Assembly (NCBI RefSeq): GCF_054482525.1
Contig: NZ_CM137006.1
Reading direction: 5' to 3' (one strand)
Length of the DNA stretch: 64,000 nucleotides
Shown: in pieces, positions 1 through 64,000 of the stretch
Numbering within the stretch: the first letter of the stretch is position 1
Layout of the letters: every line of letters begins with the position of its first letter
Notes under the pieces: generated by a model
The model's input: only the letters and a program-made list of their open reading frames with translations
What the model was told of the DNA's origin: nothing
Database searches by the model: none
Program-made: the position numbers and the translations under genes

Positions 1-808
1 CCTGTCGCTCGACAATGTAGCGGCGAAAGCAGGTTATTCCAAGTGGCACTTACAGAGAATGTTTAAAGATGTCACTGGCCATGCTATTGGCGCGTATATT
101 CGTGCTCGTCGTTTGTCGAAATCGGCGGTCGCACTACGCCTGACTGCGCGTCCGATTCTGGACATCGCGCTGCAATACCGCTTCGACTCTCAACAGACAT
201 TTACCCGCGCATTCAAGAAGCAGTTTGCCCAGACTCCTGCACTTTACCGCCGTTCTCCTGAATGGAGCGCCTTTGGTATTCGCCCGCCGCTACGTCTGGG
301 TGAATTCACTATGCCAGAGCACAAATTTGTCACCCTGGAAGATACGCCGCTGATTGGTGTTACCCAGAGCTACTCCTGTTCGCTGGAGCAAATCTCTGAT
401 TTCCGCCATGAAATGCGTTATCAGTTCTGGCACGATTTTCTCGGCAACGCGCCGACCATTCCGCCGGTGCTCTACGGCCTGAATGAAACGCGTCCGAGTC
501 AGGATAAAGACGACGAACAAGAAGTATTCTATACCACCGCGTTAGCCCAGGATCAGGCAGATGGCTATGTACTGACGGGGCATCCGGTGATGCTGCAGGG
601 CGGCGAATATGTGATGTTTACCTATGAAGGTCTGGGAACCGGCGTGCAGGAGTTTATCCTGACGGTATACGGAACGTGCATGCCAATGCTCAACCTGACG
701 CGCCGTAAAGGTCAGGATATTGAGCGATACTACCCGGCAGAAGATGCCAAAGCGGGAGATCGCCCAATTAATCTGCGCTGTGAACTACTGATTCCGATCC
801 GTCGTTAA
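1..808 (+). CDS. rob: Rob, AraC/XylS-family transcriptional regulator; 5' end cut by window edge (frame starts at base 2)
   Basis: ORF 59..808 and in-frame upstream codons translate to the Rob C-terminal region (...WHLQRMFKDVTGHAIGAYIRARRL...LRCELLIPIRR). Confidence 0.9.
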   Translation, partial: LSLDNVAAKAGYSKWHLQRMFKDVTGHAIGAYIRARRLSKSAVALRLTARPILDIALQYRFDSQQTFTRAFKKQFAQTPALYRRSPEWSAFGIRPPLRLGEFTMPEHKFVTLEDTPLIGVTQSYSCSLEQISDFRHEMRYQFWHDFLGNAPTIPPVLYGLNETRPSQDKDDEQEVFYTTALAQDQADGYVLTGHPVMLQGGEYVMFTYEGLGTGVQEFILTVYGTCMPMLNLTRRKGQDIERYYPAEDAKAGDRPINLRCELLIPIRR

Positions 809-1452
809 CGCTGCAGCTCATCTAATGCAGGGGCGTCCAGATGCGAGATGTCCCCTGCGGTTTCAACGACCCAGCCAGACGCCAGCCACAGGCTTTCCTG
901 ATAATCCACGCGCGAAATAGAACAGTTACGCAAACGTAAGCGACGCTCTGCCCATGCTGGTAATCCGAGAATCGTACTCACCAGGCATCCCAGTGCAATA
1001 CCATGGCTCACCAGCAGCGGTCGGCTTCCCTGCGGTAAGTCCCGGCAAGATTCCAGTGCCGCATTGACGCGATCGCTGAGCTCCTGCATTGACTCGCCTT
1101 CAGGAATACGCCCGTCAACGGTGCCATTGACCAGCTGCCGACGCCAGTTCTCTTCTTCTTCGGTCAGAGAATCGATATGTCTTTTTTCCAGCACACCCAT
1201 GTTTAATTCACGCAGGCGAGAATCAAAGATGATGTCACAGCCGCAGGCCTGGGCGATGATTTCCGCCGTACGCCGGGTGCGCCCTAAATCGCTACTGATG
1301 ATATGCGTAATGCCAAGCTCTTTGGCACGGGTTGCCACCTGCATCGCCTGTTGCTCACCTTTGGCTGTCAGCGGGCTGTCAGACTGGCCCTGAATACGTC
1401 GCTCGGCGTTCCACTGCGTTTCACCGTGGCGGACTAGGTATACCTGTAACAT
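805..1452 (-). CDS. gpmB: probable phosphoglycerate mutase GpmB (histidine phosphatase family)
   Basis: 215 aa ORF, MLQVYLVRHGETQWN... RHG phosphatase motif; convergent with rob, stop codons overlap. Confidence 0.9.
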   Translation of the reverse strand: MLQVYLVRHGETQWNAERRIQGQSDSPLTAKGEQQAMQVATRAKELGITHIISSDLGRTRRTAEIIAQACGCDIIFDSRLRELNMGVLEKRHIDSLTEEEENWRRQLVNGTVDGRIPEGESMQELSDRVNAALESCRDLPQGSRPLLVSHGIALGCLVSTILGLPAWAERRLRLRNCSISRVDYQESLWLASGWVVETAGDISHLDAPALDELQR

Positions 1453-1491
1453 GCTTTTTTTCCGTATACTGCTGTAACGTTAATTTTCTGA

Positions 1492-2354
<863 letters not shown>

Positions 2355-2386
2355 TTAGCGGGGGAAGCAAAATGCCTCCCCCGGTT

Positions 2387-2404
2387 GTACTCGCTAAAGA
2401 GTAC
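2387..2404. promoter_or_regulatory. TrpR operator in trpR promoter (GTACTC-N6-GAGTAC palindrome), autoregulation site; coordinates approximate
   Basis: palindrome GTACTCGCTAAAGAGTAC about 50 bp upstream of trpR start codon; matches known Trp-box half sites. Confidence 0.6.
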
Positions 2405-2428
2405 GATAGCATATCATAAACGTGCGGA

Positions 2429-4366
2429 TCAGTAACGACGTCCCCATTCCGTGGCGCTCATCAATGTCGGTTTATCCCCCATGAAATAGCGGTAGTAAGC
2501 GTCATAAGCCAGCACGTTCTTCACATAACCGCGCGTCTCGGAAAACGGAATACTCTCGACGAATGCCACTGCGTCGATACGCCCGGCGCTATTGCCAAGC
2601 CAGGTTCGCACCCGCCCTGGTCCGGCGTTATAAGCTGCTGAGGAGAAAATACGGTTATTACCAAACTGCTGATAAACATATTGCAGGTAACTGGTGCCAA
2701 TGTTGATGTTCGTTTCCGGATCCAGCAATTGTCCTGGGCTGCTATAACCAGGAATAGAGAACATCTTCACCGTATGGGTCGCCGTGCCCGGCATAATCTG
2801 CATCAGGCCGCTGGCCCCTACCGGTGATTTCACTTTCGGATTCCAGGCGCTCTCCTGACGGGCAATCGCCATCGCATAGCTTTGCGGGATCTCCTTCCCA
2901 CTGGTGTAACGTTTGAAAAGATCGTTGTAAGCCAGCGGGAATCGCTCTTCCAGATGATCCCATAGCTTCCCGGCGATCGTTGCCTGAACGCTAAGATCCC
3001 ACCATTGGTTATTGAAAGCATACCGAGCAAGTTGAGCCTGCTCTGTTTTTGACTTGCTCTTCACCAGATTGGCCCACTCGCTACGCGCGGTATTATCGAG
3101 ATTCCAGTACATCAACTCGCGCACGCGCGCCATCTCCGGCCCCTGAGTCAGGGCGCTGTCAACATTCTGCGGCGCTTTATCAATCTTCAGCTCGTACTCT
3201 TCACCGATGCGTTGTGCAGCAACCATCGGGTAGAAACCTCGCTGTTGCATGAGTTGATGCAAAATCTCTTTTGCTTCAGCTTCACGTCCGCGTTCAAGCA
3301 GTAAATCCGCCTGCCAGTAACGCCATTCATCTTTCTCTTTCGCCTCCATCGGCAGACGCGCCAGCCAGGTATTCAGGCCGCGACGATCGCCGGTGCCAAG
3401 CGCCATTCGCACACGGCGTTCAATAAGCGAAGTAGATTGCGAACGCATAATGGCGTCATCACGCCATTTCGCCTGTTCGTCGGTGACATCGTTGCCCATC
3501 AAACGCCAGGCGATGATATCGCGCAGCTCCTGAATCTGATCTTCATTAAGCTGCTGCGCCTGGGCAAGCGACGGGATCATCAGCCGTGCATTTTCAGCAT
3601 CCTGCCGCGCCACACTGGCAAACGCCACCGCCGCCATTTGACGGGTAAAATCGGTCGCTCCGGTTGTACGCGCGAAGGTCAGTACCGTATTAGGGTTGTT
3701 CGCCAGTGAAATGATTGCCGAGGCGATAGTCTGGTAATCGGCAGGCATCTGCCCTGCCAGCACTGTTACCAGGCCAGTGTTACCCGCTTTCATCGCCAGA
3801 CGGATACGCTCTAAATACGCCAGCGGATCTTGTTTACCTGACGCACGCCAGACGCTAAATAACTTGTCACAGGCGTTAGGCTGGCTCTTGCCGGTTAGCC
3901 ACAGCTCTTTCGCCCCTTGCCAGGCTTCTTCACTCTGCCCGGTATTCCATTTCGCATAGTAGTAATTACATTGCGCTTCGGTAGTTCCGGGCTTTTCCGG
4001 GCTAAAGGCTAACAAGCCACGCCAGTCTTCACGCCGCGCCAGTTCATTGACGAAACGAGATTGGAGCGTGCGAGCGGGAGGAAGCGTGGGGTTAGCGCGA
4101 ACAAAGTTAGTGACCGTCACCGCCGGTTGATTCATCAGGTCATCGGTGATCTGACGGTATTCCAGGTAGGGATAAAGCGGATAATCCTTCAGTCCAGGCA
4201 TCATTTGTTCGACCACATCCATTTGTCGATTATCCCAGGCCTGCTTGATTTGGGCGTAGCGGCTACGCTGCTCATCCAGTGAGTCGGCTCGCGCCACGCT
4301 GCTGACCGTCAGCAGACAGACACCGGCAGCCAACAGCCGCCAGGTAACGTGTTTGGCTTTTTCCAC
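2429..4366 (-). CDS. slt: soluble lytic murein transglycosylase Slt70 (GTG start inferred; ORF extends to 4396)
   Basis: 655 aa ORF; signal peptide VTWRLLAAGVCLLTVSSVARA, C-terminal GH23 lysozyme-like domain (...ESAWNPKVKSPVGASGLMQIMPGTA...). Confidence 0.9.
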   Translation of the reverse strand: MEKAKHVTWRLLAAGVCLLTVSSVARADSLDEQRSRYAQIKQAWDNRQMDVVEQMMPGLKDYPLYPYLEYRQITDDLMNQPAVTVTNFVRANPTLPPARTLQSRFVNELARREDWRGLLAFSPEKPGTTEAQCNYYYAKWNTGQSEEAWQGAKELWLTGKSQPNACDKLFSVWRASGKQDPLAYLERIRLAMKAGNTGLVTVLAGQMPADYQTIASAIISLANNPNTVLTFARTTGATDFTRQMAAVAFASVARQDAENARLMIPSLAQAQQLNEDQIQELRDIIAWRLMGNDVTDEQAKWRDDAIMRSQSTSLIERRVRMALGTGDRRGLNTWLARLPMEAKEKDEWRYWQADLLLERGREAEAKEILHQLMQQRGFYPMVAAQRIGEEYELKIDKAPQNVDSALTQGPEMARVRELMYWNLDNTARSEWANLVKSKSKTEQAQLARYAFNNQWWDLSVQATIAGKLWDHLEERFPLAYNDLFKRYTSGKEIPQSYAMAIARQESAWNPKVKSPVGASGLMQIMPGTATHTVKMFSIPGYSSPGQLLDPETNINIGTSYLQYVYQQFGNNRIFSSAAYNAGPGRVRTWLGNSAGRIDAVAFVESIPFSETRGYVKNVLAYDAYYRYFMGDKPTLMSATEWGRRY

Positions 4367-4495
4367 AAGCGCATCCTCTAAGTGTAAATACATCAATGCA
4401 GCGTCATGCCGCGTAATAGATTTATGCTAACCAGTCATTGCCGTTTACGCCACGTTACGGACACTTTTTTACTTTTATACTCTAAATAATTCGAG

Positions 4496-4600
4496 TTGCA
4501 GGAAGGCGATAAGTGAGTGAGTCCCCAGGAGCTTACAGAAGTAAGTGACTGGGGTGAGCGAGCGTAAGCGCAGCACATGCAACTTGAAGTATGACGAGTA
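4496..4600 (+). repeat. copy A of a ~100-nt structured repeat in the ettA 5' leader (second copy at ~59184..59288)
   Basis: ttgcaggaaggcgataagtgagtgagtccccaggagcttacagaagtaagtgactggggtgagcgagcg... about 85% identical to the sequence upstream of btsT; nested hairpin CCCCAG/CTGGGG with CTTAC/GTAAG. Confidence 0.6.
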
Positions 4601-4701
4601 TACTGCGAGGGTGATCGACCGGCTGGGATTAGATAAGGAAACAGGCTACACTTCGCCTTTGAAAACTCATCATCACGATAAACATAGAGGCGAAGTCCAA
4701 C

Positions 4702-6369
4702 GTGGCTCAATTCGTTTATACCATGCATCGTGTCGGCAAAGTTGTTCCGCCGAAACGTCATATTTTGAAAAACATCTCTCTGAGTTTCTTCCCTGGGGCA
4801 AAAATTGGTGTCCTGGGTCTGAACGGCGCGGGTAAGTCCACCCTGCTGCGCATTATGGCGGGCATTGATAAAGACATCGAAGGCGAAGCGCGTCCGCAAC
4901 CGGATATCAAGATTGGTTATCTGCCGCAGGAACCGCAGCTGAACCCGGAACACACCGTGCGTGAGTCCATTGAAGAAGCGGTTTCTGAAGTGGTTAACGC
5001 CCTGAAACGCCTGGATGAAGTGTATGCACTGTACGCCGATCCGGATGCCGATTTTGACAAGCTGGCCGCTGAACAAGGCCGTCTGGAAGAGATCATTCAG
5101 GCTCACGACGGTCACAACCTGAACGTTCAGCTGGAGCGTGCGGCGGATGCGCTGCGTCTGCCGGACTGGGACGCGAAAATCGCTAACCTCTCCGGTGGTG
5201 AGCGTCGTCGCGTGGCGTTGTGCCGCCTGCTGCTGGAAAAACCAGACATGCTGCTGCTCGACGAACCGACCAACCACCTGGATGCCGAATCCGTGGCCTG
5301 GCTGGAACGCTTCCTGCACGACTTCGAAGGCACCGTTGTGGCGATTACCCACGACCGTTACTTCCTTGATAACGTTGCAGGCTGGATCCTCGAACTGGAC
5401 CGCGGTGAAGGTATTCCGTGGGAAGGCAACTACTCCTCCTGGCTGGAGCAGAAAGATCAGCGTCTGGCGCAGGAAGCTTCACAAGAAGCGGCGCGTCGTA
5501 AGTCGATCGAGAAAGAGCTGGAGTGGGTACGTCAGGGGACTAAAGGCCGTCAGTCGAAAGGTAAAGCACGTCTGGCACGCTTTGAAGAGCTGAACAGCAC
5601 CGAATATCAGAAACGTAACGAAACCAACGAACTGTTTATTCCACCAGGACCGCGTCTGGGCGATAAAGTGCTGGAAGTCAGCAATCTGCGTAAATCCTAT
5701 GGCGATCGTCTGCTGATTGACTCCCTGAGCTTCTCGATCCCGAAAGGAGCGATCGTCGGGATCATCGGTCCGAACGGTGCGGGTAAATCGACCCTGTTCC
5801 GTATGATCTCCGGTCAGGAACAGCCGGACAGCGGCACCATCACTCTGGGTGAAACGGTGAAACTGGCATCGGTTGATCAGTTCCGTGACTCAATGGATAA
5901 CAGCAAAACCGTTTGGGAAGAAGTTTCCGGCGGGCTGGATATCATGAAAATCGGCAACACCGAGATGCCAAGCCGCGCCTACGTTGGCCGCTTTAACTTT
6001 AAAGGGGTTGATCAGGGTAAACGCGTTGGTGAACTCTCCGGCGGTGAGCGCGGTCGTCTGCATCTGGCGAAGCTGCTGCAAGTTGGCGGCAACATGCTGC
6101 TGCTCGACGAACCAACCAACGACCTGGATATCGAAACCCTGCGCGCGCTGGAAAACGCCCTGCTGGAGTTCCCGGGCTGCGCGATGGTTATCTCGCACGA
6201 CCGTTGGTTCCTCGACCGTATCGCCACGCACATTCTGGATTACCAGGATGAAGGTAAAGTTGAGTTCTTCGAAGGTAACTTTACCGAGTACGAAGAGTAC
6301 AAGAAACGCACGCTGGGCGCAGACGCGCTGGAGCCGAAGCGTATCAAGTACAAGCGTATTGCGAAGTAA
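4702..6369 (+). CDS. ettA: energy-dependent translational throttle protein EttA (ABC-F ATPase)
   Basis: 555 aa ORF with two ABC ATPase domains (GLNGAGKST... LSGGERRR...; GPNGAGKST... LSGGERGR...). Confidence 0.93.
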   Translation: MAQFVYTMHRVGKVVPPKRHILKNISLSFFPGAKIGVLGLNGAGKSTLLRIMAGIDKDIEGEARPQPDIKIGYLPQEPQLNPEHTVRESIEEAVSEVVNALKRLDEVYALYADPDADFDKLAAEQGRLEEIIQAHDGHNLNVQLERAADALRLPDWDAKIANLSGGERRRVALCRLLLEKPDMLLLDEPTNHLDAESVAWLERFLHDFEGTVVAITHDRYFLDNVAGWILELDRGEGIPWEGNYSSWLEQKDQRLAQEASQEAARRKSIEKELEWVRQGTKGRQSKGKARLARFEELNSTEYQKRNETNELFIPPGPRLGDKVLEVSNLRKSYGDRLLIDSLSFSIPKGAIVGIIGPNGAGKSTLFRMISGQEQPDSGTITLGETVKLASVDQFRDSMDNSKTVWEEVSGGLDIMKIGNTEMPSRAYVGRFNFKGVDQGKRVGELSGGERGRLHLAKLLQVGGNMLLLDEPTNDLDIETLRALENALLEFPGCAMVISHDRWFLDRIATHILDYQDEGKVEFFEGNFTEYEEYKKRTLGADALEPKRIKYKRIAK

Positions 6370-6399
6370 TGCATAAAATGCCGGATGCGGCGCGCCAGC

Positions 6400-6520
6400 A
6401 TCGCATCCGGTATTAGTTAAATGATTAGTCCCCGGAAAAAGGCAGAATTTTCTTTAAGCGTATTAGCTCAGATGCGGACTGACACCTCAAATCAAGCGGG
6501 AACTCATGGTTCCCGCTTAA
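6400..6520. terminator. bidirectional terminator region between convergent ettA and LysR-family gene (REP-like GC hairpin plus second hairpin); approximate
   Basis: gccggatgcggcgcgccagcatcgcatccggt hairpin after ettA stop; aagcgggaactcatggttcccgctt hairpin after LysR gene stop. Confidence 0.5.
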
Positions 6521-6524
6521 CGTT

Positions 6525-7412
6525 TTATTCACCGCGCAAAATCTGGCGGAAATGGGAAACCAGCGGACGTTGGTTGGCTTTATGCCAGGCTGCCCATAAT
6601 TGCGTTGAATAATTCATCCACGGCAATTCACGTAATACCACCCCTTCCGGCGCATTATGACGCAGACTATGTTGAATTAAGGCCAGACCTAATCCCGCAG
6701 CGACCAGACCTAAGGCCGTGAGTGGTTCACCCGCTTCCAGGCGAATATCAGGATTAAACCCGGCGTTAACACAGGCGGCGACAAAATGATCGCGAGAATG
6801 CGCATCGTCGTTATGAATCACCGCAATCCACTGCTCATCGCCAAGTTGTGACGCGACAAGGTTTTCCTCCTGCGCCAGAGGATGATTTTGCGGTAAGGCC
6901 AACAACATTCGATCATCCAGAACCTGAATATATTCCAGATCCTGCTCGCTGTCGGTGGGCGGCGTATCGACCAGAGAAAAATCGAGACTGCGCTGGCGCA
7001 GGCCTTCAATCTGGGTCGCCGGTGGTTGGCTGTAAAGTGCGATATGCACATTCGGACGCGATACACGTAACGTACGTAGCGCCGTAGAAAGCACACCGGA
7101 ATGCATGGCGTTTTCGATATAGCCAATACACAAGCCACCATCTTCCCCCCGTCCCAGGCGTTTGCCTAACGACTCCAGGCGGTTGGCGTGTGTCAGCAAC
7201 GAACGTGTTTCGGCAAGGAATGTCTGTCCATCAGCGGTCAGGCGAATGCGCTGCTGATTACGCTCAAACAGCGTCAGCCCCAGCCGTTCTTCCAGTTGTG
7301 CAATCTGGCGGCTCAGCGGTGATTGCGAGATATGTAATCGCTCGGCTGCGCGTCCCACGTGCTCTTCTTCTGCGACCACCACGAAGTACTTCAGTTGGCG
7401 TAAATCAATCAT
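6525..7412 (-). CDS. LysR-family transcriptional regulator (LTTR), divergent from AKR-SDR-SRPBCC operon
   Basis: ORF 6525..7505; LTTR HTH start MIDLRQLKYFVVVAEEEHVGRAAERLHISQSPLSRQIAQLEERLG at codon 32; ATG with GAGG RBS. Confidence 0.8.
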   Translation of the reverse strand: MIDLRQLKYFVVVAEEEHVGRAAERLHISQSPLSRQIAQLEERLGLTLFERNQQRIRLTADGQTFLAETRSLLTHANRLESLGKRLGRGEDGGLCIGYIENAMHSGVLSTALRTLRVSRPNVHIALYSQPPATQIEGLRQRSLDFSLVDTPPTDSEQDLEYIQVLDDRMLLALPQNHPLAQEENLVASQLGDEQWIAVIHNDDAHSRDHFVAACVNAGFNPDIRLEAGEPLTALGLVAAGLGLALIQHSLRHNAPEGVVLRELPWMNYSTQLWAAWHKANQRPLVSHFRQILRGE

Positions 7413-7458
7413 GTTAGACCTCAAAGGACTTAAGTCAGACGAATTATGTCCTATCAAG

Positions 7459-7482
7459 TCACAACCTCGCAAGGTATTGTGA
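7459..7482. promoter_or_regulatory. candidate LTTR operator TCACAA-N12-TTGTGA in the LysR/AKR divergent intergenic region; approximate
   Basis: interrupted inverted repeat between the divergent start codons (7412 and 7546). Confidence 0.35.
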
Positions 7483-7545
7483 TCCACGTCACAGGGCGAT
7501 AGCAAAAAAATGCCCTAACCCAAACCGAATAATTGAGGACATCTT

Positions 7546-8556
7546 ATGAGCATCAAAAATTTACTTCCCGGCAAAATTGGCTTAGGCGGCGCACCACTCG
7601 GCAACATGTTTCGTGCCATTCCGGAAGACGAGGCCCACGCCACCGTGAGCGAAGCCTGGAACCTGGGCGTGCGTTACTTTGATACCGCGCCGCTGTACGG
7701 CTCTGGCCTTTCTGAAATCCGCATGGGCGAAGCGCTGTCTCAGTATCCACGTGATGAATACGTTCTGAGCAGCAAAGTCGGCCGCATCATGCTGGACGAA
7801 ATGGAAGATCCGGCAAAACGTGATTTCGGTGAAAAAGGTGGCCTGTTCGAACACGGCCTGAAAAACAAAATTCTGAATGACTACTCTGCTGACGCCACGC
7901 TGCGCTCAATTGAAGACAGCCTGAAACGCCTGCAAACAGATCGTCTGGATATTGTCTGGATCCACGACCCGGCGCAGGACTTCTACGGTGACAGCTGGCT
8001 GGAACAGTTCAACATAGCCCGTACCGGTGCGTTTCGTGCGCTGACACGTTTGCGTGACGAAGGTGTGATTAAAGCCTGGGGACTGGGTGTGAATCGCGTC
8101 GAACCTTGCGAACTGACGCTGGCGCTGGACGAACCGAAGCCGGATGCGTTCCTGCTGGCGGGGCGTTATTCCCTGCTGGATCACGAACGTGCGCTGCAAC
8201 GCCTGATGCCAGAAGCACTGGAACAGAACGTGGATATTGTTGTGGGCGGTCCGTACAGCTCTGGCGTACTGGCAGGCGGCGAGCACTTTGAATATCAGAA
8301 AGCTTCTGCGGCCATCCAGCAGAAAGTGGCGCAAATTAACACCATTGCCACACGTTTCAATGTGAACGTTAAAGCAGCTGCGCTGCAGTTCGCGCTGGCA
8401 AACCCGGCCGTTGCGGCGGTTATTCCTGGCTCCAGCCGTCCTGGCCGTATGGCAGAAGATCTGGCCGCACTGAATGCGCCTGTTCCGGCTGAATTCTGGG
8501 CAGAAATGCGCCGTCAAAATCTGGTTGCGGAAAACGCTCCGCTGCCGACCCGTTAA
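7546..8556 (+). CDS. aldo-keto reductase family oxidoreductase
   Basis: 336 aa ORF MSIKNLLPGKIGLGGAPLGNMF...GVRYFDTAPLYGSG...; AKR signature; RBS TGAGGA. Confidence 0.8.
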   Translation: MSIKNLLPGKIGLGGAPLGNMFRAIPEDEAHATVSEAWNLGVRYFDTAPLYGSGLSEIRMGEALSQYPRDEYVLSSKVGRIMLDEMEDPAKRDFGEKGGLFEHGLKNKILNDYSADATLRSIEDSLKRLQTDRLDIVWIHDPAQDFYGDSWLEQFNIARTGAFRALTRLRDEGVIKAWGLGVNRVEPCELTLALDEPKPDAFLLAGRYSLLDHERALQRLMPEALEQNVDIVVGGPYSSGVLAGGEHFEYQKASAAIQQKVAQINTIATRFNVNVKAAALQFALANPAVAAVIPGSSRPGRMAEDLAALNAPVPAEFWAEMRRQNLVAENAPLPTR

Positions 8557-8575
8557 TCAACCTGGTGAGAAAACG

Positions 8576-9373
8576 ATGAAACTGGATCTGACAGGTAAAG
8601 TCGCGGTGGTCAGCGGCTCAACCTCCGGCATTGGGCAGGGTATCGCCGCCGGACTGGCAAAAGCAGGCGCAACGGTGGTTGTCGTCGGCCGTAAACAGAG
8701 CGGCGTTGATGACGCCATGGCTGCGATTGCGGCACAAACCCCCACAGCGTCACTGCGCGGCGTGGTGGCGGATCTCAGCACCGAAGACGGCGTGGCTGCG
8801 CTGATCGCTGCAGTCCCAACGGCTGATGTGCTGGTCAATAATCTGGGCATTTTTAACGATAAAGATTTCTTTAGCGTTCCGGATGATGAGTGGATGCACT
8901 TCTATAACGTCAACGTCCTCTCCGGCGTTCGTCTGGCGCGTCACTATGCGCCAGGCATGACGGAACAGGGCTGGGGGCGGATTATTTTTGTCTCGTCCGA
9001 ATCCGGCGTGGCAATCCCTGGCGACATGATCAACTACGGCGTCACCAAAGCCGCGAATCTGGCGGTTTCTCATGGTCTGGCGAAACGACTGGCGGGGACC
9101 GGTGTGACCGTCAACGCCATACTGCCAGGGCCAACCTTTACCGATGGCCTGAAAGAGATGCTGGCGGATGCCGCTGCACAATCGGGACGCAGTGCGCGTG
9201 AACAGGCCGATGAGTTTGTTAAAACCTCGCGTCCGAGCTCCATCATCCAGCGTGCGGCGGATGTGGAAGAAGTAGCGAATCTGGCGGTTTATCTCGCGTC
9301 ACCGCTTTCCTCGGCAACCACAGGGGCAGCCCTGCGCGTCGATGGCGGTGTCGTCGACACCCTGACTATGTAA
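8576..9373 (+). CDS. short-chain dehydrogenase/reductase (SDR) family oxidoreductase
   Basis: ORF 8474..9373; Rossmann motif start MKLDLTGKVAVVSGSTSGIGQGIA at ATG 8576 with GGTGAG RBS; YxxxK-type catalytic region. Confidence 0.8.
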   Translation: MKLDLTGKVAVVSGSTSGIGQGIAAGLAKAGATVVVVGRKQSGVDDAMAAIAAQTPTASLRGVVADLSTEDGVAALIAAVPTADVLVNNLGIFNDKDFFSVPDDEWMHFYNVNVLSGVRLARHYAPGMTEQGWGRIIFVSSESGVAIPGDMINYGVTKAANLAVSHGLAKRLAGTGVTVNAILPGPTFTDGLKEMLADAAAQSGRSAREQADEFVKTSRPSSIIQRAADVEEVANLAVYLASPLSSATTGAALRVDGGVVDTLTM

Positions 9374-9398
9374 CCCTATAAATTAAGAGAAAATTATC

Positions 9399-9815
9399 AT
9401 GGCTAAAACAACTGTATCGATCGAAATTCCGGCTTCTACCGACGCCGTATGGCAATTGATGGGCGGCTTTGATGCGCTGCCAGACTGGCTGCCGTTCATC
9501 CCGAAAAGCGTAGTGACAGAAGGCGGTCGCGTTCGTTCGCTGACAACCTCTGACGGCGGCACTGTGGTTGAACGTCTGGAAGCGTTTGATAACCGTCAAC
9601 GCAGTTATACCTATTCCATTATTCAGGCACCGTTCCCGGTGGTGGATTACCTCTCCACCATTACCGTTCATGAAACCGCCGACAGCCAGGTTTCCCGTGT
9701 GGAATGGTTCGGTGAATTCACCCCGGTGAATGTGACGAACGAAGAGGCCGAAGCGCTGTTTACCGGCATCTATCGGGATGGTCTCAAGGCGCTGAAGGAC
9801 AACTTTGTTGCCTGA
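9399..9815 (+). CDS. SRPBCC (Bet v1-like / polyketide cyclase-dehydrase fold) family protein
   Basis: 138 aa ORF MAKTTVSIEIPASTDAVWQLMGGFDALPDWLPF...; 25 bp after SDR gene, likely same operon. Confidence 0.65.
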   Translation: MAKTTVSIEIPASTDAVWQLMGGFDALPDWLPFIPKSVVTEGGRVRSLTTSDGGTVVERLEAFDNRQRSYTYSIIQAPFPVVDYLSTITVHETADSQVSRVEWFGEFTPVNVTNEEAEALFTGIYRDGLKALKDNFVA

Positions 9816-9972
9816 TGCAATCGACAGGCGTCGGAACGTCCGGCGTCTGATTATTAACAAAATCAGAATAGTCTATTGTCATTTGTATCATTTATGTTAT
9901 CAGGCAGCAGGCGTATTCTCTCCCCATCGCGTTAATAAACGCCAAACAATTAAGACACTCTGGAATATAAAC

Positions 9973-10185
9973 ATGAAAACGATCATCGCAATTTTTACAG
10001 CTTCTCTTTTCTCTGTCGCGGCGTTTAACGCATCGGCGCAAAGCGTGACAGCAACCGGTACAACACTGGATTCCGCTGAAGCGGTTATTGCGCAGAAAGC
10101 GAAAGAGATGAACGCCTCTGAATATAAAATTACCAGCGCTCGCATGGGCAATACCGTCACCATGAGTGCCGAACTGTATAAATAA
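9973..10185 (+). CDS. small secreted DUF1471 (YdgH/BhsA/McbA-like) stress protein
   Basis: 70 aa, signal peptide MKTIIAIFTASLFSVAAFNASA then ...ASEYKITSARMGNTVTMSAELYK typical of the family. Confidence 0.6.
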   Translation: MKTIIAIFTASLFSVAAFNASAQSVTATGTTLDSAEAVIAQKAKEMNASEYKITSARMGNTVTMSAELYK

Positions 10186-10233
10186 TCGCGCGAGGGACCC
10201 ATTACGTAATTTGCTAAATATGCGCTGAATGCG

Positions 10234-10520
10234 TTGCCATTAATAAACCGTATTGTAATGCCACCGATGACGCGTTCCCGCGCGGGTGACGTTGCGACTG
10301 ACATAATGGCGGACTATTACGCGCAGCGCGCCAGTGCTGGACTTTTCATTAGCGAAGGTACGCAAATCAGCAGAAGCGCTGCGCATAATTTTCCACGGCA
10401 CGCTGATTTACTCCGGTAAAGACACCAAAGCGCGCGCCGAACAGGCGCTGGCTAACGGCTAGTCGGATCTGATTGGATTTGGTCGTCCGTATAGTGCCAA
10501 AAGCGGAAGTTGGTAGTTTC
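10234..10520 (+). pseudogene. remnant of an Old Yellow Enzyme (NemA-like NADH:flavin oxidoreductase) gene with large internal deletion and premature stops
   Basis: ORF 10234..10419 INRIVMPPMTRSRAGDV...MADYYAQRASAGLFISEGTQIS matches OYE N-terminus; downstream ...GKDTKARAEQALANG*SDLIGFGRP matches OYE C-terminal region; intervening ~280 codons missing. Confidence 0.55.
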
Positions 10521-10612
10521 AGCCTATGTTGATAAACGGGGAGCCGGTCAGCACGTAAAGAGATTTTTTTGTACTGCTATGGCCCGATCAAAAATCGATT
10601 GAGCCGAATGTG

Positions 10613-10984
10613 CTAGCTATCTCCGAAGATAATTTTTTCGAGCTCCTGCAAGTCCTGCTGTGATTGCTCGTTAAGGTTAGCCTCTAACTTGTCGTACCAT
10701 GTAAGCAGTTTCTTGCCAAGTGGTGTCAAAACCGAGCCTCCACCTTTACTGCCGCCTGTTGATGTAATTACCACCGGCTTACCTATGCCTTTATTGAGTG
10801 TATCAATCAGGAGCCACGCCCTTTTATAGGGGATTCCCAGATCTTTTGCGGCAGCTGAAAGGGAATGAAACCCATCTATAGCTCGTAAAAGATCGATTTT
10901 CCCCGGTCCCAGCGAGATATTGTCATTAATGTAGATTCGGGGTCTGACCAAAATAAAATCAAACATAAGCGTTTTTTTATTCAT
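10613..10984 (-). CDS. ModE N-terminal-domain-like winged-helix transcriptional regulator (no TOBE domains)
   Basis: ORF 10613..11002; MNKKTLMFDF...IDLLRAIDGFHSLSAAAKDLGIPYKRAWLLIDTLNKGIGKPVVITSTGGSKGGGSVLTPLGKKLL; ATG 10984 preceded by GGAG. Confidence 0.65.
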   Translation of the reverse strand: MNKKTLMFDFILVRPRIYINDNISLGPGKIDLLRAIDGFHSLSAAAKDLGIPYKRAWLLIDTLNKGIGKPVVITSTGGSKGGGSVLTPLGKKLLTWYDKLEANLNEQSQQDLQELEKIIFGDS

Positions 10985-11009
10985 TCTGAGAACTCCGTGC
11001 AAAGTATTT

Positions 11010-11816
11010 TTATCGGGTGTGTTTGAAAGTTTTGATGGCAGAAATAAGAAGGATCACACCAAGTAAAGTCATAAGGGCTTTAAGTGGGAACAAGCCGACC
11101 ATAAGTCCACCAATTGCTGCACCAATTACTGAACCAATAACCATCCATACAAACAGTGTCCTTTCTTGCTTCAGAATCAGGAAAGCATCTGCATTTATAT
11201 AACGGGAAAAGCCAACAATCATTGTTGGCAGGCTAATCATCAGTGAAAGACTTCCGGCCAGTTTAATATCTGCCCCGAAAAGGATAACGATTGTGGGGAT
11301 AAGAAGCTCTCCGCCAGCCACTCCGAGCAATGCTGCGACTATCCCGATAAAGCCCCCTGATACCACCCCCACAATAATCATGGCAAGGCCAGGTTGAAAT
11401 AACCCGCCTGAAATACTGTGCAACGGCATCCAGGCTTCAGAGAGCATGACAAAAGACAGTAAAACAAGCAGGATCAGAATGATTCTGTCCAGCCAGATTC
11501 TGGACATCTTTATGGCACGACCTGCGGCCCACCATGCTCCAATAAGACTTCCTGCCAGCAAATTTATGACAATATCAAGATGCGCCACCAACTGATCAAA
11601 AGATATAGATTTTGTTCGGAAAATTAAAGCAATAGCCACCACGGCGAGACTCATTGCTTTGTTAAAAATGACGGCTTCCAGAGAAGGGATTTTGAAACTA
11701 CCGATCAGTACGGGAAGGCGAAATTCAGCCCCTCCGAGGCCAATCAACCCACCTAAAGCCCCTATTACCGCGCCTGAGAAAAAACCTTTACCATTCCTGT
11801 TTGAAACTGACGACAT
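11010..11816 (-). CDS. TauE/SafE (DUF81) family anion (sulfite/sulfonate-type) exporter, integral membrane
   Basis: 268 aa highly hydrophobic ORF with Gly-rich TM helices (GALGGLIGLGGAEF..., GVAGGELLIPTIVILF...); GAGAGGA RBS. Confidence 0.8.
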   Translation of the reverse strand: MSSVSNRNGKGFFSGAVIGALGGLIGLGGAEFRLPVLIGSFKIPSLEAVIFNKAMSLAVVAIALIFRTKSISFDQLVAHLDIVINLLAGSLIGAWWAAGRAIKMSRIWLDRIILILLVLLSFVMLSEAWMPLHSISGGLFQPGLAMIIVGVVSGGFIGIVAALLGVAGGELLIPTIVILFGADIKLAGSLSLMISLPTMIVGFSRYINADAFLILKQERTLFVWMVIGSVIGAAIGGLMVGLFPLKALMTLLGVILLISAIKTFKHTR

Positions 11817-11833
11817 GCGTTCCTCTCTAATTC

Positions 11834-11855
11834 GTTATGTCTTTTTTGACATAAC
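11834..11855. promoter_or_regulatory. perfect inverted repeat GTTATGTC-TTTTTT-GACATAAC just upstream of the TauE RBS (candidate operator or 5'-UTR hairpin); approximate
   Basis: 8-bp perfect arms, 6-nt T spacer, ~18-39 bp upstream of TauE start. Confidence 0.5.
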
Positions 11856-12000
11856 GACAAGCATAGCATTGCAGAACAGGCGTCTGGTAGTTGCTTGTAA
11901 AGACGAGGATTGATCCAGGTTAAAATTTATTCTATTAACCTGCTCTCCGTTGTTTAACACACCACGATTTATGTGATGCTTTCATGAGAAATTAAAACAA

Positions 12001-12207
12001 CTAAGAACTTCCGCTTCTCGCTCGAAGCGGACTGTCAGATTTGATTGCATTCTGGCTACGCAACTGGTCGGTTGGAATATGAAGTTGCTCACGAATAGCC
12101 TTAGCATCCGCAATTTCGTAGCGGGTCACCCGTGCAGGTTCTTTTAAACCTTGTTTAATCTCAACAGCCTCTTCCAGAGAGGTTTTCAACTTATCAAAAA
12201 AACTCAT
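12001..12207 (-). CDS. small ORF with N-terminal similarity to HigA/MqsA-type antitoxins but lacking the HTH; possible gene remnant
   Basis: 68 aa MSFFDKLKTSLEEAVEIKQGLKEPARVTRYEIADAKAIREQLHIPTDQ...; expected HTH helix absent in all frames downstream. Confidence 0.35.
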   Translation of the reverse strand: MSFFDKLKTSLEEAVEIKQGLKEPARVTRYEIADAKAIREQLHIPTDQLRSQNAIKSDSPLRARSGSS

Positions 12208-12240
12208 TTTATACCTCGCCTTTGAGCCGTTTCGTCACGG

Positions 12241-13473
12241 TTATCTCTGCTCGCCCATCATCTCCCGCACCAGCTCCACACAGCGCAGGAAACGGCTGTC
12301 GTAATCGTCCTCTTCAACCCGCACAAATTCGATATTGTTCTCTTCCAGCATCTCCACCAGCAAGTTCTGGAACTCTTTGCGATCCACCGAACTGCCGAGG
12401 CTGCGTAAACCATCCGCCACCCACGGGGTGTTGTTCTCCAGCAGGATCACCAGATCAAAACGGTATTCATCAATCAGCGCCTGCACGAACGGATGCTCCC
12501 GCCCTTCGTACTTTTTGCAGAACGCCTGGGTAGTGACAAAATCAGTGTCGATAAACGCCACTTTATTGGCATATTTCACTGCAAAATCAATGTATTGAGC
12601 GTGTCCCAGCGCGATTTTATCGTAGTCGGAATACTGCAATGCGATCTCATCACCGCCAAGGTGTGAAAAGACATAATCGCGACCATATTCCCATGCACTG
12701 GTAGTGTTGAAGATATTAGCAAGTTTGTTTACCAGGGTTGATTTACCGCTCGACTCGCCGCCAAGGATCGCCACGGTACGCACAAAGAACGGCTTCACTT
12801 CGGTGGGAATATATTCCCAGTAGCGGAACGGGTTTTCGCGGATCTGCGCACCGCTGATACTCATAAAGGTGCGTTTCGGATCGACCAGCACCGTCTCGAT
12901 CCCCAGATGTTCCATATACTGTGGCGCATCGGCTTCTTCCGAGGTGTAGATCAGGTCCGGCTGGATCCCCTTTTCAGCCATAAACTTTTTGATGCCGTTG
13001 CTCCACACATCCCAGCCGTGCGGATACGGCTCCATGCCCTCTTCGTTGAAGGCATGAATACGGATATTTTTCTGATATTTAAAGGTTTGCAATAACCAGC
13101 GCAGACGATCCGGCACCGTGGGCTGCTGCGACATGGCGCTGTCTTCAAACAACGCACGGTCACGGGTATCGTCAAAGCCCATAATGATATGCAGCTCGTC
13201 AACCTGGCTACAGGCGCGCTGGATAAGGTAGATATGTCCGGTATGCAGCGGGTAGAACTTACCGAATACGACACCAATGGTTTTCTTCTGCCGGGGAAAC
13301 TCAAGCCCCAAAAAACGGTGCAACGCCTCCAGCTTTTGCGCGCTGGGGCTTTTAATTTTGGCATTCAGTAACTGGCTTAAATACCCTTTGGTCATACCGC
13401 TGGCATCAGCTACCTGCTGTAGCGTGCAGCCTTGTTGCTTGATGGCAGTTTTCAGGTAATCAAATGACGACAT
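12241..13473 (-). CDS. nadR: NadR: NMN adenylyltransferase / ribosylnicotinamide kinase / transcriptional repressor
   Basis: ORF 12241..13494; K-12-like start MSSFDYLKTAIKQQGCTLQQVADASGMTKGYLSQLLN at codon 8; Walker A GGESSGKST. Confidence 0.92.
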   Translation of the reverse strand: MSSFDYLKTAIKQQGCTLQQVADASGMTKGYLSQLLNAKIKSPSAQKLEALHRFLGLEFPRQKKTIGVVFGKFYPLHTGHIYLIQRACSQVDELHIIMGFDDTRDRALFEDSAMSQQPTVPDRLRWLLQTFKYQKNIRIHAFNEEGMEPYPHGWDVWSNGIKKFMAEKGIQPDLIYTSEEADAPQYMEHLGIETVLVDPKRTFMSISGAQIRENPFRYWEYIPTEVKPFFVRTVAILGGESSGKSTLVNKLANIFNTTSAWEYGRDYVFSHLGGDEIALQYSDYDKIALGHAQYIDFAVKYANKVAFIDTDFVTTQAFCKKYEGREHPFVQALIDEYRFDLVILLENNTPWVADGLRSLGSSVDRKEFQNLLVEMLEENNIEFVRVEEDDYDSRFLRCVELVREMMGEQR

Positions 13474-13493
13474 ATCTCCCTCCGTATCTCTCA

Positions 13494-14876
13494 TTATAAG
13501 TCGTCGAACACGCTAAGCGCGTCGGAGAGTTTTTTAACGCCAAAAATCTGCATCCCTTCCGGCGCTTTTTTCGGTACGTTAGCCGCCGGAACAATCGCCC
13601 GGCGAAAACCGTGTTTCGCCGCTTCTGAGATACGTTCCTGACCGCTGGGCACCGGGCGGATCTCCCCTGCCAGCCCGACTTCACCAAACACCACCAGATC
13701 CTGCGGCAGCGGTCTGTCGCGCAGGCTGGAAACCATCGCCAGCAGTAACGCTAAGTCGGCGCTGGTTTCGGTTACCTTCACGCCGCCGACCACGTTAACA
13801 AATACATCCTGATCGGCCATTTGCAACCCACCGTGACGGTGCAGCACCGCCAGCAGGATTGCCAGACGGTTTTGCTCCAGCCCTACTGCGACGCGGCGTG
13901 GGTTCGCCATCATCGAGTGATCGACCAATGCCTGAATCTCCACCAGCAGTGGACGCGTTCCTTCCCATACCACCATCACTGAACTACCAGAGGTCACTTC
14001 ATCGCCGCGGCTTAAAAAGATGGCGGAAGGGTTGCTGACTTCACGCAGCCCCTGTTCAGTCATCGCGAAGACGCCCAGCTCATTCACAGCGCCGAAGCGG
14101 TTTTTATGGCTGCGCAGGGTGCGGAAACGGGAGTCGGCATCGCCGTCCAGAAGCACCGAACAGTCGATACAGTGTTCCAGCACTTTCGGGCCAGCCAGCG
14201 AACCATCTTTGGTTACGTGCCCGACCATGACAATCGCCACGCCGCGCGTTTTGGCGAAGCGCGTCAGATAAGCCGCCGTTTCACGCACCTGCGCCACGCT
14301 GCCAGGCGATGACTGTACATCCGCCATATGCATCACCTGGATCGAGTCAATTACCATCAGCTTCGGTTGCTCTTCTTCGGCAATCAGGCAGATCTGCTCG
14401 ATGCTGGTTTCCGACAACATATTGAGATTGTCAGTCGGCAGGCCAAGGCGATGAGCGCGCATTGCCACCTGTTGCAGCGACTCTTCGCCAGTGACATACA
14501 GCGTTTTCATCTGCTGCGCCAGTTTGCACAGCGTTTGCAACAACAGCGTGGATTTCCCCGCACCTGGGTTACCGCCAATCAGAATGGCGCTTCCCGGCAC
14601 CACCCCGCCGCCTAATACGCGGTCGAACTCTTTAAATCCGGTAGAAAAACGCGGCAGCTCCTCAAGGCTGATGTCGGAGAGTTTCTGGACTTTTGCCACT
14701 CCGGCGCTACCGGCATAGCCACTGAGACGCTCGTTACGCGCCACCGTTGGCGACGCAGCAAGACGCACCTCGGTGATGGTGTTCCAGGCATGACAGGCAC
14801 TGCACTGCCCCTGCCAGCGCGGATAATCGGCCCCGCATTCATTACAAACAAAGGCGCGTTTTGGAGCTTTTGCCAC
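13494..14876 (-). CDS. radA: DNA repair protein RadA (Sms)
   Basis: ORF 13494..14924; VAKAPKRAFVCNECGADYPRWQGQCSACHAWNT zinc finger, Walker A GGNPGAGKST; GTG start inferred at codon 17. Confidence 0.92.
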   Translation of the reverse strand: MAKAPKRAFVCNECGADYPRWQGQCSACHAWNTITEVRLAASPTVARNERLSGYAGSAGVAKVQKLSDISLEELPRFSTGFKEFDRVLGGGVVPGSAILIGGNPGAGKSTLLLQTLCKLAQQMKTLYVTGEESLQQVAMRAHRLGLPTDNLNMLSETSIEQICLIAEEEQPKLMVIDSIQVMHMADVQSSPGSVAQVRETAAYLTRFAKTRGVAIVMVGHVTKDGSLAGPKVLEHCIDCSVLLDGDADSRFRTLRSHKNRFGAVNELGVFAMTEQGLREVSNPSAIFLSRGDEVTSGSSVMVVWEGTRPLLVEIQALVDHSMMANPRRVAVGLEQNRLAILLAVLHRHGGLQMADQDVFVNVVGGVKVTETSADLALLLAMVSSLRDRPLPQDLVVFGEVGLAGEIRPVPSGQERISEAAKHGFRRAIVPAANVPKKAPEGMQIFGVKKLSDALSVFDDL

Positions 14877-14924
14877 GGTGTACCTCGTTAATGCTGTGCC
14901 GCCCGCAGGATGACGGGCAGGCAA

Positions 14925-15893
14925 TTACTTCTGATTCAGGCTGCCAGAGAGGATGCAGAATACCCCCATCAGGTCAGCGTGACGGATGGTGACTTCCGTT
15001 TTTTCATTCACTTTTGGCTTGGCATGGTAGGCAATCCCCAGCCCTGCCGCTTTGATCATCGGCAGGTCATTGGCTCCATCGCCAATCGCCACAGTCTGCG
15101 CCAGCGGGATTTCATACTCCTGCGCGAGGCGAGTTAGAGTTTTCGCTTTGTACTGCGCGTCTACGATGTCGCCGATCACATTGCCGGTAAATTTACCGTC
15201 CATGATCTCCAGTTCATTGGCTACCACGGCTGTCAGGCGCAGCTTGTCGCGCAGGTATTCAGCAAAGAAAGTAAAGCCACCGGAGGCAATCGCCACTTTC
15301 CAGCCCAGCGTTTCCAGCTTGAGTACCAGTTGCGTTAAGCCTGGCATCAGCGGCAGATTTTCACGCACCTGTTGCAGAATATTGGCGTCAGCGCCTTTCA
15401 GCGTCGCCACGCGGCTGCGCAGGCTGGCGGTAAAATCGAGTTCGCCGCGCATCGCCCGTTCGGTTACCTCCGCCACCATCTCGCCCGTTCCGGCCAGTTT
15501 GGCAATTTCATCAATACATTCAATCTGGATGGCGGTGGAATCCATGTCCATCACCAGCAAACCCGGCGTGCGCAGGTGCGGGATTTTCCCCAGCGGCACG
15601 ACATCCAGCTGCGCTTCGTGGGCCAGGCGCGTAGCCCGCGCGGTGAGTGAACCTGCCAGACGAATCACCTGATAATCTTCCACGCACCAGGCGGCAACAA
15701 TCACCATCGCCGCGCCCAGTTTGCTCTGGTATTGGGTCAGACGTTGTTTATCCAGCCCACGACCATACAGCAGCCAGCCGCTACGACCTGCGTGGTAATC
15801 CAGTGGCATCACTTCATCACCACTTAATGAAAGAGGCAGACCGGGCCATAAAGAGACATCTTCAGGCAGGTCGCACCAGGTAATGTTAGGCAT
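14925..15893 (-). CDS. serB: phosphoserine phosphatase SerB (HAD family)
   Basis: ORF 14925..16031; MPNITWCDLPEDVSLWPG start at codon 47; HAD motif DMDST. Confidence 0.92.
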   Translation of the reverse strand: MPNITWCDLPEDVSLWPGLPLSLSGDEVMPLDYHAGRSGWLLYGRGLDKQRLTQYQSKLGAAMVIVAAWCVEDYQVIRLAGSLTARATRLAHEAQLDVVPLGKIPHLRTPGLLVMDMDSTAIQIECIDEIAKLAGTGEMVAEVTERAMRGELDFTASLRSRVATLKGADANILQQVRENLPLMPGLTQLVLKLETLGWKVAIASGGFTFFAEYLRDKLRLTAVVANELEIMDGKFTGNVIGDIVDAQYKAKTLTRLAQEYEIPLAQTVAIGDGANDLPMIKAAGLGIAYHAKPKVNEKTEVTIRHADLMGVFCILSGSLNQK

Positions 15894-15998
15894 TAAGGCT
15901 CCTGTAAAATCGTTCGAAGCAGGGAAAATAACGCATGAGGCTACCTTGTATCCATTGCTTCTGGCAACATTAAGTCTCAAATTTTCAAAGGGTGGAAG

Positions 15999-16643
15999 AT
16001 GGCTCGCACAAAACTGAAATTCCGGCTGCATCGGGCAGTGATTGTCCTGTTCTGTCTTGCCTTGTTAGTGGCGCTGATGCAGGGAGCGTCATGGTTTAGT
16101 CAAAACCACCAGCGACAGCGTAATCCACAGCTGGAAGAACTGGCCCGCACCCTGGCGCGTCAGGTGACGCTGAACGTTGCACCGCTGATGCGTACCGACT
16201 CACCGGATGAAAAACGCATTCAGGCGATCCTTGATCAGTTAACGGATGAAAGCCGTATCCTCGACGCGGGCGTGTATGACGAACAAGGCGATCTTATCGC
16301 CCGTTCTGGCGAAAGCGTCGAAGTGCGCGACCGGTTGGCGCTCGACGGCAAAAAAGCGGGCGGCTATTTTAACCAGCAGATTGTCGAACCTATTGCCGGG
16401 AAAAACGGACCGCTCGGCTATCTGCGCCTGACGCTCGACACCCATACGCTCGCCACCGAAGCCCAACAGGTGGATAACACCACTAACATTTTACGCCTGA
16501 TGTTGCTGCTCTCACTGGCAATCGGCGTAGTACTGACCCGCACGCTGCTACAGGGTAAACGCACCCGCTGGCAGCAATCGCCCTTCCTGTTAACCGCCAG
16601 CAAACCGGTGCCGGAAGAGGAAGAAAGCGAGAAAAAAGAGTGA
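15999..16643 (+). CDS. ytjB: membrane protein Smp (YtjB)
   Basis: 214 aa ORF MARTKLKFRLHRAVIVLFCLALLVALMQGASWF... Confidence 0.85.
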   Translation: MARTKLKFRLHRAVIVLFCLALLVALMQGASWFSQNHQRQRNPQLEELARTLARQVTLNVAPLMRTDSPDEKRIQAILDQLTDESRILDAGVYDEQGDLIARSGESVEVRDRLALDGKKAGGYFNQQIVEPIAGKNGPLGYLRLTLDTHTLATEAQQVDNTTNILRLMLLLSLAIGVVLTRTLLQGKRTRWQQSPFLLTASKPVPEEEESEKKE

Positions 16644-16670
16644 CCCATTACTACAAGAAAGGAAATCGTT

Positions 16671-17687
16671 ATGTCCACATTACGCCTGCTCATCTCTGAC
16701 TCTTACGACCCGTGGTTTAACCTGGCGGTGGAGGAGTGTATTTTTCGCCAGATGCCCGCCACGCAGCGCGTTCTGTTTCTCTGGCGCAATGCCGACACGG
16801 TAGTGATTGGTCGCGCACAGAACCCGTGGAAAGAGTGTAATACCCGGCGGATGGAAGAAGATAACGTCCGCCTGGCGCGGCGCAGTAGCGGCGGTGGCGC
16901 GGTGTTCCACGATCTCGGCAATACCTGTTTTACCTTTATGGCTGGCAAACCGGAGTACGATAAAACTATCTCCACGTCGATTGTGCTTAATGCGCTGAAC
17001 GCGCTCGGCGTCACCGCCGAAGCGTCCGGACGTAACGATCTGGTGGTGAAAACCGCCGAAGGCGACCGCAAAGTCTCAGGCTCGGCCTATCGCGAAACCA
17101 AAGATCGCGGCTTCCACCACGGCACCTTGCTGCTCAATGCCGACCTTAGCCGCCTGGCAAACTATCTCAATCCGGATAAAAAGAAACTGGCGGCGAAAGG
17201 CATTACGTCGGTACGTTCCCGCGTGACCAACCTCACCGAGCTGCTGCCGGGGATCACCCATGAGCAGGTTTGCGAGGCCATAACCAAGGCCTTTTTCGCC
17301 CATTATGGCGAGCGCGTGGAAGCGGAAATCATCTCCCCGGACAAAACGCCAGACTTGCCAAACTTCGCCGAAACCTTTGCCCGCCAGAGTAGCTGGGAAT
17401 GGAACTTCGGTCAGGCTCCGGCATTCTCGCATCTGCTGGATGAACGCTTTACTTGGGGCGGTGTGGAACTGCATTTCGACGTTGAAAAAGGCCATATCAC
17501 CCGCGCCCAGGTGTTTACCGACAGCCTCAACCCCGCGCCGCTGGAAGCCCTCGCCGGACGACTGCAAGGCTGCCTGTACCGCGCAGATATGCTGCAACAG
17601 GAGTGCGAAGCGCTGTTGGTTGACTTCCCGGAACAGGAAAAAGAGCTACGGGAGTTATCGGCATGGATGGCGGGGGCGGTAAGGTAA
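16671..17687 (+). CDS. lplA: lipoate-protein ligase A
   Basis: 338 aa [60 protein letters not shown]... Confidence 0.93.
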
Positions 17688-17718
17688 CTCGCTGATTAAA
17701 ATATCCAAGGAAGGAAAT

Positions 17719-17982
17719 ATGATCGATCTGGAAAACCAGGAACGGGAGATTATCAATTTAATGTTCAGCCAGGGTATATCCTGGATAACTGCCGTGCGTA
17801 TCAGGCATAAACTATCACTTGCTGAAGTAAGTAAAATGTTAGGTATCTCCATTAATTCTCTAAAACAGATCGAAAAGACGGAACGGCTTAGTTCAAACAT
17901 CAAAAGCAAAATGGCAGGAATTTATGGTTGTCCACCAGAGTTGCTGATATGCCCTTCCTGGATGACGGCTGAACATAAATGA
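17719..17982 (+). CDS. small HTH (XRE/Cro-like) DNA-binding protein, strain-specific; sits where K-12 has yjjJ (hipH)
   Basis: 87 aa; HTH-like segment ...ISWITAVRIRHKLSLAEVSKMLGISINSLKQIEKTE...; strong RBS AAGGAAGGA; local sequence is AT-rich. Confidence 0.5.
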   Translation: MIDLENQEREIINLMFSQGISWITAVRIRHKLSLAEVSKMLGISINSLKQIEKTERLSSNIKSKMAGIYGCPPELLICPSWMTAEHK

Positions 17983-18080
17983 ATAGATTCGTGAATAGAT
18001 ACTTGAATGTATTTTATTTTCTATCCATATGAAAAATAATAGTGAATCTATAAATCAGTTGCTATTGATGAATAGATACT
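17980..18080. repeat. cluster of ~5 direct repeats of TGAAT(N2)AT (three exact TGAATAGAT) in the AT-rich spacer between the HTH gene and the deoD terminator; approximate
   Basis: atgaatagattcgtgaatagatacttgaatgtat...agtgaatctat...gatgaatagatact. Confidence 0.5.
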
Positions 18081-18083
18081 AAA

Positions 18084-18112
18084 AAGCCGGAGCAGTCCCC
18101 CACTCCGGCTTA
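18084..18112. terminator. rho-independent terminator hairpin (GCCGGAG-loop-CTCCGGC) flanked by A/T runs, terminating deoD; approximate
   Basis: aaaaagccggagcagtcccccactccggcttaa immediately downstream of deoD stop on the minus strand. Confidence 0.65.
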
Positions 18113-18142
18113 ACACGACGTTCGCCTTTCAGCAAAACACAA

Positions 18143-18862
18143 TTACTCTTTATCGCCCAGCAGAACGGATTCCAGTGCGATTTTGATCATGTCGTTGAAG
18201 GTGGTCTGACGCTCAGCGGCAGTGGTCTGCTCGTGAGTGCGGATGTGGTCAGATACGGTACAGATGGTCAGGGCTTTCGCGCCAAATTCTGCAGCGACGC
18301 CGTAGATACCAGCTGCTTCCATTTCCACGCCGAGGATGCCGTATTTTTCCATCACGTCGAACATTTCGCCGTCCGGAGAGTAGAACAGGTCAGCGGAGAA
18401 CAGGTTACCAACGCGAGCATCAACGCCCAGTGCTTTAGCCGCGTCTACCGCGTTACGCACCATGTCAAAGTCAGCGATAGCGGCAAAGTCATGGTCTTTA
18501 AAACGGATACGGTTAACTTTGGAATCGGTGCAGGCACCCATACCGATAACGACGTCGCGCAGTTTTACGTGTGGCAGAACAGCGCCACAGGAGCCTACGC
18601 GGATAATTTTCTTCACGCCGAAATCGGTGATCAGTTCTTTGGTGTAGATGGAGCAGGACGGGATACCCATACCGTGACCCATTACGGAAATTTTGCGGCC
18701 TTTGTAAGTACCGGTGAAGCCCAGCATACCGCGAACGTTGTTCACTTCACGGGCATCTTCAAGGAAAGTTTCAGCAATATACTTCGCACGCAGCGGGTCG
18801 CCTGGCATCAAAACTACGTCAGCGAAATCGCCCATTTCTGCATTAATGTGTGGGGTAGCCAT
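18143..18862 (-). CDS. deoD: purine nucleoside phosphorylase DeoD
   Basis: ORF 18143..18919; [33 protein letters not shown] start at codon 20. Confidence 0.93.
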
Positions 18863-18918
18863 TGTTTTATCCTTTTTGTGACATAACAAAGGCGGAGTCA
18901 ACGCTCCGCCCAAATCCA

Positions 18919-20163
<1,245 letters not shown>

Positions 20164-20193
20164 TCAAATTTAAATGATCAGATCAGTATACCG

Positions 20194-21516
20194 TTATTCG
20201 CTGATACGGCGATAGACAGTTGGTGTGCTTTCCGGTGCTTTATCGGCAAGTTTAATTGCCGCTTTCACCGCTTTCGCCGCTTCCTGCCAGCTGTTTTCGT
20301 CTTTCGCGTGGATAACCGCCAGTGGACGCTGACCGTCTACCTGGTCGCCCAAACGCGCCATATCAGTAAAGCCGACGCTGTAATCGATGGTGTCAGATGC
20401 CTGGCGGCGTCCGCCGCCCATTGCAACCACTGCCATCCCCAGCGCACGGGTATCCATTTCACTGACAAAACCTTCGGTATCAGCATAGACTGCTTTCGTC
20501 AGCATCGCTGTCGGCAGATACTTCGCGTAGTTCTCAACGAAGTCGGTTGGGCCTTTTTGTGCCGCTACCATACGACCAAAGACTTCTGCCGCTTTACCGT
20601 TGTCCAGCACCGCCTGCAATTTCGCGCGCGCTTCGGCGTCATCTTTCGCCAGTTTGCCGGAGATAAGCATCTCTACGCACAGCGCCATCGTGACATCAAA
20701 CAGACGCGGGTTACGATACTCACCCGTCAGGAACTGCACCGCTTCACGAACTTCAACCGCGTTACCTGCACTGGAGGCCAGTACCTGATTCATATCGGTG
20801 AGCAGCGCGGTGGTACGCACGCCCGCGCCGTTAGCTACGCCAACAATCGCTTCGGCAAGGGCTTCAGAAAGTTCGTAGGTCGGCATAAATGCACCGCTAC
20901 CCACTTTCACGTCCATCACCAGCGCATCCAGACCTTCCGCCAGTTTCTTCGCCAGGATCGAGGCAGTGATCAGCGGGATGGAGTCCACGGTTGCGGTAAT
21001 ATCACGGGTCGCGTAGAAACGTTTATCCGCCGGAGCCAGTGAGCTGGTCTGGCCGATAATCGCCACGCCGACGTCTTTAATAATTTCGCGGAAACGGTTG
21101 TCATCCGGGAAAATGTCGAAGCCAGGGATGGATTCCAGTTTGTCGAGCGTACCGCCAGTATGACCGAGGCCGCGACCGGAGATCATCGGAATATAGCCGC
21201 CGCAGGCTGCGACCATCGGCCCCAACATCAGCGAAGTCACATCGCCGACGCCGCCGGTCGAGTGTTTATCAACAATCGGGCCATTCAGATGCAGGCTTTT
21301 CCAGTCGAGAACGGTTCCTGAATCTCGCATCGCCATGGTCAGCGAGACACGCTCAGGCATTGTCATATCGTGGAAGAAAATGGTCATCGCGAGGGCGGCA
21401 ATCTGCCCTTCGGAGATAGTGTTGTCGCGAATACCGTTGATAAAGAAACGAATTTCTTCATCGCTCAGCGCATGACCATCACGTTTTTTACGAATAATTT
21501 CTTGTGCGAGAAACAA
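20194..21516 (-). CDS. deoA: thymidine phosphorylase DeoA (TTG start inferred)
   Basis: ORF 20194..21585; [41 protein letters not shown]...; GGAGG RBS before TTG at codon 24. Confidence 0.9.
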
Positions 21517-21593
21517 GGTAACCTCCCGTGGAAAAGAGACGAGGTAATCGGGGAACCGGATGAGCATCGCTGCGTCATCCGGCAAATCAAGCC

Positions 21594-22373
21594 TTAGTAG
21601 CTGCTGGCGCTCTTACCGTCGCCGTGGCCCAGAGCCTTCAGCAGGCTTGCCAGCAGGCTGGAAGCGCCAAAGCGGTAGTGACGCGCATCGGCCCAGTCAG
21701 CGCCGAACAGTTCATCGGCGATGGCGAGATATTTCTGCGCATCTTCCGCAGTACGCACGCCGCCCGCCGGTTTGAAACCAACGGTTTTTTCTACGCCCAT
21801 ATCACGGATCACTTCCATCATGATGCGCGCGCTTTCCGGCGTCGCGTTCACTGCCACTTTACCGGTAGAGGTTTTGATGAAGTCAGCACCCGCTTTGATG
21901 GAGATTTCAGACGCTTTACGGATCAGCGCTTCGTCTTTCAGTTCGCCGGTTTCGATGATCACTTTCAGCAGTACGTTAGCCGCAGCGCAAGCCTCTTTAC
22001 AGGCTTTCACCAGGTCAAAACCAACCTGCTCGTTACCCGCCATCAGCGCACGGTAAGGGAACACCACGTCAACTTCATCGGCACCGTAGGCGATTGCCGC
22101 ACGGGTTTCTGCCAGCGCGATTTCGATGTCGTCGTTACCGTGTGGGAAGTTGGTTACCGTAGCGATACGGATTTCCGGGGTACCCTGCTCTTTCAGCGTT
22201 TTGCGAGCAATTGGGATAAAGCGAGGATAGATACAGATAGCGGCGGTATTGCCGACCGGAGTTTTGGCCTGATGACACAGAGCAATTACTTTCTCGTCGG
22301 TGTCGTCGTCATTCAGGGTGGTCAGGTCCATCAATTTCAGTGCACGCAGGCTGCTTGCTTTCAGATCAGTCAT
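21594..22373 (-). CDS. deoC: deoxyribose-phosphate aldolase DeoC
   Basis: ORF 21594..22397; [39 protein letters not shown] start at codon 9; AGGAGA RBS. Confidence 0.93.
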
Positions 22374-22416
22374 TTCATTCTCCTGGCTTGTCGCCAATAA
22401 AATTCACCTTGCGAGT

Positions 22417-22433
22417 TTGTTAGTATTCTAACA
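22417..22433. promoter_or_regulatory. DeoR operator O2 (TGTTAGTATTCTAACA) at deoP2; approximate
   Basis: 16-bp near-perfect palindrome ~45 bp upstream of deoC start; matches DeoR consensus TGTTAGAA-TTCTAACA. Confidence 0.7.
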
Positions 22434-22630
22434 TCTACTCCGCAACACACTTCGATATACATCACAATTAAGGAAATCTACTTACAAGTTTGCATCACTG
22501 TAATGCGATCTGGTTCAAATAATTCACTTTCAAATGAATGCGTCAGTGGTGGCAAACGCATCAGGATCAAAGTGAACATCACGAAACTTCTTACAATGGC
22601 GCATCACCTTCGGCATAAAAGGAAAAGAAG

Positions 22631-24181
22631 ATGCCCACTTCTCATGAAAATGCACTGCAACAACGTTGCCAGCAAATTGTCACCAGCCCGGTACTTAGCC
22701 CGGAGCAGAAGCGCCATTTTCTGGCACTGGAAGCAGAAAACAATCTGCCTTATCCGCAGCTTCCTGCCGAAGCCCGCCGCGCGCTGGATGAGGGTGTAAT
22801 CTGCGATATGTTTGAAGGTCATGCGCCGTACAAACCGCGCTATGTCTTACCCGATTACGCCCGTTTTCTGGCGAACGGTTCCGAATGGCTGGAGCTGGAA
22901 GGCGCGAAAGATCTTGATGATGCACTCTCTCTGCTGACCATTCTTTACCACCACGTACCGTCGGTCACATCGATGCCGGTCTACCTGGGGCAACTGGATG
23001 CGTTGTTGCAACCATATGTTAGAATTCTAACACAAGACGAGATCGATATTCGAATAAAACGTTTCTGGCGTTACCTCGACAGAACCCTGCCAGACGCCTT
23101 TATGCACGCCAATATCGGCCCGTCTGATTCGCCCATCACCCGTGCAATCTTACGTGCAGATGCAGAGCTGAAGCAGGTTTCACCGAACCTGACCTTTATC
23201 TACGATCCTGAAATCACCCCTGATGACCTGCTGCTGGAAGTGGCGAAGAACATCTGTGAATGTAGCAAACCGCACATCGCCAACGGTCCGGTGCATGATA
23301 AAATTTTCACAAAAGGGGGCTACGGGATTGTGAGCTGTTACAACTCACTGCCGCTGGCGGGTGGTGGCAGCACGCTGGTACGCCTTAACCTGAAAGCCAT
23401 TGCCGAGCGCAGCGAATCGCTGGATGACTTCTTTGCGCGCACTCTACCGCACTACTGCCAGCAGCAGATCGCCATCATCGATGCGCGGTGTGAATTCCTC
23501 TATCAACAATCACACTTCTTTGAGAATAGCTTCCTGGTGAAAGAAGGGCTGATTAACCCTGAACGTTTTGTGCCAATGTTTGGCATGTATGGGCTGGCGG
23601 AAGCGGTTAACTTGCTGTGTGAGAAAGAAGGGATTGCCGCGCGCTACGGTAAAGAAGCCGCCGCAAATGAAGTGGGTTATCGCATCAGCGCGCAACTGGC
23701 GGAGTTTGTCGCCAATACCCCCGTGAAATATGGCTGGCAAAAACGCGCCATGTTACACGCACAGTCGGGGATAAGTTCCGATATCGGCACCACGCCGGGC
23801 GCACGTTTGCCGTATGGCGATGAGCCAGATCCGATCACCCATCTGCAAACTGTCGCCCCGCATCATGCTTATTATTATTCCGGCATCAGCGACATTCTGA
23901 CGCTCGACGAAACCATCAAACGTAATCCGCAGGCGCTGGTACAGCTTTGCCTCGGTGCCTTTAAAGCCGGAATGCGTGAATTTACCGCCAATGTCAGCGG
24001 TAACGATCTGGTTCGCGTTACTGGTTATATGGTGCGTTTGTCGGATTTAGAAAAATATCGCGCCGAAGGTTCACGTACCAACACCACCTGGCTGGGCGAA
24101 GAAGCAGCACGCAACACTCGTATTCTGGAACGCCAGCCGCGCGTGATAAGCCATGAACAGCAGATGCGCTTTAGTCAGTAA
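22631..24181 (+). CDS. yjjI: YjjI, glycine-radical-enzyme-like protein of unknown function
   Basis: 516 aa [47 protein letters not shown]... Confidence 0.85.
23017..23032. promoter_or_regulatory. DeoR operator O1 (perfect TGTTAGAATTCTAACA) at deoP1, inside the yjjI coding sequence
   Basis: perfect 16-bp palindrome exactly 600 bp upstream of O2; spans yjjI codons 129-134 (YVRILT). Confidence 0.7.
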
Positions 24182-25016
24182 GATTATCCCCTTCTCCTGC
24201 GTTGACGGGCCAGGCAGTCGTCTGGCTCTGTTTTTGCAGGGCTGCAATCTGCGCTGCAAAAACTGTCACAATCCGTGGACGATGGGACGCTGCAATGACT
24301 GCGGGGAGTGCGTGCCACAGTGTCCGCATCAGGCGTTGCAGATTGTTGACGGCAAAGTGGTGTGGAACGCTGTGGTCTGCGAGCAGTGTGATACCTGCCT
24401 GAAGATGTGTCCGCAACATGCCACGCCAATGGCGCAATCCATGAACGTGGACGAGGTGCTTAGTCACGTTCGCAAAGCGGTGCTGTTTATCGAAGGGATA
24501 ACGGTGAGCGGCGGCGAAGCCACGACCCAGCTGCCGTTTGTGATGGCGCTGTTTACTGCCATCAAAAACGATCCGCAATTGTGCCATCTCACCTGTCTGG
24601 TGGACAGTAACGGTATGTTGAGCGAAACCGGCTGGGAAAAATTGCTCCCGGTGTGCGACGGCGCAATGCTCGATCTCAAAGCGTGGGGGAGCGAATGTCA
24701 TCAGCAATTAACCGGACGCGATAATCAGCAGATTAAGCGCAGCATCTGTTTGCTGGCAGAGCGCGGTAAGCTGGCGGAACTGCGTTTGCTGGTAATCCCT
24801 GGCCAGGTGGATTATTTGCAACACATCGAAGAACTGGCGGCGTTTATCAAGGGAGTCGGCGATGTTCCGGTACGCCTGAACGCGTTTCATGCCCACGGCG
24901 TGTATGGCGAGGCGCAAAGCTGGGCGAGCGCCACGCCGGAAGACGTTGAGCCGTTGGCTGATGCGTTACGGGAGCGCGGGGTGAGCCGCTTAATATTCCC
25001 GGCGCTGTATTTGTGA
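24153..25016 (+). CDS. yjjW: YjjW, radical SAM glycyl-radical-enzyme activating protein with extra Cys-rich (ferredoxin-like) region
   Basis: 287 aa ORF; CxxxCxxC-type motif [13 protein letters not shown], second Cys cluster [15 protein letters not shown]...[12 protein letters not shown]; overlaps yjjI 3' end. Confidence 0.8.
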
Positions 25017-25132
25017 CATGCCGGATACGGCCTATGGTTCGGCACAGACTTGTAGGTCTGATAAGACGCGTCAAGCGTCGCATCAGACATTGTGCGCCAA
25101 CTGCCGGATGCGGCGTGAACGCCTTGTCCGGC
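25017..25132. repeat. REP/BIME repetitive extragenic palindromes between convergent yjjW and yjjV; approximate
   Basis: gccggatacggcc..., taggtctgataagacgcgtcaagcgtcgcatcagaca, gccggatgcggcgtgaacgccttgtccggcctac. Confidence 0.8.
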
Positions 25133-25912
25133 CTACGGCACGTTAAACAACGTATATGTATTATTTAGCAACGCTTGCGCAATCTCATCCGCTGGTTCCG
25201 GACGCAACTCGCAAAGCACGTCAAACACCCGCGCGGCCTGTTCCGGGCGGTTAGGCTGCCCCTGAAAACCGTTGAGCGGCATATCCGGCGCGTCGGTTTC
25301 CAGCAACAACGATGCCAGCGGTAATTTTGCGATGACATCGCGGGTTTTACTGGCGCGTGGATAGGTGATAGTACCGCCTACGCCGATTTTGTAGCCCAGC
25401 TGTACAAACCGTTCGGCCTGTTGCAGGCTGCCGGAAAAACCATGAACCACGCCAGAGCGCGGCAAATCGTGGAGTTTAAGATGCATCGCGAGTTTGTCGT
25501 GCGTGCGTCGTGAATGCAGGATCACCGGCAGATCGTAGCGTTTCGCCAGTTTCAGTTGTTCGTCGAGTAACCACTGCTGCCTCTCAAATTGCGGATCGTC
25601 GCCGAAGAGATCCAGACCGATCTCCCCCACCGCCACCACCTTCGCCGGACGCCTTTCCAGCGCCTGCTGTAGCTGATCAAGAGACACATCGCTATGTTTT
25701 TCCAACATACCAGGATGCAAGCCCAATGCGGCATACAGCGGTTGATATTTTTCCGCTAACGCCTGCACGCGGGCAAAATTTTCCGCCTCGGTTGCCGGAA
25801 CAATGATCTTGCCTACGCCCGCTTGTGCCGCGCGTTGCAGGCTGGCCTCTTCATCGCCACTAAACGGCGGGAAATCAAAATGGCAGTGGGTGTCGATAAA
25901 ACAGCAAATCAA
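25133..25912 (-). CDS. yjjV: TatD-family metal-dependent hydrolase/DNase YjjV
   Basis: 259 aa ORF MICCFIDTHCHFDFPPF...; TatD HxH motif. Confidence 0.88.
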   Translation of the reverse strand: MICCFIDTHCHFDFPPFSGDEEASLQRAAQAGVGKIIVPATEAENFARVQALAEKYQPLYAALGLHPGMLEKHSDVSLDQLQQALERRPAKVVAVGEIGLDLFGDDPQFERQQWLLDEQLKLAKRYDLPVILHSRRTHDKLAMHLKLHDLPRSGVVHGFSGSLQQAERFVQLGYKIGVGGTITYPRASKTRDVIAKLPLASLLLETDAPDMPLNGFQGQPNRPEQAARVFDVLCELRPEPADEIAQALLNNTYTLFNVP

Positions 25913-26982
25913 GCCAGATCCTCATTGTTAAATGTCGGGTCGTTCGCCTGCGGAGCATCGCTCACTTCGGCAACCAGCGTATCGTTGGCGACTGGCGCAG
26001 GCGGAATGACAATCGATTCCGGCGTCACCACTGGCACCAGATGGCGGGTTAGCGGCGCTTTTTCAGTTAATAGCTTGCCAACCGTTGCCAGGAAATAACG
26101 ACCGCATAAACGCCCAAGTTTATAGTCTTCACGCAGCGCCGGAATCCGACTGCCAAGCGCGATACTATGCAATGGCTTCGGCGGATAAATTTCGAATATC
26201 CGCAGTTTGCCCGGTGGTTTCTCAATAAATTGCTGAATGTCACGATAGCTGGTTTCATGATGCTGCACCAGATTGACCAGCGGCTGCAGGCTACTGTCAC
26301 CCAGCCAGCGTTCCATGCGTTTGAACCACTGCGGCGTGTAGTACATTTGCGACGGCACGGTGCGGATGACGACCAACGTTTTAGCGCCCTGCCTTGCCGC
26401 CTCTTTAACCGGAATCGCATCACTGATCCCGCCATCCAGGTAGTTAATGCCTTCCAGCGACACTCCGCTACGATAAAAGCCAGGTATCGCACTGGAGGCG
26501 CGAATCACATCCAGCCAGTTTTGTTTGGTTGGTAAAAAGTAATTCGGCGCGTAGTCATCCTGACGACAGGCGCACATATAAAACGATTTGCCGCTGTCAA
26601 ACAACCGCGCGGCGGTGTCCATTTGCAACGGCATCTGGCTTGCGGTGGCCTCCACCAGCCAGTCGAGATCGATAAGATTTCCTCCACGGACAAAGCGCAA
26701 TGGATCGAAAAATTCGCGTTTTGTGGTATAGCGCATGATGACTTTGCGCGCGTAACCGGGCTGATTGCAGATATACGCCGAGAGGTTCTGCGCCCCGGCA
26801 GATGTGCCAAGATAAAGATCGAAAGGATTAAACTGCGCGCGCATAAACTCATCCAGCACGCCAGCCGTGAAAATTCCACGCTGTCCGCCGCCTTCGCACA
26901 CCAGAGCTATTCGTCCAGGCTGGAACGGCCTTAGCGACAACGGCGCAATATTACCAAGCGTTACAGGTATTCGCTGCCCCAC
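25909..26982 (-). CDS. yjjU: patatin-like phospholipase YjjU (GTG start inferred; ORF extends to 27018)
   Basis: RIALVCEGGGQRGIFTAGVLDEF...GTSAGA patatin motifs GGGxRG and GxSxG. Confidence 0.85.
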   Translation of the reverse strand: MGQRIPVTLGNIAPLSLRPFQPGRIALVCEGGGQRGIFTAGVLDEFMRAQFNPFDLYLGTSAGAQNLSAYICNQPGYARKVIMRYTTKREFFDPLRFVRGGNLIDLDWLVEATASQMPLQMDTAARLFDSGKSFYMCACRQDDYAPNYFLPTKQNWLDVIRASSAIPGFYRSGVSLEGINYLDGGISDAIPVKEAARQGAKTLVVIRTVPSQMYYTPQWFKRMERWLGDSSLQPLVNLVQHHETSYRDIQQFIEKPPGKLRIFEIYPPKPLHSIALGSRIPALREDYKLGRLCGRYFLATVGKLLTEKAPLTRHLVPVVTPESIVIPPAPVANDTLVAEVSDAPQANDPTFNNEDLA

Positions 26983-27103
26983 CTCTGCCTTCCTGTTTTT
27001 GTTGTGAAAGAATGACAAAGTAACGCAATTTATTATTCGCTAAAACCGCAAAAGCCAGTCCGCTGGACTGGCTTTGGATAAAATTTTCTTAATGGTCTGA
27101 AAT

Positions 27104-27265
27104 CTAGGGTCGTTTTCGGCCCATGAACAAACTCACCAGGAACAGAATAATCCCGACGACAAAGACAATTTTAGCTGCGCCTGCAGCGGTACCGGCCAGA
27201 CCACCAAACCCAAGTGCGGCGGCGATTAACGCGATAACCAGAAATATGATGCCCCAACGAAACAT
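27104..27265 (-). CDS. ytjA: small membrane protein YtjA (DUF1328)
   Basis: ORF 27104..27295; [53 protein letters not shown] from codon 11. Confidence 0.75.
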
Positions 27266-27391
27266 AAGCGTCTCCTTTACCATAGTTAATGTCACCGCTT
27301 GATATGAGCGTGAAAATCACTCAATGCGATATTTTTAGTGTGGTGCACATCGCGCCTCCCGACAAAGTTCGGGAGGACGAATTACGACGAA

Positions 27392-27997
27392 TTACTTAGT
27401 TTTCAGATCATTTTTAACGCTTTTCACACCATCTACCGCTTTGGCGATACTTTCAGCACGGTCGCTCTGTGCCTGGGAATCGACGGTACCGGAGAGCTGA
27501 ACCACGCCGTCGGTGGTTTCAACTTTCACATGACGGGAAGGGACGATATCGTCCGCCAGCAGTTTGGCTTTGATTTCACTGGTGGTGGCGGTGTCACCCG
27601 CGTAGCCCTTCACAGAGCCTTCTTTAGCGTCGCGAACGTGCAGTTTGTCGCTGACAGAGGTCACGCCTTCAACGCCTTTGGCCACTTTCACTGCCTCTTC
27701 GGCCTGGGCCTGGCTTTCAACGAAACCGCTCAGGGTCACGACTTTTTGATCGGTTTTGACAGAGATATCGGTGCTCTTGATGTTGTCATGATCCACCAGC
27801 GCCGCCTTCACTTTCGCGGTGATGGCGCTGTCATCCATGAAATTACCGACTTTATTCATAGAGCTATCGACTTTTTGCCCTGCGCTTTCATTGGTAGTCT
27901 GCGCGTTGTTTTCCGCGTAGGCAGAGCCGGTCGCGACGGCAGAGGTCAACATTACAGCCAGCAGAGTTTTCGAAATCTTCAGTCTTGTCATAGTCAT
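27392..27997 (-). CDS. osmY: osmotically inducible periplasmic protein OsmY (two BON domains)
   Basis: ORF 27392..28075; [28 protein letters not shown] signal peptide from codon 27. Confidence 0.92.
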
Positions 27998-28389
27998 CGA
28001 TTTATTCCTGTATGTTTGCTCGTAATTTGAGCCTGGCAACACGAGGTTGCATTGCTGAATAGGGAGAGACTTCACCCTCTACAGAAGTCAATGGCCGCCA
28101 TCACAAAAGCGATGGGTGATGAATAACGACCATTACAGCCTCTGAATCAGTTATTAATATCGGTAGAATGACAATCGACGGCTTTAGATACTAATATCTA
28201 CGCATTGAACGGTATTTAATGCCGTCAGAAATGTCATTACTTTGTTAAATATAGATCACAATTTTGAAACCGCTCGGGATATCAGCGAAAACATAAGCAA
28301 AAGTGAATGTTTTAAGAACATTCCGTAAGCGGCTAATAAGGAAGGGAAATTGACAGGGCGCAGCGGCTACCGCGCCCTGGAGGCAAGAA

Positions 28390-29979
28390 TTAATGCTCGC
28401 GGGTCTGGTGGAACTGAACGTCCGGATAACGTTCCTGCGCCAGACGCAGGTTGACCATGCTGGTAGCGATGTAAGCGAGGTTATCGCCGCCATCAAGCGC
28501 CAGTTGACTTTCGTTCTTACGCTTGAACTCTTCGAATTTCTTCGCGTCCGCACATTCTACCCAGCGTGCAGTGGCAACGTTGACTGACTCATACACTGCT
28601 TCAACGTTGTATTCGCTCTTCAGGCGCGCTACCACCACATCAAACTGCAGCACACCAACTGCACCAACGATCAGATCGTTGTTGGAGATCGGACGGAACA
28701 CCTGCACCGCGCCCTCTTCGGAAAGCTGTACCAGCCCTTTGAGTAGCTGTTTTTGCTTCAGCGGATCTTTCAGGCGGATACGACGGAACAGTTCTGGTGC
28801 GAAGTTCGGAATACCGGTGAACTTCATCATCTCACCCTGGGTAAAGGTGTCGCCGATCTGAATGGTGCCGTGGTTGTGCAGGCCGAGGATATCGCCAGGA
28901 TACGCTTCTTCAACGTGCGAACGGTCACCCGCCATAAAGGTCAGCGCGTCGGAGATCACCACATCTTTCGCAGTACGCACCTGGCGCAGCTTCATGCCTT
29001 TTTCATATTTACCGGACACCACACGCATAAACGCCACGCGGTCGCGGTGTTTCGGGTCCATGTTGGCCTGAATTTTAAATACGAAGCCGGTAAATTTGTC
29101 TTCGCTCGCCTCTACGGTACGGGTATCAGTCTGACGCGGCATCGGCGCAGGGGCCCACTCCACCAGGCCATCCAGCATATGATCAACGCCGAAGTTACCC
29201 AGCGCAGTACCGAAGAATACCGGAGTGATTTCGCCCGCAAGGAACAGCTCTTTGTCGAACTCGTTAGACGCGCCTTTCACCAGCTCCAGTTCATCACGCA
29301 GCTGCTGCGCCAGATCTTCACCAACCGCAGCGTCGAGATCCGGGTTATTCAACCCTTTAACAATGCGGACTTCCTGAATGGTGTGGCCTTTACCGCTCTG
29401 ATAAAGATAGGTTTCGTCTTTATAAAGGTGGTAAACGCCTTTAAACAGCTTGCCGCAGCCAATCGGCCAGGTGATCGGTGCGCAGCCGATTTTCAGCTCG
29501 TTTTCAACTTCATCGAGCAGTTCCATCGGGTCGCGGATATCACGGTCAAGTTTGTTCATAAAGGTGAGGATCGGCGTGTCGCGCAGACGGGTAACTTCCA
29601 TCAGCTTACGGGTACGATCTTCAACACCTTTTGCGGCGTCGATAACCATCAGGCAGCAGTCCACCGCCGTCAGGGTACGATAGGTATCTTCCGAGAAGTC
29701 TTCGTGCCCCGGGGTGTCTAGCAGGTTAACCAGGCAATCGTGATACGGAAACTGCATCACAGAAGTAGTAATGGAGATCCCACGCTGCTTTTCCATCTCC
29801 ATCCAGTCCGACTTAGCGTGCTGGTTGGAACCACGGCCTTTTACTGTACCGGCGGTCTGAATGGCCTGTCCGAACAGCAGCACCTTCTCGGTGATGGTAG
29901 TCTTACCGGCGTCCGGGTGAGAAATAATGGCAAAAGTGCGGCGCTTCGCCACCTCTTGCAAATAAGGAGACAACGTCAT
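28390..29979 (-). CDS. prfC: peptide chain release factor 3 (RF3, translational GTPase)
   Basis: ORF 28390..30006; [41 protein letters not shown] from codon 10. Confidence 0.93.
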
Positions 29980-30069
29980 AATTCTTTCTTCTTGAGTAAG
30001 CGGCATCGCGCCGCGCTTGTTGAAAACGAAAAATTGCGGCTATTTTACCCATCAACGGGGGGGAGGCAA

Positions 30070-30747
30070 TCAGTGTTTACACAGGAGCTGCTCCAGTTCG
30101 TGCAACGAAGAAACGGTCCAGGTAGGCGCGATGCCTTCTGGTTGCTCGCGATTGTGCGCATTCAGCCAGCAGGTCGCAAGCCCGGCGTTGATGCCACCGA
30201 GAATATCGGACTCGGCAGTGTCGCCAACCATCAGCACGCGTGAACGGTCAGGATTGCCCGCCTGTTCCAGCGCATAATCGAAAATTTTCTTATTCGGTTT
30301 GGCAACGCCAACTTCTTCGGAAATCACCAGCAAATCGAAATAATCACGCAGGCCCGTGCGTTCCAGACGCACTTGCTGCAAGGCGCTAAAGCCGTTGGTG
30401 ATGATGCCGATTTTGGCGTTGCCACGAATGGCGTTAAGCAGAGAAACCGCGCCCGGCAGCGGCGTACAGATTTCCGCCATCGCATTAATAAAGGCTTCGT
30501 TGAGTTTACCCGGCTCGACGTTCAGCCGTTCGGCCCAGCTCTCAAACCGCCCGTGCTGAAGCTGTAATGAAGTGATCGCGCCGTTTTGATAATCCACCCA
30601 CAGTGGCTTGTTAACGGCCTGATAGTCCTGAAAATCTTCAGCGGTAAAGGTGACGCTGTAATCAAGAAACATCCGCTGCAGGCCGGTGAATGAGTCAAAG
30701 GTAAACAGCGTTTCATCGGCATCAAAGAAAATCCAGTCCCACTTCAT
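30070..30747 (-). CDS. yjjG: pyrimidine 5'-nucleotidase YjjG (HAD family)
   Basis: 225 aa [23 protein letters not shown]... HAD motif I DxDET. Confidence 0.88.
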
Positions 30748-30761
30748 TATTCCACCTTGTC

Positions 30762-31208
30762 TTACATACTGATTGGCAACGCCATGATGATGGCGTCTTC
30801 GCGACCGTCCGTGGTGGGGTAGTAATTGCGGCGAATCGTCGCCTCGTTAAAGCCTAAACTTTCGTACAGGGCAATGGCGGCAGCGTTTGAGGCACGGACT
30901 TCCAGCCATAGCGTCGCCACGCCGCGTTTTTCCAGTTCGTCGATCAGATGTTCCAGCAGCGCCCTTCCCAATCCCTGACGCTGATAGTCAGGATCGACCG
31001 CAATATTGAACAATGTAGCTTCATCCAGCACCACTTGCGTAATCGCAAACGCCGCCATTTTGCCGTTTTGCGTTAACTGAAAGTTGAGATAACGCTCGCC
31101 CTGGTTGCTGGCAAAGGTTTTTTCACTCCACGGAAAGGCGTGGGCGCGTTGTTCAATGTGGTAAGCCGCTGGTAAATCAGTCGTTTCGAGGGAAGAAATC
31201 GTGTTCAT
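30762..31208 (-). CDS. rimI: ribosomal protein S18 alanine N-acetyltransferase RimI
   Basis: 148 aa [39 protein letters not shown]...[12 protein letters not shown]. Confidence 0.9.
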
Positions 31209-31590
31209 ATGTGCAAATTTGTTGCCATAACGCGGCGCGTGCCGTTGGGTTTGCCCGTAATTCGGTGAGCGCCGGTGATGCCACCTGAGCGCCTTCCAGT
31301 GATAGCGGTTCGTCAGTACCCAACCGCCAGCTGTTGCAGCGACTGCCTTGCGGCAGCATCGCGATTTTTTCTGGCGTCAGTTGCAGCACTTGATCGGGGC
31401 TGACGGTTAATGCGCGCAGAACATCGCTCACTAAAGGATCAGTCAGGGCGGGAAGATCGTTTGCCACCATCACCAGACGGACGTGTGCCGGGATCGCAAT
31501 GGCAATCTCCCCCTGCAACGCGCCAGGGCGACGCAGCGACCACTGGGTAATGCCCAGTTGCTGTAACTGCCAGTCTCGTCGGGATGTCAT
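31177..31590 (-). CDS. holD: DNA polymerase III psi subunit HolD
   Basis: 137 aa ORF MTSRRDWQLQQLGITQWSLRRPGALQGEIAIAIP...; 3' end overlaps rimI start by ~32 bp. Confidence 0.9.
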   Translation of the reverse strand: MTSRRDWQLQQLGITQWSLRRPGALQGEIAIAIPAHVRLVMVANDLPALTDPLVSDVLRALTVSPDQVLQLTPEKIAMLPQGSRCNSWRLGTDEPLSLEGAQVASPALTELRANPTARAALWQQICTYEHDFFPRND

Positions 31591-31692
31591 AGCGAATCGC
31601 TCCTGTTGTCAGGGGCGCAAATATAGCAAATTCGTCGATACCGCGCCAACATATGGCTATAATCGCCGCCAGTATCAATTGAGGAGCATTCC

Positions 31693-32724
31693 ATGTCTGC
31701 ATTTACCCCGGCAAGTGAAGTCTTGCTGCGTCACAGTGATGATTTCGAACAAAGCCGTATTCTTTTTGCCGGAGACTTACAGGATGACCTGCCCGCGCGT
31801 TTAGATACCGCGGTCAGCCGTGCTCATACCCAGCAATTCCACCACTGGCAGGTGTTAAGCCGCCAGATGGGGGATAACGCCCGTTTTAGCCTGGTCGCTA
31901 CGGCGGATGACGTCGCAGATTGCAATACGCTGATTTACTACTGGCCGAAGAACAAACCGGAAGCCCAGTTCCAGTTGATGAATTTACTTTCTCTGCTGCC
32001 GGTGGGCACTGATATTTTTGTCGTTGGCGAGAACCGCAGCGGCGTGCGCAGCGCAGAACAGATGCTGGCAGATTATGCGCCGTTGAATAAAGTCGACAGC
32101 GCCCGTCGCTGTGGCCTCTATTTTGGTCGTCTGGAAAAGCAGCCGGTATTTGATGCCGATAAATTCTGGGGCGAATATAACGTGGATGGCCTGACGGTCA
32201 AAACGCTGCCGGGCGTGTTTAGCCGCGACGGTCTGGATGTCGGTAGCCAGTTACTGCTCTCGACGTTAACTCCGCACACGAAAGGTAAAGTGCTGGATGT
32301 CGGCTGTGGCGCGGGCGTGCTTTCTGTTGCCTTTGCGCGCCATTCACCGAAAATTCGTCTCACTCTGTGCGATGTCTCTGCGCCAGCGGTAGAAGCCAGC
32401 CGCGCAACACTTGCGGCCAACGGTGTTGAAGGTGAAGTCTTTGCCAGTAACGTCTTTTCCGAGGTGAAAGGTCGTTTTGATATGATCATCTCCAACCCGC
32501 CGTTCCACGATGGGATGCAAACCAGCCTCGATGCGGCGCAAACGCTGATTCGCGGCGCGGTGCGTCATCTTAATAGCGGCGGCGAGCTGCGAATTGTAGC
32601 GAACGCCTTCCTGCCTTATCCGGACGTGCTGGATGAGACATTTGGCTTCCATGAAGTTATCGCACAAACCGGGCGCTTCAAGGTGTATCGCGCCATTATG
32701 ACCCGCCAGGCGAAGAAAGGTTGA
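31693..32724 (+). CDS. rsmC: 16S rRNA (guanine1207-N2)-methyltransferase RsmC
   Basis: 343 aa ORF; SAM-binding motif [12 protein letters not shown] and NPPFH catalytic motif. Confidence 0.9.
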
Positions 32725-32854
32725 GTATCTGATATCTGTCGCCGCATACCGTGTCGGATGCGGCGTACACGCCTTCTCTGACCGACAAACGAATTATCCA
32801 CAATTCGCTGATGGACATTTTTCCAGCAATTACACCTCCGGCGATAATTAACTA

Positions 32855-32882
32855 TTGACGAAAAGCTGAAAACCACTAGAAT
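32855..32882 (+). promoter_or_regulatory. sigma70 promoter of the tRNA-Leu operon (TTGACG -35, TAGAAT -10, GC-rich discriminator); approximate
   Basis: ttgacg-N16-tagaat followed by gcgcctcc ~40 bp upstream of first tRNA. Confidence 0.6.
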
Positions 32883-32923
32883 GCGCCTCCGTGGTAGCAA
32901 TTCTTTTTAAGAATTGATGGTAT

Positions 32924-33010
32924 GCGAAGGTGGCGGAATTGGTAGACGCGCTAGCTTCAGGTGTTAGTGTCCTTACGGACGTGGGGGTTCAAGTCCCCCC
33001 CCTCGCACCA
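32924..33010 (+). tRNA. leuQ: tRNA-Leu (anticodon CAG), 87 nt incl. CCA
   Basis: gcgaaggtggcggaattggtagacgcgctagcttcaggtgttagtgtccttacggacgtgggggttcaagtcccccccctcgcacca; D-arm, CAG anticodon loop (cttCAGgt), long variable arm, T-arm GGTTCAAGTCC. Confidence 0.93.
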
Positions 33011-33038
33011 AAAACCACGTTGATATTGCTCGCACTGG

Positions 33039-33125
33039 GCGAAGGTGGCGGAATTGGTAGACGCGCTAGCTTCAGGTGTTAGTGTTCTTACGGACGTGGG
33101 GGTTCAAGTCCCCCCCCTCGCACCA
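33039..33125 (+). tRNA. leuP: tRNA-Leu (CAG), 87 nt; differs from flanking copies by one base in the variable arm (gtgtTctt vs gtgtCctt)
   Basis: second tandem copy after a 28-nt spacer. Confidence 0.93.
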
Positions 33126-33159
33126 AACGAGGCGATATCAAAAAAAGTAAGATGACTGT

Positions 33160-33246
33160 GCGAAGGTGGCGGAATTGGTAGACGCGCTAGCTTCAGGTGT
33201 TAGTGTCCTTACGGACGTGGGGGTTCAAGTCCCCCCCCTCGCACCA
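33160..33246 (+). tRNA. leuV: tRNA-Leu (CAG), 87 nt
   Basis: third tandem copy after a 34-nt spacer; identical to first copy. Confidence 0.93.
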
Positions 33247-33284
33247 ATTATCTTTACTTCCTTTCTTGTTGCTTCCCTGTTTTA

Positions 33285-33521
33285 TCATCCCTGCTTCAAA
33301 TTCATTATCATCAGCATGATGCCAGCAATAAGCGCCAGGCACGATGGCAGCAAAACGTAATGCCGCAACTGTTTGTGATACAGCATCACCGGCGTCAATA
33401 CTAATCCCATCAGAATGATAATCCGCCATTGATCCGGCGATAAATCCGCATACATCAGCCCTGCAATCAGCAATCCCGGCAGCAACACTCCCCAGCCACT
33501 GCCCAGCGTACGTTGCAACAT
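33285..33521 (-). CDS. yjjZ: small inner-membrane protein YjjZ
   Basis: ORF 33285..33632; MLQRTLGSGWGVLLPGLLIAGLMYADLSPDQWRIIILMGLVLTPVMLYHKQ from codon 38. Confidence 0.65.
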   Translation of the reverse strand: MLQRTLGSGWGVLLPGLLIAGLMYADLSPDQWRIIILMGLVLTPVMLYHKQLRHYVLLPSCLALIAGIMLMIMNLKQG

Positions 33522-33537
33522 GGTTTCATCTCTTTCA

Positions 33538-33580
33538 TTGATAATGATAACTAATATCATATGATAATTTTTATCATTTG
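33538..33580. promoter_or_regulatory. overlapping Fur boxes in the yjjZ/fhuF divergent promoter; approximate
   Basis: gataatgataactaatatcatatgataatttttatcatt resembles Fur consensus GATAATGATAATCATTATC repeated. Confidence 0.75.
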
Positions 33581-33661
33581 CAAGCCAGAGAAATCCCTTG
33601 CTATCGGGTAAACCTATCGCTAGGATTAGCAATCATTATCATTTAGATTACTATCCCGATT

Positions 33662-34450
33662 ATGGCCTATCGTTCCGCACCGCTCTATGAAGATGTTATC
33701 TGGCGAACGCATCTCCAGCCGCAGGATGCTGGGCTTGCACAAGCCATACGGGCGACGATCGCCGAACATCGTGAACATTTGCTCGAGTTTATCCGCCTGG
33801 ATGAACCCGCTCCGCTTAACGCCATGACGCTGGCGCAATGGTCATCAACGAATGCGCTAAGTTCTCTACTCGCGGTCTATTCCGATCATATCTATCGCAA
33901 CCAACCAACGATGATCCGCGAGAACAAACCGCTGATCTCACTATGGGCGCAATGGTATATCGGCCTGATGGTGCCACCGTTAATGTTGGCGCTGCTGACG
34001 CAGGAAAAAGCATTAGATGTGTCGCCGGAACATTTCCACGTTAAGTTTCACGAAACCGGACGCGCCGCCTGTTTCTGGGTCGATGTGTGTGAAGATAAAA
34101 ACGCAACACTACATTCGCCGCAGCAGCGAATGGAAACGTTAATCAGTCAGGCGCTGGTTCCGGTAGTGCAGGCATTAGAAGCAACGGGAGAGATCAACGG
34201 CAAACTTATCTGGAGCAATACCGGTTATTTGATCAACTGGTATCTGACTGAGATGAAACAGCTGCTTGGCGAGGCGACGGTTGAATCGCTGCGCCATGCC
34301 CTCTTTTTTGAGAAAATGCTCACGAACGGTGAAGATAATCCACTCTGGCGTACCGTGGTACTGCGCGACGGCCTGCTGGTGCGCCGCACTTGCTGCCAGC
34401 GTTATCGCTTACCGGATGTGCAGCAATGTGGCGATTGTACGCTGAAATGA
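33662..34450 (+). CDS. fhuF: ferric-siderophore reductase FhuF (2Fe-2S)
   Basis: 262 aa ORF MAYRSAPLYEDVIWRTHLQPQDAGLAQ...; C-terminal Cys cluster CCQRYRLPDVQQCGDC. Confidence 0.92.
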   Translation: MAYRSAPLYEDVIWRTHLQPQDAGLAQAIRATIAEHREHLLEFIRLDEPAPLNAMTLAQWSSTNALSSLLAVYSDHIYRNQPTMIRENKPLISLWAQWYIGLMVPPLMLALLTQEKALDVSPEHFHVKFHETGRAACFWVDVCEDKNATLHSPQQRMETLISQALVPVVQALEATGEINGKLIWSNTGYLINWYLTEMKQLLGEATVESLRHALFFEKMLTNGEDNPLWRTVVLRDGLLVRRTCCQRYRLPDVQQCGDCTLK

Positions 34451-34487
34451 AAGCACTGCCGGGGAAGTAAACCCGGCATCATGCGGA

Positions 34488-35165
34488 TTAATAGGGATGC
34501 AACACATTACTTGCTTCGCAATGCCGCATACATAACAGAATATCTGCGGCCTCCAACAACCCTGCATCAGAACTGACGCCCAGTTTCGACATCACATTAA
34601 ATTTATGTGCACGGATCGTTTTGATATTGCGTTTAAGCTGCTCGGCAATTTGTGTCATTGAGTAGCCACGCGACATAAAGCGCAATATTTCTCTCTCCGT
34701 CGGGCTTAGCGTTCGGCTTTGATTAATGTACCACTGATTGTTCAGTCGGTCGGTCGCCTGACGTACACCATTTAATGACAAAAAGAGTTCCTGATGAAAA
34801 ATCTCCAGCGTTGACGCTTTACTTAATACACCGTCCAACGGTGATGGCGACAATGAACCAATCAGCCGAGCTTCAATATCATCATCCGCAATAACTAAAC
34901 GCCGGGTACGCGGAAACTTAATCGCCAGTTCAGTCAGGCAAGATAATCCCTCTCTGCGCTCACTTCTCATGGCAGAAAAAGAAAAAATGACCGCCGCAAA
35001 CGAGATCCGCGACATGGCATCCTGAAATGACTCCTGACTGGTATAGGTATGGAGCTTATAAGGGTTACCCGCAAACTTTCTGAATAAACTCTCAATACCG
35101 ATACTACTCATGACGCATTTTTCTATGAGTGCGACATTTCTCTTCTTAATTCGGCTGTGTTCCAT
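34488..35165 (-). CDS. bglJ: LuxR-family transcriptional activator BglJ
   Basis: 225 aa ORF with C-terminal LuxR HTH ([45 protein letters not shown]). Confidence 0.88.
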
Positions 35166-35848
35166 TCTGCGGCATCTCCATAAACAGAAGGCAAGTTAAG
35201 TTCTCTTGCACCCTGCGCGCTATTTATCCATGCATACATTTCAGCGTTGCTGTGAATTGCCAGTCGACGCATCGCACTGTTTTTTTGGGCGCTGATAGTT
35301 TTATTACTTTTCTTAAGCAATGAAGCTATCTGGTTGATGCCCCATCCTTTACCTAATAGCCGCAGCACTTTGCGCTCTGAAAGAGTGAGAATGACGGAGC
35401 GATAGCTAAAATCATGAGTTTCAGTCATTGCCGGAGAGGTCAGCATGGCGCTGATACGCTCTGCGTGCGTATTGCCGGAACGTACGGTCTTGACCAGATT
35501 CTCAATGGGTTCAACATCAGACAATAACGTCGCCGTAGGGCACATGAGCAATTCTACTGCCTGGGAATACCAGGAGCGTGACACCATGAAAACCCAGTGA
35601 ATTTCCCGATATTGCGAGATTAAAGAATAATAATGTTCACAAACAGAACGTGGATCTTCACTTTCACCGGCTAAATCAGCAATGACTAATCCGGAACGAC
35701 GTAATTGTAATAAGGTAAGGTCCTCCGCAGAGGCGCTGGATATTATTTCATATTCAGGGAAGTGAGTCCTCATGACCTCTTTTAACCCTGCTTGCATAAC
35801 AGGTATTTTACTGATAACAATTCCATTTTTGCAGCATCCTGGCAACAT
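35123..35848 (-). CDS. yjjQ: LuxR-family regulator YjjQ
   Basis: 241 aa ORF with C-terminal LuxR HTH ([41 protein letters not shown]); overlaps bglJ start. Confidence 0.88.
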
Positions 35849-36466
35849 ATTTCCTCCACATCCACTGTCTAAAAATTATGATGGTTTATTCAGGATATTC
35901 ATTCCTTAAATGTTTCCAGCAAATTAATAGATTAAGCGAATAAATTATCCTTAGCATTCACTTTCATATCAGCATACTCCTGCTGCACAACAACTCCACT
36001 GCATGTGTCAGAAGGTTAGCATCAAATGATAACCTAGTGAAATAGCCTGGAGACATTTAAAATATCTACATTAAGTTGTTAGAAATACTTAATGAAAAAC
36101 AGAATTCTCATTCATTTAATTTATAATTAACTGATATCCCTTCCAGTAGAATGCAAAATCACACAATCAATATTTATTCAATAAAATCTGATAGTTTTAA
36201 CTTGTAAAAAATAAAAAACGCGCCCAGTTATCTTTTATCCTGATTCGTAAAGGCTAAACAATAAATTCATTATAGTGATAATATTCATGTGATAATTTGT
36301 TTGCGGCGAGAGATAATTCGCTTTTTATCACCGAGCTTCTCCCGATAACCAGGATTAATCAGCGCAATTTTGATCTTAACCTACCGCAAAACAACCGTGC
36401 TTCATGATACAAATGGATTCTCATTATCTGAACAATACGCAGCACGTCTATGACAAAGGGCGAGTT
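35849..36466. promoter_or_regulatory. AT-rich divergent yjjQ-bglJ / yjjP control region (typical of H-NS-silenced promoters)
   Basis: ~600 bp with long A/T tracts (e.g. ttaatttataattaactgatatc, aaaataaaaaacg) between divergent start codons. Confidence 0.55.
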
Positions 36467-37237
36467 ATGCAAACTGAGCAACAGCGAGCCGTAACACGGC
36501 TTTGTATCCAGTGTGGATTATTTCTTTTGCAACATGGTGCCGAAAGCGCGTTGGTTGATGAGCTTTCCTCACGACTGGGTCGGGCGTTGGGAATGGACAG
36601 CGTCGAAAGTTCTATCTCTTCGAACGCCATAGTGCTGACAACCATTAAAGATGGGCAATGCCTGACATCGACACGAAAAAATCACGATCGCGGCATTAAT
36701 ATGCATGTGGTGACTGAAGTCCAGCACATTGTGATTCTGGCGGAGCATCATCTGCTGGATTACAAAGGTGTAGAGAAACGATTTAGCCAAATTCAGCCAT
36801 TACGTTACCCGAGATGGCTGGTAGCCTTAATGGTCGGCCTTTCTTGCGCCTGTTTCTGTAAACTCAATAAAGGTGGCTGGGATGGTGCCGTCATCACCTT
36901 CTTTGCCAGTACGGTCGCGATGTATATCCGCCAGCTGCTGGCACAACGTCATCTTCATCCACAGATCAACTTTTGCCTCACCGCTTTCGCCGCCACCACC
37001 ATTTCCGGTTTGCTTTTGCAACTTCCCACTTTCAGCAATACACCCACTATCGCGATGGCCGCCAGCGTTCTGCTGCTGGTGCCGGGTTTTCCGTTGATTA
37101 ATGCCGTCGCCGATATGTTTAAAGGCCACATCAATACCGGACTGGCACGCTGGGCGATCGCCAGTCTGCTGACACTGGCTACCTGCGTCGGCGTGGTGAT
37201 GGCACTGACGATTTGGGGGCTACGCGGATGGGTGTGA
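36467..37237 (+). CDS. yjjP: ThrE-family inner membrane protein YjjP
   Basis: ORF 36404..37237; K-12-length product if started at [21 protein letters not shown] (codon 22). Confidence 0.8.
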
Positions 37238-37701
37238 TCGAATTTCTGTTAGCGTTGGCGCAGGATATGATCCTCGCCGCCATTCCTGCGGTCGGCTTTG
37301 CGATGGTGTTCAACGTTCCCGTGCGGGCGTTACGCTGGTGTGCGCTGCTTGGCTCGATAGGTCATGGTTCCCGAATGATCTTAATGACCAGCGGGCTGAA
37401 TATTGAGTGGTCAACTTTTATGGCTTCTATGCTGGTCGGCACCATTGGTATTCAATGGTCGCGCTGGTATCTGGCGCATCCGAAAGTGTTTACCGTGGCG
37501 GCTGTTATTCCTATGTTCCCTGGCATATCGGCTTATACCGCAATGATTTCGGCGGTAAAAATCAGCCAGCTAGGTTACAGCGAACCGTTGATGATTACCC
37601 TGTTAACCAACTTTCTTACAGCTTCATCAATTGTTGGTGCGTTATCCATCGGTCTTTCCATTCCTGGATTATGGTTGTACCGCAAGCGCCCTCGCGTATA
37701 A
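37228..37701 (+). CDS. yjjB: inner membrane protein YjjB
   Basis: ORF 37213..37701; [31 protein letters not shown]...; overlaps yjjP 3' end. Confidence 0.82.
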
Positions 37702-37807
37702 AATTGCCTCGCTTAAGCACACGGATGAGAGACAGCCTCCTCTCCTCCGTGTGTTACTATAAAAGTTATCTCCCTTCTCGTTCATCGTTCCATATTTGAG
37801 AAACAGT

Positions 37808-38347
37808 ATGTCTTCCAGAGTTTTGACCCCGGACGTCGTTGGTATTGACGCCCTGGTACACGATCACCAAACCGTTCTGGCAAAAGCTGAAGGCGGTGTG
37901 GTTGCCGTATTTGCTAACAATGCCCCGGCGTTTTATGCCGTCACGCCTGCACGCCTGGCTGAACTGCTGGCGCTGGAAGAAAAGCTGGCGCGTCCGGGAA
38001 GCGATGTCGCTCTGGACGATCAACTCTATCAGGAACCGCAAGCCGCTCCCGTTGCTGTACCCATGGGGAAATTCGCCATGTATCCGGACTGGCAACCCGA
38101 TGCCGACTTTATCCGCCTGGCGGCGCTATGGGGCGTGGCACTAAGAGAGCCGGTGACCACCGAAGAACTGGCCTCATTCATTGCCTACTGGCAGGCGGAA
38201 GGTAAAGTCTTTCACCATGTGCAGTGGCAACAAAAACTGGCGCGCAGCCTGCAAATCGGCCGTGCCAGCAACGGCGGACTGCCGAAACGAGATGTGAATA
38301 CGGTCAGTGAACCTGACAGCCAAATTCCACCAGGATTCAGAGGGTAA
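37808..38347 (+). CDS. dnaT: primosomal protein DnaT
   Basis: ORF 37796..38347; [47 protein letters not shown]. Confidence 0.9.
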
Positions 38348-38349
38348 CG

Positions 38350-39087
38350 ATGAAAAACGTTGGCGACCTGATGCAACGCCTGCAAAAAATGATGCCTGCC
38401 CATATCAAACCTGCTTTCAAAACGGGTGAAGAACTACTGGCCTGGCAGAAAGAACAAGGGGCGATCCGCTCCGCCGCTCTCGAACGTGAAAATCGGGCGA
38501 TGAAAATGCAGCGCACCTTTAACCGCTCCGGTATTCGTCCACTGCATCAGAACTGCTCCTTTGAGAACTATCGCGTTGAGTGTGAAGGGCAGATGAATGC
38601 GTTAAGCAAAGCGCGCCAGTATGTCGAAGAGTTTGACGGCAACATCGCCAGCTTCATCTTTTCTGGTAAGCCAGGAACCGGCAAAAACCATCTGGCGGCA
38701 GCAATCTGCAACGAGCTGCTGCTACGCGGTAAATCCGTATTGATCATCACCGTGGCCGATATTATGTCGGCGATGAAAGATACCTTCAGGAATAGCGGTA
38801 CCAGCGAAGAACAACTGCTTAACGATCTGAGCAACGTTGATCTGCTGGTGATCGATGAGATCGGCGTACAGACCGAATCGAAATACGAAAAAGTGATCAT
38901 CAATCAGATCGTCGATCGCCGCTCTTCTTCCAAACGCCCAACCGGGATGCTGACCAACAGTAATATGGAAGAGATGACCAAGTTGCTGGGCGAACGCGTG
39001 ATGGACCGTATGCGCCTGGGTAACAGTTTGTGGGTGATCTTCAACTGGGATAGCTACCGTAGCCGGGTAACGGGTAAAGAGTATTAA
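38350..39087 (+). CDS. dnaC: helicase loader DnaC (AAA+ ATPase)
   Basis: 245 aa ORF; Walker A GKPGTGKNHLAAA, Walker B LLVIDEIG. Confidence 0.92.
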   Translation: MKNVGDLMQRLQKMMPAHIKPAFKTGEELLAWQKEQGAIRSAALERENRAMKMQRTFNRSGIRPLHQNCSFENYRVECEGQMNALSKARQYVEEFDGNIASFIFSGKPGTGKNHLAAAICNELLLRGKSVLIITVADIMSAMKDTFRNSGTSEEQLLNDLSNVDLLVIDEIGVQTESKYEKVIINQIVDRRSSSKRPTGMLTNSNMEEMTKLLGERVMDRMRLGNSLWVIFNWDSYRSRVTGKEY

Positions 39088-39132
39088 TCCCCGTTTCTGG
39101 CGGTATACTGCGACACAATTCCACCTTGAGTA

Positions 39133-39630
39133 ATGATGATGAAAACTGTTAAACATCTTCTGTGCTGTGCCATTGCCGCCAGCGCATTAATTTCCACCGG
39201 GGTGCATGCTGCGTCCTGGAAAGATGCGCTCTCCAGCGCCGCCAGCGAACTTGGCAACCAAAACAGCACGACACAGGAAGGCGGTTGGTCGCTCGCGTCA
39301 TTAACTAACTTGCTTAGCAGCGGAAACCAGGCCTTAAGCGCAGATAACATGAACAATGCCGCAGGCATTCTGCAATACTGCGCGAAGCAAAAGCTGGCTT
39401 CGGTAACCGATGCCGAAAACATCAAGAATCAGGTACTGGAAAAACTGGGCCTGAACAGTGAAGAGCAAAAAGAAGACACCAATTATCTGGATGGCATTCA
39501 GGGTTTGCTGAAAACCAAAGATGGTCAGCAACTCAATCTGGATAATATTGGAACGACTCCGCTGGCAGAAAAGGTGAAAACCAAAGCCTGCGATCTGGTG
39601 TTAAAGCAGGGGCTGAACTTCATTTCCTGA
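39133..39630 (+). CDS. yjjA: secreted protein YjjA
   Basis: 165 aa ORF MMMKTVKHLLCCAIAASALISTGVHA signal peptide. Confidence 0.8.
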   Translation: MMMKTVKHLLCCAIAASALISTGVHAASWKDALSSAASELGNQNSTTQEGGWSLASLTNLLSSGNQALSADNMNNAAGILQYCAKQKLASVTDAENIKNQVLEKLGLNSEEQKEDTNYLDGIQGLLKTKDGQQLNLDNIGTTPLAEKVKTKACDLVLKQGLNFIS

Positions 39631-39883
39631 ACCGCGAAACGCCGCGTTTTAGCTGTTACCCGGCTGACGCGGCTCTCTCCTGCCCTTTTCCCTGCTCCTG
39701 GACGGTTTTACCCCTGTAACACGGGAAGCGAACGCGATCAAAAAAGTCTGTTTATAAACTAATTCCTAACAACATCGCATTTTTTTGACACTAGAATTGC
39801 AGCAATATGGCGACGCCATTACATTGTGCTTCTCAAAAAGCTTAAACGTTGGCTAAACGGCCCGGTTTAGTGAGGATCGCCCG

Positions 39884-42175
39884 TTGTCAGAACTACTCTC
39901 TTTCGCCCTTTTTCTCGCCTCTGTGCTGATTTACGCATGGAAAGCGGGACGTAACACCTGGTGGTTTGCAGCCACATTAACGGTGCTGGGGCTATTTGTC
40001 GTTTTAAATATCACCCTGTTTGCCAGCGACTATTTTACTGGCGATGGTATTAACGACGCGGTTCTCTATACCTTAACCAACAGCCTGACCGGTGCTGGCG
40101 TCAGCAAATACATTCTTCCGGGTATCGGCATTGTGCTGGGGCTGACGGCGGTGTTCGGTGCGCTGGGCTGGATCCTGCGCCGTCGTCGTCATCATCCGCA
40201 CCATTTTGGTTACAGCCTGCTGGCGCTCTTACTGGCGCTGGGTTCGGTGGACGCCAGCCCGGCATTTCGTCAGATAACGGAACTGGTGAAGTCCCAGTCA
40301 CGCGACGGCGACCCGGACTTTGCGGCTTATTATAAAGAGCCGTCGAAAACTATCCCTGACCCGAAACTCAACCTGGTTTATATCTACGGCGAAAGTCTCG
40401 AGCGGACCTATTTTGATAACGAAGCTTTCCCGGATCTCACGCCTGAACTGGGCGCGTTGAAAAATGAAGGCCTGGATTTCAGCCACACGCAGCAGCTGCC
40501 GGGAACGGATTACACGATTGCGGGTATGGTGGCTTCTCAGTGCGGCATTCCGCTTTTTGCCCCATTTGAAGGTAACGCCTCCGCTTCTGTTTCCAGCTTC
40601 TTCCCGCAGAACATCTGTCTGGGCGATATCCTGAAAAACTCGGGTTATCAGAACTATTTCGTGCAGGGCGCGAATCTGCGTTTTGCCGGTAAAGATGTGT
40701 TCCTGAAGTCGCATGGCTTCGACCACTTATACGGCTCAGAAGAGCTGAAAAGCGTGGTGGCCGACCCGCACTATCGCAACGACTGGGGATTCTACGACGA
40801 TACCGTTCTCGATGAAGCGTGGAAAAAGTTTGAAGAGCTTTCCCGCTCAGGTCAGCGATTCTCACTGTTTACCCTGACAGTCGATACCCATCACCCGGAT
40901 GGTTTTATCTCGCGTACCTGTAACCGCAAAAAATATGATTTTGACGGTAAGCCGAATCAGTCATTCAGCGCGGTAAGTTGCAGCCAGGAGAATATCGCGA
41001 CGTTTATCAACAAAATCAAAGCGTCACCGTGGTTTAAAGATACTGTTATCGTCGTCTCTTCTGACCATTTAGCGATGAACAACACGGCGTGGAAATACCT
41101 TAATAAGCAGGATCGCAATAACCTGTTTTTTGTCATCCGTGGCGACAAGCCGCAGCAAGAGACGCTGGCAGTGAAGCGTAACACGATGGATAACGGCGCG
41201 ACGGTGCTGGACATTCTCGGTGGCGATAACTATCTCGGACTTGGTCGTAGCAGTTTATCCGGGCAGTCAATGTCAGAAATCTTCCTCAATATCAAAGAGA
41301 AAACATTGGCGTGGAAGCCGGATATCATCCGCCTGTGGAAATTCCCTAAAGAGATGAAAGAGTTCACCATCGACCAGCAGAAAAACATGATTGCCTTCTC
41401 GGGTAGCCATTTCCGTTTGCCGCTGCTGTTGCGGGTTTCAGACAAACGCGTGGAACCGCTGCCGGAAAGCGAATACTCAGCACCGCTGCGTTTCCAGCTG
41501 GCCGATTTCGCTCCACGCGACAATTTCGTCTGGGTTGACCGTTGCTACAAGATGGCACAACTTTGGGCTCCGGAACTGGCACTCTCCACCGACTGGTGTG
41601 TCTCGCAAGGGCAGCTTGGCGGTCAGCAAATTGTTCAGCATGTTGACAAAACAATGTGGAAGGGCAAAACGGCATTTAAAGATACGGTCATCGACATGGC
41701 GCGTTACAAAGGCAATGTCGATACGCTGAAGATTGTTGATAACGATATTCGCTACAAAGCCGACAGTTTCATCTTTAACGTCGCCGGTGCGCCAGAAGAG
41801 GTGAAACAGTTTAGCGGGATTTCCCGTCCGGAGTCGTGGGGCCGCTGGTCCAACGCGCAACTGGGCGACGAAGTAAAAATCGAGTACAAGCATCCGCTGC
41901 CGAAGAAATTTGACCTGGTGATTACCGCCAAAGCATACGGCAATAACGCCAGCCGTCCTATTCCGGTACGCGTAGGCAATGAAGAACAAACTCTTGTGCT
42001 GGGCAATGAAGTGACCACCACCACGCTGCATTTCGATAACCAAACCGATGCCGACACGCTGGTAATTGTGCCGCCGGAACCTGTCTCAACCAACGAAGGG
42101 AATATCCTCGGACACTCGCCGCGTAAACTCGGGATCGGCATGGTGGAAATTAAAGTGGTAGAACGTGAAGGGTAA
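39884..42175 (+). CDS. opgB: phosphoglycerol transferase I (OPG biosynthesis), sulfatase-like
   Basis: 763 aa ORF; N-terminal TM helices ([21 protein letters not shown]...) and sulfatase domain; start codon appears to be TTG. Confidence 0.9.
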
Positions 42176-42312
42176 TTCCTGACTGATGTGTAGGTCGCAT
42201 AAGGTGCGACCTACACGCCTTCTCCGGCTTACAACACACTATTAAGAAACAAAAAAAACAGCGCCCAACACTTCCCCGGACGCTGCATGGCAACTTTAAT
42301 AATCTCGCCTTA

Positions 42313-43335
42313 TCAGAAAGTAATTACACCCTTAATCAACTCACGATTGTTAATCACATCACGCTCGTAGGTTTCTGCCAGCGTGGCGAACGGGTAGCGA
42401 TGGGTTAACATCATGTCGGCAGTGATTTTCCCTTCCGCCATCAGTCGACCGACTTTAGCGAAATCTTCCGGCGTGGCGTTGCGGCTGCCCATCATCGTCG
42501 TTTCTTTTTTATGGAATTCCGGATCGGAGAACTGCAACTCACCTTTAAACAGGCCGACAAATACCACCGTGCCGCCGTGACGAATCAGATTCACGGTGTT
42601 ATTCATCGCATGTTGATTACCTGTCGCGTCGATCACTTTCTGCGCCAGCGAACCACCAAACTGCGCCCGCAGCTGCGCGTCAAAATCTTCGGCTGACGGG
42701 TCCAGTACAGGTAATTCCAGACGCGTTGCCACATGTTCACGGCGCGCCGGACTGGTATCCGCCACCACCACCTGTGCGCCATCGGCTTTAGCGATTGCCG
42801 CCGCGCCCAGACCGATTGGCCCCGCCCCGACCACCAGCACCTGCTCGCCGGGAGCAATGGCTGCGCGACGCACCGCATGAGCGCTAATAGCGAAAGGTTC
42901 AATCAATGCTGCCGCCTGCGGGTCAATACCATCTGCGGGCAAAATGTTCGCCACCGGCACGCTCAAATACTCACTAAAACCGCCATCCTGATGCACGCCA
43001 ATGACTGAAATTTTTTCACAGCAATTGGTACGCCCGCTTTTACACGCCGGGCATTGCTGACAGGCAACATAAGGGATCACAGCAACTTGCTGACCATTTT
43101 TAAGATCAGCAATATTTTTACCCAGCCCAACAATCTCCCCACATATTTCATGGCCTAAAACCCGTGGATAACTAAAAAATGGTTGATTTCCACCCCAGGC
43201 ATGAATATCGGTACCGCAAATCCCGACAGACTTAATTTTTATTAATGCTTCATTGTCACCCGGAATAGGTATCTCGCGTTGTTTCCAGACTAATTCTTTC
43301 GGCTGCTGGCAAATTAAAACATTCATCGTAGACAT
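42313..43335 (-). CDS. lgoD: L-galactonate 5-dehydrogenase (Zn-dependent alcohol dehydrogenase family)
   Basis: ORF 42313..43350; MSTMNVLICQQPKELVWKQREIPIPGDNEALIKIKSVGICGTDIHAW. Confidence 0.88.
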   Translation of the reverse strand: MSTMNVLICQQPKELVWKQREIPIPGDNEALIKIKSVGICGTDIHAWGGNQPFFSYPRVLGHEICGEIVGLGKNIADLKNGQQVAVIPYVACQQCPACKSGRTNCCEKISVIGVHQDGGFSEYLSVPVANILPADGIDPQAAALIEPFAISAHAVRRAAIAPGEQVLVVGAGPIGLGAAAIAKADGAQVVVADTSPARREHVATRLELPVLDPSAEDFDAQLRAQFGGSLAQKVIDATGNQHAMNNTVNLIRHGGTVVFVGLFKGELQFSDPEFHKKETTMMGSRNATPEDFAKVGRLMAEGKITADMMLTHRYPFATLAETYERDVINNRELIKGVITF

Positions 43336-43473
43336 GATTCGGCTCTCCATTTTTTGTTGCCTTAGATATCAATGAAAATGAAAAATGGCAGCGGAACGGA
43401 AAATCTGTTTTGTGAAAACACACGCATAAAAATGTTTTAAATCGGGTTTTAATGGACTCACAAGGAGGAAAAT

Positions 43474-44388
43474 ATGAGTCGTTCACAAAATTTACGCCAC
43501 AATGTGATTAACCAGGTCATTGATGATATGGCGCGGGGTCATATCCCTTCCCCACTTCCATCGCAAAGTGCGCTGGCGGAAATGTACAACATCAGCCGCA
43601 CTACAGTGCGTCATATTCTCAGCCACTTACGCGAATGCGGCGTCTTAACGCAGGTTGGAAACGACTATGTTATTGCGCGTAAACCTGACCATGATGACGG
43701 TTTCGCCTGTACTACCGCTTCAATGAGTGAACAAAACAAAGTGTTTGAGCAGGCTTTTTTCACGATGATAAACCAGCGCCAGTTACGCCCTGGGGAAACT
43801 TTTTCTGAACTGCAACTGGCTCGGGCCGCGGGTGTCAGCCCGGTTGTAGTAAGAGAATATCTTTTAAAATTCGGCCGTTATAATCTTATTCAAAGCGAAA
43901 AGCGCGGCCAGTGGAGCATGAAGCAATTCGATCAATCCTACGCTGAGCAGCTGTTTGAGCTACGCGAAATGCTCGAAACTCATTCACTTCAGCACTTTCT
44001 CAACCTGCCTGATCATGATCCTCGCTGGCTGCAGGCGAAAACCATGCTCGAACGTCATCGGCTACTGCGTGACAACATCGGCAATAGCTTTCGCATGTTC
44101 TCGCAACTTGACAGAGATTTTCACTCCTTACTGCTTTCAGCTGCCGACAATATCTTTTTTGATCAATCGCTTGAGATCATCTCAGTCATCTTTCATTTTC
44201 ACTATCAATGGGACGAAAGCGATCTTAAACAGCGCAATATCATTGCCGTCGATGAGCATATGACCATTCTCAGCGCTCTGATTTGCCGCAGTGACCTTGA
44301 TGCCACCCTTGCGCTCCGTAACCATTTGAATTCAGCTAAACAATCAATGATTCGATCCATTAATGAGAACACGCGTTATGCTCATTAA
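43474..44388 (+). CDS. lgoR: GntR/FadR-family regulator of L-galactonate catabolism
   Basis: 304 aa ORF; N-terminal GntR HTH (SQSALAEMYNISRTTVRHILSHL). Confidence 0.85.
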   Translation: MSRSQNLRHNVINQVIDDMARGHIPSPLPSQSALAEMYNISRTTVRHILSHLRECGVLTQVGNDYVIARKPDHDDGFACTTASMSEQNKVFEQAFFTMINQRQLRPGETFSELQLARAAGVSPVVVREYLLKFGRYNLIQSEKRGQWSMKQFDQSYAEQLFELREMLETHSLQHFLNLPDHDPRWLQAKTMLERHRLLRDNIGNSFRMFSQLDRDFHSLLLSAADNIFFDQSLEIISVIFHFHYQWDESDLKQRNIIAVDEHMTILSALICRSDLDATLALRNHLNSAKQSMIRSINENTRYAH

Positions 44389-44602
44389 GTACGGATTAAA
44401 AACAGCAAACTATTAGCGGGTGCACGGTTTTATCAAAAGATAAATACCGGGAAATTCCCGCTTACCTATGCTCACAATCAGTCGACTAAAAATGTTTTTG
44501 TGAGCGGTAGTAAAGTCCTAAAACTTTAACCTGCCGTTAATGTCAACCTTGCGTAATGCACAATTACGTAAACAATTAAAATTATAAATACAGGAGTCCG
44601 GC

Positions 44603-45964
44603 GTGGAAAAAGAAAATATCACCCTCGATCCGCGTTCTTCATTTACTCCATCTTCGTCGGCAGATATTCCCGTGCCACCAGATGGATTAGTTCAACGCAG
44701 TACCCGAATTAAACGCATTCAAGCCACCGCCATGTTGTTATTATTTTTTGCGGCGGTAATCAATTATCTCGACCGCAGTTCGCTGTCGGTAGCAAATTTA
44801 ACGATTCGTGAAGAATTGGGATTAAGTGCCACCGAAATCGGCGCTTTGCTCTCCGTGTTTTCACTCGCTTACGGGATTGCGCAACTTCCTTGCGGCCCAC
44901 TATTGGATCGTAAAGGCCCACGCCTGATGCTGGGACTGGGGATGTTCTTCTGGTCACTGTTCCAGGCCATGTCTGGCATGGTGCACAGCTTTACGCAGTT
45001 CGTGTTGGTGCGTATCGGTATGGGGATTGGTGAAGCGCCGATGAACCCATGTGGCGTAAAAGTCATTAACGACTGGTTCAACATCAAAGAGCGCGGACGC
45101 CCGATGGGCTTCTTCAACGCAGCTTCTACCATTGGCGTAGCCGTAAGCCCACCGATTCTGGCAGCGATGATGCTGGTGATGGGCTGGCGCGGGATGTTTA
45201 TTACCATTGGTGTACTGGGGATTTTTCTCGCCATCGGCTGGTATATGCTCTATCGCAACCGCGAGCACGTAGAACTGACTGCCGTTGAACAAGCTTATCT
45301 CAATGCAGGTAGCGTCAATGCCCGCCGAGATCCGCTCAGTTTTGCCGAATGGCGCAGCCTGTTCCGTAACCGCACAATGTGGGGAATGATGCTCGGATTC
45401 AGTGGCATCAACTACACTGCGTGGCTGTATCTGGCCTGGCTTCCTGGTTACCTGCAAACAGCCTATAACCTGGATTTAAAAAGCACAGGGTTGATGGCGG
45501 CTATCCCTTTCCTGTTTGGGGCTGCCGGGATGCTGGTCAACGGTTACGTTACTGACTGGCTGGTCAAAGGGGGAATGGCTCCGATTAAAAGCCGTAAGAT
45601 CTGCATTATTGCCGGGATGTTCTGTTCTGCCGCCTTTACGCTGGTCGTACCGCAAGCGACAACATCCATGACGGCGGTTCTGCTGATTGGCATGGCACTG
45701 TTCTGTATTCACTTTGCCGGAACATCCTGCTGGGGCTTGATCCACGTCGCAGTTGCTTCTCGCATGACTGCATCGGTGGGCAGTATCCAGAACTTTGCCA
45801 GCTTCATCTGCGCCTCTTTTGCGCCGATCATTACTGGTTTTATTGTTGATACCACCCACTCATTCCGTCTGGCACTAATCATCTGCGGTTGCGTCACCGC
45901 GGCGGGTGCACTGGCGTACATCTTCCTGGTTCGTCAGCCGATCAACGACCCGCGTAAAGATTAA
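44603..45964 (+). CDS. lgoT: MFS L-galactonate:H+ symporter
   Basis: 453 aa, 12-TM MFS ORF MEKENITLDPRSSFTP...; GTG start. Confidence 0.88.
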   Translation: MEKENITLDPRSSFTPSSSADIPVPPDGLVQRSTRIKRIQATAMLLLFFAAVINYLDRSSLSVANLTIREELGLSATEIGALLSVFSLAYGIAQLPCGPLLDRKGPRLMLGLGMFFWSLFQAMSGMVHSFTQFVLVRIGMGIGEAPMNPCGVKVINDWFNIKERGRPMGFFNAASTIGVAVSPPILAAMMLVMGWRGMFITIGVLGIFLAIGWYMLYRNREHVELTAVEQAYLNAGSVNARRDPLSFAEWRSLFRNRTMWGMMLGFSGINYTAWLYLAWLPGYLQTAYNLDLKSTGLMAAIPFLFGAAGMLVNGYVTDWLVKGGMAPIKSRKICIIAGMFCSAAFTLVVPQATTSMTAVLLIGMALFCIHFAGTSCWGLIHVAVASRMTASVGSIQNFASFICASFAPIITGFIVDTTHSFRLALIICGCVTAAGALAYIFLVRQPINDPRKD

Positions 45965-46012
45965 TCTCCCTATGCCCGATAACATTTTGCTTATCGGGCA
46001 TTTTTATGGCGA

Positions 46013-47668
46013 TTAAAACGTTTCCCAGTTCTCCTCGCTATCTGCCATGGCCATTTTACGCGGCGTAGCTGGCGTCACGGTTTTTACCACAGCCGATGTT
46101 TCACGCTGCTGTTGCTGAATCCGGAACACTGCCACAGCTTCGGTCAGGCGACTGGCCTGCTCTTCCAGCGCGGCGGCGGCAGCGGCAGATTCTTCCACCA
46201 GCGCAGCGTTCTGTTGAGTTACCCGGTCCATCTCAGCGACCGCTAAGCCAACCTGATCGATACCACGGCTCTGCTCATCAGAAGCAGAAGCTATTTCGCC
46301 CATAATGTCCGTCACGCGGGTCACAGCACTGACAATCTCCGCCATTGTTTCCCCGGCGCTTTCGACCAGCGTAGAGCCAACATCCACTTTCCCCACCGAG
46401 TCTTCAATCAGGCTTTTAATTTCACGAGCCGCCTGGGCGCTACGCTGGGCCAGATTACGCACTTCTCCCGCAACCACCGCAAAACCGCGCCCTTGCTCAC
46501 CCGCACGCGCAGCCTCAACCGCGGCGTTCAAAGCCAGAATATTGGTCTGGAAGGCAATGCCGTCAATTACGCTGATAATATCGGCGATTTTCTGCGAACT
46601 GGTGGAGATATCGCGCATGGTCTGCACCACGTTATCCACCACTTTGCCGCCGCGTTGCGCCGTTTCAGAAGCACTTAATGCCAGATGGCTGGCCTGGCGC
46701 GCATTCTCGGCGTTCTGTTTCACCGTTGCGGTCAGTTGCTCCATGCTGGCTGCCGTCTCTTCCAGCGAAGCGGCCTGTTGCTCGGTGCGCGAAGAGAGAT
46801 CGTTATTACCGGTGGCGATTTCGCTGGCACCGCTATAGATGGCATTGGCCCCGTTGCGCACATCACCGACGGTACGCATCAGCTCTCCCTGCATATGGCG
46901 CAAACTCTCTGCCAGTTGCCCCATCTCATTAGAGCCATCCACCTCAATCGGTTTCACCAGATCGCCGCCTGCAATATGACGAATGCTGTCAATCAGGCGA
47001 TTCATTGGCGCTACCAACGAGGCTTTAATACCGAACCAGACGGCGAAGATGACCGCCAGTACGACGATCATCACGCCCACCAGAATCCACATCGCCTGGC
47101 TGTAGGAGGCATTGTTATCGCTGACGGCGATATCATAGAGCCGATCGTTTTGCTCCATGTAAGCCACATACTGCTTCTCGAAAGCGTCCTGATATCCCTG
47201 GGTCGGCTGATCAAAGAACTCGTTGATTTTGCCTGCACCTAACAGTTGGATCAGCTCCGCCAGCGCATTGTGATAAATATCGTAATTACGTTTGATCTCT
47301 GACGCTGCGGCGGTGCTCTGACGCGGGTCACGCGGCAACGCTTCGTAATCCGCCCAGTTTTTTTCCGCCTGTTTCAGCGAAATACTGGCACTCTGCATCA
47401 GCTCAGCAACGGTTGAACCGCTACCAATATTATTCTGATCCATCATGTAGCGGATACCCGCGCGGTTGAGGGTGTTACGCGTCTGCAACAACGCAACCCA
47501 GCTGCCATTCAGCGTGGATTGCTGCTGGCGAATGGTTTGTAAAACAGTGAAATTTTCTTTGTCATTCTTTAAGGCATTAAAGAACAGACCGCCTGAAGTC
47601 AGTTGTAAAAGGCCAAAAACGGCCAAAACCAGCAGTAAGCTGGTCACAATTTTGATACGTTTTAACAT
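46013..47668 (-). CDS. tsr: methyl-accepting chemotaxis protein I (serine chemoreceptor)
   Basis: 551 aa [43 protein letters not shown]...; HAMP and MCP signalling domain; C-terminal NWETF. Confidence 0.93.
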
Positions 47669-47786
47669 GGTTTCTCTTTCCTGTGGACCGATGCAAGATT
47701 TTCGGCCTGGAAAGCAAAAACTTTATGAAAAGGTGTAACCCGCCATCCATGGAAAAACCAGGCGCTGGTTATCAGATATTAAAAAG

Positions 47787-48233
47787 TTATTCATTATCGC
47801 CCGGGATGTCTTCTTGTCGGGAATTACCCAGAGCAATAAATTCCTCTAACAGATGGGTTAACTGTTGCATTTTCTCGGCAGTAAACTGAGCTTCAATCTG
47901 CCGATAGGCTTCTTCAATCTGTGTCTGAGCGCGGTTATACAGGGCCTGCCCCTCTTTGGTCAGCGAGATATAGAGCTTCCGCTGATCATTGATCGGCTTT
48001 AATCGCAACACTAAACCGTCGCGTTCCATCCGCGTGAGGATCCCGGTCAGGCTTGGGCGCAAAATGCAGGCGCGATACGCCAGATCGTGAAAATCCATTG
48101 ATGGGCTTTCCGCCAGAATACGCACGATGCGCCACTGTTGCTCTGTCAAATTATGCCGTTTAACGATTGGGCGAAAATAACTCATCGCCGCTTCTCGCGC
48201 CTGGAGCAACGCAATGGTTAGTGAGTCGTGCAT
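47787..48233 (-). CDS. hpaR: MarR-family repressor of the hpa meta-cleavage operon
   Basis: ORF 47787..48314; MHDSLTIALLQAREAAMSYFRPIVKRHNLTEQQWRIVRILAESPSMDFHDLAYRACI from codon 28. Confidence 0.85.
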   Translation of the reverse strand: MHDSLTIALLQAREAAMSYFRPIVKRHNLTEQQWRIVRILAESPSMDFHDLAYRACILRPSLTGILTRMERDGLVLRLKPINDQRKLYISLTKEGQALYNRAQTQIEEAYRQIEAQFTAEKMQQLTHLLEEFIALGNSRQEDIPGDNE

Positions 48234-48455
48234 TATCTTTCCCCTGAAAAATTCAAAATCATTAATATAGAAACAGTTAATCATCACGTTACCGGGACTG
48301 CGCTGCCCCTGCAATTCTTCATTTTATCAAAATTGAGCATGTTTTGTTAACTTACTGATATTTAATATTTTATTATCTTTAAATGTAAATAGTTTGTTAA
48401 TTAGATCACATTTACATCACTTACTTTTGCCAAACTACGCAATCGGGAATAAAAG

Positions 48456-48479
48456 TAATCATTAACATATTAATGATTA
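48456..48479. promoter_or_regulatory. candidate HpaR operator: near-perfect palindrome TAATCATTAACATATTAATGATTA overlapping the hpaG promoter; approximate
   Basis: 24-bp palindrome ~25 bp upstream of hpaG start in the hpaR/hpaG divergent region. Confidence 0.55.
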
Positions 48480-48504
48480 AGATGATCGAATCCGAGGAGT
48501 GGTA

Positions 48505-49794
48505 ATGAAAGGCACTATCTTCGCCGTAGCGTTGAACCATCGCAGCCAACTTGATGCATGGCAGGAAGCGTTCCAGCAATCCCCCTACAAAGCCCCGCCT
48601 AAAACTGCGGTCTGGTTTATTAAACCGCGCAATACGGTGATTGGTTGCGGTGAACCGATTCCCTTTCCACAGGGTGAAAAGGTACTGAGCGGTGCGACTG
48701 TTGCGCTGATTGTGGGAAAAACGGCGACGAAAGTACGTGAAGAAGATGCAGCAGAGTACATCGCCGGATATGCGCTGGCTAACGACGTCAGCCTGCCGGA
48801 AGAGAGCTTTTACCGCCCGGCAATCAAAGCAAAATGTCGTGATGGATTCTGCCCCATTGGCGAAACCGTGGCTCTCAGCAATGTCGATAATCTGACCATC
48901 TATACCGAGATCAACGGGCGTCCTGCCGATCACTGGAACACCGCCGATTTACAACGTAATGCCGCGCAGTTGCTGAGCGCTCTGAGCGAATTTGCCACGC
49001 TGAATCCAGGCGATGCCATTCTGCTCGGCACGCCACAGGCGCGCGTGGAAATACAGCCAGGCGATCGCGTTCGTGTTCTCGCTGAAGGTTTCCCGCCACT
49101 GGAAAATCCGGTAATGGACGAACGTGAAGTGACCACGCGCAAGAGCTTCCCAACGCAGCCACACCCGCACGGCACGCTGTTTGCCCTCGGCCTGAACTAC
49201 GCCGACCACGCCAGCGAACTGGAATTTAAGCCACCGGAAGAACCGCTGGTGTTCCTGAAAGCGCCGAATACCCTCACTGGCGATAACCAGACCTCCGTGC
49301 GCCCGAACAATATTGAATATATGCACTACGAAGCGGAGCTGGTGGTGGTGATTGGCAAGCAGGCGCGTAACGTCAGCGAAGCCGATGCTATGGATTATGT
49401 CGCGGGCTACACCGTGTGTAACGACTACGCCATTCGCGACTATCTGGAAAACTACTACCGCCCTAACCTGCGGGTAAAAAGCCGCGACGGACTGACGCCG
49501 ATGCTTTCAACCATCGTGCCGAAAGAGGCGATCCCGGACCCGCATAATCTGACCCTTCGCACCTTCGTCAACGGCGAGTTACGCCAGAAAGGCACCACCG
49601 CCGATCTGATCTTCAGCGTGCCCTTCCTGATCGCCTACTTAAGCGAATTTATGACCCTGAATCCGGGCGACATGATCGCCACCGGCACACCAAAAGGCTT
49701 ATCTGACGTGGTGCCTGGCGATGAAGTAGTAGTGGAAGTAGAAGGCGTGGGCCGCCTGGTGAACCGAATTGTGAGTGAGGAAACAGCGAAATGA
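48505..49794 (+). CDS. hpaG: bifunctional 5-carboxymethyl-2-oxo-hex-3-ene-1,7-dioate decarboxylase / isomerase (two FAH-like domains)
   Basis: ORF 48499..49794; MKGTIFAVALNHRSQLDAWQEAF...; GAGGAG RBS. Confidence 0.9.
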   Translation: MKGTIFAVALNHRSQLDAWQEAFQQSPYKAPPKTAVWFIKPRNTVIGCGEPIPFPQGEKVLSGATVALIVGKTATKVREEDAAEYIAGYALANDVSLPEESFYRPAIKAKCRDGFCPIGETVALSNVDNLTIYTEINGRPADHWNTADLQRNAAQLLSALSEFATLNPGDAILLGTPQARVEIQPGDRVRVLAEGFPPLENPVMDEREVTTRKSFPTQPHPHGTLFALGLNYADHASELEFKPPEEPLVFLKAPNTLTGDNQTSVRPNNIEYMHYEAELVVVIGKQARNVSEADAMDYVAGYTVCNDYAIRDYLENYYRPNLRVKSRDGLTPMLSTIVPKEAIPDPHNLTLRTFVNGELRQKGTTADLIFSVPFLIAYLSEFMTLNPGDMIATGTPKGLSDVVPGDEVVVEVEGVGRLVNRIVSEETAK

Positions 49795-51257
49795 AAAAAG
49801 TAAATCATTGGATCAACGGCAAAAATGTTGCAGGTAACGACTACTTCCAGACCACCAATCCGGCAACGGGTGAAGTGCTGGCGGATGTGGCCTCTGGCGG
49901 TGAAGCGGAGATCAATCAGGCGGTAGCGGCAGCGAAAGAGGCGTTCCCGAAATGGGCCAATCTGCCGATGAAAGAGCGTGCGCGCCTGATGCGCCGTCTG
50001 GGCGATCTGATCGACCAGAACGTGCCTGAGATCGCCGCGATGGAAACCGCGGACACGGGCCTGCCAATCCATCAGACCAAAAATGTGTTGATCCCACGCG
50101 CTTCTCACAACTTTGAATTTTTCGCGGAAGTCTGCCAGCAGATGAACGGCAAGACCTATCCGGTTGACGACAAGATGCTCAACTACACGCTGGTGCAACC
50201 GGTAGGCGTTTGTGCGCTGGTATCGCCGTGGAACGTGCCGTTTATGACCGCCACATGGAAGGTCGCGCCGTGTCTGGCGCTGGGCAATACCGCGGTGTTG
50301 AAAATGTCGGAACTCTCCCCGCTGACCGCTGACCGCCTGGGTGAGCTGGCGCTGGAAGCCGGTATTCCGGCGGGCGTGCTGAACGTGGTACAGGGCTACG
50401 GCGCAACCGCAGGCGATGCGCTGGTTCGTCATCATGACGTACGTGCCGTGTCGTTCACCGGCGGTACGGCCACCGGGCGCAACATCATGAAAAACGCCGG
50501 GCTGAAAAAATACTCCATGGAACTGGGCGGTAAATCGCCGGTGCTGATTTTTGAAGATGCCGATATTGAACGCGCGCTGGACGCTGCCCTGTTCACCATC
50601 TTCTCGATCAACGGCGAGCGCTGCACCGCCGGTTCGCGCATCTTTATTCAGCAAAGCATCTACCCGGAATTCGTTAAACGCTTTGCCGAACGCGCCAACC
50701 GTCTGCGCGTGGGCGATCCGAACGATCCGAATACCCAGGTTGGGGCGCTTATCAGCCAGCAACACTGGGAAAAAGTCTCCGGCTATATTCGTCTCGGCAT
50801 TGAAGAAGGCGCAACCCTGCTGGCGGGCGGTCCGGATAAACCGTCCGACCTGCCTGCGCACCTGAAAGGCGGCAACTTCCTGCGCCCAACGGTGCTGGCT
50901 GACGTTGATAACCGTATGCGCGTCGCCCAGGAAGAGATTTTCGGGCCGGTCGCCTGTCTGCTGCCGTTTAAAGACGAAGCCGAAGGCTTACGTCTGGCAA
51001 ACGACGTGGAGTACGGCCTCGCGTCGTACATCTGGACACAGGATGTCAGCAAAGTGTTACGCCTGGCGCGTGGCATTGAAGCAGGCATGGTGTTCGTCAA
51101 CACCCAGAACGTGCGTGACCTGCGCCAGCCATTTGGCGGCGTAAAAGCCTCCGGCACCGGGCGTGAAGGCGGTGAGTACAGCTTCGAAGTGTTCGCGGAA
51201 ATGAAGAACGTCTGCATTTCCATGGGCGACCATCCAATTCCGAAATGGGGAGTCTGA
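49791..51257 (+). CDS. hpaE: 5-carboxymethyl-2-hydroxymuconate semialdehyde dehydrogenase
   Basis: 488 aa aldehyde dehydrogenase; ATGA start/stop overlap with hpaG. Confidence 0.9.
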   Translation: MKKVNHWINGKNVAGNDYFQTTNPATGEVLADVASGGEAEINQAVAAAKEAFPKWANLPMKERARLMRRLGDLIDQNVPEIAAMETADTGLPIHQTKNVLIPRASHNFEFFAEVCQQMNGKTYPVDDKMLNYTLVQPVGVCALVSPWNVPFMTATWKVAPCLALGNTAVLKMSELSPLTADRLGELALEAGIPAGVLNVVQGYGATAGDALVRHHDVRAVSFTGGTATGRNIMKNAGLKKYSMELGGKSPVLIFEDADIERALDAALFTIFSINGERCTAGSRIFIQQSIYPEFVKRFAERANRLRVGDPNDPNTQVGALISQQHWEKVSGYIRLGIEEGATLLAGGPDKPSDLPAHLKGGNFLRPTVLADVDNRMRVAQEEIFGPVACLLPFKDEAEGLRLANDVEYGLASYIWTQDVSKVLRLARGIEAGMVFVNTQNVRDLRQPFGGVKASGTGREGGEYSFEVFAEMKNVCISMGDHPIPKWGV

Positions 51258-51258
51258 T

Positions 51259-52110
51259 ATGGGTAAGTTAGCGTTAGCCGCCAAGATCACGCACGTACCG
51301 TCGATGTATCTCTCTGAACTGCCAGGGAAAAACCACGGTTGCCGCCAGGGTGCGATTGACGGGCATAAAGAGATCAGCAAGCGTTGCCGGGAAATGGGCG
51401 TCGATACCATTATCGTTTTCGATACCCACTGGCTGGTCAACAGTGCTTATCACATCAACTGTGCAGACCATTTTGAAGGCGTCTACACCAGCAACGAGCT
51501 GCCGCATTTTATCCGCGATATGACCTACAACTACGAGGGCAACCCGGAGTTGGGGCAGCTTATTGCCGATGAAGCCTTAAAACTCGGCGTGCGGGCAAAA
51601 GCGCACAATATTCCCAGCCTGAAACTGGAATACGGCACGCTGGTGCCAATGCGCTACATGAATGAAGACAAGCACTTCAAAGTGGTCTCCATTTCGGCTT
51701 TCTGCACGGTTCACGATTTTGCCGACAGCCGCAAGCTTGGCGAAGCGATTGTGAAAGCGATCGAACAGTACGACGGCACCGTGGCGGTCCTTGCCAGCGG
51801 TTCGTTATCGCACCGCTTTATTGACGATCAGCGTGCGGAAGAAGGGATGAACAGCTACACCCGCGAGTTCGACCGCCAGATGGACGAGCGCGTGGTGAAG
51901 CTGTGGCGCGAAGGCCAGTTCAAAGAGTTCTGCAATATGCTGCCGGAGTACGCCGACTACTGCTACGGCGAAGGCAATATGCACGACACGGTGATGCTGC
52001 TGGGGATGCTCGGCTGGGATAAATACGACGGCAAGGTGGAGTTTATTACCGAGCTGTTCCCAAGCTCTGGCACTGGTCAGGTTAACGCTGTTTTCCCGCT
52101 TCCCGCGTAA
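51259..52110 (+). CDS. hpaD: 3,4-dihydroxyphenylacetate (homoprotocatechuate) 2,3-dioxygenase
   Basis: 283 aa ORF MGKLALAAKITHVPSMYLSELPGKNHGCRQGAIDGHKE... Confidence 0.9.
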   Translation: MGKLALAAKITHVPSMYLSELPGKNHGCRQGAIDGHKEISKRCREMGVDTIIVFDTHWLVNSAYHINCADHFEGVYTSNELPHFIRDMTYNYEGNPELGQLIADEALKLGVRAKAHNIPSLKLEYGTLVPMRYMNEDKHFKVVSISAFCTVHDFADSRKLGEAIVKAIEQYDGTVAVLASGSLSHRFIDDQRAEEGMNSYTREFDRQMDERVVKLWREGQFKEFCNMLPEYADYCYGEGNMHDTVMLLGMLGWDKYDGKVEFITELFPSSGTGQVNAVFPLPA

Positions 52111-52119
52111 GGAACCACC

Positions 52120-52500
52120 ATGCCGCACTTTATCGTGGAATGTACTGAAAATATTCGTCAAGAAGCCCGCTTACCTGAGCTGTTTGCCAGTGTTAACACC
52201 GCACTGGCGGCGACGGGGATTTTTCCGCTTGGGGGAATACGTAGCCGGGCGCACTGGATCGATACCTGGCAAATGGCCGATGGCAAGCACGATTACGCCT
52301 TTGTGCATATGACGCTAAAAATCGGCAGCGGGCGCAGTCTGGAAAGCCGTCAGGAAGTAGGTGAAATGCTGTTTGATCTGATTAAAACGCACTTCGCCTC
52401 ACTGATGGAGAGCCGTTACCTGGCGCTTTCATTTGAGATTGCAGAGCTGCACCCGACGTTGAATTTCAAACAGAACAACGTACACGCGTTGTTTAAATAA
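52120..52500 (+). CDS. hpaF: 5-carboxymethyl-2-hydroxymuconate delta-isomerase
   Basis: 126 aa [36 protein letters not shown]... Confidence 0.9.
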
Positions 52501-52567
52501 ATTTGCACCAGCTTCCAGGCCGGATGATAAGGCGCAGCCGCATCCGGCAATGCCACAGGATATCGCC

Positions 52568-53371
52568 ATGTTCGATAAACACACCCACACCCTGATCGCC
52601 CAGCGTCTGGATCAGGCAGAAAAACAGCGCGAACAGATCCGCGCGATCTCGCTGGATTACCCGGAGATCACCATCGAAGACGCTTACGCGGTGCAGCGTG
52701 AATGGGTTCGACTGAAAATCGCCGAAGGTCGCACGCTGAAAGGCCACAAAATCGGCCTGACCTCGAAAGCGATGCAGGCCAGCTCACAAATCAGCGAGCC
52801 GGATTACGGTGCCCTGCTGGATGACATGTTCTTCCACGATGGCAGCGATATCCCGACCGATCGCTTTATCGTGCCGCGCATTGAAGTGGAGCTGGCTTTC
52901 GTGCTGGCAAAACCGCTGCGTGGGCCAAACTGCACGCTGTTCGACGTTTACAACGCCACGGACTATGTGATCCCGGCGCTGGAGCTGATCGACGCTCGCT
53001 GCCACAACATCGATCCGGAAACCCAGCGCCCGCGTAAAGTGTTCGACACCATTTCTGATAACGCCGCCAATGCCGGGGTGATCCTCGGTGGTCGTCCGAT
53101 CAAACCTGACGAGCTGGATCTGCGTTGGATCTCCGCCCTCATGTATCGCAATGGCGTGATTGAAGAAACCGGCGTCGCCGCTGGTGTGCTGAATCATCCG
53201 GCAAACGGCGTGGCCTGGCTGGCGAACAAACTCGCACCGTATGACGTACAACTGGAAGCCGGGCAAATCATTCTCGGCGGTTCGTTCACCCGCCCGGTTC
53301 CGGCGCGTAAGGGCGACACCTTCCACGTCGATTACGGCAACATGGGTTCCATTAGCTGCCGCTTTGTTTAA
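52568..53371 (+). CDS. hpaH: 2-oxo-hept-4-ene-1,7-dioate hydratase
   Basis: ORF 52550..53371; [28 protein letters not shown]... from codon 7. Confidence 0.88.
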
Positions 53372-53381
53372 GGAGAGAACG

Positions 53382-54170
53382 ATGGAAAACAGTTTTAAAG
53401 CGGCGCTGAAAGCAGGCCGCCCGCAGATCGGATTATGGCTGGGGCTAAGTAGCAGCTACAGCGCAGAGTTACTGGCCGGAGCAGGATTCGACTGGTTATT
53501 GATCGACGGTGAGCACGCGCCGAATAACGTGCAAACCGTGCTCACCCAACTACAGGCGATTGCGCCCTATCCCAGCCAGCCGGTAGTACGTCCGTCGTGG
53601 AACGATCCGGTGCAAATCAAACAACTGCTGGACGTCGGCACACAAACCTTACTGGTGCCGATGGTACAAAACGCCGACGAAGCCCGTGAAGCGGTACGCG
53701 CCACCCGTTATCCCCCCGCCGGTATTCGTGGTGTGGGCAGTGCGCTGGCCCGCGCCTCGCGCTGGAATCGTATTCCTGATTACCTGCAAAAAGCCAACGA
53801 TCAAATGTGCGTGCTGGTGCAGATCGAAACGCGTGAGGCAATGAAGAACCTACCGCAGATTCTGGACGTGGAAGGGGTAGACGGCGTGTTTATCGGCCCG
53901 GCGGATCTGAGCGCCGATATGGGTTATGCCGGTAATCCGCAGCACCCGGAAGTGCAGGCCGCCATTGAACAGGCGATCGTGCAAATCCGTGAAGCGGGCA
54001 AAGCGCCGGGGATCCTGATCGCCAATGAGCAACTGGCAAAACGCTACCTGGAACTGGGCGCGCTATTTGTCGCCGTCGGCGTTGACACCACCCTGCTCGC
54101 CCGCGCCGCCGAAGCGCTGGCAGCACGGTTTGGCGCGCAGGCTACAGCGATTAAGCCCGGCGTGTATTAA
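53382..54170 (+). CDS. hpaI: 4-hydroxy-2-oxo-heptane-1,7-dioate aldolase (HpcH/HpaI family)
   Basis: in-frame part of ORF 53241..54170; [48 protein letters not shown]; GGAGAG RBS. Confidence 0.88.
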
Positions 54171-54250
54171 TGCCGGATGCGCTGCGCTTATCCGGCCTAC
54201 ACTCGCACCAAACCGTAGGCCGGATAAGGCGTTTACGCCGCATCCGCCAT
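54171..54250. repeat. REP/BIME palindromic repeats after hpaI; approximate
   Basis: tgccggatgcgctgcgcttatccggcctac...gtaggccggataaggcgtttacgccgcatccg. Confidence 0.8.
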
Positions 54251-54293
54251 AAACCTTGTCGTACCCTACAAAAATCCCATTAGAGGAAGAAAA

Positions 54294-55670
54294 ATGAGCG
54301 ACACCTCACCTGCCATACCGGAAAGTATCGATCCGGCAAATCAGCATAAAACGCTGACTGCCGGACAACAGGCGGTTATTAAGAAGCTGTTTCGCCGCCT
54401 GATCGTCTTTCTGTTCGTGCTGTTTATCTTCTCGTTCCTTGATCGCATCAACATCGGCTTTGCCGGGCTCACGATGGGACGCGACCTCGGTCTGAGCGCC
54501 ACCATGTTTGGCCTCGCCACCACCCTGTTCTACGCCGCTTATGTCATCTTCGGCATTCCCAGCAACATTATGCTGAGTATTGTCGGTGCGCGGCGCTGGA
54601 TCGCCACCATCATGGTGCTTTGGGGCATCGCCTCTACGGTCACCATGTTTGCCACTGGCCCCACCAGCTTGTACGTACTGCGCATACTGGTTGGCATTAC
54701 CGAAGCCGGCTTTCTGCCTGGCATTCTGCTGTATTTAACCTTCTGGTTTCCGGCCTATTTCCGCGCCCGTGCCAACGCCTTGTTTATGGTAGCAATGCCG
54801 GTAACGACAGCGTTGGGATCGATCGTTTCCGGCTACATTTTGTCGCTGGATGGCGTAATGGCATTAAAAGGCTGGCAGTGGCTGTTTTTGCTGGAAGGCT
54901 TCCCGTCGGTATTACTCGGCGTCATGGTGTGGTTCTGGCTTGATGACTCACCGGACAAAGCTAAGTGGCTGACGAAAGAAGACAAAAAATGCCTGCAAGA
55001 GATGATGGATAACGATCGTCTGACGCTGGTTCAGCCAGAGGGAGCCATCAGCCACCACGCCATGCAACAACGCAGCATGTGGCGGGAGATCTTCACTCCG
55101 GTGGTGATGATGTATACCCTGGCGTATTTCTGCCTGACCAACACACTTAGTGCAATCAGCATCTGGACACCGCAGATCCTACAAAGCTTTAATCAGGGTA
55201 GCAGTAATATCACCATCGGCCTGCTGGCCGCCGTACCGCAGATTTGTACCATTCTCGGGATGATCTACTGGAGCCGTCACTCAGATCGCCGCCAGGAACG
55301 AAGGCATCACACCGCCCTTCCTTATTTGTTCGCTGCCGCTGGTTGGTTACTGGCTTCGGCAACTGATCACAACATGATCCAGATGCTGGGGATCATTATG
55401 GCTTCGACCGGATCATTCAGCGCAATGGCGATTTTCTGGACAACACCGGATCAGTCCATCAGCCTGCGGGCACGAGCGATCGGTATTGCGGTGATCAACG
55501 CCACTGGCAACATTGGTTCAGCATTAAGTCCGTTTATGATCGGCTGGTTGAAAGATCTGACCGGCAGCTTTAACAGTGGATTGTGGTTTGTTGCCGCGCT
55601 GCTGGTGATTGGTGCGGGGATTATCTGGGCGATTCCAATGCAGTCCTCCCGTCCGCGAGCGACCCCGTAA
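54294..55670 (+). CDS. hpaX: MFS 4-hydroxyphenylacetate permease
   Basis: 458 aa 12-TM MFS ORF. Confidence 0.88.
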   Translation: MSDTSPAIPESIDPANQHKTLTAGQQAVIKKLFRRLIVFLFVLFIFSFLDRINIGFAGLTMGRDLGLSATMFGLATTLFYAAYVIFGIPSNIMLSIVGARRWIATIMVLWGIASTVTMFATGPTSLYVLRILVGITEAGFLPGILLYLTFWFPAYFRARANALFMVAMPVTTALGSIVSGYILSLDGVMALKGWQWLFLLEGFPSVLLGVMVWFWLDDSPDKAKWLTKEDKKCLQEMMDNDRLTLVQPEGAISHHAMQQRSMWREIFTPVVMMYTLAYFCLTNTLSAISIWTPQILQSFNQGSSNITIGLLAAVPQICTILGMIYWSRHSDRRQERRHHTALPYLFAAAGWLLASATDHNMIQMLGIIMASTGSFSAMAIFWTTPDQSISLRARAIGIAVINATGNIGSALSPFMIGWLKDLTGSFNSGLWFVAALLVIGAGIIWAIPMQSSRPRATP

Positions 55671-55679
55671 GGAACGACG

Positions 55680-56570
55680 ATGTGTGACCGTCAGATTGCC
55701 AATATTGATATCAGCAAAGAGTACGATGAAAGCCTGGGTACTGACGATGTGCATTATCAGTCGTTCGCCCGCATGGCGGCATTTTTTGGCCGCCATATGC
55801 TGCCACATCGCCACGAACAGTACTTTCAGATGCATTTCCTCAATAGCGGACAGATTGAGCTACAGCTTGACGATCATCGCTACTCGGTGGAAGCGCCCCT
55901 GTTTGTCCTGACGCCACCGTCAGTACCTCATGCGTTTATTACGGAGTCTGACGCCGACGGTCATGTGTTGACGGTACGGGAAGATCTGATCTGGCCCCTG
56001 CTGGAAGTTCTTTATCCGGGCACTCGGGAAACCTTCGGCCTGCCGGGGATTTGCCTGTCACTGGCAGATAAACCCGACGAACTGGCGGCGCTGGAACACT
56101 ATTGGCAACTGATAGAGCGGGAATCGGTAGAACAACTGCCTGGACGGGAACACACCCTGACGCTACTGGCACAGGCAGTGTTCACCCTACTGCTGCGTAA
56201 CGCAAAACTCGACGACCATGCCGCCAGCGGGATGCGCGGAGAATTAAAACTGTTCCAACGTTTTCATATGCTGATTGAAAGCCATTTTCACCAGCACTGG
56301 ACAGTACCGGATTACGCTAACGAACTGCATATCACCGAATCACGACTCACGGACATCTGCCGTCGCTTTGCCAACCGTCCGCCAAAACGGTTGATTTTCG
56401 ACAGGCAGCTGCGAGAAGCCAAACGGCTGCTGCTGTTTTCTGATAACGCCGTGAACAATATTGCCTGGCAACTCGGTTTTAAGGATCCGGCTTATTTTGC
56501 CCGCTTTTTTAATCGCTTAGTCGGTTGCTCGCCCAGTGCTTATCGTGCCAAAAAAGTACCTGTGACGTGA
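55680..56570 (+). CDS. hpaA: AraC/XylS-family activator of hpaBC
   Basis: 296 aa ORF; cupin-like N-terminal domain and C-terminal AraC HTH (...AYFARFFNRLVGCSPSAYR). Confidence 0.88.
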   Translation: MCDRQIANIDISKEYDESLGTDDVHYQSFARMAAFFGRHMLPHRHEQYFQMHFLNSGQIELQLDDHRYSVEAPLFVLTPPSVPHAFITESDADGHVLTVREDLIWPLLEVLYPGTRETFGLPGICLSLADKPDELAALEHYWQLIERESVEQLPGREHTLTLLAQAVFTLLLRNAKLDDHAASGMRGELKLFQRFHMLIESHFHQHWTVPDYANELHITESRLTDICRRFANRPPKRLIFDRQLREAKRLLLFSDNAVNNIAWQLGFKDPAYFARFFNRLVGCSPSAYRAKKVPVT

Positions 56571-56820
56571 AAATCCCTTAGCCTTAACGGGAAACCAGGC
56601 ACCACCTGCTATTCCCCTTTCTCCGCCTGGAGCAAGGGGATTTAGTAACGTTAAAAATCGTTAAAAGCGACCTCGATCACAAAACCGTACCCGACATGAA
56701 AAGTACCAGCCATTGTCCCAAAAGTGTCTTCCCGTAATCGCCCCTGCAAGCTTCAATTGAATAACAAAAACAACACACAAAATTAACAATCGTATTCCGA
56801 TTAATACTGTAGAGGTCGAC

Positions 56821-58383
56821 ATGAAACCAGAAGATTTCCGCGCCAGTACCCAACGTCCGTTCACCGGGGAAGAGTATCTGAAAAGCCTGCAGGATGGTCG
56901 AGAGATCTATATCTATGGCGAGCGAGTGAAAGACGTCACCACTCATCCGGCATTTCGTAATGCGGCAGCGTCTGTTGCCCAACTGTACGACGCGCTACAC
57001 AAACCGGAGATGCAGGACTCTCTGTGTTGGAACACCGACACCGGCAGCGGCGGCTATACCCATAAATTCTTCCGCGTGGCGAAAAGTGCCGACGACCTGC
57101 GCCAGCAACGCGACGCCATCGCTGAGTGGTCACGCCTGAGCTATGGCTGGATGGGCCGTACCCCAGACTACAAAGCTGCTTTCGGTTGCGCACTGGGCGC
57201 GAATCCGGGCTTTTACGGTCAGTTCGAGCAGAACGCCCGTAACTGGTACACCCGTATTCAGGAAACTGGCCTCTACTTTAACCACGCGATTGTTAACCCA
57301 CCGATCGATCGTCATTTGCCGACCGATAAAGTAAAAGACGTTTACATCAAGCTGGAAAAAGAGACTGACGCCGGGATTATCGTCAGCGGTGCGAAAGTGG
57401 TTGCCACCAACTCGGCGCTGACTCACTACAACATGATTGGCTTCGGCTCGGCACAAGTGATGGGCGAAAACCCGGACTTCGCACTGATGTTCGTTGCGCC
57501 AATGGATGCCGATGGCGTGAAATTAATCTCCCGCGCCTCTTATGAGATGGTCGCGGGTGCTACCGGCTCGCCGTACGACTACCCGCTCTCCAGCCGCTTC
57601 GATGAGAACGATGCGATTCTGGTGATGGATAACGTGCTGATCCCATGGGAAAACGTGCTGATCTACCGCGATTTTGATCGCTGCCGTCGCTGGACGATGG
57701 AAGGCGGTTTCGCCCGTATGTATCCGCTGCAAGCCTGTGTGCGCCTGGCAGTGAAATTAGACTTCATTACGGCACTGCTGAAAAAATCACTCGAATGTAC
57801 CGGCACCCTGGAGTTCCGTGGCGTGCAGGCCGATCTCGGTGAAGTGGTGGCGTGGCGCAACACCTTCTGGGCATTGAGTGACTCGATGTGTTCAGAAGCA
57901 ACGCCGTGGGTCAACGGGGCTTATTTACCGGATCATGCCGCACTGCAAACCTATCGCGTACTGGCACCAATGGCCTACGCGAAGATCAAAAACATTATCG
58001 AACGCAACGTTACCAGTGGCCTGATCTATCTCCCTTCCAGTGCCCGTGACCTGAACAATCCGCAGATCGACCAGTATCTGGCGAAGTATGTGCGCGGTTC
58101 GAATGGTATGGATCACGTCCAGCGCATCAAGATCCTCAAACTGATGTGGGATGCCATTGGCAGCGAATTTGGTGGTCGTCACGAACTGTATGAAATCAAC
58201 TACTCCGGTAGCCAGGATGAGATTCGCCTGCAGTGTCTGCGCCAGGCACAAAGCTCCGGCAATATGGACAAGATGATGGCGATGGTTGATCGCTGCCTGT
58301 CGGAATACGACCAGAACGGCTGGACTGTGCCGCACCTGCACAACAACGACGATATCAACATGCTGGATAAGCTGCTGAAATAA
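56821..58383 (+). CDS. hpaB: 4-hydroxyphenylacetate 3-monooxygenase, oxygenase component
   Basis: 520 aa ORF MKPEDFRASTQRPFTGEEYLKSLQDGREIYIYGERVKDVTTHPAFRNAA... Confidence 0.92.
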   Translation: MKPEDFRASTQRPFTGEEYLKSLQDGREIYIYGERVKDVTTHPAFRNAAASVAQLYDALHKPEMQDSLCWNTDTGSGGYTHKFFRVAKSADDLRQQRDAIAEWSRLSYGWMGRTPDYKAAFGCALGANPGFYGQFEQNARNWYTRIQETGLYFNHAIVNPPIDRHLPTDKVKDVYIKLEKETDAGIIVSGAKVVATNSALTHYNMIGFGSAQVMGENPDFALMFVAPMDADGVKLISRASYEMVAGATGSPYDYPLSSRFDENDAILVMDNVLIPWENVLIYRDFDRCRRWTMEGGFARMYPLQACVRLAVKLDFITALLKKSLECTGTLEFRGVQADLGEVVAWRNTFWALSDSMCSEATPWVNGAYLPDHAALQTYRVLAPMAYAKIKNIIERNVTSGLIYLPSSARDLNNPQIDQYLAKYVRGSNGMDHVQRIKILKLMWDAIGSEFGGRHELYEINYSGSQDEIRLQCLRQAQSSGNMDKMMAMVDRCLSEYDQNGWTVPHLHNNDDINMLDKLLK

Positions 58384-58400
58384 CGCAGCAGGAGGTTAAG

Positions 58401-58913
58401 ATGCAATTAGATGAACAACGCCTGCGCTTTCGTGACGCAATGGCCAGCCTGTCGGCAGCGGTAAATATTATCACCACCGAGGGCAACGCCGGGCAATGCG
58501 GGATTACGGCAACGGCTGTCTGCTCGGTCACGGATACACCACCGTCGCTGATGGTGTGCATTAACGCCAACAGTGCGATGAACCCGGTTTTTCAGGGCAA
58601 CGGTAAGTTGTGCGTCAACGTCCTCAACCATGAGCAGGAACTGATGGCACGCCACTTCGCGGGCATGACAGGCATGGCGATGGAAGAGCGTTTTAGCCTC
58701 TCATGCTGGCAAAAAGGTCCGCTGGCGCAGCCGGTGCTAAAAGGTTCGCTGGCCAGTCTTGAAGGTGAGATCCGCGATGTGCAGGCAATTGGCACACATC
58801 TGGTGTATCTGGTGGAGATTAAAAACATCATCCTCAGTGCAGAAGGTCACGGACTTATCTACTTTAAACGCCGTTTCCATCCGGTGATGCTGGAAATGGA
58901 AGCTGCGATTTAA
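58401..58913 (+). CDS. hpaC: 4-hydroxyphenylacetate 3-monooxygenase, flavin reductase component
   Basis: 170 aa ORF MQLDEQRLRFRDAMASLSAAVNIITTEGNAGQCGITATAVCSVTDTPPSLMVCIN...; GGAGG RBS. Confidence 0.9.
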   Translation: MQLDEQRLRFRDAMASLSAAVNIITTEGNAGQCGITATAVCSVTDTPPSLMVCINANSAMNPVFQGNGKLCVNVLNHEQELMARHFAGMTGMAMEERFSLSCWQKGPLAQPVLKGSLASLEGEIRDVQAIGTHLVYLVEIKNIILSAEGHGLIYFKRRFHPVMLEMEAAI

Positions 58914-58920
58914 GCTCCAG

Positions 58921-58952
58921 CCCCTTCACGTATTCGTCGAAGGGGCATTTTT
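58921..58952 (+). terminator. rho-independent terminator of hpaBC (CCCCTTC-loop-GAAGGGG then T-tract); approximate
   Basis: ccccttcacgtattcgtcgaaggggcattttta directly after hpaC stop. Confidence 0.75.
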
Positions 58953-58954
58953 AT

Positions 58955-58970
58955 TGTGATCTCAATCACA
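58955..58970. promoter_or_regulatory. CRP (cAMP receptor protein) consensus site TGTGA-N6-TCACA upstream of btsT; approximate
   Basis: tgtgatctcaatcaca, perfect match to both CRP half-sites. Confidence 0.7.
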
Positions 58971-58998
58971 TATCCACCCGATGAATAATTCTTGCCCA

Positions 58999-59026
58999 AC
59001 CGCTCACCGCCATTCCTGACCGCTTA
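58999..59026. promoter_or_regulatory. direct repeat ACCGCTCA-N12-ACCGCTTA, candidate LytTR response-regulator (BtsR/YehT) binding site in the btsT promoter; approximate
   Basis: two 8-bp direct repeats at the spacing expected for LytTR regulators. Confidence 0.6.
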
Positions 59027-59183
59027 CATCCCTAAAATAACCACTCAGTTATTTACCTTACTTTATGCGCGCGTAACTCTGGCAACATCACTGCAGGATA
59101 GCGGTCAATTTACCTCCTCAAACGCAACGCAAACCTAGAACGGCTTCGGCCTATGATTAACAAATTACTCTATGGATTTTGGT

Positions 59184-59288
59184 TTGCAGGAAGGCAGCAA
59201 GTGAGTGAATCCCCGGGAGCTTACAACAGTAAGTGACAGGGGTGAACGAACGCAGCTGCCGCACCTGTAAGCCAAAAGACGACGAGTA
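59184..59288 (+). repeat. copy B of the ~100-nt structured repeat, immediately upstream of btsT start codon
   Basis: ttgcaggaaggcagcaagtgagtgaatccccgggagcttacaacagtaagtgacaggggtgaacgaacg...gacgagta; same orientation and ~85% identity to copy A (4496..4600). Confidence 0.6.
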
Positions 59289-59305
59289 AAATGCCAGGTT
59301 TTACT

Positions 59306-61456
59306 ATGGATACGAAAAAACTATTCAAGCACATACCCTGGGTGATTCTCGGAATCATCGGTGCATTCTGCCTCGCGGTAGTTGCATTACGTCGGGGGGA
59401 GCACGTCAGCGCCCTGTGGATCGTGGTCGCCTCTGTGTCGGTGTATCTGGTGGCTTATCGCTACTACAGTCTGTACATCGCCCAGAAGGTGATGAAACTC
59501 GACCCCACGCGCGCGACGCCTGCGGTTATTAACAACGACGGTCTGAACTACGTTCCGACCAACCGTTACGTGTTGTTTGGTCACCACTTCGCCGCTATCG
59601 CCGGTGCTGGTCCGCTGGTTGGACCGGTTCTCGCCGCGCAGATGGGCTACCTGCCTGGCACGCTGTGGCTGCTGGCGGGGGTCGTGCTGGCCGGTGCGGT
59701 TCAGGACTTTATGGTGCTGTTTATCTCCTCTCGCCGTAACGGCGCATCTCTCGGTGAGATGATCAAAGAAGAGATGGGACCAGTACCGGGGACTATCGCG
59801 CTGTTTGGCTGTTTCTTAATCATGATCATCATCCTCGCCGTCCTGGCGCTGATTGTGGTTAAAGCCCTGGCCGAAAGTCCGTGGGGTGTCTTCACCGTTT
59901 GCTCAACCGTACCGATTGCGCTGTTTATGGGTATCTACATGCGCTTTATCCGTCCGGGGCGTGTGGGTGAAGTCTCTGTCATTGGTATCGTGCTGCTGGT
60001 TGCCTCTATCTACTTCGGTGGCGTGATTGCTCACGATCCGTACTGGGGTCCGGCACTGACCTTTAAAGACACCACCATTACCTTCGCGCTGATTGGCTAT
60101 GCGTTTGTTTCCGCACTGCTGCCGGTGTGGCTGATCCTCGCACCGCGCGACTATCTGGCAACCTTCCTGAAAATCGGTGTTATCGTCGGCCTGGCGCTGG
60201 GTATCGTGGTGCTGAACCCGGAACTGAAAATGCCTGCGATGACCCAGTACATTGACGGTACTGGCCCGCTGTGGAAAGGCGCTCTGTTCCCGTTCCTGTT
60301 CATCACCATCGCCTGTGGTGCGGTATCTGGCTTCCACGCACTGATCTCTTCCGGTACGACACCGAAACTGCTGGCTAATGAAACCGACGCGCGTTTCATT
60401 GGCTACGGCGCAATGCTGATGGAGTCCTTCGTGGCGATTATGGCGCTGGTTGCTGCGTCCATCATCGAACCGGGTCTTTACTTCGCGATGAACACCCCGC
60501 CTGCTGGCCTCGGCATCACCATGCCTAACCTGCATGAAATGGGTGGCGAGAACGCGCCGATCATCATGGCGCAGCTGAAAGACGTTACCGCACACGCGGC
60601 AGCGACCGTCAGCTCCTGGGGCTTCGTGATTTCGCCAGAGCAGATCCTGCAAACCGCGAAAGACATTGGTGAGCCTTCTGTCCTGAACCGTGCAGGTGGT
60701 GCGCCGACGCTGGCGGTAGGTATCGCTCACGTGTTCCACAAAGTGCTGCCGATGGCTGACATGGGCTTCTGGTATCACTTCGGTATTCTGTTCGAAGCCC
60801 TGTTCATCCTGACCGCGCTGGATGCGGGTACCCGTTCTGGCCGCTTTATGCTGCAAGACCTGCTGGGTAACTTTATCCCGTTCCTGAAAAAAACCGACTC
60901 TCTGGTTGCTGGTATCATCGGTACTGCGGGCTGTGTGGGTCTGTGGGGCTACCTGCTGTATCAGGGCGTGGTCGATCCGCTGGGCGGCGTTAAGAGCCTG
61001 TGGCCGCTGTTCGGTATCTCCAACCAGATGCTGGCAGCCGTGGCGCTGGTACTGGGTACCGTTGTGCTGATTAAGATGAAGCGCACCCAATACATCTGGG
61101 TAACTGTTGTTCCGGCTGTATGGCTGCTTATCTGCACCACCTGGGCGCTGGGCCTGAAACTGTTCAGCACCAACCCGCAGATGGAAGGCTTCTTCTACAT
61201 GGCAAGCCAGTACAAAGAGAAGATTGCTAACGGTACTGACCTGACGGCGCAGCAGATTGCCAACATGAACCACATCGTTGTGAACAACTACACCAACGCA
61301 GGCCTGAGTATTCTGTTCCTGATTGTGGTGTACAGCATCATCTTCTACGGTTTCAAAACCTGGCTTGCGGTGCGTAACAGCGACAAACGTACTGACAAAG
61401 AAACACCGTACGTTCCAATCCCGGAAGGCGGCGTGAAGATCTCTTCGCACCACTAA
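59306..61456 (+). CDS. btsT: CstA-family pyruvate/H+ symporter BtsT (YjiY)
   Basis: ORF 59291..61456; MDTKKLFKHIPWVILGIIGAFCLAVVALRRGEHVSALWIVVASVSVYLVAYRYYS... from codon 6; polytopic membrane protein. Confidence 0.9.
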   Translation: MDTKKLFKHIPWVILGIIGAFCLAVVALRRGEHVSALWIVVASVSVYLVAYRYYSLYIAQKVMKLDPTRATPAVINNDGLNYVPTNRYVLFGHHFAAIAGAGPLVGPVLAAQMGYLPGTLWLLAGVVLAGAVQDFMVLFISSRRNGASLGEMIKEEMGPVPGTIALFGCFLIMIIILAVLALIVVKALAESPWGVFTVCSTVPIALFMGIYMRFIRPGRVGEVSVIGIVLLVASIYFGGVIAHDPYWGPALTFKDTTITFALIGYAFVSALLPVWLILAPRDYLATFLKIGVIVGLALGIVVLNPELKMPAMTQYIDGTGPLWKGALFPFLFITIACGAVSGFHALISSGTTPKLLANETDARFIGYGAMLMESFVAIMALVAASIIEPGLYFAMNTPPAGLGITMPNLHEMGGENAPIIMAQLKDVTAHAAATVSSWGFVISPEQILQTAKDIGEPSVLNRAGGAPTLAVGIAHVFHKVLPMADMGFWYHFGILFEALFILTALDAGTRSGRFMLQDLLGNFIPFLKKTDSLVAGIIGTAGCVGLWGYLLYQGVVDPLGGVKSLWPLFGISNQMLAAVALVLGTVVLIKMKRTQYIWVTVVPAVWLLICTTWALGLKLFSTNPQMEGFFYMASQYKEKIANGTDLTAQQIANMNHIVVNNYTNAGLSILFLIVVYSIIFYGFKTWLAVRNSDKRTDKETPYVPIPEGGVKISSHH

Positions 61457-61461
61457 CCGTG

Positions 61462-61495
61462 TTTAGCCCCGCTTCGGCGGGGCTTTGTTCTTATC
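61462..61495 (+). terminator. rho-independent terminator after btsT (GCCCCGC-ttcg-GCGGGGC then T-rich); approximate
   Basis: tagccccgcttcggcggggctttgttctt. Confidence 0.7.
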
Positions 61496-61505
61496 AGAGT
61501 GAACT

Positions 61506-61709
61506 ATGTTTGGTAACTTAGGACAGGCAAAAAAATATCTCGGCCAGGCGGCGAAGATGTTGATTGGCATTCCAGACTACGACAACTACGTCGAGCATAT
61601 GAAGACCAACCATCCCGACAAGCCGTACATGAGCTATGAAGAATTCTTCCGCGAACGCCAGAACGCGCGCTACGGCGGCGATGGTAAAGGCGGTATGCGC
61701 TGTTGTTAA
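61506..61709 (+). CDS. yjiX: small protein YjiX (DUF466, CstA-associated)
   Basis: 67 aa [70 protein letters not shown]. Confidence 0.85.
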
Positions 61710-61719
61710 TGGAGAGAGC

Positions 61720-62676
61720 ATGAACCCGATTGCAGTTACCCTACTCACCGGTTTTTTAGGCGCGGGCAAAACCACCCTGCTGCGCCATATTCTTAACGAA
61801 CAACACGGCTACAAGATTGCCGTGATTGAAAACGAATTCGGCGAAGTCTCCGTTGATGATCAACTGATTGGCGATCGCGCCACGCAGATCAAAACGCTGA
61901 CCAACGGCTGCATCTGCTGTTCGCGCTCCAACGAGCTGGAGGACGCGCTACTCGACCTGCTGGACAATCTCGACAAGGGCAATATTCAGTTCGACCGTCT
62001 GGTCATTGAATGCACCGGCATGGCCGATCCCGGCCCGATTATTCAGACCTTTTTCTCCCATGAGATTTTATGCCAGCGCTACCTGCTGGACGGCGTGATT
62101 GCGCTGGTGGACGCGGTACATGCCGATGAGCAGATGAACCAGTTCACCATCGCCCAGTCACAGGTTGGCTACGCCGACCGTATTCTGCTGACTAAAACCG
62201 ACGTCGCAGGTGAAGCAGAAAAACTGCGCGAACGCCTGGCACGCATCAACGCCCGCGCACCGGTCTACACCGTTACCCACGGCGACATCGACCTGGGCCT
62301 GCTGTTCAACACCAACGGTTTTATGCTGGAAGAGAACGTCGTCAGCACCAAACCGCGTTTCCACTTTATCGCGGATAAACAAAACGATATTTCGTCGATT
62401 GTGGTGGAACTGGATTACCCGGTAGATATCAGCGAAGTTTCCCGGGTGATGGAAAACCTGCTGCTGGAGTCGGCAGATAAACTGCTGCGTTACAAAGGGA
62501 TGCTGTGGATTGACGGCGAACCTAACCGTCTGCTGTTCCAGGGCGTCCAGCGCCTCTACAGCGCCGACTGGGACCGCCCGTGGGGCGATGAAAAACCGCA
62601 TAGCACGATGGTGTTTATCGGGATTCAGCTGCCGGAGGATGAGATTCGGGCGGCGTTTGCGGAACTCAAAAAGTAA
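61720..62676 (+). CDS. yjiA: CobW/HypB/UreG-family P-loop GTPase YjiA (Zn-associated)
   Basis: in-frame part of ORF 61636..62676; MNPIAVTLLTGFLGAGKTTLLRHILNE Walker A; GCICCS metal motif. Confidence 0.88.
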   Translation: MNPIAVTLLTGFLGAGKTTLLRHILNEQHGYKIAVIENEFGEVSVDDQLIGDRATQIKTLTNGCICCSRSNELEDALLDLLDNLDKGNIQFDRLVIECTGMADPGPIIQTFFSHEILCQRYLLDGVIALVDAVHADEQMNQFTIAQSQVGYADRILLTKTDVAGEAEKLRERLARINARAPVYTVTHGDIDLGLLFNTNGFMLEENVVSTKPRFHFIADKQNDISSIVVELDYPVDISEVSRVMENLLLESADKLLRYKGMLWIDGEPNRLLFQGVQRLYSADWDRPWGDEKPHSTMVFIGIQLPEDEIRAAFAELKK

Positions 62677-62753
62677 CCAGCCCTCCAACATCACAATACC
62701 TGAGACTTTATCACCCTCATATTCCTCCTGAATATGAGGGCTTTCGGGCTTAA

Positions 62754-64000
62754 TTATCTCTGAACGTGCAACACTTCCTGCGACTCCTTATGCGCCTCCA
62801 CATCCTGCTTCGTTAACCAGAGCGACTTACGACCAAAATTTTCGTACATTTTCAGCTGATCTTCATAGTGCTTATCAACTGTTCCATCGGGAGCAATAAA
62901 TCCACTCTGACCGGGTGCGACCACATCCCAGGCAAGCACCGGGCGATCGCTCGTCATTGGTGAGAAGACAATCATATCGTTTTCTGTTCCACGGTTTTGA
63001 TACTCCGCCTGATGACGCGCTTCTTCCGCTGCGGCCTGCGGTACGCCAAAGAAATTATTTGCCCGGAACGTTAAGGCCATTGCAGGTGTTTTCCAGTTAC
63101 TCACATTATTGCCATAGCGTTTGGAAAGAGTCTCCCAGGTATCTTCCAGCGCAGCCAACACAACCTCCTGCTGTGATTTCCCGGCAAACAGATCAACCGC
63201 CTGTGGGATTGGTGATTTGTCTCCCTGCACCGCCTCATACAAAATTTTTGCTCCAACACTTATATTCAGCGAACCAGTTGGACCGTCCTGGGTTGTTTCG
63301 TAGCCACTGGCGCTGTACCACTTATCAAATGGCATAGGTACAACAGCCACTACGGTACGCTTCAACATACTGGTCAGCCAAACGTTTAGGATGGCAGAGC
63401 CTGGCTGTTGCCAGGTTTTACCATCATCATTGAGCAGATTGATGCCATCCCAACGTGTTAATGTTTCTACCAACTGACGACGCGGATCGCTCTGTGTCAA
63501 ACCAGATGTCGCTGCTTGCAGAGTAGGTAAAAAAAGCCTCAGGTTAAGATCCTGACGACTGGTTTGGCGAATAACATCCCATGCCTGATCAGCAGTTAAG
63601 CGTGGCTTTTGCTCAAGCAGTCGGTCGATCTCCGTAACGCGATCTGCACCACCCCACAAAAAGGCAAACAGATCCGAAGCGGGATAATCTTTTTGGGGGG
63701 AATTGTTCCAGTTAGCAATATATCCCGACTGGGGGTTATACACCTTAGGGTTCATTTCAAAAGGCAATAGCCCTTTCCAGTCCCATTTTCCCGTACCAGG
63801 AACGGGTAATCGCGGATCATGGCCTGATTGACGATCTGGATAAGCACCAGTATGAACATAACCAATATTGCCGTTTACATCAGCATAGTACCAGTTGATG
63901 GTCAGTGCTTGTTTCGCTGCCTGCTGTGTCCACTCCTGCCAATTTTTGGCCTTCATCTGATGAGTCCAGGCCAGCAAAGACGCCACCTCTTTACCATCCC
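62754..64000 (-). CDS. pac: penicillin G acylase (Ntn-hydrolase), 3' portion; gene continues beyond window end
   Basis: ORF 62754..63986 with no start in window; C-terminus ...[30 protein letters not shown] and internal ...[56 protein letters not shown] match E. coli penicillin amidase beta subunit. Confidence 0.85.

Follow-up and report, generated by a model that had tools for sequence, protein, structure and literature searches.

The two similar segments upstream of ettA and btsT are both copies of ERIC, the enterobacterial repetitive intergenic consensus, which is also called IRU or RU-1. The stretch of DNA analysed here (64,000 nt, hereafter the window) is from E. coli, and it is almost certain that, taken as a whole, the likeness reflects two ERIC copies, that is, the same mobile repeat lying beside two unrelated genes. 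ettA and btsT would share sequence because this repeat landed independently next to both, with no common regulator involved. The element type is already known and the shared sequence is ordinary; as most E. coli strains are devoid of ERIC at these two sites, it is not a regulator dedicated to ettA and btsT. ERIC, known since 1990-91, underlies ERIC-PCR typing, and the sources on it include Sharples & Lloyd 1990, Hulton et al. 1991, De Gregorio et al. 2005 and Wilson & Sharp 2006.

Two full-length ERIC copies in the window

A sequence-only reading of the window had pointed to two similar plus-strand segments, and pairwise alignment bears this out: 59 of the 70 core bases (84.3%) are identical between positions 4496-4565 and 59184-59253, and in both segments the core is followed, as had been noticed, by a common tail, GACGAGTA (ACGAGTA). 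The offset between the two segments is constant (54,688 nt). The true units are longer than the coordinates first given to them. They extend on the plus strand from 4476 to 4602 (copy 1, in the divergent sltY-ettA intergenic region) and from 59164 to 59290 (copy 2, the more degenerate one), each being full-length with 127 bp, and at either end of both units the identity drops into the flanks. The two copies are 77% identical over 105 nt and 73% identical over the full 127 nt, and the ORF list places both in intergenic DNA. Exactly two matches to a 35-nt core pattern are found in the window, where 100 dinucleotide-preserving shuffles of it lead one to expect 0, and a covariance-model scan of the window returned no third copy, even a degenerate one, at E <= 1. 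The scores that this model gives to the two window copies were left out as evidence, because both copies are in its training alignment.

Copy 1 is assigned to ERIC from its consensus identity and its absence at orthologous loci, and copy 2 from its consensus identity and its pattern of presence and absence. Each carries the central conserved inverted repeat that holds the ERIC-PCR primer sites, at 4517-4560 in copy 1 and at 59205-59248 in copy 2 (plus strand). Of the ERIC-PCR primers ERIC1R and ERIC2, ERIC2 matches 4539-4560 in copy 1 with 0 mismatches and copy 2 with 3 mismatches; ERIC1R has 2 mismatches in each copy, its site in copy 1 being 4517-4538 on the minus strand. Delihas 2007 (PMC2759123 Table 1a) prints the 127-nt E. 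coli ERIC/RU-1 consensus together with the Salmonella copy SeRU-1, and both window copies align over 127 nt without a gap to the reverse complements of these sequences. The ettA copy shares 85.0% of its bases with the E. coli consensus and 89.0% with S. enterica SeRU-1; the corresponding values for the btsT copy are 74.8% and 76.4%.

The repeat is not confined to these two places. With the ettA copy as query, blastn found 49,083 similar places; they are spread over 5,425 of the 5,426 complete E. coli genomes, and the median count in a genome is 10 (range 2-19). The sequence-only reading had proposed a count of copies, and other genera carry the repeat as well: in a core-pattern scan that covered one genome per species, the matches listed include Yersinia, Citrobacter, Enterobacter, Rahnella, Superficieibacter and E. 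albertii. A family alignment was made of the two window copies and 74 distinct full-length copies from other genera (n=76), and the ends of these aligned copies are mostly TATAC...GTATA. Published descriptions give ERIC a length of 127 bp, terminal inverted repeats, 5'-TA-3' termini and a TA target-site duplication (PMC2229807), and describe its copy number as variable, with extra copies in non-K-12 E. coli strains (PMC10969869).

Both window copies resemble this family in their 127-bp length, in the central inverted repeat with its primer sites, in their intergenic position and in their long imperfect hairpin. The element is moreover multi-copy, dispersed over the Enterobacterales and strain-variable in its presence, its termini are of the TATAC...GTATA type, and the ettA copy is flanked by a TA target duplication. 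Nothing essential sets the two copies apart from ERIC; the btsT copy, with about 75% identity to the consensus and with mutated termini, is a degenerate member. The sequence-only reading had left the choice between a shared cis-regulatory element and a small mobile repeat, and had named membership in a longer known repeat as the outcome that refutes the former. The similarity is part of such a repeat, which by this measure counts against the shared regulatory element, and the primer sites and the gap-free consensus alignment identify the mobile repeat as an ERIC/IRU copy in both places.

ERIC is a MITE-like, non-autonomous imperfect palindrome that inserts at a TA and duplicates it. In this respect it is similar to the TA-inserting MITEs Correia/NEMIS of Neisseria and RUP of pneumococcus, which are likewise small and non-autonomous, carry terminal inverted repeats and duplicate TA, and whose sequences are unrelated to that of ERIC. 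For RUP there is a candidate mobilising transposase, IS630-Spn1; for ERIC no such enzyme is known. Correia differs by its own promoter and IHF motifs and by RNase III cleavage. All these elements form hairpins once transcribed, and the expression of neighbouring genes can be altered by them (PMC2229807, PMC10969869).

Three other features of the window were noted. Rfam places naRNA4 (RF02564, nucleoid-associated RNA) at 25055-25133 on the minus strand with 75.7 bits. The REP-like sequence around it (25025-25137) and a second one at 54167-54250 match several repeated sites in E. albertii loci, and three tandem tRNA-Leu(CAG) genes lie at 32924-33246 on the plus strand.

Insertion between sltY and ettA and polymorphism upstream of btsT

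Copy 1 lies between two divergent genes. The ettA coding sequence, with a GTG start, occupies 4702-6369 on the plus strand (ORF list and RefSeq annotation of identical loci), and sltY, encoding the soluble lytic transglycosylase, occupies 2429-4366 on the minus strand (RefSeq annotation of orthologous loci); the left end of the copy is 110 nt upstream of the sltY start codon. When 5,426 complete E. coli genomes were queried with 601 bp spanning the sltY-ettA intergenic region, the copy was present in only 125 of them. The locus measures 476 bp in most of the others (125 bp shorter) and 472 bp in some (129 bp shorter). The element had been called conserved, and at ettA it is not, since 97.7% of the complete E. 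coli genomes are without it, K-12 included.

Filled and empty sites could be aligned to the base. K-12 and O157 carry the empty site TTT[TA]CTGCG with a single TA; the empty strain W224N has kept this TA and is missing four further bases just downstream. In the window the filled site reads TTT[TA]TACTC...GAGTA[TA]CTGCG, an exact TA duplication with its left copy at 4476-4477 and its right copy at 4601-4602. The net insertion is thus 125 bp, which together with the pre-existing TA makes up the 127-bp unit. We also constructed a synthetic empty haplotype of the window, by removing the element and keeping 200 nt on each side. IAI39, CE10 and further genomes match this haplotype at all 401 nt in a single uninterrupted alignment (100% identity), and in about 510 genomes the empty ettA allele is at least 99% identical to it. 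In the light of this identical empty haplotype, the ettA copy is apparently a clean and recent insertion, as judged from the alignments; that it is instead the remnant of repeated precise excisions is much less probable. In the blastn search of the 5,426 E. coli genomes, those devoid of the ettA copy had no donor copy that reached 95% identity, their best other copies having 90-95%.

The situation at btsT is different. The btsT coding sequence, annotated from the start MDTKK..., occupies 59306-61456 on the plus strand (RefSeq annotation in a 99.8%-identical genome, ORF list), and copy 2 stops 15 nt short of the annotated ATG (59306). Of the 5,426 complete E. coli genomes, 2,062 (about 38%) carry it, and here again the description as conserved fails, as 62% of these genomes, including K-12 MG1655, do not have it. 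E. albertii carries the copy at the orthologous site (locus L030) with identical junctions; there 2,448 bp of the btsT region are 97.4% identical to the window, compared to 87% for the neighbouring region. The termini of the copy are AT...AA instead of TA...TA, filled and empty alleles differ in length by 123 bp and not by 125 bp, and about 20 bp beside the junction differ between them. For these reasons a simple TA-duplicating insertion is not demonstrable at this site, and the btsT copy looks older and more degenerate than the ettA copy.

The right flanks of the two window copies, CTGCGAGGGT and ATGCCAGGTT, are alike, and a shared target-flank preference was considered. It was rejected as a chance resemblance, as the 76 ERIC copies have no common flank motif; their flanks have only TA and A/T richness in common.

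The surroundings of btsT are variable in themselves. An hpa (4-hydroxyphenylacetate degradation) cluster of about 11 kb lies upstream of btsT, between tsr and btsT (window 47700-59000), and is missing at this position in K-12 and E. albertii; the neighbour gene of btsT varies among E. coli strains, being tsr, a hypothetical protein gene or a gene for an FAD/NAD(P)-binding oxidoreductase. Since E. albertii has the ERIC without hpa, there is no strict linkage between this cluster and the ERIC-filled state of btsT. Directly after the last hpa gene, at 58913-58955, there is a terminator-like GC-rich hairpin followed by a T-run (CCCCTTCacgtattcgtcGAAGGGGcattttta), which a simple terminator scan did not report.

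The hairpin of the ERIC family and its relatives

Transcribed from the plus strand, each window copy folds into one long hairpin, of -54.1 kcal/mol (z = -7.9) for the ettA copy and -61.6 kcal/mol (z = -10.1) for the btsT copy; the nested hairpin described from the sequence is thus real on both plus strands. The minus-strand folds are clearly weaker, with -39.0 kcal/mol for the ettA copy and -40.4 kcal/mol for the btsT copy. From the 76 aligned copies RNAalifold again derives a single long hairpin; it has 32 pairs, and compensatory double changes occur in 23 of them. Standard pairs fill 95.3% of the cells, compared to 29-42% when the 3' partners are slid by 1-3 columns, and none of 500 shuffles of this alignment reaches the observed pairing values. 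The six central pairs are invariant across the 76 copies, which is a consequence of having collected the copies by that very pattern.

Outside this pattern-fixed core the cells hold 171 G.U and 19 A.C combinations. This excess of G.U over A.C means better pairing on the sense strand of the two genes, ettA and btsT, where 94% of the cells are paired, than on the opposite strand, where 86.5% are. The asymmetry suggests a constraint acting on a transcribed strand, the 76 copies being non-independent events. At columns 53/76 the ettA copy has A-U and the btsT copy G.A. This is the single outer-stem position at which the sequence-only reading had seen no covariation, rightly so; five or more further pairs in the long outer helix differ between the two window copies in a compensatory manner (for example C-G to U-A and A-U to G-C). 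From the position without covariation that reading had called the RNA structure tentative; the structure is in fact better supported than was thought. The hairpin is a property of the ERIC repeat family, and not of ettA and btsT in particular.

While the stems covary, the unpaired motifs AAGGCG and CAACGC and the central core GGAGCUUAC...GUAAGUGAC are kept. These conserved unpaired motifs, together with the roughly 9:1 ratio of G.U to A.C, could mean that transcribed ERIC is recognised by a specific partner.

A search of Rfam, which had been proposed as a check, assigned no family to either copy at gathering thresholds and gave only a sub-threshold match. In E-value mode RF02818 (V_AS5) matches both copies over its full length, at window positions 4475-4598 and 59168-59286, with 36.3 and 30.7 bits. 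Membership in V_AS5 was rejected, as these scores are far below the 96 bits that are its gathering score. The resemblance is nevertheless extended: V_AS5, a Vibrio antisense RNA, forms a hairpin of about 129 nt whose outer arms are similar (AACUUGAAGUUGCAGG ... CCUGCAGCUUCAAGU); the alignment covers the full model. It differs by its central core and by scoring 36 and 31 bits where 96 are asked for. As judged from the sequences, this suggests that V_AS5 is a Vibrio branch of the ERIC repeat family.

A covariance model derived from the ERICs of enterobacteria also picked up ERIC-like elements in distant sources, most of them as full-model matches: 69 and 41 bits in Cognaticolwellia, 54, 42 and 36 bits in a MAG labelled Bacteroidales, 33 bits in a Proteobacteria MAG, and 32 bits, from a partial match, in a SAR86 MAG (sites L041:4996-5288, L074:672-798, L075:9857-9981 and 11444-11570, L040:2298-2401 and L076:7505-7592). 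In Cognaticolwellia, the SAR86 MAG and the MAG labelled Bacteroidales, AAGGCG, CAACGC and the core are kept and the stems covary. Many chimeric copies with an ERIC core were seen in Yersinia and soil-MAG loci (L088, L100, L103, L107, L091, L087, L111, L113, L120 and L122), in which the left arm is swapped for CAACCGAAGGTTGGCCTCCGGTGAGAG... or CAGCGCTTGCGCTGGCCCG..., and/or the right arm for GACAAATCTGC...GATTTGAACGCTG... These are probably the internal insertions known for ERIC, which are reportedly treated in Sharp 1997.

Placement relative to transcripts and possible effects on expression

In MG1655 ettA has a single transcript start, at 4630563, 41 nt before the start codon (SMRT-Cappable-seq, PMC6131387 supplementary file 3). 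Positions 4603-4720 of the window align gap-free with K-12, and through this alignment the start, with its 41-nt leader, transfers to 4661 on the plus strand, downstream of the right end of the ERIC. Relative to it the ettA copy spans -59 to -185. If the K-12 start holds for the window strain, the copy would therefore lie upstream of the ettA promoter and outside the leader.

For btsT, a direct repeat (ACCGCTCA-N12-ACCGCTTA, 58999-59026, plus strand) that is conserved in K-12 is presumably the BtsR (YehT) binding site of the promoter, which is reportedly described in Kraxenberger et al. 2012. This presumed site would place the btsT promoter upstream of the ERIC, which lies between the repeat and the ribosome-binding site; 6 nt separate the base of the hairpin from the AGG of the Shine-Dalgarno sequence, and 15 nt separate it from the ATG at 59306. 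Neither copy overlaps a Shine-Dalgarno sequence. Consensus promoter and terminator scans around both copies returned no sites, and so are of no help in placing the promoters. A btsT transcription start appears neither in the SMRT-Cappable-seq operon table (PMC6131387) nor in the Cappable-seq supplement, so that it is from position that we infer a leader location for the btsT copy, which is probably in the btsT 5' untranslated region. Of the two 5' leaders to which the element had been ascribed, that of btsT thus probably stands, and that of ettA falls, the copy ending 59 nt upstream of the K-12 start.

What such insertions do to their neighbours can be sketched from their positions. At ettA, the insertion would shift the sequence upstream of -59 by 125 bp. 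At btsT, the ERIC would be carried in the leader as a self-contained hairpin and might be nearly neutral; lying 6 nt upstream of the Shine-Dalgarno sequence, so stable a hairpin could also alter mRNA stability or translation. Compensatory changes keep the hairpin family-wide, in favour of the strand that is sense for both genes. Any expression effect would be a by-product of insertion.

Other explanations were weighed against that of two ERIC copies landed beside unrelated genes. It is extremely improbable that the shared sequence is a dedicated cis-regulatory RNA motif, such as a CsrA-binding leader, co-regulating ettA and btsT. Each copy is oriented like its downstream gene, has a stable RNA fold and contains GGA triplets, and CsrA has been reported to repress BtsT synthesis (PMC7730263); as in the CsrA-binding leaders of cstA and glgC, GGA triplets stand in a structured 5' region of a gene for a carbon-starvation-family transporter. 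However, a dedicated element would hardly be absent from most genomes at both loci, lie upstream of the mapped transcription start at ettA and recur about 10 times per genome beside unrelated genes. The repression was moreover described in MG1655, a K-12 strain that has neither copy, so that the CsrA control of btsT exists in an ERIC-free strain, and unlike the cstA and glgC leaders the ERIC is not conserved at the locus. The GGA triplets had been read as loops that could bind CsrA; in the family consensus fold the one at element positions 26-28 is mostly base-paired and the one at 53-55 is in an internal loop, the apical loops of the folds being AGAA and AACA, and, contrary to those leaders, there is no overlap with the Shine-Dalgarno sequence. 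An overlap with CsrA CLIP data had been put forward as a check. K-12 CLIP-seq and ribosome profiling (PMC5694010 Supplementary Data 2) show no peak for ettA or yjiY; in the csrA mutant ettA is unchanged, whereas RNA and ribosome footprints of yjiY go up. All of this is uninformative for the element itself, since K-12 is without both copies. With its GGA triplets outside the apical loops, a btsT control that is present without the element and no CLIP peaks in K-12, the CsrA idea found no support.

Likewise very improbable is a reading of the copies as small-RNA genes in their own right, akin to the Vibrio AS5 RNA. The full-length RF02818 match of both copies speaks for it, as does the detection of AS5 RNA by northern blot in V. 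cholerae (PMC2665243). Nevertheless, the scores are far under the gathering score, the consensus scans gave no promoter-like or terminator-like sites around either copy, and the Vibrio family is most simply read as a Vibrio relative of ERIC. A further possibility adds to the two-copy explanation rather than replacing it, namely that the ERIC in the btsT leader has been co-opted, giving altered mRNA stability or translation and a different response in pyruvate uptake. We consider it rather unlikely. It is favoured by the location of the copy between the presumed BtsR-dependent promoter and the ribosome-binding site, with its hairpin so near the Shine-Dalgarno sequence, by the stability of the sense hairpin (-61.6 compared to -40.4 kcal/mol for the antisense one), and by the filled allele being at 38% in E. 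coli and also found in E. albertii, where the btsT region is 97.4% identical and a neighbouring region 87%. In Yersinia, ERIC has been credited with orientation-dependent effects on mRNA level involving RNase E, as summarised in PMC2229807 and PMC10969869. But 62% of the E. coli genomes manage without the copy, the RNA on either side may be structurally unaffected by a hairpin that is self-contained, and the Yersinia effect, in these summaries, bears on genes upstream of the element, whereas here there is none upstream in the same transcript.

In conclusion, annotations of ettA and btsT should not list the shared sequence as their regulatory motif or as a riboswitch-like leader, nor should co-regulation of these genes be inferred from it. 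Rfam is without an ERIC family despite the strong covariation of the structure. Studies of BtsS/BtsR-BtsT regulation in non-K-12 strains should keep in mind a common ERIC polymorphism in the predicted 5' UTR, and the btsT-leader copy may be a strain-specific post-transcriptional modulator of pyruvate uptake. A joint reading, in which ERIC is more than a passive palindromic MITE and combines a partner at the RNA level, modulation of btsT and recent mobility, appears quite unlikely to us. On the other hand, the sltY-ettA copy is unusually clean and offers a natural test case for ERIC mobility and promoter-context effects. Being set in a haplotype that is otherwise unchanged, it would show recent movement of ERIC in E. 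coli by way of a transposase.

What the first reader, a model, noticed from the sequence alone, without database searches (positions are those of the whole stretch)
6400..12240. 5.8 kb accessory island between the convergent core genes ettA and nadR
From what I recall of K-12 synteny, ettA and nadR are separated by only a short terminator region. Here about 5.8 kb is inserted, carrying nine gene-like units: a LysR regulator, an AKR-SDR-SRPBCC operon, a DUF1471 secreted protein, a decayed OYE reductase gene, a ModE-like regulator with a TauE exporter, and an antitoxin-like stub. The mix of intact operons and decayed genes, with no integrase or IS, suggests an old island undergoing erosion. It is dominated by carbonyl/enone-reducing enzymes and an anion exporter, consistent with an electrophile or xenobiotic detoxification role, but no pathway is assigned.
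Basis: partly seen in the sequence, partly recalled or inferred. Interest (0 to 1): 0.6.

Follow-up and report, generated by a model that had tools for sequence, protein, structure and literature searches.

The report
Eroding mosaic islet inside nadS
About 9% of complete E. coli genomes carry a patchwork of foreign genes inside a dead toxin-antitoxin locus between ettA and nadR; it is an ordinary, already annotated strain-specific islet, and the substrate of its well-kept reductase operon is unknown.

Summary
The window is E. coli PCN033, a phylogroup D strain. Here ettA and nadR are 5,871 bp apart, against 307 bp in K-12. All nine stated gene units match the stated families.

The insert is not one island. 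It is a mosaic lying inside nadS, the antitoxin gene of a decayed RelE/ParE-NadS pair, and both ends of nadS survive as flanks.
- **Module 1 (6494-10500):** LysR, a divergent AKR-SDR-SRPBCC operon, DUF1471 and a broken NemA-like OYE gene. The four-gene core recurs in 571 species-level genomes. The same unit, at 97.7% identity and with an intact OYE, sits at another site in a divergent Escherichia.
- **Module 2 (about 10494-12037; GC 44.2% over 10501-12037):** a ModE-like regulator plus a TauE exporter, 86-92% identical to copies on enterobacterial plasmids.

About 480 of 5,426 genomes carry the islet. Only 20 have the full form, 20 have a GNAT gene in place of module 2, and most have a 1.58-kb deletion there.

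Erosion is confined to the right-hand third. The five left-hand genes are under strong purifying selection (pN/pS 0.03). An electrophile-detoxification role is plausible but untested. There is no integrase, IS or tRNA. Interest is low.

The parts
4702..6369 (+). ettA, the left core flank
   Evidence: PGAP annotation of the identical PCN033 record; ORF
6377..6414 (.). REP-like hairpin after ettA, shared by all alleles of the locus
   Evidence: Inverted repeat I18; identical in K-12, KKo009 and M11957
6425..6457 (-). 3' remnant of nadS (last ~13 codons, with an 11-bp deletion)
   Evidence: blastn to the intact locus of strain KKo009. Translation reads LKENSAFFRGLII*, against IKENPAFFRELASH* in full-length NadS
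6458..6493 (.). 36 bp of unassigned filler between the nadS remnant and module 1
   Evidence: No match in the K-12, KKo009, L005 or L006 alignments
6494..10500 (.). Module 1: LysR / AKR-SDR-SRPBCC / DUF1471 / OYE remnant. The left end is the lysR terminator hairpin at 6494-6518.
   Evidence: 97.7% identical to L005 (strain E69, beside yhiN) and 94.2% to L006 (E. whittamii, glyS-cspA region), with the same left end in all three contexts. Hairpin found.
6525..7412 (-). LysR-type regulator (295 aa), divergent from the operon
   Evidence: NCBIfam full-length LTTR hits; protein identical in four E. coli genomes despite 3-7 synonymous changes
7414..7476 (.). Conserved control block in the lysR-AKR intergenic region; presumed LysR operator and divergent promoters
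   Evidence: Block T.AGACCT....GGACT.AAGT....C..ATTATGTC.T.....GTC is conserved (at least 85% of 24 sequences) across Enterobacterales, Acinetobacter and Pseudomonas. Binding is inferred, not shown.
7546..8556 (+). Aldo/keto reductase (336 aa)
   Evidence: PF00248 in all homologues. Closest solved structures are L-galactose dehydrogenases. dN/dS 0.03-0.08.
8576..9373 (+). Classical SDR oxidoreductase (265 aa)
   Evidence: NCBIfam SDR hits; PDB 8g9m at E=9e-138 and 3t4x at E=1e-70
9399..9815 (+). SRPBCC / Polyketide_cyc2 small ligand-binding protein (138 aa)
   Evidence: PDB 3cnw 'XoxI' and 3f08 at E about 1e-52; PF10604 in the syntenic partner genes
9973..10185 (+). DUF1471 (YhcN/BhsA/RclB-like) secreted stress-family protein, 70 aa
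   Evidence: NCBIfam hits below cutoffs; PGAP name; present only in the Enterobacterales copies
10204..10500 (+). Remnant of a NemA-like OYE alkene reductase: 686-bp internal deletion at 10371|10372, last 109 bp missing, stop codon near the start
   Evidence: Alignment to the intact 365-aa gene of L005
10494..12037 (.). Module 2: ModE-like regulator plus TauE exporter, of plasmid-related origin
   Evidence: 91.9% identical to IncN plasmid pCTX-M15_Kpn2166; 86.5% over both genes on many large Citrobacter/Klebsiella plasmids (Salmonella supplies 103 of the 239 matching records, none inspected). GC 44.2% over 10501-12037.
10501..10518 (.). Left arm of the imperfect inverted repeat bounding module 2 (partner at 11999-12016)
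   Evidence: the repeat finder I1, core 16/18 complementary; also present on plasmid L085
10613..10984 (-). ModE-N-terminal-like winged-helix regulator (123 aa), with no Mop/TOBE domain
   Evidence: TIGR00637 at 81 bits against a 98.5 cutoff; 94-96% aa identity to the plasmid copies; dN/dS 0.08-0.09
11010..11816 (-). TauE/SafE (TSUP) family membrane transporter (268 aa)
   Evidence: Pfam PF01925, E=1.8e-18, covering 11-261; dN/dS 0.09-0.12 against plasmid copies
12010..12031 (.). Hairpin TCCGCTTC-TCGCTC-GAAGCGGA at the right breakpoint, shared by the TauE and GNAT variants. The short-form deletion ends inside it.
   Evidence: A good copy lies left of the module on plasmid L085.
12038..12082 (.). 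45 bp of unassigned sequence between module 2 and the nadS 5' part
   Evidence: No match to the plasmid or to intact nadS
12083..12207 (-). 5' part of nadS (first ~41 codons). The annotated ORF 12001-12207 reads on into foreign sequence.
   Evidence: NF041265 NadS residues 1-49 of 94, 77 bits; blastn 96% to the intact locus; PGAP pseudogene
12241..13473 (-). nadR, the right core flank. The RelE/ParE toxin gene that lies between nadS and nadR in 674 genomes is deleted here, at the same breakpoint as in K-12.

Best explanation
The 5.8 kb is a non-self-mobile, mosaic accessory islet occupying a polymorphic spot of the E. coli chromosome. It is not a single island.

Shown:
- The ancestral content of the ettA-nadR spacer is a RelE/ParE-NadS toxin-antitoxin pair.
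- The toxin gene was deleted first; K-12 has the same breakpoint.
- A roughly 4.8-kb cassette (LysR, AKR-SDR-SRPBCC, DUF1471, OYE) then landed inside nadS, leaving both ends of nadS as flanks.
- A plasmid-related two-gene module (ModE-like regulator plus TauE exporter) is joined to the 3' end of the OYE gene.
- The OYE gene carries an internal deletion.
- In most carriers a further 1.58-kb deletion removed module 2. In one clone a GNAT gene replaced it.
- The five left-hand genes are kept by purifying selection and have diverged in step with the flanks, which indicates one old acquisition inherited vertically.

Inferred (how it works):
- The LysR protein binds the conserved block next to its own start. 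In response to a small diffusible carbonyl compound it switches on the divergent operon.
- The operon's two NAD(P)(H) oxidoreductases, helped by the small SRPBCC ligand-binding protein, convert that compound. Where the OYE ene-reductase is intact it would reduce the C=C bond of an enal, enone or quinone first.
- Module 2 is a separately regulated exporter for an unidentified anion.
- The substrate of neither module is known.
For: Locus states:
- K-12 has a 307-bp spacer with a 55-aa nadS remnant.
- The intact toxin plus 94-aa NadS occurs in 674 of 5,426 genomes and is published as parE-3/yiaG-2 'TA30' (PMC7232551).
- The islet occurs in about 480 genomes and the full form in 20.

nadS is split:
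- Its 3' end lies at 6425-6457 and its 5' end at 12083-12207; the central 116 bp are missing.
- The toxin-deletion breakpoint is identical in K-12, PCN033 and M11957.

Module 1 is a discrete unit:
- It has the same left end in three chromosomal contexts.
- It is 97.7% identical to the copy in strain E69, whose neighbouring core gene yhiN is only 92% identical to E. coli.
- The intact OYE there is NemA-like, 396 bits.

Module 2:
- It matches plasmids at 86-92% and has GC 44.2%.

The short form is a deletion:
- Its junction is at 10441|12019, with CGAA microhomology. It cuts the OYE remnant, which continues to 10500 in the long forms.

Selection:
- 41 synonymous against 4 nonsynonymous differences within E. 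coli, pN/pS 0.03. pS of 0.05 compares with 0.065 and 0.11 in the flanks.
- dN/dS is 0.03-0.17 against other genera.

Functional unit:
- The LysR/AKR/SDR/SRPBCC order is conserved in nearly all of the 80 loci fetched from 571 species-level matches.
- No other flanking gene is conserved across genera.
- An operator-like block is conserved from E. coli to Pseudomonas.
- The AKR-SRPBCC pair sits beside an OYE gene and an HxlR regulator in Gottfriedia, and beside LysR in Streptomyces.
Against: - No expression, binding or enzyme data exist for any gene here.
- The consensus scan found no more promoter-like sites than chance.
- The AKR's closest characterised relatives are L-galactose and D-threo-aldose 1-dehydrogenases, which points to sugar oxidation rather than carbonyl reduction.
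- OYE adjacency is sporadic: it is absent in the Pseudomonas, Serratia, Acinetobacter and Yersinia loci.
- OYE has been lost repeatedly, so it is not needed by the operon.
- How a cassette without a recombinase reached three different sites is unexplained.
- The order in which module 1 and module 2 arrived cannot be fixed.
- Whether the short form derives from the TauE form or the GNAT form cannot be decided.
- Phylogroups of the carriers were not computed. Only PCN033 is documented as phylogroup D (PMC4578781).
Confidence: 0.7

Rival explanations
1. The operon is a sugar-oxidation module. The AKR would be a D-threo-aldose (L-fucose / L-galactose / D-arabinose) 1-dehydrogenase and the SDR would act on the resulting sugar acid or lactone. 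On this reading it has nothing to do with electrophile stress.
For: The closest solved relatives of the AKR are plant L-galactose dehydrogenases (E=5e-30 to 1e-23). IMG and some NCBI records name close homologues 'D-threo-aldose 1-dehydrogenase'. The SDR's characterised relatives include sorbose reductase and hydroxybutyrate dehydrogenase.
Against: No transporter, lactonase, dehydratase or aldolase accompanies the cassette in any genus. Its partners, where present, are stress-type genes: DUF1471, a NemA-like OYE and an HxlR-type regulator. The names are automatic transfers, and identity to the solved enzymes is low.
Confidence: 0.2
2. The islet is ancestral to E. coli and was lost from most lineages. 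It would then not be an insertion gained by one lineage.
For: Divergence inside the islet matches that of the flanks. Relatives occur in other Escherichia species.
Against: The islet interrupts nadS. The intact toxin-antitoxin allele (674 genomes, including APEC O1) contains the 116 bp of nadS that the islet allele lacks, so the intact allele cannot derive from the islet allele. In the other Escherichia species the cassette sits at different loci. The K-12 allele has REP sequence at the spot, not a deletion scar.
Confidence: 0.07
3. The whole insert is inert hitch-hiking DNA on its way to loss, with no function in E. coli.
For: It contains three decayed genes (OYE, nadS, the lost toxin). Module 2 is lost in most carriers. 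One genome has an IS1397 insertion.
Against: Five genes keep intact reading frames in every genome inspected. Between PCN033 and M11957 there are 41 synonymous against 4 nonsynonymous differences. The LysR protein is identical in four genomes.
Confidence: 0.08
4. The right-hand slot (10503|12006) is a site-specific cassette position. The ModE-like/TauE unit and the GNAT gene would be swapped there by a recombinase acting in trans on the flanking hairpin and inverted repeats, as with integron cassettes or small non-autonomous elements.
For: Two different cargos lie between identical breakpoints. Module 2 has 18-bp inverted ends. The same hairpin lies next to the module on an IncN plasmid.
Against: There is no integrase or transposase nearby, no target duplication, and no match of the repeats to integron core sites by inspection. 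Only two cargos are seen, and the GNAT form is a single clone, 100% identical in all 20 genomes. The hairpin occurs once in the 64-kb window.
Confidence: 0.12

Closest known systems
parE-3/yiaG-2 ('TA30') toxin-antitoxin islet in the nadR-ettA spacer of AIEC NRG857c and UPEC CFT073 (PMC7232551)
   Same: It occupies the same chromosomal spot. The nadS stub here is the 5' part of that antitoxin gene (NF041265), and the toxin-bearing allele is found in 674 genomes.
   Different: Here the toxin is gone and the antitoxin is split by 5.6 kb of unrelated cargo, so no functional toxin-antitoxin pair remains.
Electrophile-response modules of E. coli K-12: NemR-NemA-GloA and YqhC-YqhD-DkgA (from established knowledge, not tested here)
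   Same: A dedicated regulator sits next to NAD(P)H-dependent carbonyl and ene reductases. The OYE of the intact cassette scores 396 bits on the NemA subfamily model.
   Different: The regulator family differs (LysR, not TetR or AraC). There is an added SDR and an SRPBCC protein. No inducer or substrate is known, and the OYE is dead in E. coli.
D-threo-aldose 1-dehydrogenase / L-galactose dehydrogenase branch of the AKR superfamily
   Same: It gives the best solved-structure and automatic-name matches for the AKR.
   Different: Similarity to the characterised enzymes is modest (E about 1e-23 to 1e-30, best stretch about 70 residues). No sugar pathway genes accompany it.
TauE/SafE (TSUP) anion exporters, e.g. 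the sulfoacetate/sulfite exporters of Cupriavidus necator (from established knowledge)
   Same: Full-length Pfam PF01925 match.
   Different: It is paired with a short ModE-N-terminal-type regulator and travels on plasmids, beside nickel-resistance genes (ncrABCY) on one IncN plasmid and near a second TauE-FmdE pair on another. The substrate is unknown, and there are no taurine or sulfonate genes.
Small recombinase-less E. coli islets that are lost by RecA-independent recombination between short repeats (H47 island model, PMC5426353)
   Same: It has no integrase, and the deletion derivative is joined at a short microhomology (CGAA).
   Different: It has no long direct repeats (att-like) at its ends, and mobility has not been shown.

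Membership tests
Classical genomic island (integrase-borne, tRNA-linked) | Integrase or other recombinase gene | tested here: not met
   None in the PGAP annotation or the ORF list. The intergenic gaps are at most 184 bp.
Classical genomic island (integrase-borne, tRNA-linked) | Insertion at a tRNA/tmRNA gene with flanking direct repeats | tested here: not met
   ARAGORN found no tRNA in 4000-14000. There are no direct repeats at the ends.
Classical genomic island (integrase-borne, tRNA-linked) | Deviant base composition | tested here: inconclusive
   Module 2 deviates (GC 44.2%, GC3 43-47%). Module 1, at 53.8%, equals the flanks at 54%.
Type II toxin-antitoxin system (RelE/ParE toxin + NadS/YiaG-like antitoxin) | Intact toxin gene | tested here: not met
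   The toxin region of the intact allele (L004 3127-3459) is absent. The deletion breakpoint is as in K-12.
Type II toxin-antitoxin system (RelE/ParE toxin + NadS/YiaG-like antitoxin) | Full-length antitoxin with HTH domain | tested here: not met
   Only residues 1-49 of 94 match NF041265. The HTH part (residues ~35-90) is missing, and a 13-codon 3' remnant lies 5.6 kb away.
LysR-type transcriptional regulator with divergent target operon | N-terminal HTH plus LysR substrate-binding domain, full length | tested here: met
   Full-length hits to many LTTR models, best E=4e-66 over residues 3-292. PF00126 and PF03466 are found in the Streptomyces counterpart.
LysR-type transcriptional regulator with divergent target operon | Divergent arrangement with a conserved operator in the shared intergenic region | tested here: met
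   The arrangement is conserved in nearly all of the 80 loci. A sequence block is conserved from E. coli to Pseudomonas. Binding itself was not tested.
Aldo/keto reductase superfamily | Aldo_ket_red fold over the full length | tested here: met
   PF00248 is precomputed for the 99%-identical cluster representative and all homologues; NCBIfam AKR hits.
Aldo/keto reductase superfamily | Defined substrate (D-threo-aldose 1-dehydrogenase or methylglyoxal reductase equivalog) | tested here: not met
   The best equivalog, YdjG, scores 72 bits against a cutoff of 550. The 'D-threo-aldose' names are automatic.
Old Yellow Enzyme / NemA alkene reductase | Intact roughly 365-aa reading frame | tested here: not met
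   There is a 686-bp internal deletion, the last 109 bp are missing, and a stop lies near the start. The gene is intact only in L005, L009 and L015.
ModE molybdate-responsive regulator | N-terminal ModE-type wHTH domain | tested here: inconclusive
   TIGR00637 at E=4.5e-23 and 81 bits, below the curated cutoff of 98.5.
ModE molybdate-responsive regulator | C-terminal molybdate-binding (Mop/TOBE) domains | tested here: not met
   The protein is 123 aa. The match to full-length ModE (263 positions) covers only profile positions 12-94.
TauE/SafE (TSUP) transporter | TauE Pfam domain spanning the protein | tested here: met
   PF01925, E=1.8e-18, residues 11-261 of 267.
TauE/SafE (TSUP) transporter | Sulfite/sulfoacetate export activity | not testable with these tools
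   No biochemical data. The neighbourhood gives no sulfonate genes.
Transposon / MITE-like element (module 2) | Terminal inverted repeats with target-site duplication | tested here: inconclusive
   18-bp inverted ends, 16/18 complementary, also on plasmid L085. No target duplication and no transposase.

The most novel reading that the evidence does not exclude
The AKR-SRPBCC pair, with LysR and usually an SDR, would be a horizontally spreading two-to-four-gene module. It is kept at 72-76% protein identity from E. coli to Streptomyces and Bacillus relatives. On this reading it deals with one specific, widespread environmental or host-derived reactive carbonyl (a quinone or enal class), and the SRPBCC protein acts as an obligatory substrate-binding partner of the reductase. 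The E. coli islet would then be a lineage-specific gain of a still unnamed detoxification pathway.
Probability: 0.2. Interest if true: 0.5.

Novelty: new member of a known kind. Interest (0 to 1): 0.25.

Why it matters
Mostly as bookkeeping.
- It shows that the ettA-nadR spacer is a multi-allelic hot spot built on a decaying toxin-antitoxin locus.
- It shows that the recently annotated K-12 gene nadS is itself a truncated antitoxin.
- It shows that a lineage containing major extraintestinal pathogens carries a selectively maintained LysR-controlled oxidoreductase operon of unknown substrate.

The islet could serve as a lineage marker. The operon is widespread in Pseudomonas, Serratia, Yersinia, Acinetobacter, Burkholderia-type bacteria and Streptomyces, so it is a reasonable target for substrate discovery. 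Nothing here challenges current understanding.

Tried and rejected
- **Rfam, E up to 1, on 6000-12600:** only a chance miRNA hit.
- **Promoter and terminator scans:** counts not above the shuffles. Only the lysR terminator hairpin and the 12010-12031 hairpin were of use.
- **tRNA scan:** none.
- **PADLOC defence models** on the toxin, NadS, OYE, GNAT, ModE-like and TauE proteins: nothing beyond weak HTH hits.
- **Extra partner genes conserved across genera around the cassette:** none. The recurrent neighbours are Pseudomonas-only synteny.
- **Module 1 on plasmids:** only distant copies (at most 72% DNA identity) on megaplasmids and chromids, so no plasmid vector was identified.
- **Literature searches** for the operon, for 'XoxI' and for TauE with ModE: nothing relevant.
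- **Accessions NC_011751.1 (UMN026) and NZ_CP089930.1:** not in the collection, so phylogroup membership of carriers could not be checked directly.
- **Withdrawn claim:** I first concluded that the short form must derive from the TauE form because it keeps 19 bp of that module's right end. After finding the GNAT variant, which shares that same end, I withdrew this. The short form derives from one of the two long forms, and which one is undecided.
- **Rejected: the apparent 34-nt inverted repeat around module 2 as a whole.** Its outer part on the left is OYE coding sequence. Only the inner 18 bp are credible.

Full report
**Identity of the window and check of the observation.**
The stretch 4700-13500 is 100% identical to the chromosome of E. 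coli PCN033. PCN033 is a porcine extraintestinal pathogen of phylogroup D (PMC4578781). ettA ends at 6369 and the convergent nadR ends at 12241, so the spacer is 5,871 bp. In K-12 the spacer is 307 bp (the same figure appears in PMC7232551).

- a full-length LysR regulator;
- an aldo/keto reductase (AKR);
- a classical SDR;
- a 138-aa SRPBCC protein;
- a 70-aa DUF1471 protein;
- pieces of a NemA-like OYE gene;
- a 123-aa ModE-N-terminal-like winged-helix protein;
- a TauE/SafE transporter (Pfam E=1.8e-18);
- the first 49 residues of a 94-residue NadS antitoxin.

No tRNA, integrase or IS lies in the stretch, and Rfam finds nothing.

**The locus is multi-allelic and built on a toxin-antitoxin pair.**
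Among 5,426 complete E. coli genomes the spacer comes in at least five states.

| State | Share or count |
|---|---|
| K-12-like: REP sequence plus a 55-aa nadS remnant | about two thirds (spread sample) |
| Intact RelE/ParE toxin plus 94-aa NadS | 674 genomes |
| Shorter form without nadS | about 8% (spread sample) |
| Islet, any form | about 480 genomes |

The intact pair has been published as parE-3/yiaG-2 'TA30' (PMC7232551). K-12 nadS has only recently been annotated and shown to be translated (PMC12350097). Junction alignments show it is a truncated antitoxin. Its first 38 codons match NadS, and the rest reads into REP sequence.

**The islet lies inside nadS.**
The comparison is with the intact allele of strain KKo009.
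- PCN033 keeps the last ~13 codons of nadS at 6425-6457. The translation is LKENSAFFRGLII*, against IKENPAFFRELASH*.
- It keeps the first ~41 codons at 12083-12207.
- The central 116 bp of nadS are missing.
- The toxin gene is deleted at exactly the breakpoint seen in K-12.

The likely order is: intact pair, then toxin loss, then insertion into the orphan antitoxin. The intact allele contains sequence that the islet allele lacks. The islet is therefore derived, not ancestral.

**Two modules of different origin.**
*Module 1 (6494-10500).*
- It starts at the lysR terminator hairpin.
- It is 97.7% identical to a copy in the record titled E. coli strain E69, where it lies beside yhiN. That strain's yhiN is only about 92% identical to E. 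coli. Its OYE protein clusters with E. ruysiae and E. marmotae proteins.
- It is 94.2% identical to a copy in E. whittamii, between the glyS and cspA regions.
- All three copies share the same left end but have unrelated flanks.
- In E69 the OYE gene is intact: 365 aa, 396 bits on the NemA subfamily model.
- In PCN033 the OYE gene has a 686-bp internal deletion at 10371|10372 and lacks its last 109 bp.
- E. whittamii has a different, 638-bp deletion. Trabulsiella odontotermitis shows an apparent frameshift.

*Module 2 (about 10494-12037).*
- It has GC 44.2% (measured over 10501-12037) and GC3 43-47%, against 60-65% in the core genes.
- It is 91.9% identical to a segment of an IncN Klebsiella plasmid that lies beside the ncrABCY nickel-resistance genes.
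- It is 86.5% identical, over both genes, to the listed copies on large Citrobacter and Klebsiella plasmids. Of the 239 matching plasmid records, 103 are from Salmonella, but none of those was listed or inspected.
- It has 18-bp imperfect inverted ends. A hairpin at 12010-12031 also flanks the plasmid copy.

**Variants and erosion.**

| Form | Genomes | Notes |
|---|---|---|
| Full form, with ModE-like/TauE | 20 | 99.2-100% identical in module 2 |
| GNAT form | 20 | 10504-12005 replaced by 647 bp carrying a GNAT acetyltransferase; identical breakpoints; all 20 copies 100% identical, so a recent event in one clone |
| Short form | most carriers | lacks 10442-12018; junction falls inside the OYE remnant and the shared hairpin, at a CGAA microhomology |

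The short form is a deletion derivative of one of the two long forms; which one cannot be decided. One genome carries an IS1397 insertion.

**The left-hand genes are maintained.**
- Between PCN033 and a short-form strain, the five intact genes differ at 41 synonymous and 4 nonsynonymous sites (pN/pS 0.03).
- Their pS of 0.05 is close to that of ettA (0.065) and nadR (0.11). This fits one old acquisition followed by vertical descent.
- Against other genera dN/dS is 0.03-0.17. The module 2 genes show 0.08-0.12 against their plasmid copies.

**What the operon is.**
- A scan of one genome per species found 571 relatives of the AKR. In nearly all of the 80 loci fetched, the order is LysR, then divergent AKR-SDR-SRPBCC. 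These loci span Enterobacterales, Acinetobacter and many Pseudomonas.
- Distant copies occur in Burkholderia-type bacteria and Streptomyces.
- No other neighbouring gene is conserved across genera, so the cassette is self-contained and has no transporter.
- A sequence block next to the lysR start (7414-7476) is conserved from E. coli to Pseudomonas. I take this as the operator, although binding was not tested.
- The AKR is 72-76% identical to proteins of Streptomyces, Bacillus/Gottfriedia and Janthinobacterium.
- In Gottfriedia the gene order is OYE, HxlR-type regulator, AKR, SRPBCC. In Streptomyces it is LysR, AKR, SRPBCC.
- The AKR-SRPBCC pair is therefore the invariant core. The association with an OYE recurs in a distant phylum.
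- From established knowledge, HxlR/DUF24-type regulators and NemA-type enzymes belong to electrophile responses.
- Against that idea, the AKR's closest characterised relatives are L-galactose and D-threo-aldose dehydrogenases.
- The closest structures of the SDR (8g9m, 3t4x) and the SRPBCC protein (3cnw, 3f08) carry only generic or uninformative molecule names in the PDB.
- No paper on the operon was found.

I rate the reactive-carbonyl reading as the most likely but unproven, and sugar oxidation as the main rival.

**Module 2.**
The regulator has only the ModE-type DNA-binding domain. It scores 81 bits, below the curated cutoff, and has no molybdate-binding domains. The TauE match is full length. 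Plasmid neighbourhoods (nickel resistance; a second TauE with an FmdE-family gene) do not identify a substrate. 'Regulated anion exporter, substrate unknown' is as far as the evidence goes.

**Verdict.**
This is an ordinary strain-specific islet that RefSeq already annotates gene by gene.

New here are:
- its anatomy: nested in a dead antitoxin gene, made of two modules, with three length variants;
- the demonstration that its left part is under selection while its right part decays;
- the link to a widely distributed operon of unknown substrate.

Unexplained are:
- how a recombinase-less cassette reached three different intergenic sites;
- how two cargos came to occupy the same pair of breakpoints.

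Interest is low.

Noticed in passing
L002 2944-3111 (K-12) compared with L004 2841-3459; window 12083-12207: The K-12 gene annotated as nadS (55 aa) is a truncated antitoxin. Only its first 38 codons match the 94-aa NadS of the intact RelE/ParE-NadS pair. The rest reads into REP sequence, and the toxin gene is deleted at the same breakpoint as in PCN033.
   Followed up: yes
L087 5804-6450 (strain 1190), equivalent to window 10504-12005: In 20 genomes (all copies 100% identical) a GNAT acetyltransferase segment replaces the ModE-like/TauE module between exactly the same two breakpoints. The mechanism is unknown.
   Followed up: partly
window 10501-10518 and 11999-12016; hairpin 12010-12031; L085 about 5950-5975: Module 2 has 18-bp imperfect inverted ends. 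A hairpin TCCGCTTC-TCGCTC-GAAGCGGA abuts its right end in the chromosome and lies to its left on an IncN plasmid. No transposase or target duplication was seen.
   Followed up: partly
L005 10659-11756; L006 10656-11111; L014 5449-6527; window 10204-10500: The OYE gene next to the cassette has been inactivated in three different ways: in E. coli by a 686-bp deletion plus 3' truncation, in E. whittamii by a 638-bp deletion, and in Trabulsiella odontotermitis by an apparent frameshift. The adjacent AKR-SDR-SRPBCC genes stay intact in all three.
   Followed up: partly
window 7546-8556 and proteins P0162-P0253: The AKR is 72-76% identical to proteins from Streptomyces, Saccharopolyspora, Bacillus/Gottfriedia, Paenibacillaceae, Janthinobacterium and Paraburkholderia. 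This is unusually high across phyla and suggests wide horizontal spread of the AKR-SRPBCC pair.
   Followed up: partly
window 7414-7476: A block in the lysR-AKR intergenic region is conserved from Escherichia to Pseudomonas and Acinetobacter. It includes the palindrome GACTTAAGTC and the motif ATTATGTC. It is a candidate LysR operator.
   Followed up: partly
L086 3680-5098 (plasmid pKPC-933d): On large Citrobacter/Klebsiella plasmids a second TauE-family gene, paired with an FmdE-family gene, lies about 2 kb from the ModE-like/TauE pair. The two are separated by a broken IS110-type transposase gene, with a resolvase-type recombinase on the other side.
   Followed up: no
H183 (strain STO_Bone2) and H233-H237: One carrier has an IS1397 insertion in the islet region. 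About 8% of genomes have a still shorter ettA-nadR spacer (3,050-bp span) with no annotated nadS at all.
   Followed up: no
H239, plasmid NZ_AP027577.1 189219-190052: Thirty-eight plasmid places match the query at lower identity; the one listed, at 79%, is the 5' part of ettA against a plasmid-borne ABC-F ATPase gene related to ettA.
   Followed up: no

Follow-up and report, generated by a model that had tools for sequence, protein, structure and literature searches.

The stretch at 10204-10500 of the window (the whole piece of DNA analysed here, 64,000 nucleotides long) is almost certainly a dead remnant of a gene for a class I Old Yellow Enzyme (OYE), which stood at the end of an island with the order LysR-AKR-SDR-SRPBCC-DUF1471-OYE that in this strain lies between ettA and nadR. 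The two parts of this stretch, 10204-10371 and 10372-10500, were confirmed to be the N- and C-terminal pieces of one OYE gene. The N-terminal remnant (10204..10371, + strand, frame 1) covers codons 1-58 of the orthologous gene, which when intact has 365 codons, with 2 codons missing, and the C-terminal remnant (10372..10500, + strand, frame 2) begins with the third base of codon 287 and ends with codon 330.

Two abutting pieces of one Old Yellow Enzyme gene

An earlier note on this DNA had read the open reading frame (ORF) at 10234..10419 as the N-terminus of an OYE. This ORF exists, encoding 61 aa from a TTG start, and its first 46 codons match the Pfam family Oxidored_FMN (PF00724), but its last 15 codons are the C-terminal piece read in the wrong frame. 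The homology begins at 10204, upstream of the 61-aa ORF, and runs across an in-frame TAA, so that the frame 1 translation reads ...T*FAKYALNALPLINRIVMPPMTRSRAGDVATDIMADYYAQRASAGLFISEGTQIS before it turns into nonsense. The frame 2 translation reads ...AEALRIIFHGTLIYSGKDTKARAEQALANG*SDLIGFGRPY..., and it was in this +1-shifted frame that the second fragment of the earlier note, a C-terminal OYE motif broken by a stop, was recovered: the C-terminal piece carries ...ALANG*SDLIGFGRPY, with the stop being a TAG at 10460-10462.

Compared with the PF00724 profile, the N-terminal piece aligned to positions 12-64 with 32.8 bits, above the curated gathering score of 27, which places it in the family. 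The C-terminal piece alone was a weak match (profile 282-325, 11.8 bits, E=0.15), and the joined pieces scored 40.4 bits. In a TBLASTN search of all 64 kb of the window with K-12 NemA, a check that the earlier note had proposed, both fragments were matched, i.e., NemA 7-66 at 10210-10380 (E=9e-12) and, collinear with this match, NemA 288-330 at 10373-10501 (E=3e-3), while all other NemA matches across the 64-kb window had E>0.4. With a closer OYE orthologue as the query, the N-terminal piece was matched at 5e-21 and the C-terminal piece at 1e-12. The identification of the C-terminal piece rests mainly on such close orthologues, the NemA match being modest at E=3e-3. Chance similarity was excluded by the E-values together with a DNA identity of 93-98% to the intact gene. 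No complete (beta/alpha)8 barrel carrying the catalytic His-x-x-His/Asn pair and a proton-donor Tyr is left in the remnant, which would make it the remains of an OYE family member and not a functional member.

A 686-bp internal deletion with a blunt junction

To place the junction, the window was aligned by blastn to the orthologous island of E69 (CP089930.1, deposited as 'E. coli strain E69'), in which the OYE gene is intact, with 365 codons, at L031 10001-11098. Positions 6494-10371 of the window align to E69 L031 6291-10174 with a DNA identity of 97.7%, and positions 10372-10500 align to E69 L031 10861-10989 at 93%, so that the junction falls exactly at 10371|10372 and the two pieces abut. 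The missing segment is E69 L031 10175-10860, 686 bp or 228 2/3 codons; because this loss starts with codon 59 and takes in the first two bases of codon 287, the reading frame changes between the pieces. The lost segment includes the catalytic His/Asn/Tyr stretch 'ELHGANGYLINQF' of the orthologue and most of the TIM barrel. Two further loci, L005 and L006, when aligned to the window by blastn, were also split at 10371|10372, which fixes the junction; as both are damaged themselves, L005 by lacking ~166 bp of the interior and L006 by a 1-nt frameshift, the exact size of the deletion was taken from E69 instead. No microhomology was found at the 10371|10372 breakpoint, and therefore slipped-strand or short-repeat recombination is not supported. 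Splitting of the gene by an insertion was excluded, since the pieces touch.

These measurements revise the geometry given in the earlier note, in which the fragments stood about 100 bp apart with some 280 codons missing between them: the pieces have no gap, only the quoted motif lying ~80-120 bp past the junction, and the internal loss amounts to the 228 2/3 codons, with a further 36 codons gone from the 3' end. The view of the locus as a pseudogene made by internal deletion holds in that there is a clean 686-bp gap relative to the intact orthologue; it falls short in that the deletion is not the sole lesion.

Further lesions and relaxed constraint

Relative to E69, the start of the gene is destroyed at 10204..10209 (+ strand), with ATG>ACG at 10204-10206 and a change of codon 2 from TTA to TAA at 10207-10209. 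At 10281..10282 (+ strand), a 6-bp deletion turns the RSRAGAGDV of intact orthologues into RSRAGDV; at this site the intact orthologues all have AGAG or AGKD. The TAG at 10460..10462 (+ strand) replaces a conserved Trp codon (TGG>TAG) and is confined to the right-flank variant to which the window belongs, the TGG being kept in a variant with a GNAT cassette (L004) and in E69. The gene is truncated at 10501..10503 (+ strand), where the last 109 bp (codons 331-365 plus the stop) are absent, and beyond 10503 the content varies among strains. In all, ~99 of the 365 codons (~27%) survive. Measured by its damage against intact full-length orthologues, the remnant is a pseudogene, with two in-frame stops in addition to the frameshifting 686-bp deletion, the start loss, the 6-bp deletion and the 3' truncation. 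All five aligned E. coli sequences (the window and four strains) have the junction and, besides it, the 6-bp deletion, the loss of the start and the stop at codon 2.

The remnants are 92.5% (N-terminal) and 93.0% (C-terminal) identical to E69, as against 97.2-98.6% for five intact genes of the island. Nonsynonymous and synonymous differences from E69 stand at 5:2 in the N-terminal piece and 6:2 in the C-terminal piece, or 11:4 overall, all of them small counts. This pattern fits a relaxed constraint on the remnant relative to the neighbouring genes.

Distribution in E. coli and alternative readings

The remnant region is matched in 482 of 5426 complete E. coli genomes (~9%), and among the 60 matches listed of these 482, taken from the best to the weakest, every one is a single alignment piece across the junction. 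The central 686 bp had no close match in any of the 5426 complete genomes; as a query, it found only partial matches, with <=78% identity, to other alkene reductase genes. On their right flank the carriers fall into three variants. In variant A, the type of the window (20 genomes), the interval from 10503 to 12006 holds winged-helix and TauE genes. In variant B, a GNAT gene replaces this winged-helix/TauE cassette at the same two boundary points. Variant C, which makes up ~90% of carriers in an evenly spaced sample, has a 1.58-kb deletion that joins 10441 to 12023 and so removes 10442-12022, including half of the C-terminal piece. Read together, the variants represent a stepwise erosion both of the dead gene and of the DNA around it.

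An assembly or sequencing artefact of one genome, in favour of which nothing specific was found, would be an exceedingly improbable source of the deletion, given that the same junction appears in one piece in the 60 matches listed of 482 independently assembled complete genomes and that the middle 686 bp are present in no complete E. coli genome. The number of events behind the gap has more room for argument. Several successive deletions or rearrangements, or recombination between two OYE paralogues, might have taken the place of one 686-bp event, in keeping with the several independent lesions that the locus has undergone (the 6-bp deletion, the 3' truncation and, in most strains, the further 1.58-kb deletion). 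However, a single orthologue runs collinear with the DNA on either side of the junction, nothing foreign or rearranged being inserted there, and no intermediate allele was found among the 5426 genomes; we consider such a history unlikely, and the end state is a pseudogene in either case.

It would be a different matter if the 61-aa ORF (10234-10419) and the 42-aa ORF (10334-10462) were real mini-genes retained from the two ends of the OYE gene. Both are open, and the 42-aa ORF has a RefSeq protein accession, as a 'hypothetical protein' or 'oxidoreductase', but the 61-aa ORF starts from a TTG inside the old gene, past the dead ATG, and its end is out of frame, while the 42-aa ORF differs in length and end from strain to strain (42 aa here, 66 aa in P0002) and is cut by the deletion at 10441 in ~90% of carriers. 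The substitutions are mostly nonsynonymous. Moreover, a simple scan found no promoter-like site on the + strand of 9800-10700, and the promoter and terminator counts from the simple scan around the remnant were not above those of shuffled sequence. We give retained mini-genes very little credence. A co-opted role of the remnant, as a micro-protein or as the 3' UTR of the DUF1471 gene, is conceivable but improbable.

For the preferred reading, decay of a class I OYE gene, the alignments show an internal deletion of 686 bp, blunt at its junction, that took out codons 59-287 and shifted the frame. The gene has also lost its ATG, gained the codon-2 stop, lost 6 bp and gained the TAG in the C-terminal piece, and its last 36 codons are gone where the variable right flank of the island starts. 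What is left would be without function and drifting neutrally, and the overlapping 61-aa and 42-aa ORFs are probably by-products of this process and not genes.

The ancestral enzyme was closer to SYE1 than to NemA

The intact orthologue is a class I OYE, i.e., an FMN-dependent alkene reductase. Its best match among solved structures was Shewanella oneidensis yellow enzyme 1 (SYE1; PDB 2GOU, 4AWS), with 464 bits over residues 2-364, and the two are class I alkene reductases of the OYE type; SYE1 comes from another genus and is functional, whereas the window keeps ~27% of the codons. The structure matches that followed SYE1 were All1865, glycerol trinitrate reductase, morphinone reductase, NemA (344 bits) and PETN reductase. 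K-12 NemA (N-ethylmaleimide reductase, b1650) shares PF00724 with the remnant, and both fragments of the window align to it, but its identity to the intact orthologue is only 48%. With the NCBIfam model of the NemA subfamily (NF007899), the E69 orthologue scored 396.4, just below the cut-off of 403, and K-12 nemA is situated in a nemR-nemA-gloA locus, a context unrelated to the island. The label 'NemA-like' in the earlier note is apt at the level of the family and does not extend to orthology, in view of the 48% identity, the subfamily score and the greater proximity to SYE1. The remnant is that of a paralogue of nemA, nearer to Shewanella SYE1. A decayed nemA itself was excluded, the ancestor being such a paralogue.

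Intact orthologues and the island in other lineages

A protein search with the joined fragments gave almost only short fragments and pseudogene ORFs and, by itself, no intact protein, with P0004 and P0026 as leads to contigs where a full-size OYE gene comes immediately after a YdgH/BhsA-like gene; species-representative genomes were then scanned with the reconstructed OYE, and the whole island was found elsewhere. The order LysR-AKR-SDR-SRPBCC-DUF1471-OYE is the same in E69 and in Yokenella regensburgei, and the island is present in part in Providencia alcalifaciens. The proteins of the window's island are 99% (AKR), 100% (SDR) and 99% (SRPBCC) identical to those of E69, and 94%, 92% and 85% identical, respectively, to those of Y. 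regensburgei. The two OYE protein fragments of the window are 91% and 90% identical to the E69 enzyme, and 88% and 85% identical to that of Y. regensburgei ATCC 49455 (L018); in these two islands the gene is a complete ORF of 365-366 codons, whereas here it is a remnant. Because the orthologous islands of E69 and Yokenella carry the AKR, the SDR and a full-length OYE, the island once held a third reductase, as the earlier note had proposed.

Seven orthologues from other genera were checked, and all are intact ORFs of 365-368 aa. The DUF1471-OYE pair is also present in Citrobacter amalonaticus, Kluyvera, Yokenella and E69, with the two genes adjacent in L005, L017, L018, L023, L025 and L031; elsewhere in the Enterobacterales, this OYE has the DUF1471 gene as a conserved partner. 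The OYE copy of L005 (6001-6934; GCA_027681865.1), which besides its shorter interior is frameshifted, is an independent decay of the same OYE. In a metagenomic protein of 142 aa (P0022), N- and C-terminal OYE pieces are joined as in the E. coli remnant, but in frame.

The island of E69 lies between yhiN and yhiM, and that of the window between ettA and nadR. The left flank of the E69 island, pitA-uspB-uspA-dtpB-yhiN, matches practically all E. coli genomes at an identity of only 92.4%, and the right flank reaches yhiM with ~86% identity. With core-flank identities as low as these, E69 is a divergent Escherichia lineage. The intact orthologue was thus found at the same place within the island, but at another chromosomal site and in a sister lineage. 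An intact orthologue at the same position, for which the earlier note had suggested looking in related strains, exists with regard to the island; none turned up at the same site of the chromosome in the complete E. coli genomes. Between E69 and E. coli the island has an identity of 97.7%, as against 92.4% for the left core flank of E69, and this higher identity hints at a possible horizontal transfer between Escherichia lineages. No integrase was visible in the island in the comparison of E69 with the window. One could go further and regard LysR-AKR-SDR-SRPBCC-DUF1471-OYE as a small integrase-less mobile cassette that E. coli acquired or fixed only with the OYE already dead, and at whose 3' end cassettes are swapped. 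We hold this to be improbable; if true, it would concern the island and not the remnant.

The locus, its annotation and neighbouring features

The window is E. coli chromosome, and at 9900-10700 it shows 100% identity to the strains PCN033, SCU-102, E300010 and 19KM1776. The OYE remnant sits in an accessory island that is flanked by the convergent core genes ettA and nadR, and K-12 has only ~135 bp in place of window 6395-12093. PGAP annotation of identical or near-identical strains gives a LysR regulator (6525-7412, - strand), an aldo/keto reductase (AKR; 7546-8556), an SDR (8576-9373) and an SRPBCC gene (9399-9815), and directly upstream of the remnant stands an intact gene for a DUF1471 protein of the YdgH/BhsA/McbA family (9973-10185, + strand; PGAP). 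On the other side, the gene order annotated in near-identical strains continues with a ModE-N-like winged-helix gene (10613-10984, - strand) and a TauE/SafE gene (11010-11816, - strand), followed by a truncated nadS (12001-12207, - strand; incomplete according to PGAP) and then nadR.

In strains identical to the window, PGAP records 10258-10374 as an 'alkene reductase; incomplete; partial in the middle of a contig; missing C-terminus' pseudogene, while the C-terminal piece is a separate and unlinked 42-aa 'hypothetical protein' or 'oxidoreductase', and the junction is unrecorded. The pseudogene is, in other words, partly flagged by PGAP, and what is added here is that the pieces belong to one gene, where exactly they join and which lesions the gene has suffered. 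A literature search on the island or the pseudogene found no paper. This is an ordinary pseudogene, a case of ordinary gene decay in an accessory island of the detoxification type. The reconstruction would let annotators merge two RefSeq features, the partial 'alkene reductase' and the 42-aa 'hypothetical protein', into one pseudogene, and the common junction is a clean marker of shared descent for an island found in ~9% of complete E. coli genomes.

Other features of the region were observed alongside. Alternative cassettes occupy 10503-12006, the ModE-N-like winged-helix and TauE/SafE genes in the window versus a GNAT acetyltransferase gene in strain E700025, and the cassette boundaries are flanked by the dead 3' end of the OYE gene and by the truncated nadS. 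The nadS remnant at 12001-12207 (- strand) matches positions 2-49 of the 94 positions of the NCBIfam NadS profile and is divergent after that. In E300010 (L001, NZ_CM128601.1), a 474-bp deletion (window 9118-9591) has turned the SDR and SRPBCC genes into fused pseudogenes, and an IS1A is inserted beside nadS, in the stretch that corresponds to the nadS-nadR gap; the deletion and the IS1A are more evidence of island erosion. An Rfam scan of 4000-13000 gave no match inside the OYE remnant. Between slt and ettA, the window has a 123-bp insertion (4478-4600) that K-12 and E300010 are without; its match to Rfam V_AS5 is full-length and sub-threshold (36 bits versus a gathering score of 96), and the insertion is probably an intergenic repeat of the ERIC/IRU type.

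Follow-up and report, generated by a model that had tools for sequence, protein, structure and literature searches.

Introduction

Molybdate uptake is a limiting factor for anaerobic respiration, which draws on nitrate, DMSO, TMAO, and formate enzymes, and for the ability of Enterobacteriaceae to colonise the gut, and the bacterial molybdate routes besides ModABC are, to our knowledge, poorly defined. A short form of the regulator ModE, designated ModE(S), was reportedly described by Hoffmann et al. in 2016 (Mol Microbiol 101:809) as Atu2564 of A. tumefaciens, where it is said to follow Moco status. The ModE of E. coli carries two molybdate-binding Mop domains behind its N-terminal winged-helix domain, and the modE gene is divergent. 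The consensus sequence of its operator is ATCGNTATATA-N6-TATATANCGAT (PMC545781), while binding of M. acetivorans ModE to the motif RTTATGT-N8-RCATAAY was shown by EMSA (PMC12327845).

The TSUP/TauE permeases, such as C. necator TauE, SafE, C. glutamicum CysZ, and P. fluorescens TK06_RS10770, are small all-helical PF01925 proteins in which the motif GGxE(F/L)-x-(L/I)P occurs twice. Some members import the tetrahedral oxyanion sulfate (PMC11535334; PMC5840216), and a TauE homolog from P. fluorescens allows E. coli ΔcysA to take up sulfate again (PMC11535334). Rice OsDISMO1, which is annotated as TauE/SafE, affects and transports Mo (PMC12227400). It is a precedent for molybdate as a TauE-family substrate, but unlike the permease studied here it is a eukaryotic endomembrane protein without ModE-type control, and the relationship between the two is distant. 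The 'tauE/safE-mopA' region of Enterobacter plasmids (PMC8421773) and the ars island of plasmid R64 contain the same two-gene module as the locus described below, with 83–95% protein identity, and the accessible passages of these reports list it only as cargo, proposing no operator, molybdate link, or function.

The locus lies in a stretch of DNA of 64 kb that was analysed as a whole and is referred to as the window. Its regulator and operator are of known kinds. The operator matches that of E. coli modA in core and register (CGTTATAT-N8-ACATAACG vs. CGTTATGT-N8-ACATAACG in the window) at a similar distance from the ATG, and the regulator has the ModE N-terminal winged-helix domain. In contrast to E. 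coli, however, the regulator lacks both Mop domains, its gene is the downstream one of the same operon, and behind the Mo-box stands a TSUP permease gene in place of modABC. Like ModE(S), the regulator belongs to the stand-alone ModE DNA-binding domains of 120–135 aa, with relatives located directly upstream of modABC and a Mo-box in between, whereas its putative target here is a permease gene on its own, in a host already equipped with a full-length ModE. The permease shares the Pfam family, helical fold, and paired motifs of the TSUP/TauE members named above, but its clade sits within molybdate ABC operons, is preceded by a Mo-box, and has no sulfur-metabolism genes nearby. A literature search for TauE or DUF81 in combination with modABC or molybdate returned no description of a TSUP gene in mod operons, and no link between the permease and molybdate was found in the searchable literature.

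Structure of the two-gene module

The module comprises the following features, listed in the direction of transcription:

11860–11868, minus strand: putative extended −10 element TGcTATGCT, proposed from its sequence and its position 3 nt upstream of the Mo-box
11832–11857, no strand assigned: predicted Mo-box (ModE-type operator), based on perfect 10-bp arms, a ModE motif match, and conservation
11821–11828, minus strand: ribosome-binding site (RBS) of the permease gene, AGAGAGGA, with GAGG 5 nt before the ATG
11010–11816, minus strand: TSUP/TauE-family permease of 268 aa (open reading frame; Pfam PF01925; RefSeq WP_000100194.1)
10613–10984, minus strand: short ModE-type regulator of 123 aa consisting of the N-terminal winged-helix/dimerisation domain only (TIGR00637 and PDB profile matches)

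An earlier note on this DNA had described a TauE/SafE permease gene followed after 25 bp by a protein resembling the N-terminal domain of ModE, with no molbindin domains, and each of these points was borne out. Both reading frames are where they were claimed to be on the minus strand, with the permease gene first and the regulator gene 25 nt behind it, and the profile searches agreed with both family assignments.

The regulator gene runs from an ATG at 10984 to a stop at 10613, with an identical start in RefSeq. The protein matched TIGR00637, the ModE N-terminal repressor domain, with an E-value of 4.5e-23 and 81 bits, which is under the curated cut-off of 98.5. Pfam detected no TOBE/Mop domain in the 123 aa, its one match being a weak one to HTH_1. 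Against the PDB, the best match of the regulator profile was 2IJL (E 6.5e-26), a 135-aa chain named 'Molybdenum-binding transcriptional repressor', and the N-terminus of E. coli ModE (1B9M/1O7L) was matched with an E-value of 2.4e-17. The identity to residues 19–92 of K-12 ModE was 45% over 74 aa, including the GGxxGGG wing, and homologs of the regulator are 115–134 aa long. A full-length E. coli-type ModE was rejected, since the protein has nothing beyond its N-terminal domain and its NF007957 score of 54 bits fell short of the 369 required. It is therefore a short ModE without Mop domains, with no direct molybdate sensing.

The permease is a full-length member of Pfam PF01925 (E 1.7e-18, residues 12–262) with the repeated motifs GGAEFRLP and GGELLIP, and is named 'sulfite exporter TauE/SafE family protein' in RefSeq. 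Its AF2 model is entirely helical (pLDDT 83, pTM 0.82). Among its charged residues, E31, R33, K53, R67, E170, and R205 are invariant. No model was matched in NCBIfam and no sequence in the PDB. When the AF2 model was compared with the PDB by Foldseek, nothing significant was returned, the weak likeness being to BacA/UppP (TM 0.54, E 0.33), so that structure offered no clue to the substrate.

The palindrome as a probable ModE-type operator

The perfect 8-bp inverted repeat pointed out earlier, GTTATGTC-T6-GACATAAC at 11834–11855, is real and extends to perfect 10-bp arms, TCGTTATGTC (11832–11841) and GACATAACGA (11848–11857), separated by a 6-nt spacer and ending 16 nt before the permease ATG. 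Seven perfect short-loop repeats of at least 10 bp are present in the 64-kb window, and such a repeat is hence not rare on its own. The Mo-box motif can be written in three equivalent forms, CGnTATAT-N8-AyATAnCG, ATCGNTATATA-N6-TATATANCGAT, and RTTATGT-N8-RCATAAY. The core of the site, CGTTATGT-N8-ACATAACG at 11833–11856, agreed with the archaeal motif at 14/14 positions and with the E. coli consensus at 14/20 positions in an identical register. It was the only zero-mismatch site for RTTATGT-N8-RCATAAY in the window; other ModE near-matches (at 6579, 10286, 18866, and 26718) had two mismatches each, which is chance level. Set against the site upstream of modA in K-12, CGTTATAT-TGTCGCCT-ACATAACG, the window box CGTTATGT-CAAAAAAG-ACATAACG has a single core mismatch (15/16 bases identical), and the distance to the ATG is 16 nt compared with 19 nt in K-12.

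The Mo-box was also conserved as primary sequence in about 20 loci upstream of orthologous or related operons. It precedes the orthologous permease in Atlantibacter, Providencia, IncN plasmids, and plasmid R64. In Atlantibacter all 24 nt of the box are identical despite a pS of 0.73, and the box is unchanged between lineages whose flanks are past aligning. In about 12 beta- and gammaproteobacterial loci it sits between the short regulator and modA. A scan of the loci with the ModE pattern gave 120 matches, compared with 32–55 in shuffled sequences. The palindrome is significant because it is the sole zero-mismatch ModE-motif site in the window and is conserved in relatives with saturated synonymous sites. 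The operator role suggested for the repeat earlier consequently holds as a predicted site one base off the K-12 modA operator, and we regard it as very probable that the repeat is a ModE-type operator. That the encoded short regulator binds it is likely, if somewhat less assured.

Exactly 3 nt before the box lies the hexamer TATGCT, not only in the window but also in the plasmid copies and in most of the betaproteobacterial mod-TSUP operons. The position of this −10-like hexamer suggests that transcription would probably start within the operator, near 11852–11854 in the left half-site. A generic sigma-70 scan made no call at TGcTATGCT and reported one site only, 70 nt further upstream. As the putative promoter we prefer TGcTATGCT by the box over the site called by the scan.

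Relatives of the permease in mod operons

Relatives that are 62–68% identical to the permease were found inside mod operons, and in 11 related loci the permease gene is co-operonic with modA, modB, and modC. The gene order reg-modA-TSUP-modB-modC occurs in loci L005, L008, L012, L013, and L019, where ModA, ModB, and ModC scored above the NCBIfam cut-offs. When permease homologs were sampled alone as seeds, seven of the eight loci had a molybdate context: six were modA-TSUP-modB-modC operons and one lay by a 69-aa TOBE/Mop protein, while the eighth had no Mo gene nearby. Operons of the modA-TSUP-modB-modC type with a Mo-box in front of them are present in both beta- and gammaproteobacteria. In the window and the other Enterobacterales copies, the permease is alone with the regulator, with no modA, modB, or modC in the operon and, for the window copy, no modABC adjoining.

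Across about 25 related loci the neighbours were mod, TOBE, ars, or mobile-element genes, and neither these loci nor the window contained neighbours for taurine, sulfonate, sulfoacetate, or sulfite metabolism. In Atlantibacter, ars operons flank the module on both sides, and in plasmid R64 the order is arsA-arsB-arsC-GNAT-tauE-reg-arsD-sigma-arsH-arsR. Six loci (L008, L009, L013, L017, L019, and L020) have ars genes immediately upstream of the regulator, and one plasmid copy adjoins nickel and chromate resistance genes. No ars genes were found near the window copy or the qnrS1-linked plasmid copies.

Distribution and selection

The module, which the earlier note did not recognise from K-12, is indeed not found there, and of the 5426 complete E. 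coli genomes only 20 carry it, with nadR adjoining it in every one. Strain PCN033 is one carrier. It also occurs with intact genes on about 190 plasmids, often in arsenic-resistance islands or next to qnrS1, and the permease RBS is kept in the plasmid copies. The pair is a horizontally acquired operon, rare in E. coli, in which a promoter and operator are followed by the TSUP permease and then the short ModE. Purifying selection is strong on both genes, with dN/dS values of 0.03–0.12 for the permease and 0.02–0.12 for the short regulator at saturated synonymous sites.

Proposed function

We lean toward the interpretation that the module is an operon under Mo-box repression and autoregulation, with a permease that moves molybdate or tungstate. 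A dimeric short ModE produced from the second gene would bind the operator, resulting in negative autoregulation. The full-length ModE-molybdate of the host would very likely bind the same box, since it differs so little from the native modA operator. The operon would accordingly be off when molybdenum is replete and on when it is scarce, and the permease may carry molybdate (or tungstate) through the inner membrane as a secondary supplement to ModABC, probably in the inward direction.

For the substrate, gene neighbourhood is the sole guide, and we place the chance that it is molybdate or tungstate slightly below even. As a rule, the permeases of this TSUP clade are a fourth gene in modA-TSUP-modB-modC operons, and the location of the closest relatives in such operons speaks for oxyanions of the molybdate type and for an operon expressed when Mo is limiting. 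The near-copy of the modA operator likewise suggests that the substrates of the permease are oxyanions akin to molybdate and not sulfite.

A Mo-box-linked TauE permease in mod operons across Proteobacteria is a candidate for a new family of molybdate or tungstate transporters, and, if this is true, a widespread 'sulfite exporter' annotation would be corrected. The cassette on R64-type arsenic islands and qnrS1 plasmids brings a Mop-less ModE that would recognise operators of the host, so that plasmid carriage could alter the molybdenum regulation of the host. More tentatively, and with the odds against it, the TSUP clade as a whole may be an unrecognised bacterial secondary transporter of molybdate or tungstate alongside ModABC, which in Enterobacterales would have become a portable cassette of permease and Mop-less mini-ModE on arsenic islands and qnrS1 plasmids that has operators in common with host ModE and could rewire the Mo regulon. 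If the permease does not move molybdate, what remains is a commonplace accessory operon that has a recognisable operator of the ModE type.

Alternative explanations

The pair could instead be an accessory of arsenic islands, handling an arsenic-related or other toxic oxyanion or guarding the Mo supply under arsenic stress, with the window copy as a detached remnant. Its place in ars islands in many relatives, Atlantibacter and R64 among them, could mean a different oxyanion or role, and both the ars genes directly upstream of the regulator in six loci and the copy beside nickel and chromate resistance genes fit this explanation. The regulator and operator are nevertheless of the molybdate type, the permease of betaproteobacterial ars islands sits within a bona fide modABC operon, and the window and qnrS1-linked copies are free of nearby ars genes. 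Arsenite oxidase and arsenate reductase are themselves molybdoenzymes, and the co-location may simply mirror their Mo demand. We consider the arsenic role unlikely.

The direction of transport could also be outward, with the permease exporting molybdate or tungstate for detoxification or homeostasis and the short ModE activating the operon at oxyanion excess. The TauE/SafE family is named for exporters, the module is carried on metal-resistance plasmids, and ModE acts as an activator at some promoters (PMC12327845). However, a box 16 nt from the ATG that abuts a −10-like element has the geometry of the repressed modA promoter and not that of an upstream activator site. In relatives, moreover, the permease shares a transcript with modA, modB, and modC, which are importer genes, so that an exporter would create a futile cycle. 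Export of molybdate or tungstate is thus quite improbable, and import remains the preferred direction.

The earlier note stood as regards the protein families, the missing Mop domains, the operon layout, and the operator, but not in its sulfite/sulfoacetate framing or its option of a 5′-UTR hairpin. The former would make the permease an exporter of sulfite or organosulfonates and the small regulator a responder to a sulfur-related signal, as its Pfam family and RefSeq name imply. Export activity itself was never demonstrated for the named TauE proteins (PMC12227400). The framing found no contextual support, because no genes of taurine, sulfoacetate, or sulfite metabolism adjoin the permease in the window or the examined relatives, the closest of which lie in modA-X-modB-modC operons, and because the adjacent regulator and operator both belong to the molybdate type. 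Sulfur export was rejected on this gene context and is given little credence.

As for the hairpin, the palindrome would act as RNA, stabilising the mRNA or modulating translation of the permease, instead of serving as an operator. The transcribed strand does fold into a 10-bp stem (centroid −13.4 kcal/mol, z −2.0), and because the sole promoter called by the scan lies upstream, the entire repeat would be transcribed and could form a hairpin of about −13 kcal/mol. In spite of this folding, the RNA-structure reading was rejected. Covariation in the palindrome was not above that of shuffles, 94/500 of which reached its score, and the left half is invariant while the right arm decays one-sidedly, pair 8–21 being broken in 12/20 sequences. 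An Rfam search gave no relevant match at E ≤ 1, either to the Moco riboswitch or to another cis-RNA. The hairpin would also leave out the permease RBS, and transcripts directed by the conserved TATGCT 3 nt upstream would start inside the left arm. The absence of RNA-type covariation argues for an operator, as do the near-identity of the palindrome to the K-12 modA operator and its fit to the EMSA-verified ModE motif, and an RNA role is very doubtful.

Finally, a functionless hitch-hiker decaying on mobile elements, for which the rarity of the module in E. coli (20/5426), the pseudogenes on its flanks in the window, and the disrupted copies (a split gene in strain GF60 and a frameshifted copy in L008) might speak, is hardly credible given the dN/dS of 0.02–0.12 in both genes at saturated synonymous sites, the operator identical across lineages with non-aligning flanks, and the intact genes in about 190 plasmids.

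Genes of the module and their setting

The E. coli window was 100% identical to the chromosome of strain PCN033, with the module lying in a variable island between ettA on one side and nadR on the other. The module comprises the following features:

11816..11010, minus strand: TauE/SafE permease ORF, 268 aa (Pfam PF01925, E 1.7e-18, nearly full length)
ATG 10984, stop at 10613, minus strand: short ModE-type regulator ORF, 123 aa, with its own GGAG ribosome-binding site
11832-11841 / 11848-11857: arms of the inverted repeat, TCGTTATGTC / GACATAACGA, with a 6-nt spacer

The Pfam match over nearly the whole ORF upheld the assignment of the permease to the TauE/SafE family in the earlier note. The regulator ORF starts 25 nt downstream of the permease ORF. 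The G+C content of the module was 43-46%, versus 50-58% in the flanks, and 20 of 5426 complete E. coli genomes carried it. Since both genes were under strong purifying selection (dN/dS 0.02-0.12), the cassette is functional, and the same selection data exclude a decaying passenger.

Two gene remnants adjoin the module. Between it and nadR, a truncated NadS-family gene (12001-12207, minus strand) matched NF041265 over residues 1-49 of the 94-position profile, and is a pseudogene without its C-terminus according to RefSeq. At 10234-10480 (plus strand) lie fragments interrupted by stops (MPLINRIVMPPMTRSR...YYAQRASAGLFISEGTQIS), labeled hypothetical or partial in RefSeq, which by sequence recognition only we take to be an Old-Yellow-Enzyme/NemA-like oxidoreductase; ST2747-type E. 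coli has an annotated "oxidoreductase" at the equivalent position.

A short ModE regulator

The 123-aa regulator matched TIGR00637, the ModE N-terminal repressor domain, with an E value of 4.5e-23 but a score below the curated cut-off, and shared 45% identity with residues 19-92 of K-12 ModE. The Pfam search returned no TOBE/Mop domain in it, so that the earlier description of a ModE N-terminal domain lacking molbindin domains was borne out. A profile of the regulator and its homologs hit PDB 2IJL (E 6.5e-26), a 135-aa chain titled "Molybdenum-binding transcriptional repressor", ahead of full-length ModE. In 2016, Hoffmann reportedly found short ModE proteins of A. tumefaciens to follow Moco status.

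The inverted repeat as a Mo-box

The perfect repeat noticed upstream of the permease proved real and longer than first stated, with 10-bp arms ending 16 nt from the permease ATG. Perfect 10-bp short-loop repeats are not rare in the window (seven). The longest palindrome in the window, TTGATAATGATAACTAATATCATATGATAATTTTTATCATTTGCAA at 33538-33583, resembles overlapping Fur boxes (GATAATGATAATCATTATC).

The core of the box, CGTTATGT-N8-ACATAACG, differs by one mismatch from the K-12 modA operator (TCGTTATATTGTCGCCTACATAACGT, i.e., CGTTATAT-N8-ACATAACG), which has nearly equal geometry, lying 19 nt from the modA ATG. The module copy on plasmid R64 (CGTTATAT-N8-ACATAACG) matches both K-12 half-sites exactly. 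The window box also agrees at 14/14 positions with RTTATGT-N8-RCATAAY, which EMSA identified as necessary for ModE to bind in Methanosarcina acetivorans (PMC12327845), and shares its register with the E. coli consensus ATCGNTATATA-N6-TATATANCGAT (PMC545781). It was the only zero-mismatch match to the ModE motif within the 64-kb window. Judged by its sequence, the repeat is a Mo-box; regulator type and operator are both of already known kinds.

A regulator-seeded scan of species-representative genomes yielded 80 loci. The same box recurs in the closest of the 80: it directly precedes the permease in Atlantibacter (24 nt identical) and Providencia, and separates the short regulator from modA in roughly twelve loci of beta- and gammaproteobacteria. 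The IncN plasmid copies carry it as well. When the window was compared with Atlantibacter, synonymous sites had reached saturation (pS 0.73) and the intergenic DNA on either side could not be aligned, yet the box was unchanged.

The earlier note had left the repeat as either an operator or a 5′-UTR hairpin; its conserved Mo-box identity favors the operator. The repeat RNA could fold (centroid -13.4 kcal/mol), but no Rfam family matched it, and the covariation score of 20 aligned boxes was reached by 94/500 shuffles. In these boxes, the left half-site was invariant and the right degenerated one-sidedly (GACATAACG, GACCTAACG, GACTTAACG, CACCGAACG). As far as the alignment tells, this half-site pattern and covariation score characterize a site bound by protein, not an RNA stem, and the hairpin is disfavored.

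A -10-like hexamer, TATGCT, precedes the box by exactly 3 nt in the window, the IncN plasmid copies, and most betaproteobacterial operons, with the extended form TGcTATGCT in the first two. If TATGCT is used, transcription would start within the left half-site, and a dimer sitting on the box would block the promoter. The sole call of a generic promoter scan was 70 nt further upstream, not at TATGCT.

The permease clade and its gene neighbors

In five regulator-seeded loci (L005, L008, L012, L013, L019), the gene order was regulator, Mo-box, modA, TSUP, modB, modC. Permease orthologs in such loci were 62-70% identical, and the ModA, ModB, and ModC proteins scored above curated NCBIfam cut-offs. 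To guard against circularity, eight loci were sampled from permease homologs alone. The order modA-TSUP-modB-modC recurred in six of them (Azospirillum, Burkholderia, Desulfobulbaceae, Methylomonas, Vogesella, and one metagenome contig); the Methylococcus homolog adjoins a 69-aa TOBE/Mop protein, and the Undibacterium locus had no Mo gene nearby.

Upstream of modA in three loci (L082, L085, L091), an HTH + PBP_like (PF12727) fusion regulator replaces the short ModE, or a 68-69 aa stand-alone TOBE/Mop protein lies alongside, which suggests that Mo-sensing modules are interchangeable around the same mod-TSUP operon. In L019, L084, and L085, the TSUP gene follows two modA paralogs in tandem, which may form a pair of binding proteins for molybdate/tungstate. 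Some copies are disrupted: in Burkholderia (L084, 5501-8804) an IS21-type element (IstB + transposase) cuts modC after 219 aa, with the TOBE end beyond; in Paludibacterium (L008, 6201-7003) frameshifts split the permease into three parts; and in E. coli GF60 (hit H11) it is annotated as two genes.

Charged residues E31, R33, K53, R67, E170, and R205 are invariant in the clade, and the GGxE(F/L)x(L/I)P motif occurs in duplicate. The AF2 model was an all-helical membrane protein (pLDDT 83), and no informative relative was found among solved structures. Precedents for tetrahedral oxyanion substrates in the TauE family are a P. fluorescens homolog that restored sulfate uptake in E. coli ΔcysA (PMC11535334) and rice OsDISMO1, which transports Mo (PMC12227400).

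Proposed function and alternative substrates

In the operon as laid out (promoter/Mo-box, permease, short ModE), the regulator, consisting of the DNA-binding and dimerization domain only, would bind the box and autoregulate the operon. Host full-length ModE-molybdate should recognize the near-identical site, adding Mo-dependent repression. Because of these two controls, expression would be expected at Mo limitation, like that of modABC, and from this it is argued that the permease would help to acquire molybdate (or tungstate), not expel it.

A role in arsenic islands has to be taken seriously. In Atlantibacter (L002, 4126-5372) and plasmid R64 (L093, NC_005014.1 25092-26335) the cassette sits between ars operons, and in six beta/gammaproteobacterial loci (L008, L009, L013, L017, L019, L020; upstream of position 5001) ars genes immediately precede the regulator. 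Across these sites, the pair or the regulator-modA-TSUP-modBC operon is in or beside clusters of arsA, arsB, arsC, arsD, arsH, arsR, and acr3. The linkage may stem from the need of arsenic-transforming molybdoenzymes for Mo, or from a different oxyanion. Molybdate is nevertheless the better guess, because the regulator and operator are of Mo type and bona fide modABC genes surround the permease. Export of molybdate or tungstate is possible, but sits badly with the geometry of the promoter and with the co-transcribed importer genes.

The sulfite/sulfoacetate framing of the earlier note was not retained. The name "sulfite exporter" is a family label only, no NCBIfam model naming the permease was matched, and bacterial TauE sulfite export has, according to PMC12227400, never been directly shown. 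Many relatives stand in modA-TSUP-modB-modC context, and none of those examined had taurine, sulfonate, or sulfite genes next to the permease; sulfite or sulfonate export thus has no support from context.

Spread and significance

Searches of open-access full texts turned up neither a mod operon described as containing a TSUP gene nor a bacterial TSUP reported to transport molybdate. The hypothesis of a new bacterial molybdate permease family is sharp and cheap to test, and correction of a widespread annotation is probable.

The cassette occurred in 181-191 plasmid records (PLSDB), most of them conjugative, from Salmonella (about 100), E. coli, Citrobacter, Klebsiella, and Enterobacter. The K. 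pneumoniae IncN plasmid pKP2611-N (L086) carries a 92% identical copy in an array at 3090-9779 comprising a Tn3-family transposase, resolvase, the cassette, qnrS1, and ISKpn19; on conjugative plasmids, the cassette is therefore carried along with a quinolone-resistance gene. Another plasmid copy (L087) adjoins ncrABCY nickel genes and a chrB chromate gene, and the R64 ars island is a further sampled context. As "tauE/safE-mopA", the cassette is named as cargo, uncommented, in PMC8421773.

Follow-up and report, generated by a model that had tools for sequence, protein, structure and literature searches.

The 64,000-nucleotide stretch of contig NZ_CM137006.1 (assembly GCF_054482525.1) that was analysed in this work, hereafter termed the window, contains a 68-codon open reading frame (ORF) just downstream of nadR, which raises the question of whether this ORF specifies a small protein with a role of its own or is what is left of a larger gene. 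The original prediction, made from the letters alone, took it for the relic of a toxin-antitoxin (TA) locus that had once marked the edge of an island. The ORF is very probably a non-functional pseudogene, namely the 5' remnant of nadS, which encodes the antitoxin of a HigB2/HigA2-type TA module once located between nadR and ettA. The features of the locus on which this reading is based are given below in the order of their coordinates in the window.

4702-6369, plus strand: ettA, core gene bordering the locus opposite nadR
6370-6426: REP element next to ettA
6427-6457, minus strand: nadS 3' fragment, codons 81-91, with 29 of 31 nt identical to nadS of SCU-176
6458-12082, strand not assigned: island of 5,625 bp, in place of 116 bp of nadS (codons 43-80)
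12001-12207, minus strand: 68-aa ORF with ATG start and stop codon at 12001-12003; product MSFFDKLKTSLEEAVEIKQGLKEPARVTRYEIADAKAIREQLHIPTDQLRSQNAIKSDSPLRARSGSS
12001-12082, minus strand: non-native 3' part of the ORF (codons 43-68 and stop), island sequence in the reading frame of nadS
12010-12031, minus strand: terminator-like hairpin with an 8-bp stem, inside the ORF tail
12083-12207, minus strand: nadS 5' fragment, start codon and native codons 1-42, as identified by NadS HMM, alignment and tblastn
12209-12237, minus strand: toxin-gene remnant, last 29 nt (9 codons and stop), sequence 'TGACGAAACGGCTCAAAGGCGAGGTATAA'
12238-12240, minus strand: deletion junction 'CCG', joining the nadR stop to the toxin remnant
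12241-13473, minus strand: nadR, intact core gene upstream of the stub

The ORF was recovered with exactly the sequence that had been quoted for it, on the minus strand, a detail which the original prediction had left unstated. Since nadR is encoded on the same strand and ends at position 12241, the ORF starts 33 bp past the nadR stop codon, and the spacer (12208-12240) indeed has the length of about 33 bp previously ascribed to it. Homology to nadS begins at the ATG (12207) and breaks off at position 12083, within codon 42 (second base), as judged by alignment with the intact nadS of SCU-176, which holds up to '...GAGCAACT'. These first 125 nt of the ORF are collinear with, and approximately 96% identical to, intact nadS of the same locus. 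The NCBIfam NadS profile NF041265, the curated cutoff of which is 60 bits, matched the 68-aa product with an E value of 1e-21 and 77 bits, residues 1-49 corresponding to profile positions 1-49 of 94, while intact E. coli NadS attains 182.6 bits over positions 1-94. The antitoxin-like start of the ORF is therefore real and far above chance, and a profile comparison of the product, one of the checks that had been proposed, does detect similarity to an antitoxin family.

The helix-turn-helix (HTH) domain expected of such an antitoxin had been reported as missing in every frame, and this was confirmed by a six-frame tblastn of the 94-aa NadS against the whole 64-kb window: only residues 1-49 (12207-12061, 81.6% identity) and residues 80-91 (6461-6426) were matched, residues 50-79 being absent. 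A divergent HTH concealed in the tail or in another frame is ruled out by the same comparison. No Pfam domain was found in the 68-aa product, and this, together with the absence of residues 50-79, identifies the stub as a fragment, or pseudogene, and not as a functional member of the NadS family, whose members are full-length (≈94 aa) proteins with a C-terminal XRE-type HTH (HTH_3). The stub has in common with the family its initial 42-49 residues, its location 33 bp past nadR and its RefSeq label; what sets it apart is that it covers half of the 94 aa, has no HTH and ends in 26 unrelated residues derived from the island. The appropriate classification is thus that of a NadS/HigA2-type antitoxin gene fragment. 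Elsewhere in the window, an 87-aa ORF of the XRE-type HTH class is located between lplA and deoD (17719-17982, plus strand); its match to the NCBIfam NadS profile (E 0.0025) lies below the cutoff, and its position is presumably the one occupied in K-12 by the HipA-like yjjJ.

Annotation in RefSeq agrees with this assignment. The sequence carries the label 'nadS: NadS family protein' in E. coli genomes (megablast against 5,426 complete genomes), and the identical sequence of PCN033 is described as 'nadS ... incomplete; missing C-terminus', so that the call of an incomplete nadS pseudogene is already known. Considering that RefSeq already annotates it and that the mechanism of the family is published, the pseudogene reading is not new; the current work adds the remnant of the toxin gene, a further nadS fragment at a distance of 5.6 kb and the quantified neutral decay. 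No functional study of NadS was found in the literature, where only the expression of K-12 nadS is mentioned.

Beyond codon 42, the ORF no longer resembles either intact nadS or the K-12 allele. The same 77 bp of tail occur only in island-bearing E. coli (≈480 genomes) and, in the commonest form of the island, continue straight into an alkene-reductase pseudogene on the opposite strand. The exact 68-aa protein is present on 221 contigs; among the database proteins that carry the 'HIPTDQLRSQNAIKSDS' tail none is a full-length NadS, and the database variants containing 'HTPTD...' are, without exception, short stubs from E. coli whose ends differ. An origin of the tail as the antisense C-terminus of an alkene reductase was considered and set aside: the likeness is suggestive by eye ('SDLIAF'), and Pfam misses the fragments. 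The hairpin at 12010-12031 was likewise rejected as a terminator, the scan returning one site where 0.9 are expected from shuffled sequences and the fold having a z-score of -1.44; its outer arm is missing in the cassette-less variant L007. A search of region 11500-12500 against Rfam for small or structured RNAs returned nothing credible, the sole match being to a eukaryotic snoRNA model (E 0.34).

To the other side of the ORF, the 33 bp between nadR and the stub consist almost entirely of toxin sequence. The remnant at 12209-12237 aligns with the 3' end of the SCU-176 toxin gene, '(T)TGACGAAACTGCTCAAAGGCGAGATATAA', tblastn pairing 'KLTKLLKGEI' with 'VTKRLKGEV' at this position, and it is within this remnant that the GAGG ribosome-binding site of nadS is located. 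The absence of a toxin-sized ORF between nadR and the stub, noted from the outset, is thus accounted for: all that survives of the toxin gene is its 3' end, 9 codons and the stop. Compared with the intact locus, a net 392 bp are gone, among them the 91-bp promoter region. The second fragment of nadS adjoins the REP element proximal to ettA, as it does in SCU-176, and was matched by tblastn with 'TIKENPAFFREL' paired with 'TLKENSAFFRGL'; the adjoining codons 92-94 and stop were lost through an 11-bp deletion. Because nadS ends at 12083-12207 on one side and at 6427-6457 on the other, the region 6458-12082 represents an insertion into nadS. The earlier proposal that the ORF is the relic of a TA locus is supported by the intact pair found at the same flank (see below), with one refinement: the TA locus was more than a marker of the island edge, as the island lies inside nadS and is flanked by both of its ends.

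A search of related genomes for a full-length pair at the nadR 3' flank, which had been suggested as a check, was successful for SCU-176 and 672 other complete genomes. In SCU-176 the order is nadR, a RelE/ParE toxin (WP_001298496.1, 110 aa, annotated as 'type II toxin-antitoxin system RelE/ParE family toxin'), NadS (94 aa), a REP element and ettA. The toxin matches Pfam RelE, and NadS carries Pfam HTH_3 at residues 35-79; when compared with solved structures, the toxin is similar to Vibrio cholerae HigB2 (E 8e-16) and NadS to HigA2 (E 2e-6, in the HTH region). In Gammaproteobacteria, taking one genome per species, a toxin gene is found directly upstream of NadS at 72 of 80 loci, while nadR is nearby at a single one, that of Escherichia; NadS is consequently a TA antitoxin whose linkage to nadR is specific to Escherichia. 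An AlphaFold (AF2) model of a toxin-linker-NadS fusion, for which a paired alignment of 31 such fusions from different species served as input, gave a mean pLDDT of 84.9 and a pTM of 0.76, with low confidence confined to the linker. It predicts for NadS a helix at residues 3-18 and a strand at residues 26-32 (block-mean pLDDT 90-98), followed by the five helices of the HTH domain. With Foldseek, the toxin part of the model retrieved HigB2 in the HigBA2 complex (5jaa_D; TM 0.86, rmsd 1.9 Å), and the antitoxin part the C-terminal domain of HigA2 (5j9i; TM 0.81-0.84) and the full chains 5jaa_A/B (E ≈1e-3).

Two further observations were made on intact and partly intact loci. The 91-bp spacer between nadR and the toxin gene of the intact locus (L004:4460-4550) contains, by eye, palindromes of the GTGTAC/GTACAC type (AAAGTGTACTTAGTACTCCATTTAGGTGTACAATGTACC), which are likely candidates for NadS operator sites and are absent from the window. 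At several loci of Enterobacterales (L023, L024, L064, L071-L073, L078 and L079) tblastn covers the toxin only in part, starting from query residues 26-75, while the NadS gene downstream is full-length; such loci may reflect a pattern, outside E. coli, in which the toxin decays first.

The intact E. coli pair therefore finds its closest described counterpart in HigB2/HigA2 of V. cholerae (PDB 5JAA, 5J9I and 8A0X; PMC5416850), with which it shares the toxin-first gene order, the toxin fold (TM 0.86, 35% identity) and the layout of the antitoxin, in which an N-terminal helix and a strand precede a C-terminal XRE HTH. Residues 1-36 of HigA2 are disordered, a helix (residues 3-22) and a strand (28-37) forming upon toxin binding; the peptide comprising residues 3-22 suffices to neutralise HigB2, and dimerisation and DNA binding are functions of the C-terminal HTH (PMC5416850). 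The 42 native residues of the stub gave nothing significant in a sequence search of the PDB, and the N-terminal correspondence between NadS and HigA2 is thus one of predicted secondary structure and position, as no sequence similarity is detectable there. By analogy with HigA2, the nadS 5' fragment would comprise the toxin-neutralising segment and the first HTH helix; it keeps the residues of the predicted NadS helix and strand, to which a role in binding is ascribed by prediction, with the single change E6K, while V35A lies just past the strand. Of the module as a whole, the toxin, the promoter and the HTH are all lost in the window: 29 nt remain of the adjacent, co-oriented RelE/ParE toxin gene that intact alleles such as that of SCU-176 possess, and the C-terminal HTH through which such antitoxins autoregulate has disappeared along with the 91-bp promoter region.

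Against this background, the likeness to HigA that had been proposed for the ORF holds in the sense of V. cholerae HigA2. HigA of plasmid Rts1 (Proteus vulgaris), by comparison, binds its toxin through its globular domain and not through an N-terminal disordered segment (PMC5416850). The likeness to MqsA, proposed in the same breath, does not hold: intact NadS matches Pfam MqsA_antitoxin with E 5.6e-4 and 20.5 bits, versus a cutoff of 30, a similarity that concerns only the generic HTH, which is absent from the stub. As both the stub and intact NadS are devoid of any cysteine and hence of the CxxC zinc domain, the stub is not MqsA-like.

Based on these comparisons, the following course of events is proposed. 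In the intact module, the toxin would act as a ribosome-dependent mRNA endonuclease, as deduced from homology with V. cholerae HigBA2; the disordered N-terminus of the antitoxin, as helix and then strand, would fold onto the toxin and inactivate it, and its C-terminal HTH dimer would repress the promoter of the operon. The net 392-bp deletion would then have taken the promoter/operator and all of the toxin gene except its last 29 nt. The antitoxin gene, by then unconstrained, would subsequently have been struck by the 5.6-kb island, which took the place of codons 43-80, leaving an ORF that runs 26 codons into island DNA to a chance stop. Speaking against the pseudogene reading, the window allele still has its ATG, its GAGG ribosome-binding site and an open frame of 68 codons, and its exact product recurs on 221 contigs. 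The stub probably relies on the nadR transcript; given the intact start codon and ribosome-binding site and the lack of a terminator after nadR, the 68-aa peptide may still arise by read-through from nadR. Any such peptide would be without a DNA-binding domain and without a partner toxin, and is best regarded as functionless and drifting.

The distribution of alleles among 5,426 complete E. coli genomes, as determined by megablast, bears on the order of these events. The nadS 5' sequence is present in 4,961 genomes (≈91%), the HTH-coding half of nadS in 730 and the toxin gene in 673; the intact pair retained by these 673 genomes at the same nadR flank supports the view that the locus in the window derives from a TA system. 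Approximately 57 genomes possess full-length nadS without the toxin gene, including MS1718, in which the toxin gene is deleted at the very junction found in the window and which thus represents an intermediate. The same junction (12238-12240) is common to alleles of the K-12 type, of the island type and of the type with orphan but intact nadS, and since the deletion occurs in genomes that have no island, removal of the toxin was an event separate from acquisition of the island. K-12 nadS (WP_000007444.1), an ORF of 55 aa, shares with the window both this junction and the first 37 codons, with 5 amino-acid differences, but REP/BIME sequence interrupts it after codon 37 and no island is present, while in the window allele the break follows codon 42 and is due to the island. 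The parsimonious order, an inference from comparison of the alleles, would be that the toxin was lost first and that the orphan antitoxin was then wrecked independently in different lineages. Loss of an antitoxin in the presence of its active toxin is lethal, which lends support to the toxin-first order.

Several individual alleles were recorded in the course of this comparison. In MS1718 (L006:929-2277), IS1397 is positioned between ettA and the orphan nadS, the start codon of which is TTG instead of ATG. The cryptic-clade isolate Escherichia sp. MOD1-EC7003 (L021:2860-3060) has kept, beside nadR, a full-length nadS together with some 30 codons of the toxin gene; its deletion junction is a different one, and the toxin has therefore been lost at least twice at this locus. 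One E. coli genome encodes an 83-aa nadS variant (P0007) in which the first ≈24 codons are tandemly duplicated (MSFFDELK...KEPGKNKMSFFDELK...).

Constraint on the stub was assessed from changes segregating among 21 genomes. Codons 1-37 exhibit 14 non-synonymous and 5 synonymous changes (pN/pS ≈0.77), compared with 6 non-synonymous and 135 synonymous changes in nadR of the same 21 genomes (pN/pS ≈0.012), a contrast that is significant by Fisher's exact test (p = 8e-12) with a total of only 19 mutations across the 37 codons of the stub. Among the changes, E6K, S10F, A14T, R29H, Y30H and I32F fall within the predicted binding helix and strand. Decayed alleles are of several kinds, comprising ATG>ATA combined with a 1-nt deletion in a T7 run, ATG>TTG, a 10-bp deletion in codons 18-21, truncation by IS26 and read-through into REP sequence. 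The 10-bp frameshift also occurs within the island lineage of the window, about half of the 20 genomes that share the window's cassette having a frameshifted stub. Of 40 records sampled at even spacing, 18 were 1 nt shorter over the matched span, and as this 1-nt deletion accompanies ATG>ATA in the six loci that were sequenced, approximately 45% of genomes probably carry a dead start. The overall pattern looks like that of a drifting, neutrally evolving pseudogene.

The island itself is carried by ≈482 of the 5,426 genomes, and the exact configuration of the window by 20. According to the annotation of the identical PCN033 locus, it encodes a LysR regulator, an aldo/keto reductase, an SDR, an SRPBCC protein, a DUF1471 protein, an alkene-reductase pseudogene, a winged-HTH protein and a TauE/SafE exporter. 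The pseudogene (10234-10500, plus strand), which belongs to the Old Yellow Enzyme family and is described by PGAP as an incomplete alkene reductase, matches Pfam Oxidored_FMN over its N-terminal 46 aa (E 9.5e-8), beyond which there are a large internal deletion and in-frame stops. The slot extending from this pseudogene to the nadS stub (10504-12005) is hypervariable among island-bearing E. coli (L002, L007, L008, L012): it holds the winged-HTH and TauE/SafE genes in the 20 genomes of the window type only, a GNAT acetyltransferase gene in strains 1190 and AF4 and a DUF2846 gene in L008-L010, and is empty in the majority (≈450 genomes). All variants with a filled slot keep the hairpin TCCGCTTCGAGCGAGAAGCGGA and diverge directly past it. 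The winged-HTH/TauE cassette is surrounded by a 34-nt imperfect inverted repeat (10485-10518 and 11999-12032; 76% complementary) with the shared core AGCGGAAGTT..TAGTT, which resembles the terminal inverted repeats of an element devoid of a transposase.

A functional alternative, which we regard as improbable, is that the stub acts as a mini-antitoxin, i.e. that a peptide produced by read-through from nadR neutralises HigB2-like toxins of plasmids or mobile elements, the HTH being dispensable for this purpose. Native residues 1-42 span the predicted helix (3-18) and strand (26-32), a HigA2 peptide of residues 3-22 neutralises its toxin by itself (PMC5416850), the start codon and ribosome-binding site are undamaged, and the K-12 stub was reported to be translated and expressed in a transposon-reporter screen (PMC12350097). 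Toxin homologues are moreover common on plasmids (871 records), those on small mobilisable plasmids of enterobacteria, for example 5.2-kb plasmids of Citrobacter or Yersinia, having ≈81% identity, and 4,961 of 5,426 genomes still contain the nadS 5' sequence. Yet the pN/pS of ≈0.77 includes changes inside the very helix and strand that would have to bind the toxin, and both the allele shorter by 1 nt, seen in ≈45% of sampled records and tied to loss of the start codon in the six loci sequenced, and the 10-bp frameshifts argue against such a role. At megablast sensitivity, no copy of the toxin gene was found in E. coli chromosomes beyond the nadR locus, nor on E. coli plasmids of the same genome collection, and the lingering of 125 bp is what is expected of a young pseudogene beside an essential-region gene. 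If this reading were nevertheless true, the stub would be a chromosomal anti-addiction or immunity micropeptide made from half an antitoxin, which would explain both the persistence of the nadS 5' sequence next to nadR in ≈91% of E. coli and the translation of the K-12 stub; only then would the ORF be of wider interest.

The gene name NadS, a constant spacing of 33 bp from nadR in most E. coli and the expression reported in K-12 could instead be taken to indicate a conserved small protein functionally tied to nadR and unrelated to any TA system, a possibility that had been named as one that would overturn the original prediction and that is contradicted by the non-synonymous and synonymous counts and by the synteny across 80 species. 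NadS is beside nadR at 1 of 80 loci and beside a toxin gene at 72, the C-termini of the stubs are lineage-specific (REP sequence, island DNA or IS26) and the stub evolves neutrally, which makes this reading very unlikely. A chance ORF with a coincidental resemblance to antitoxins, as its short length and lack of a Pfam match might suggest, is hardly conceivable, being refuted by the HMM match (E 1e-21) and by the ≈96% identity of the first 125 nt to intact nadS of the same locus. Both of these latter readings are effectively excluded, leaving the dead relic of a HigB2/HigA2-type module as the best explanation.

As such a relic, the stub matters little in itself and deserves to be labelled as a pseudogene fragment and not as a protein of unknown function. 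The insertion point of the island is now pinned inside nadS, which aids comparison of the nadR-ettA region between strains. The locus furthermore provides a clean natural series of TA decay within a single species, leading from the intact pair through deletion of the toxin, with the antitoxin still intact, to breakage of the antitoxin, the broken antitoxin alleles having arisen independently by means of a gene island, REP sequence, IS26, frameshift and loss of the start codon.
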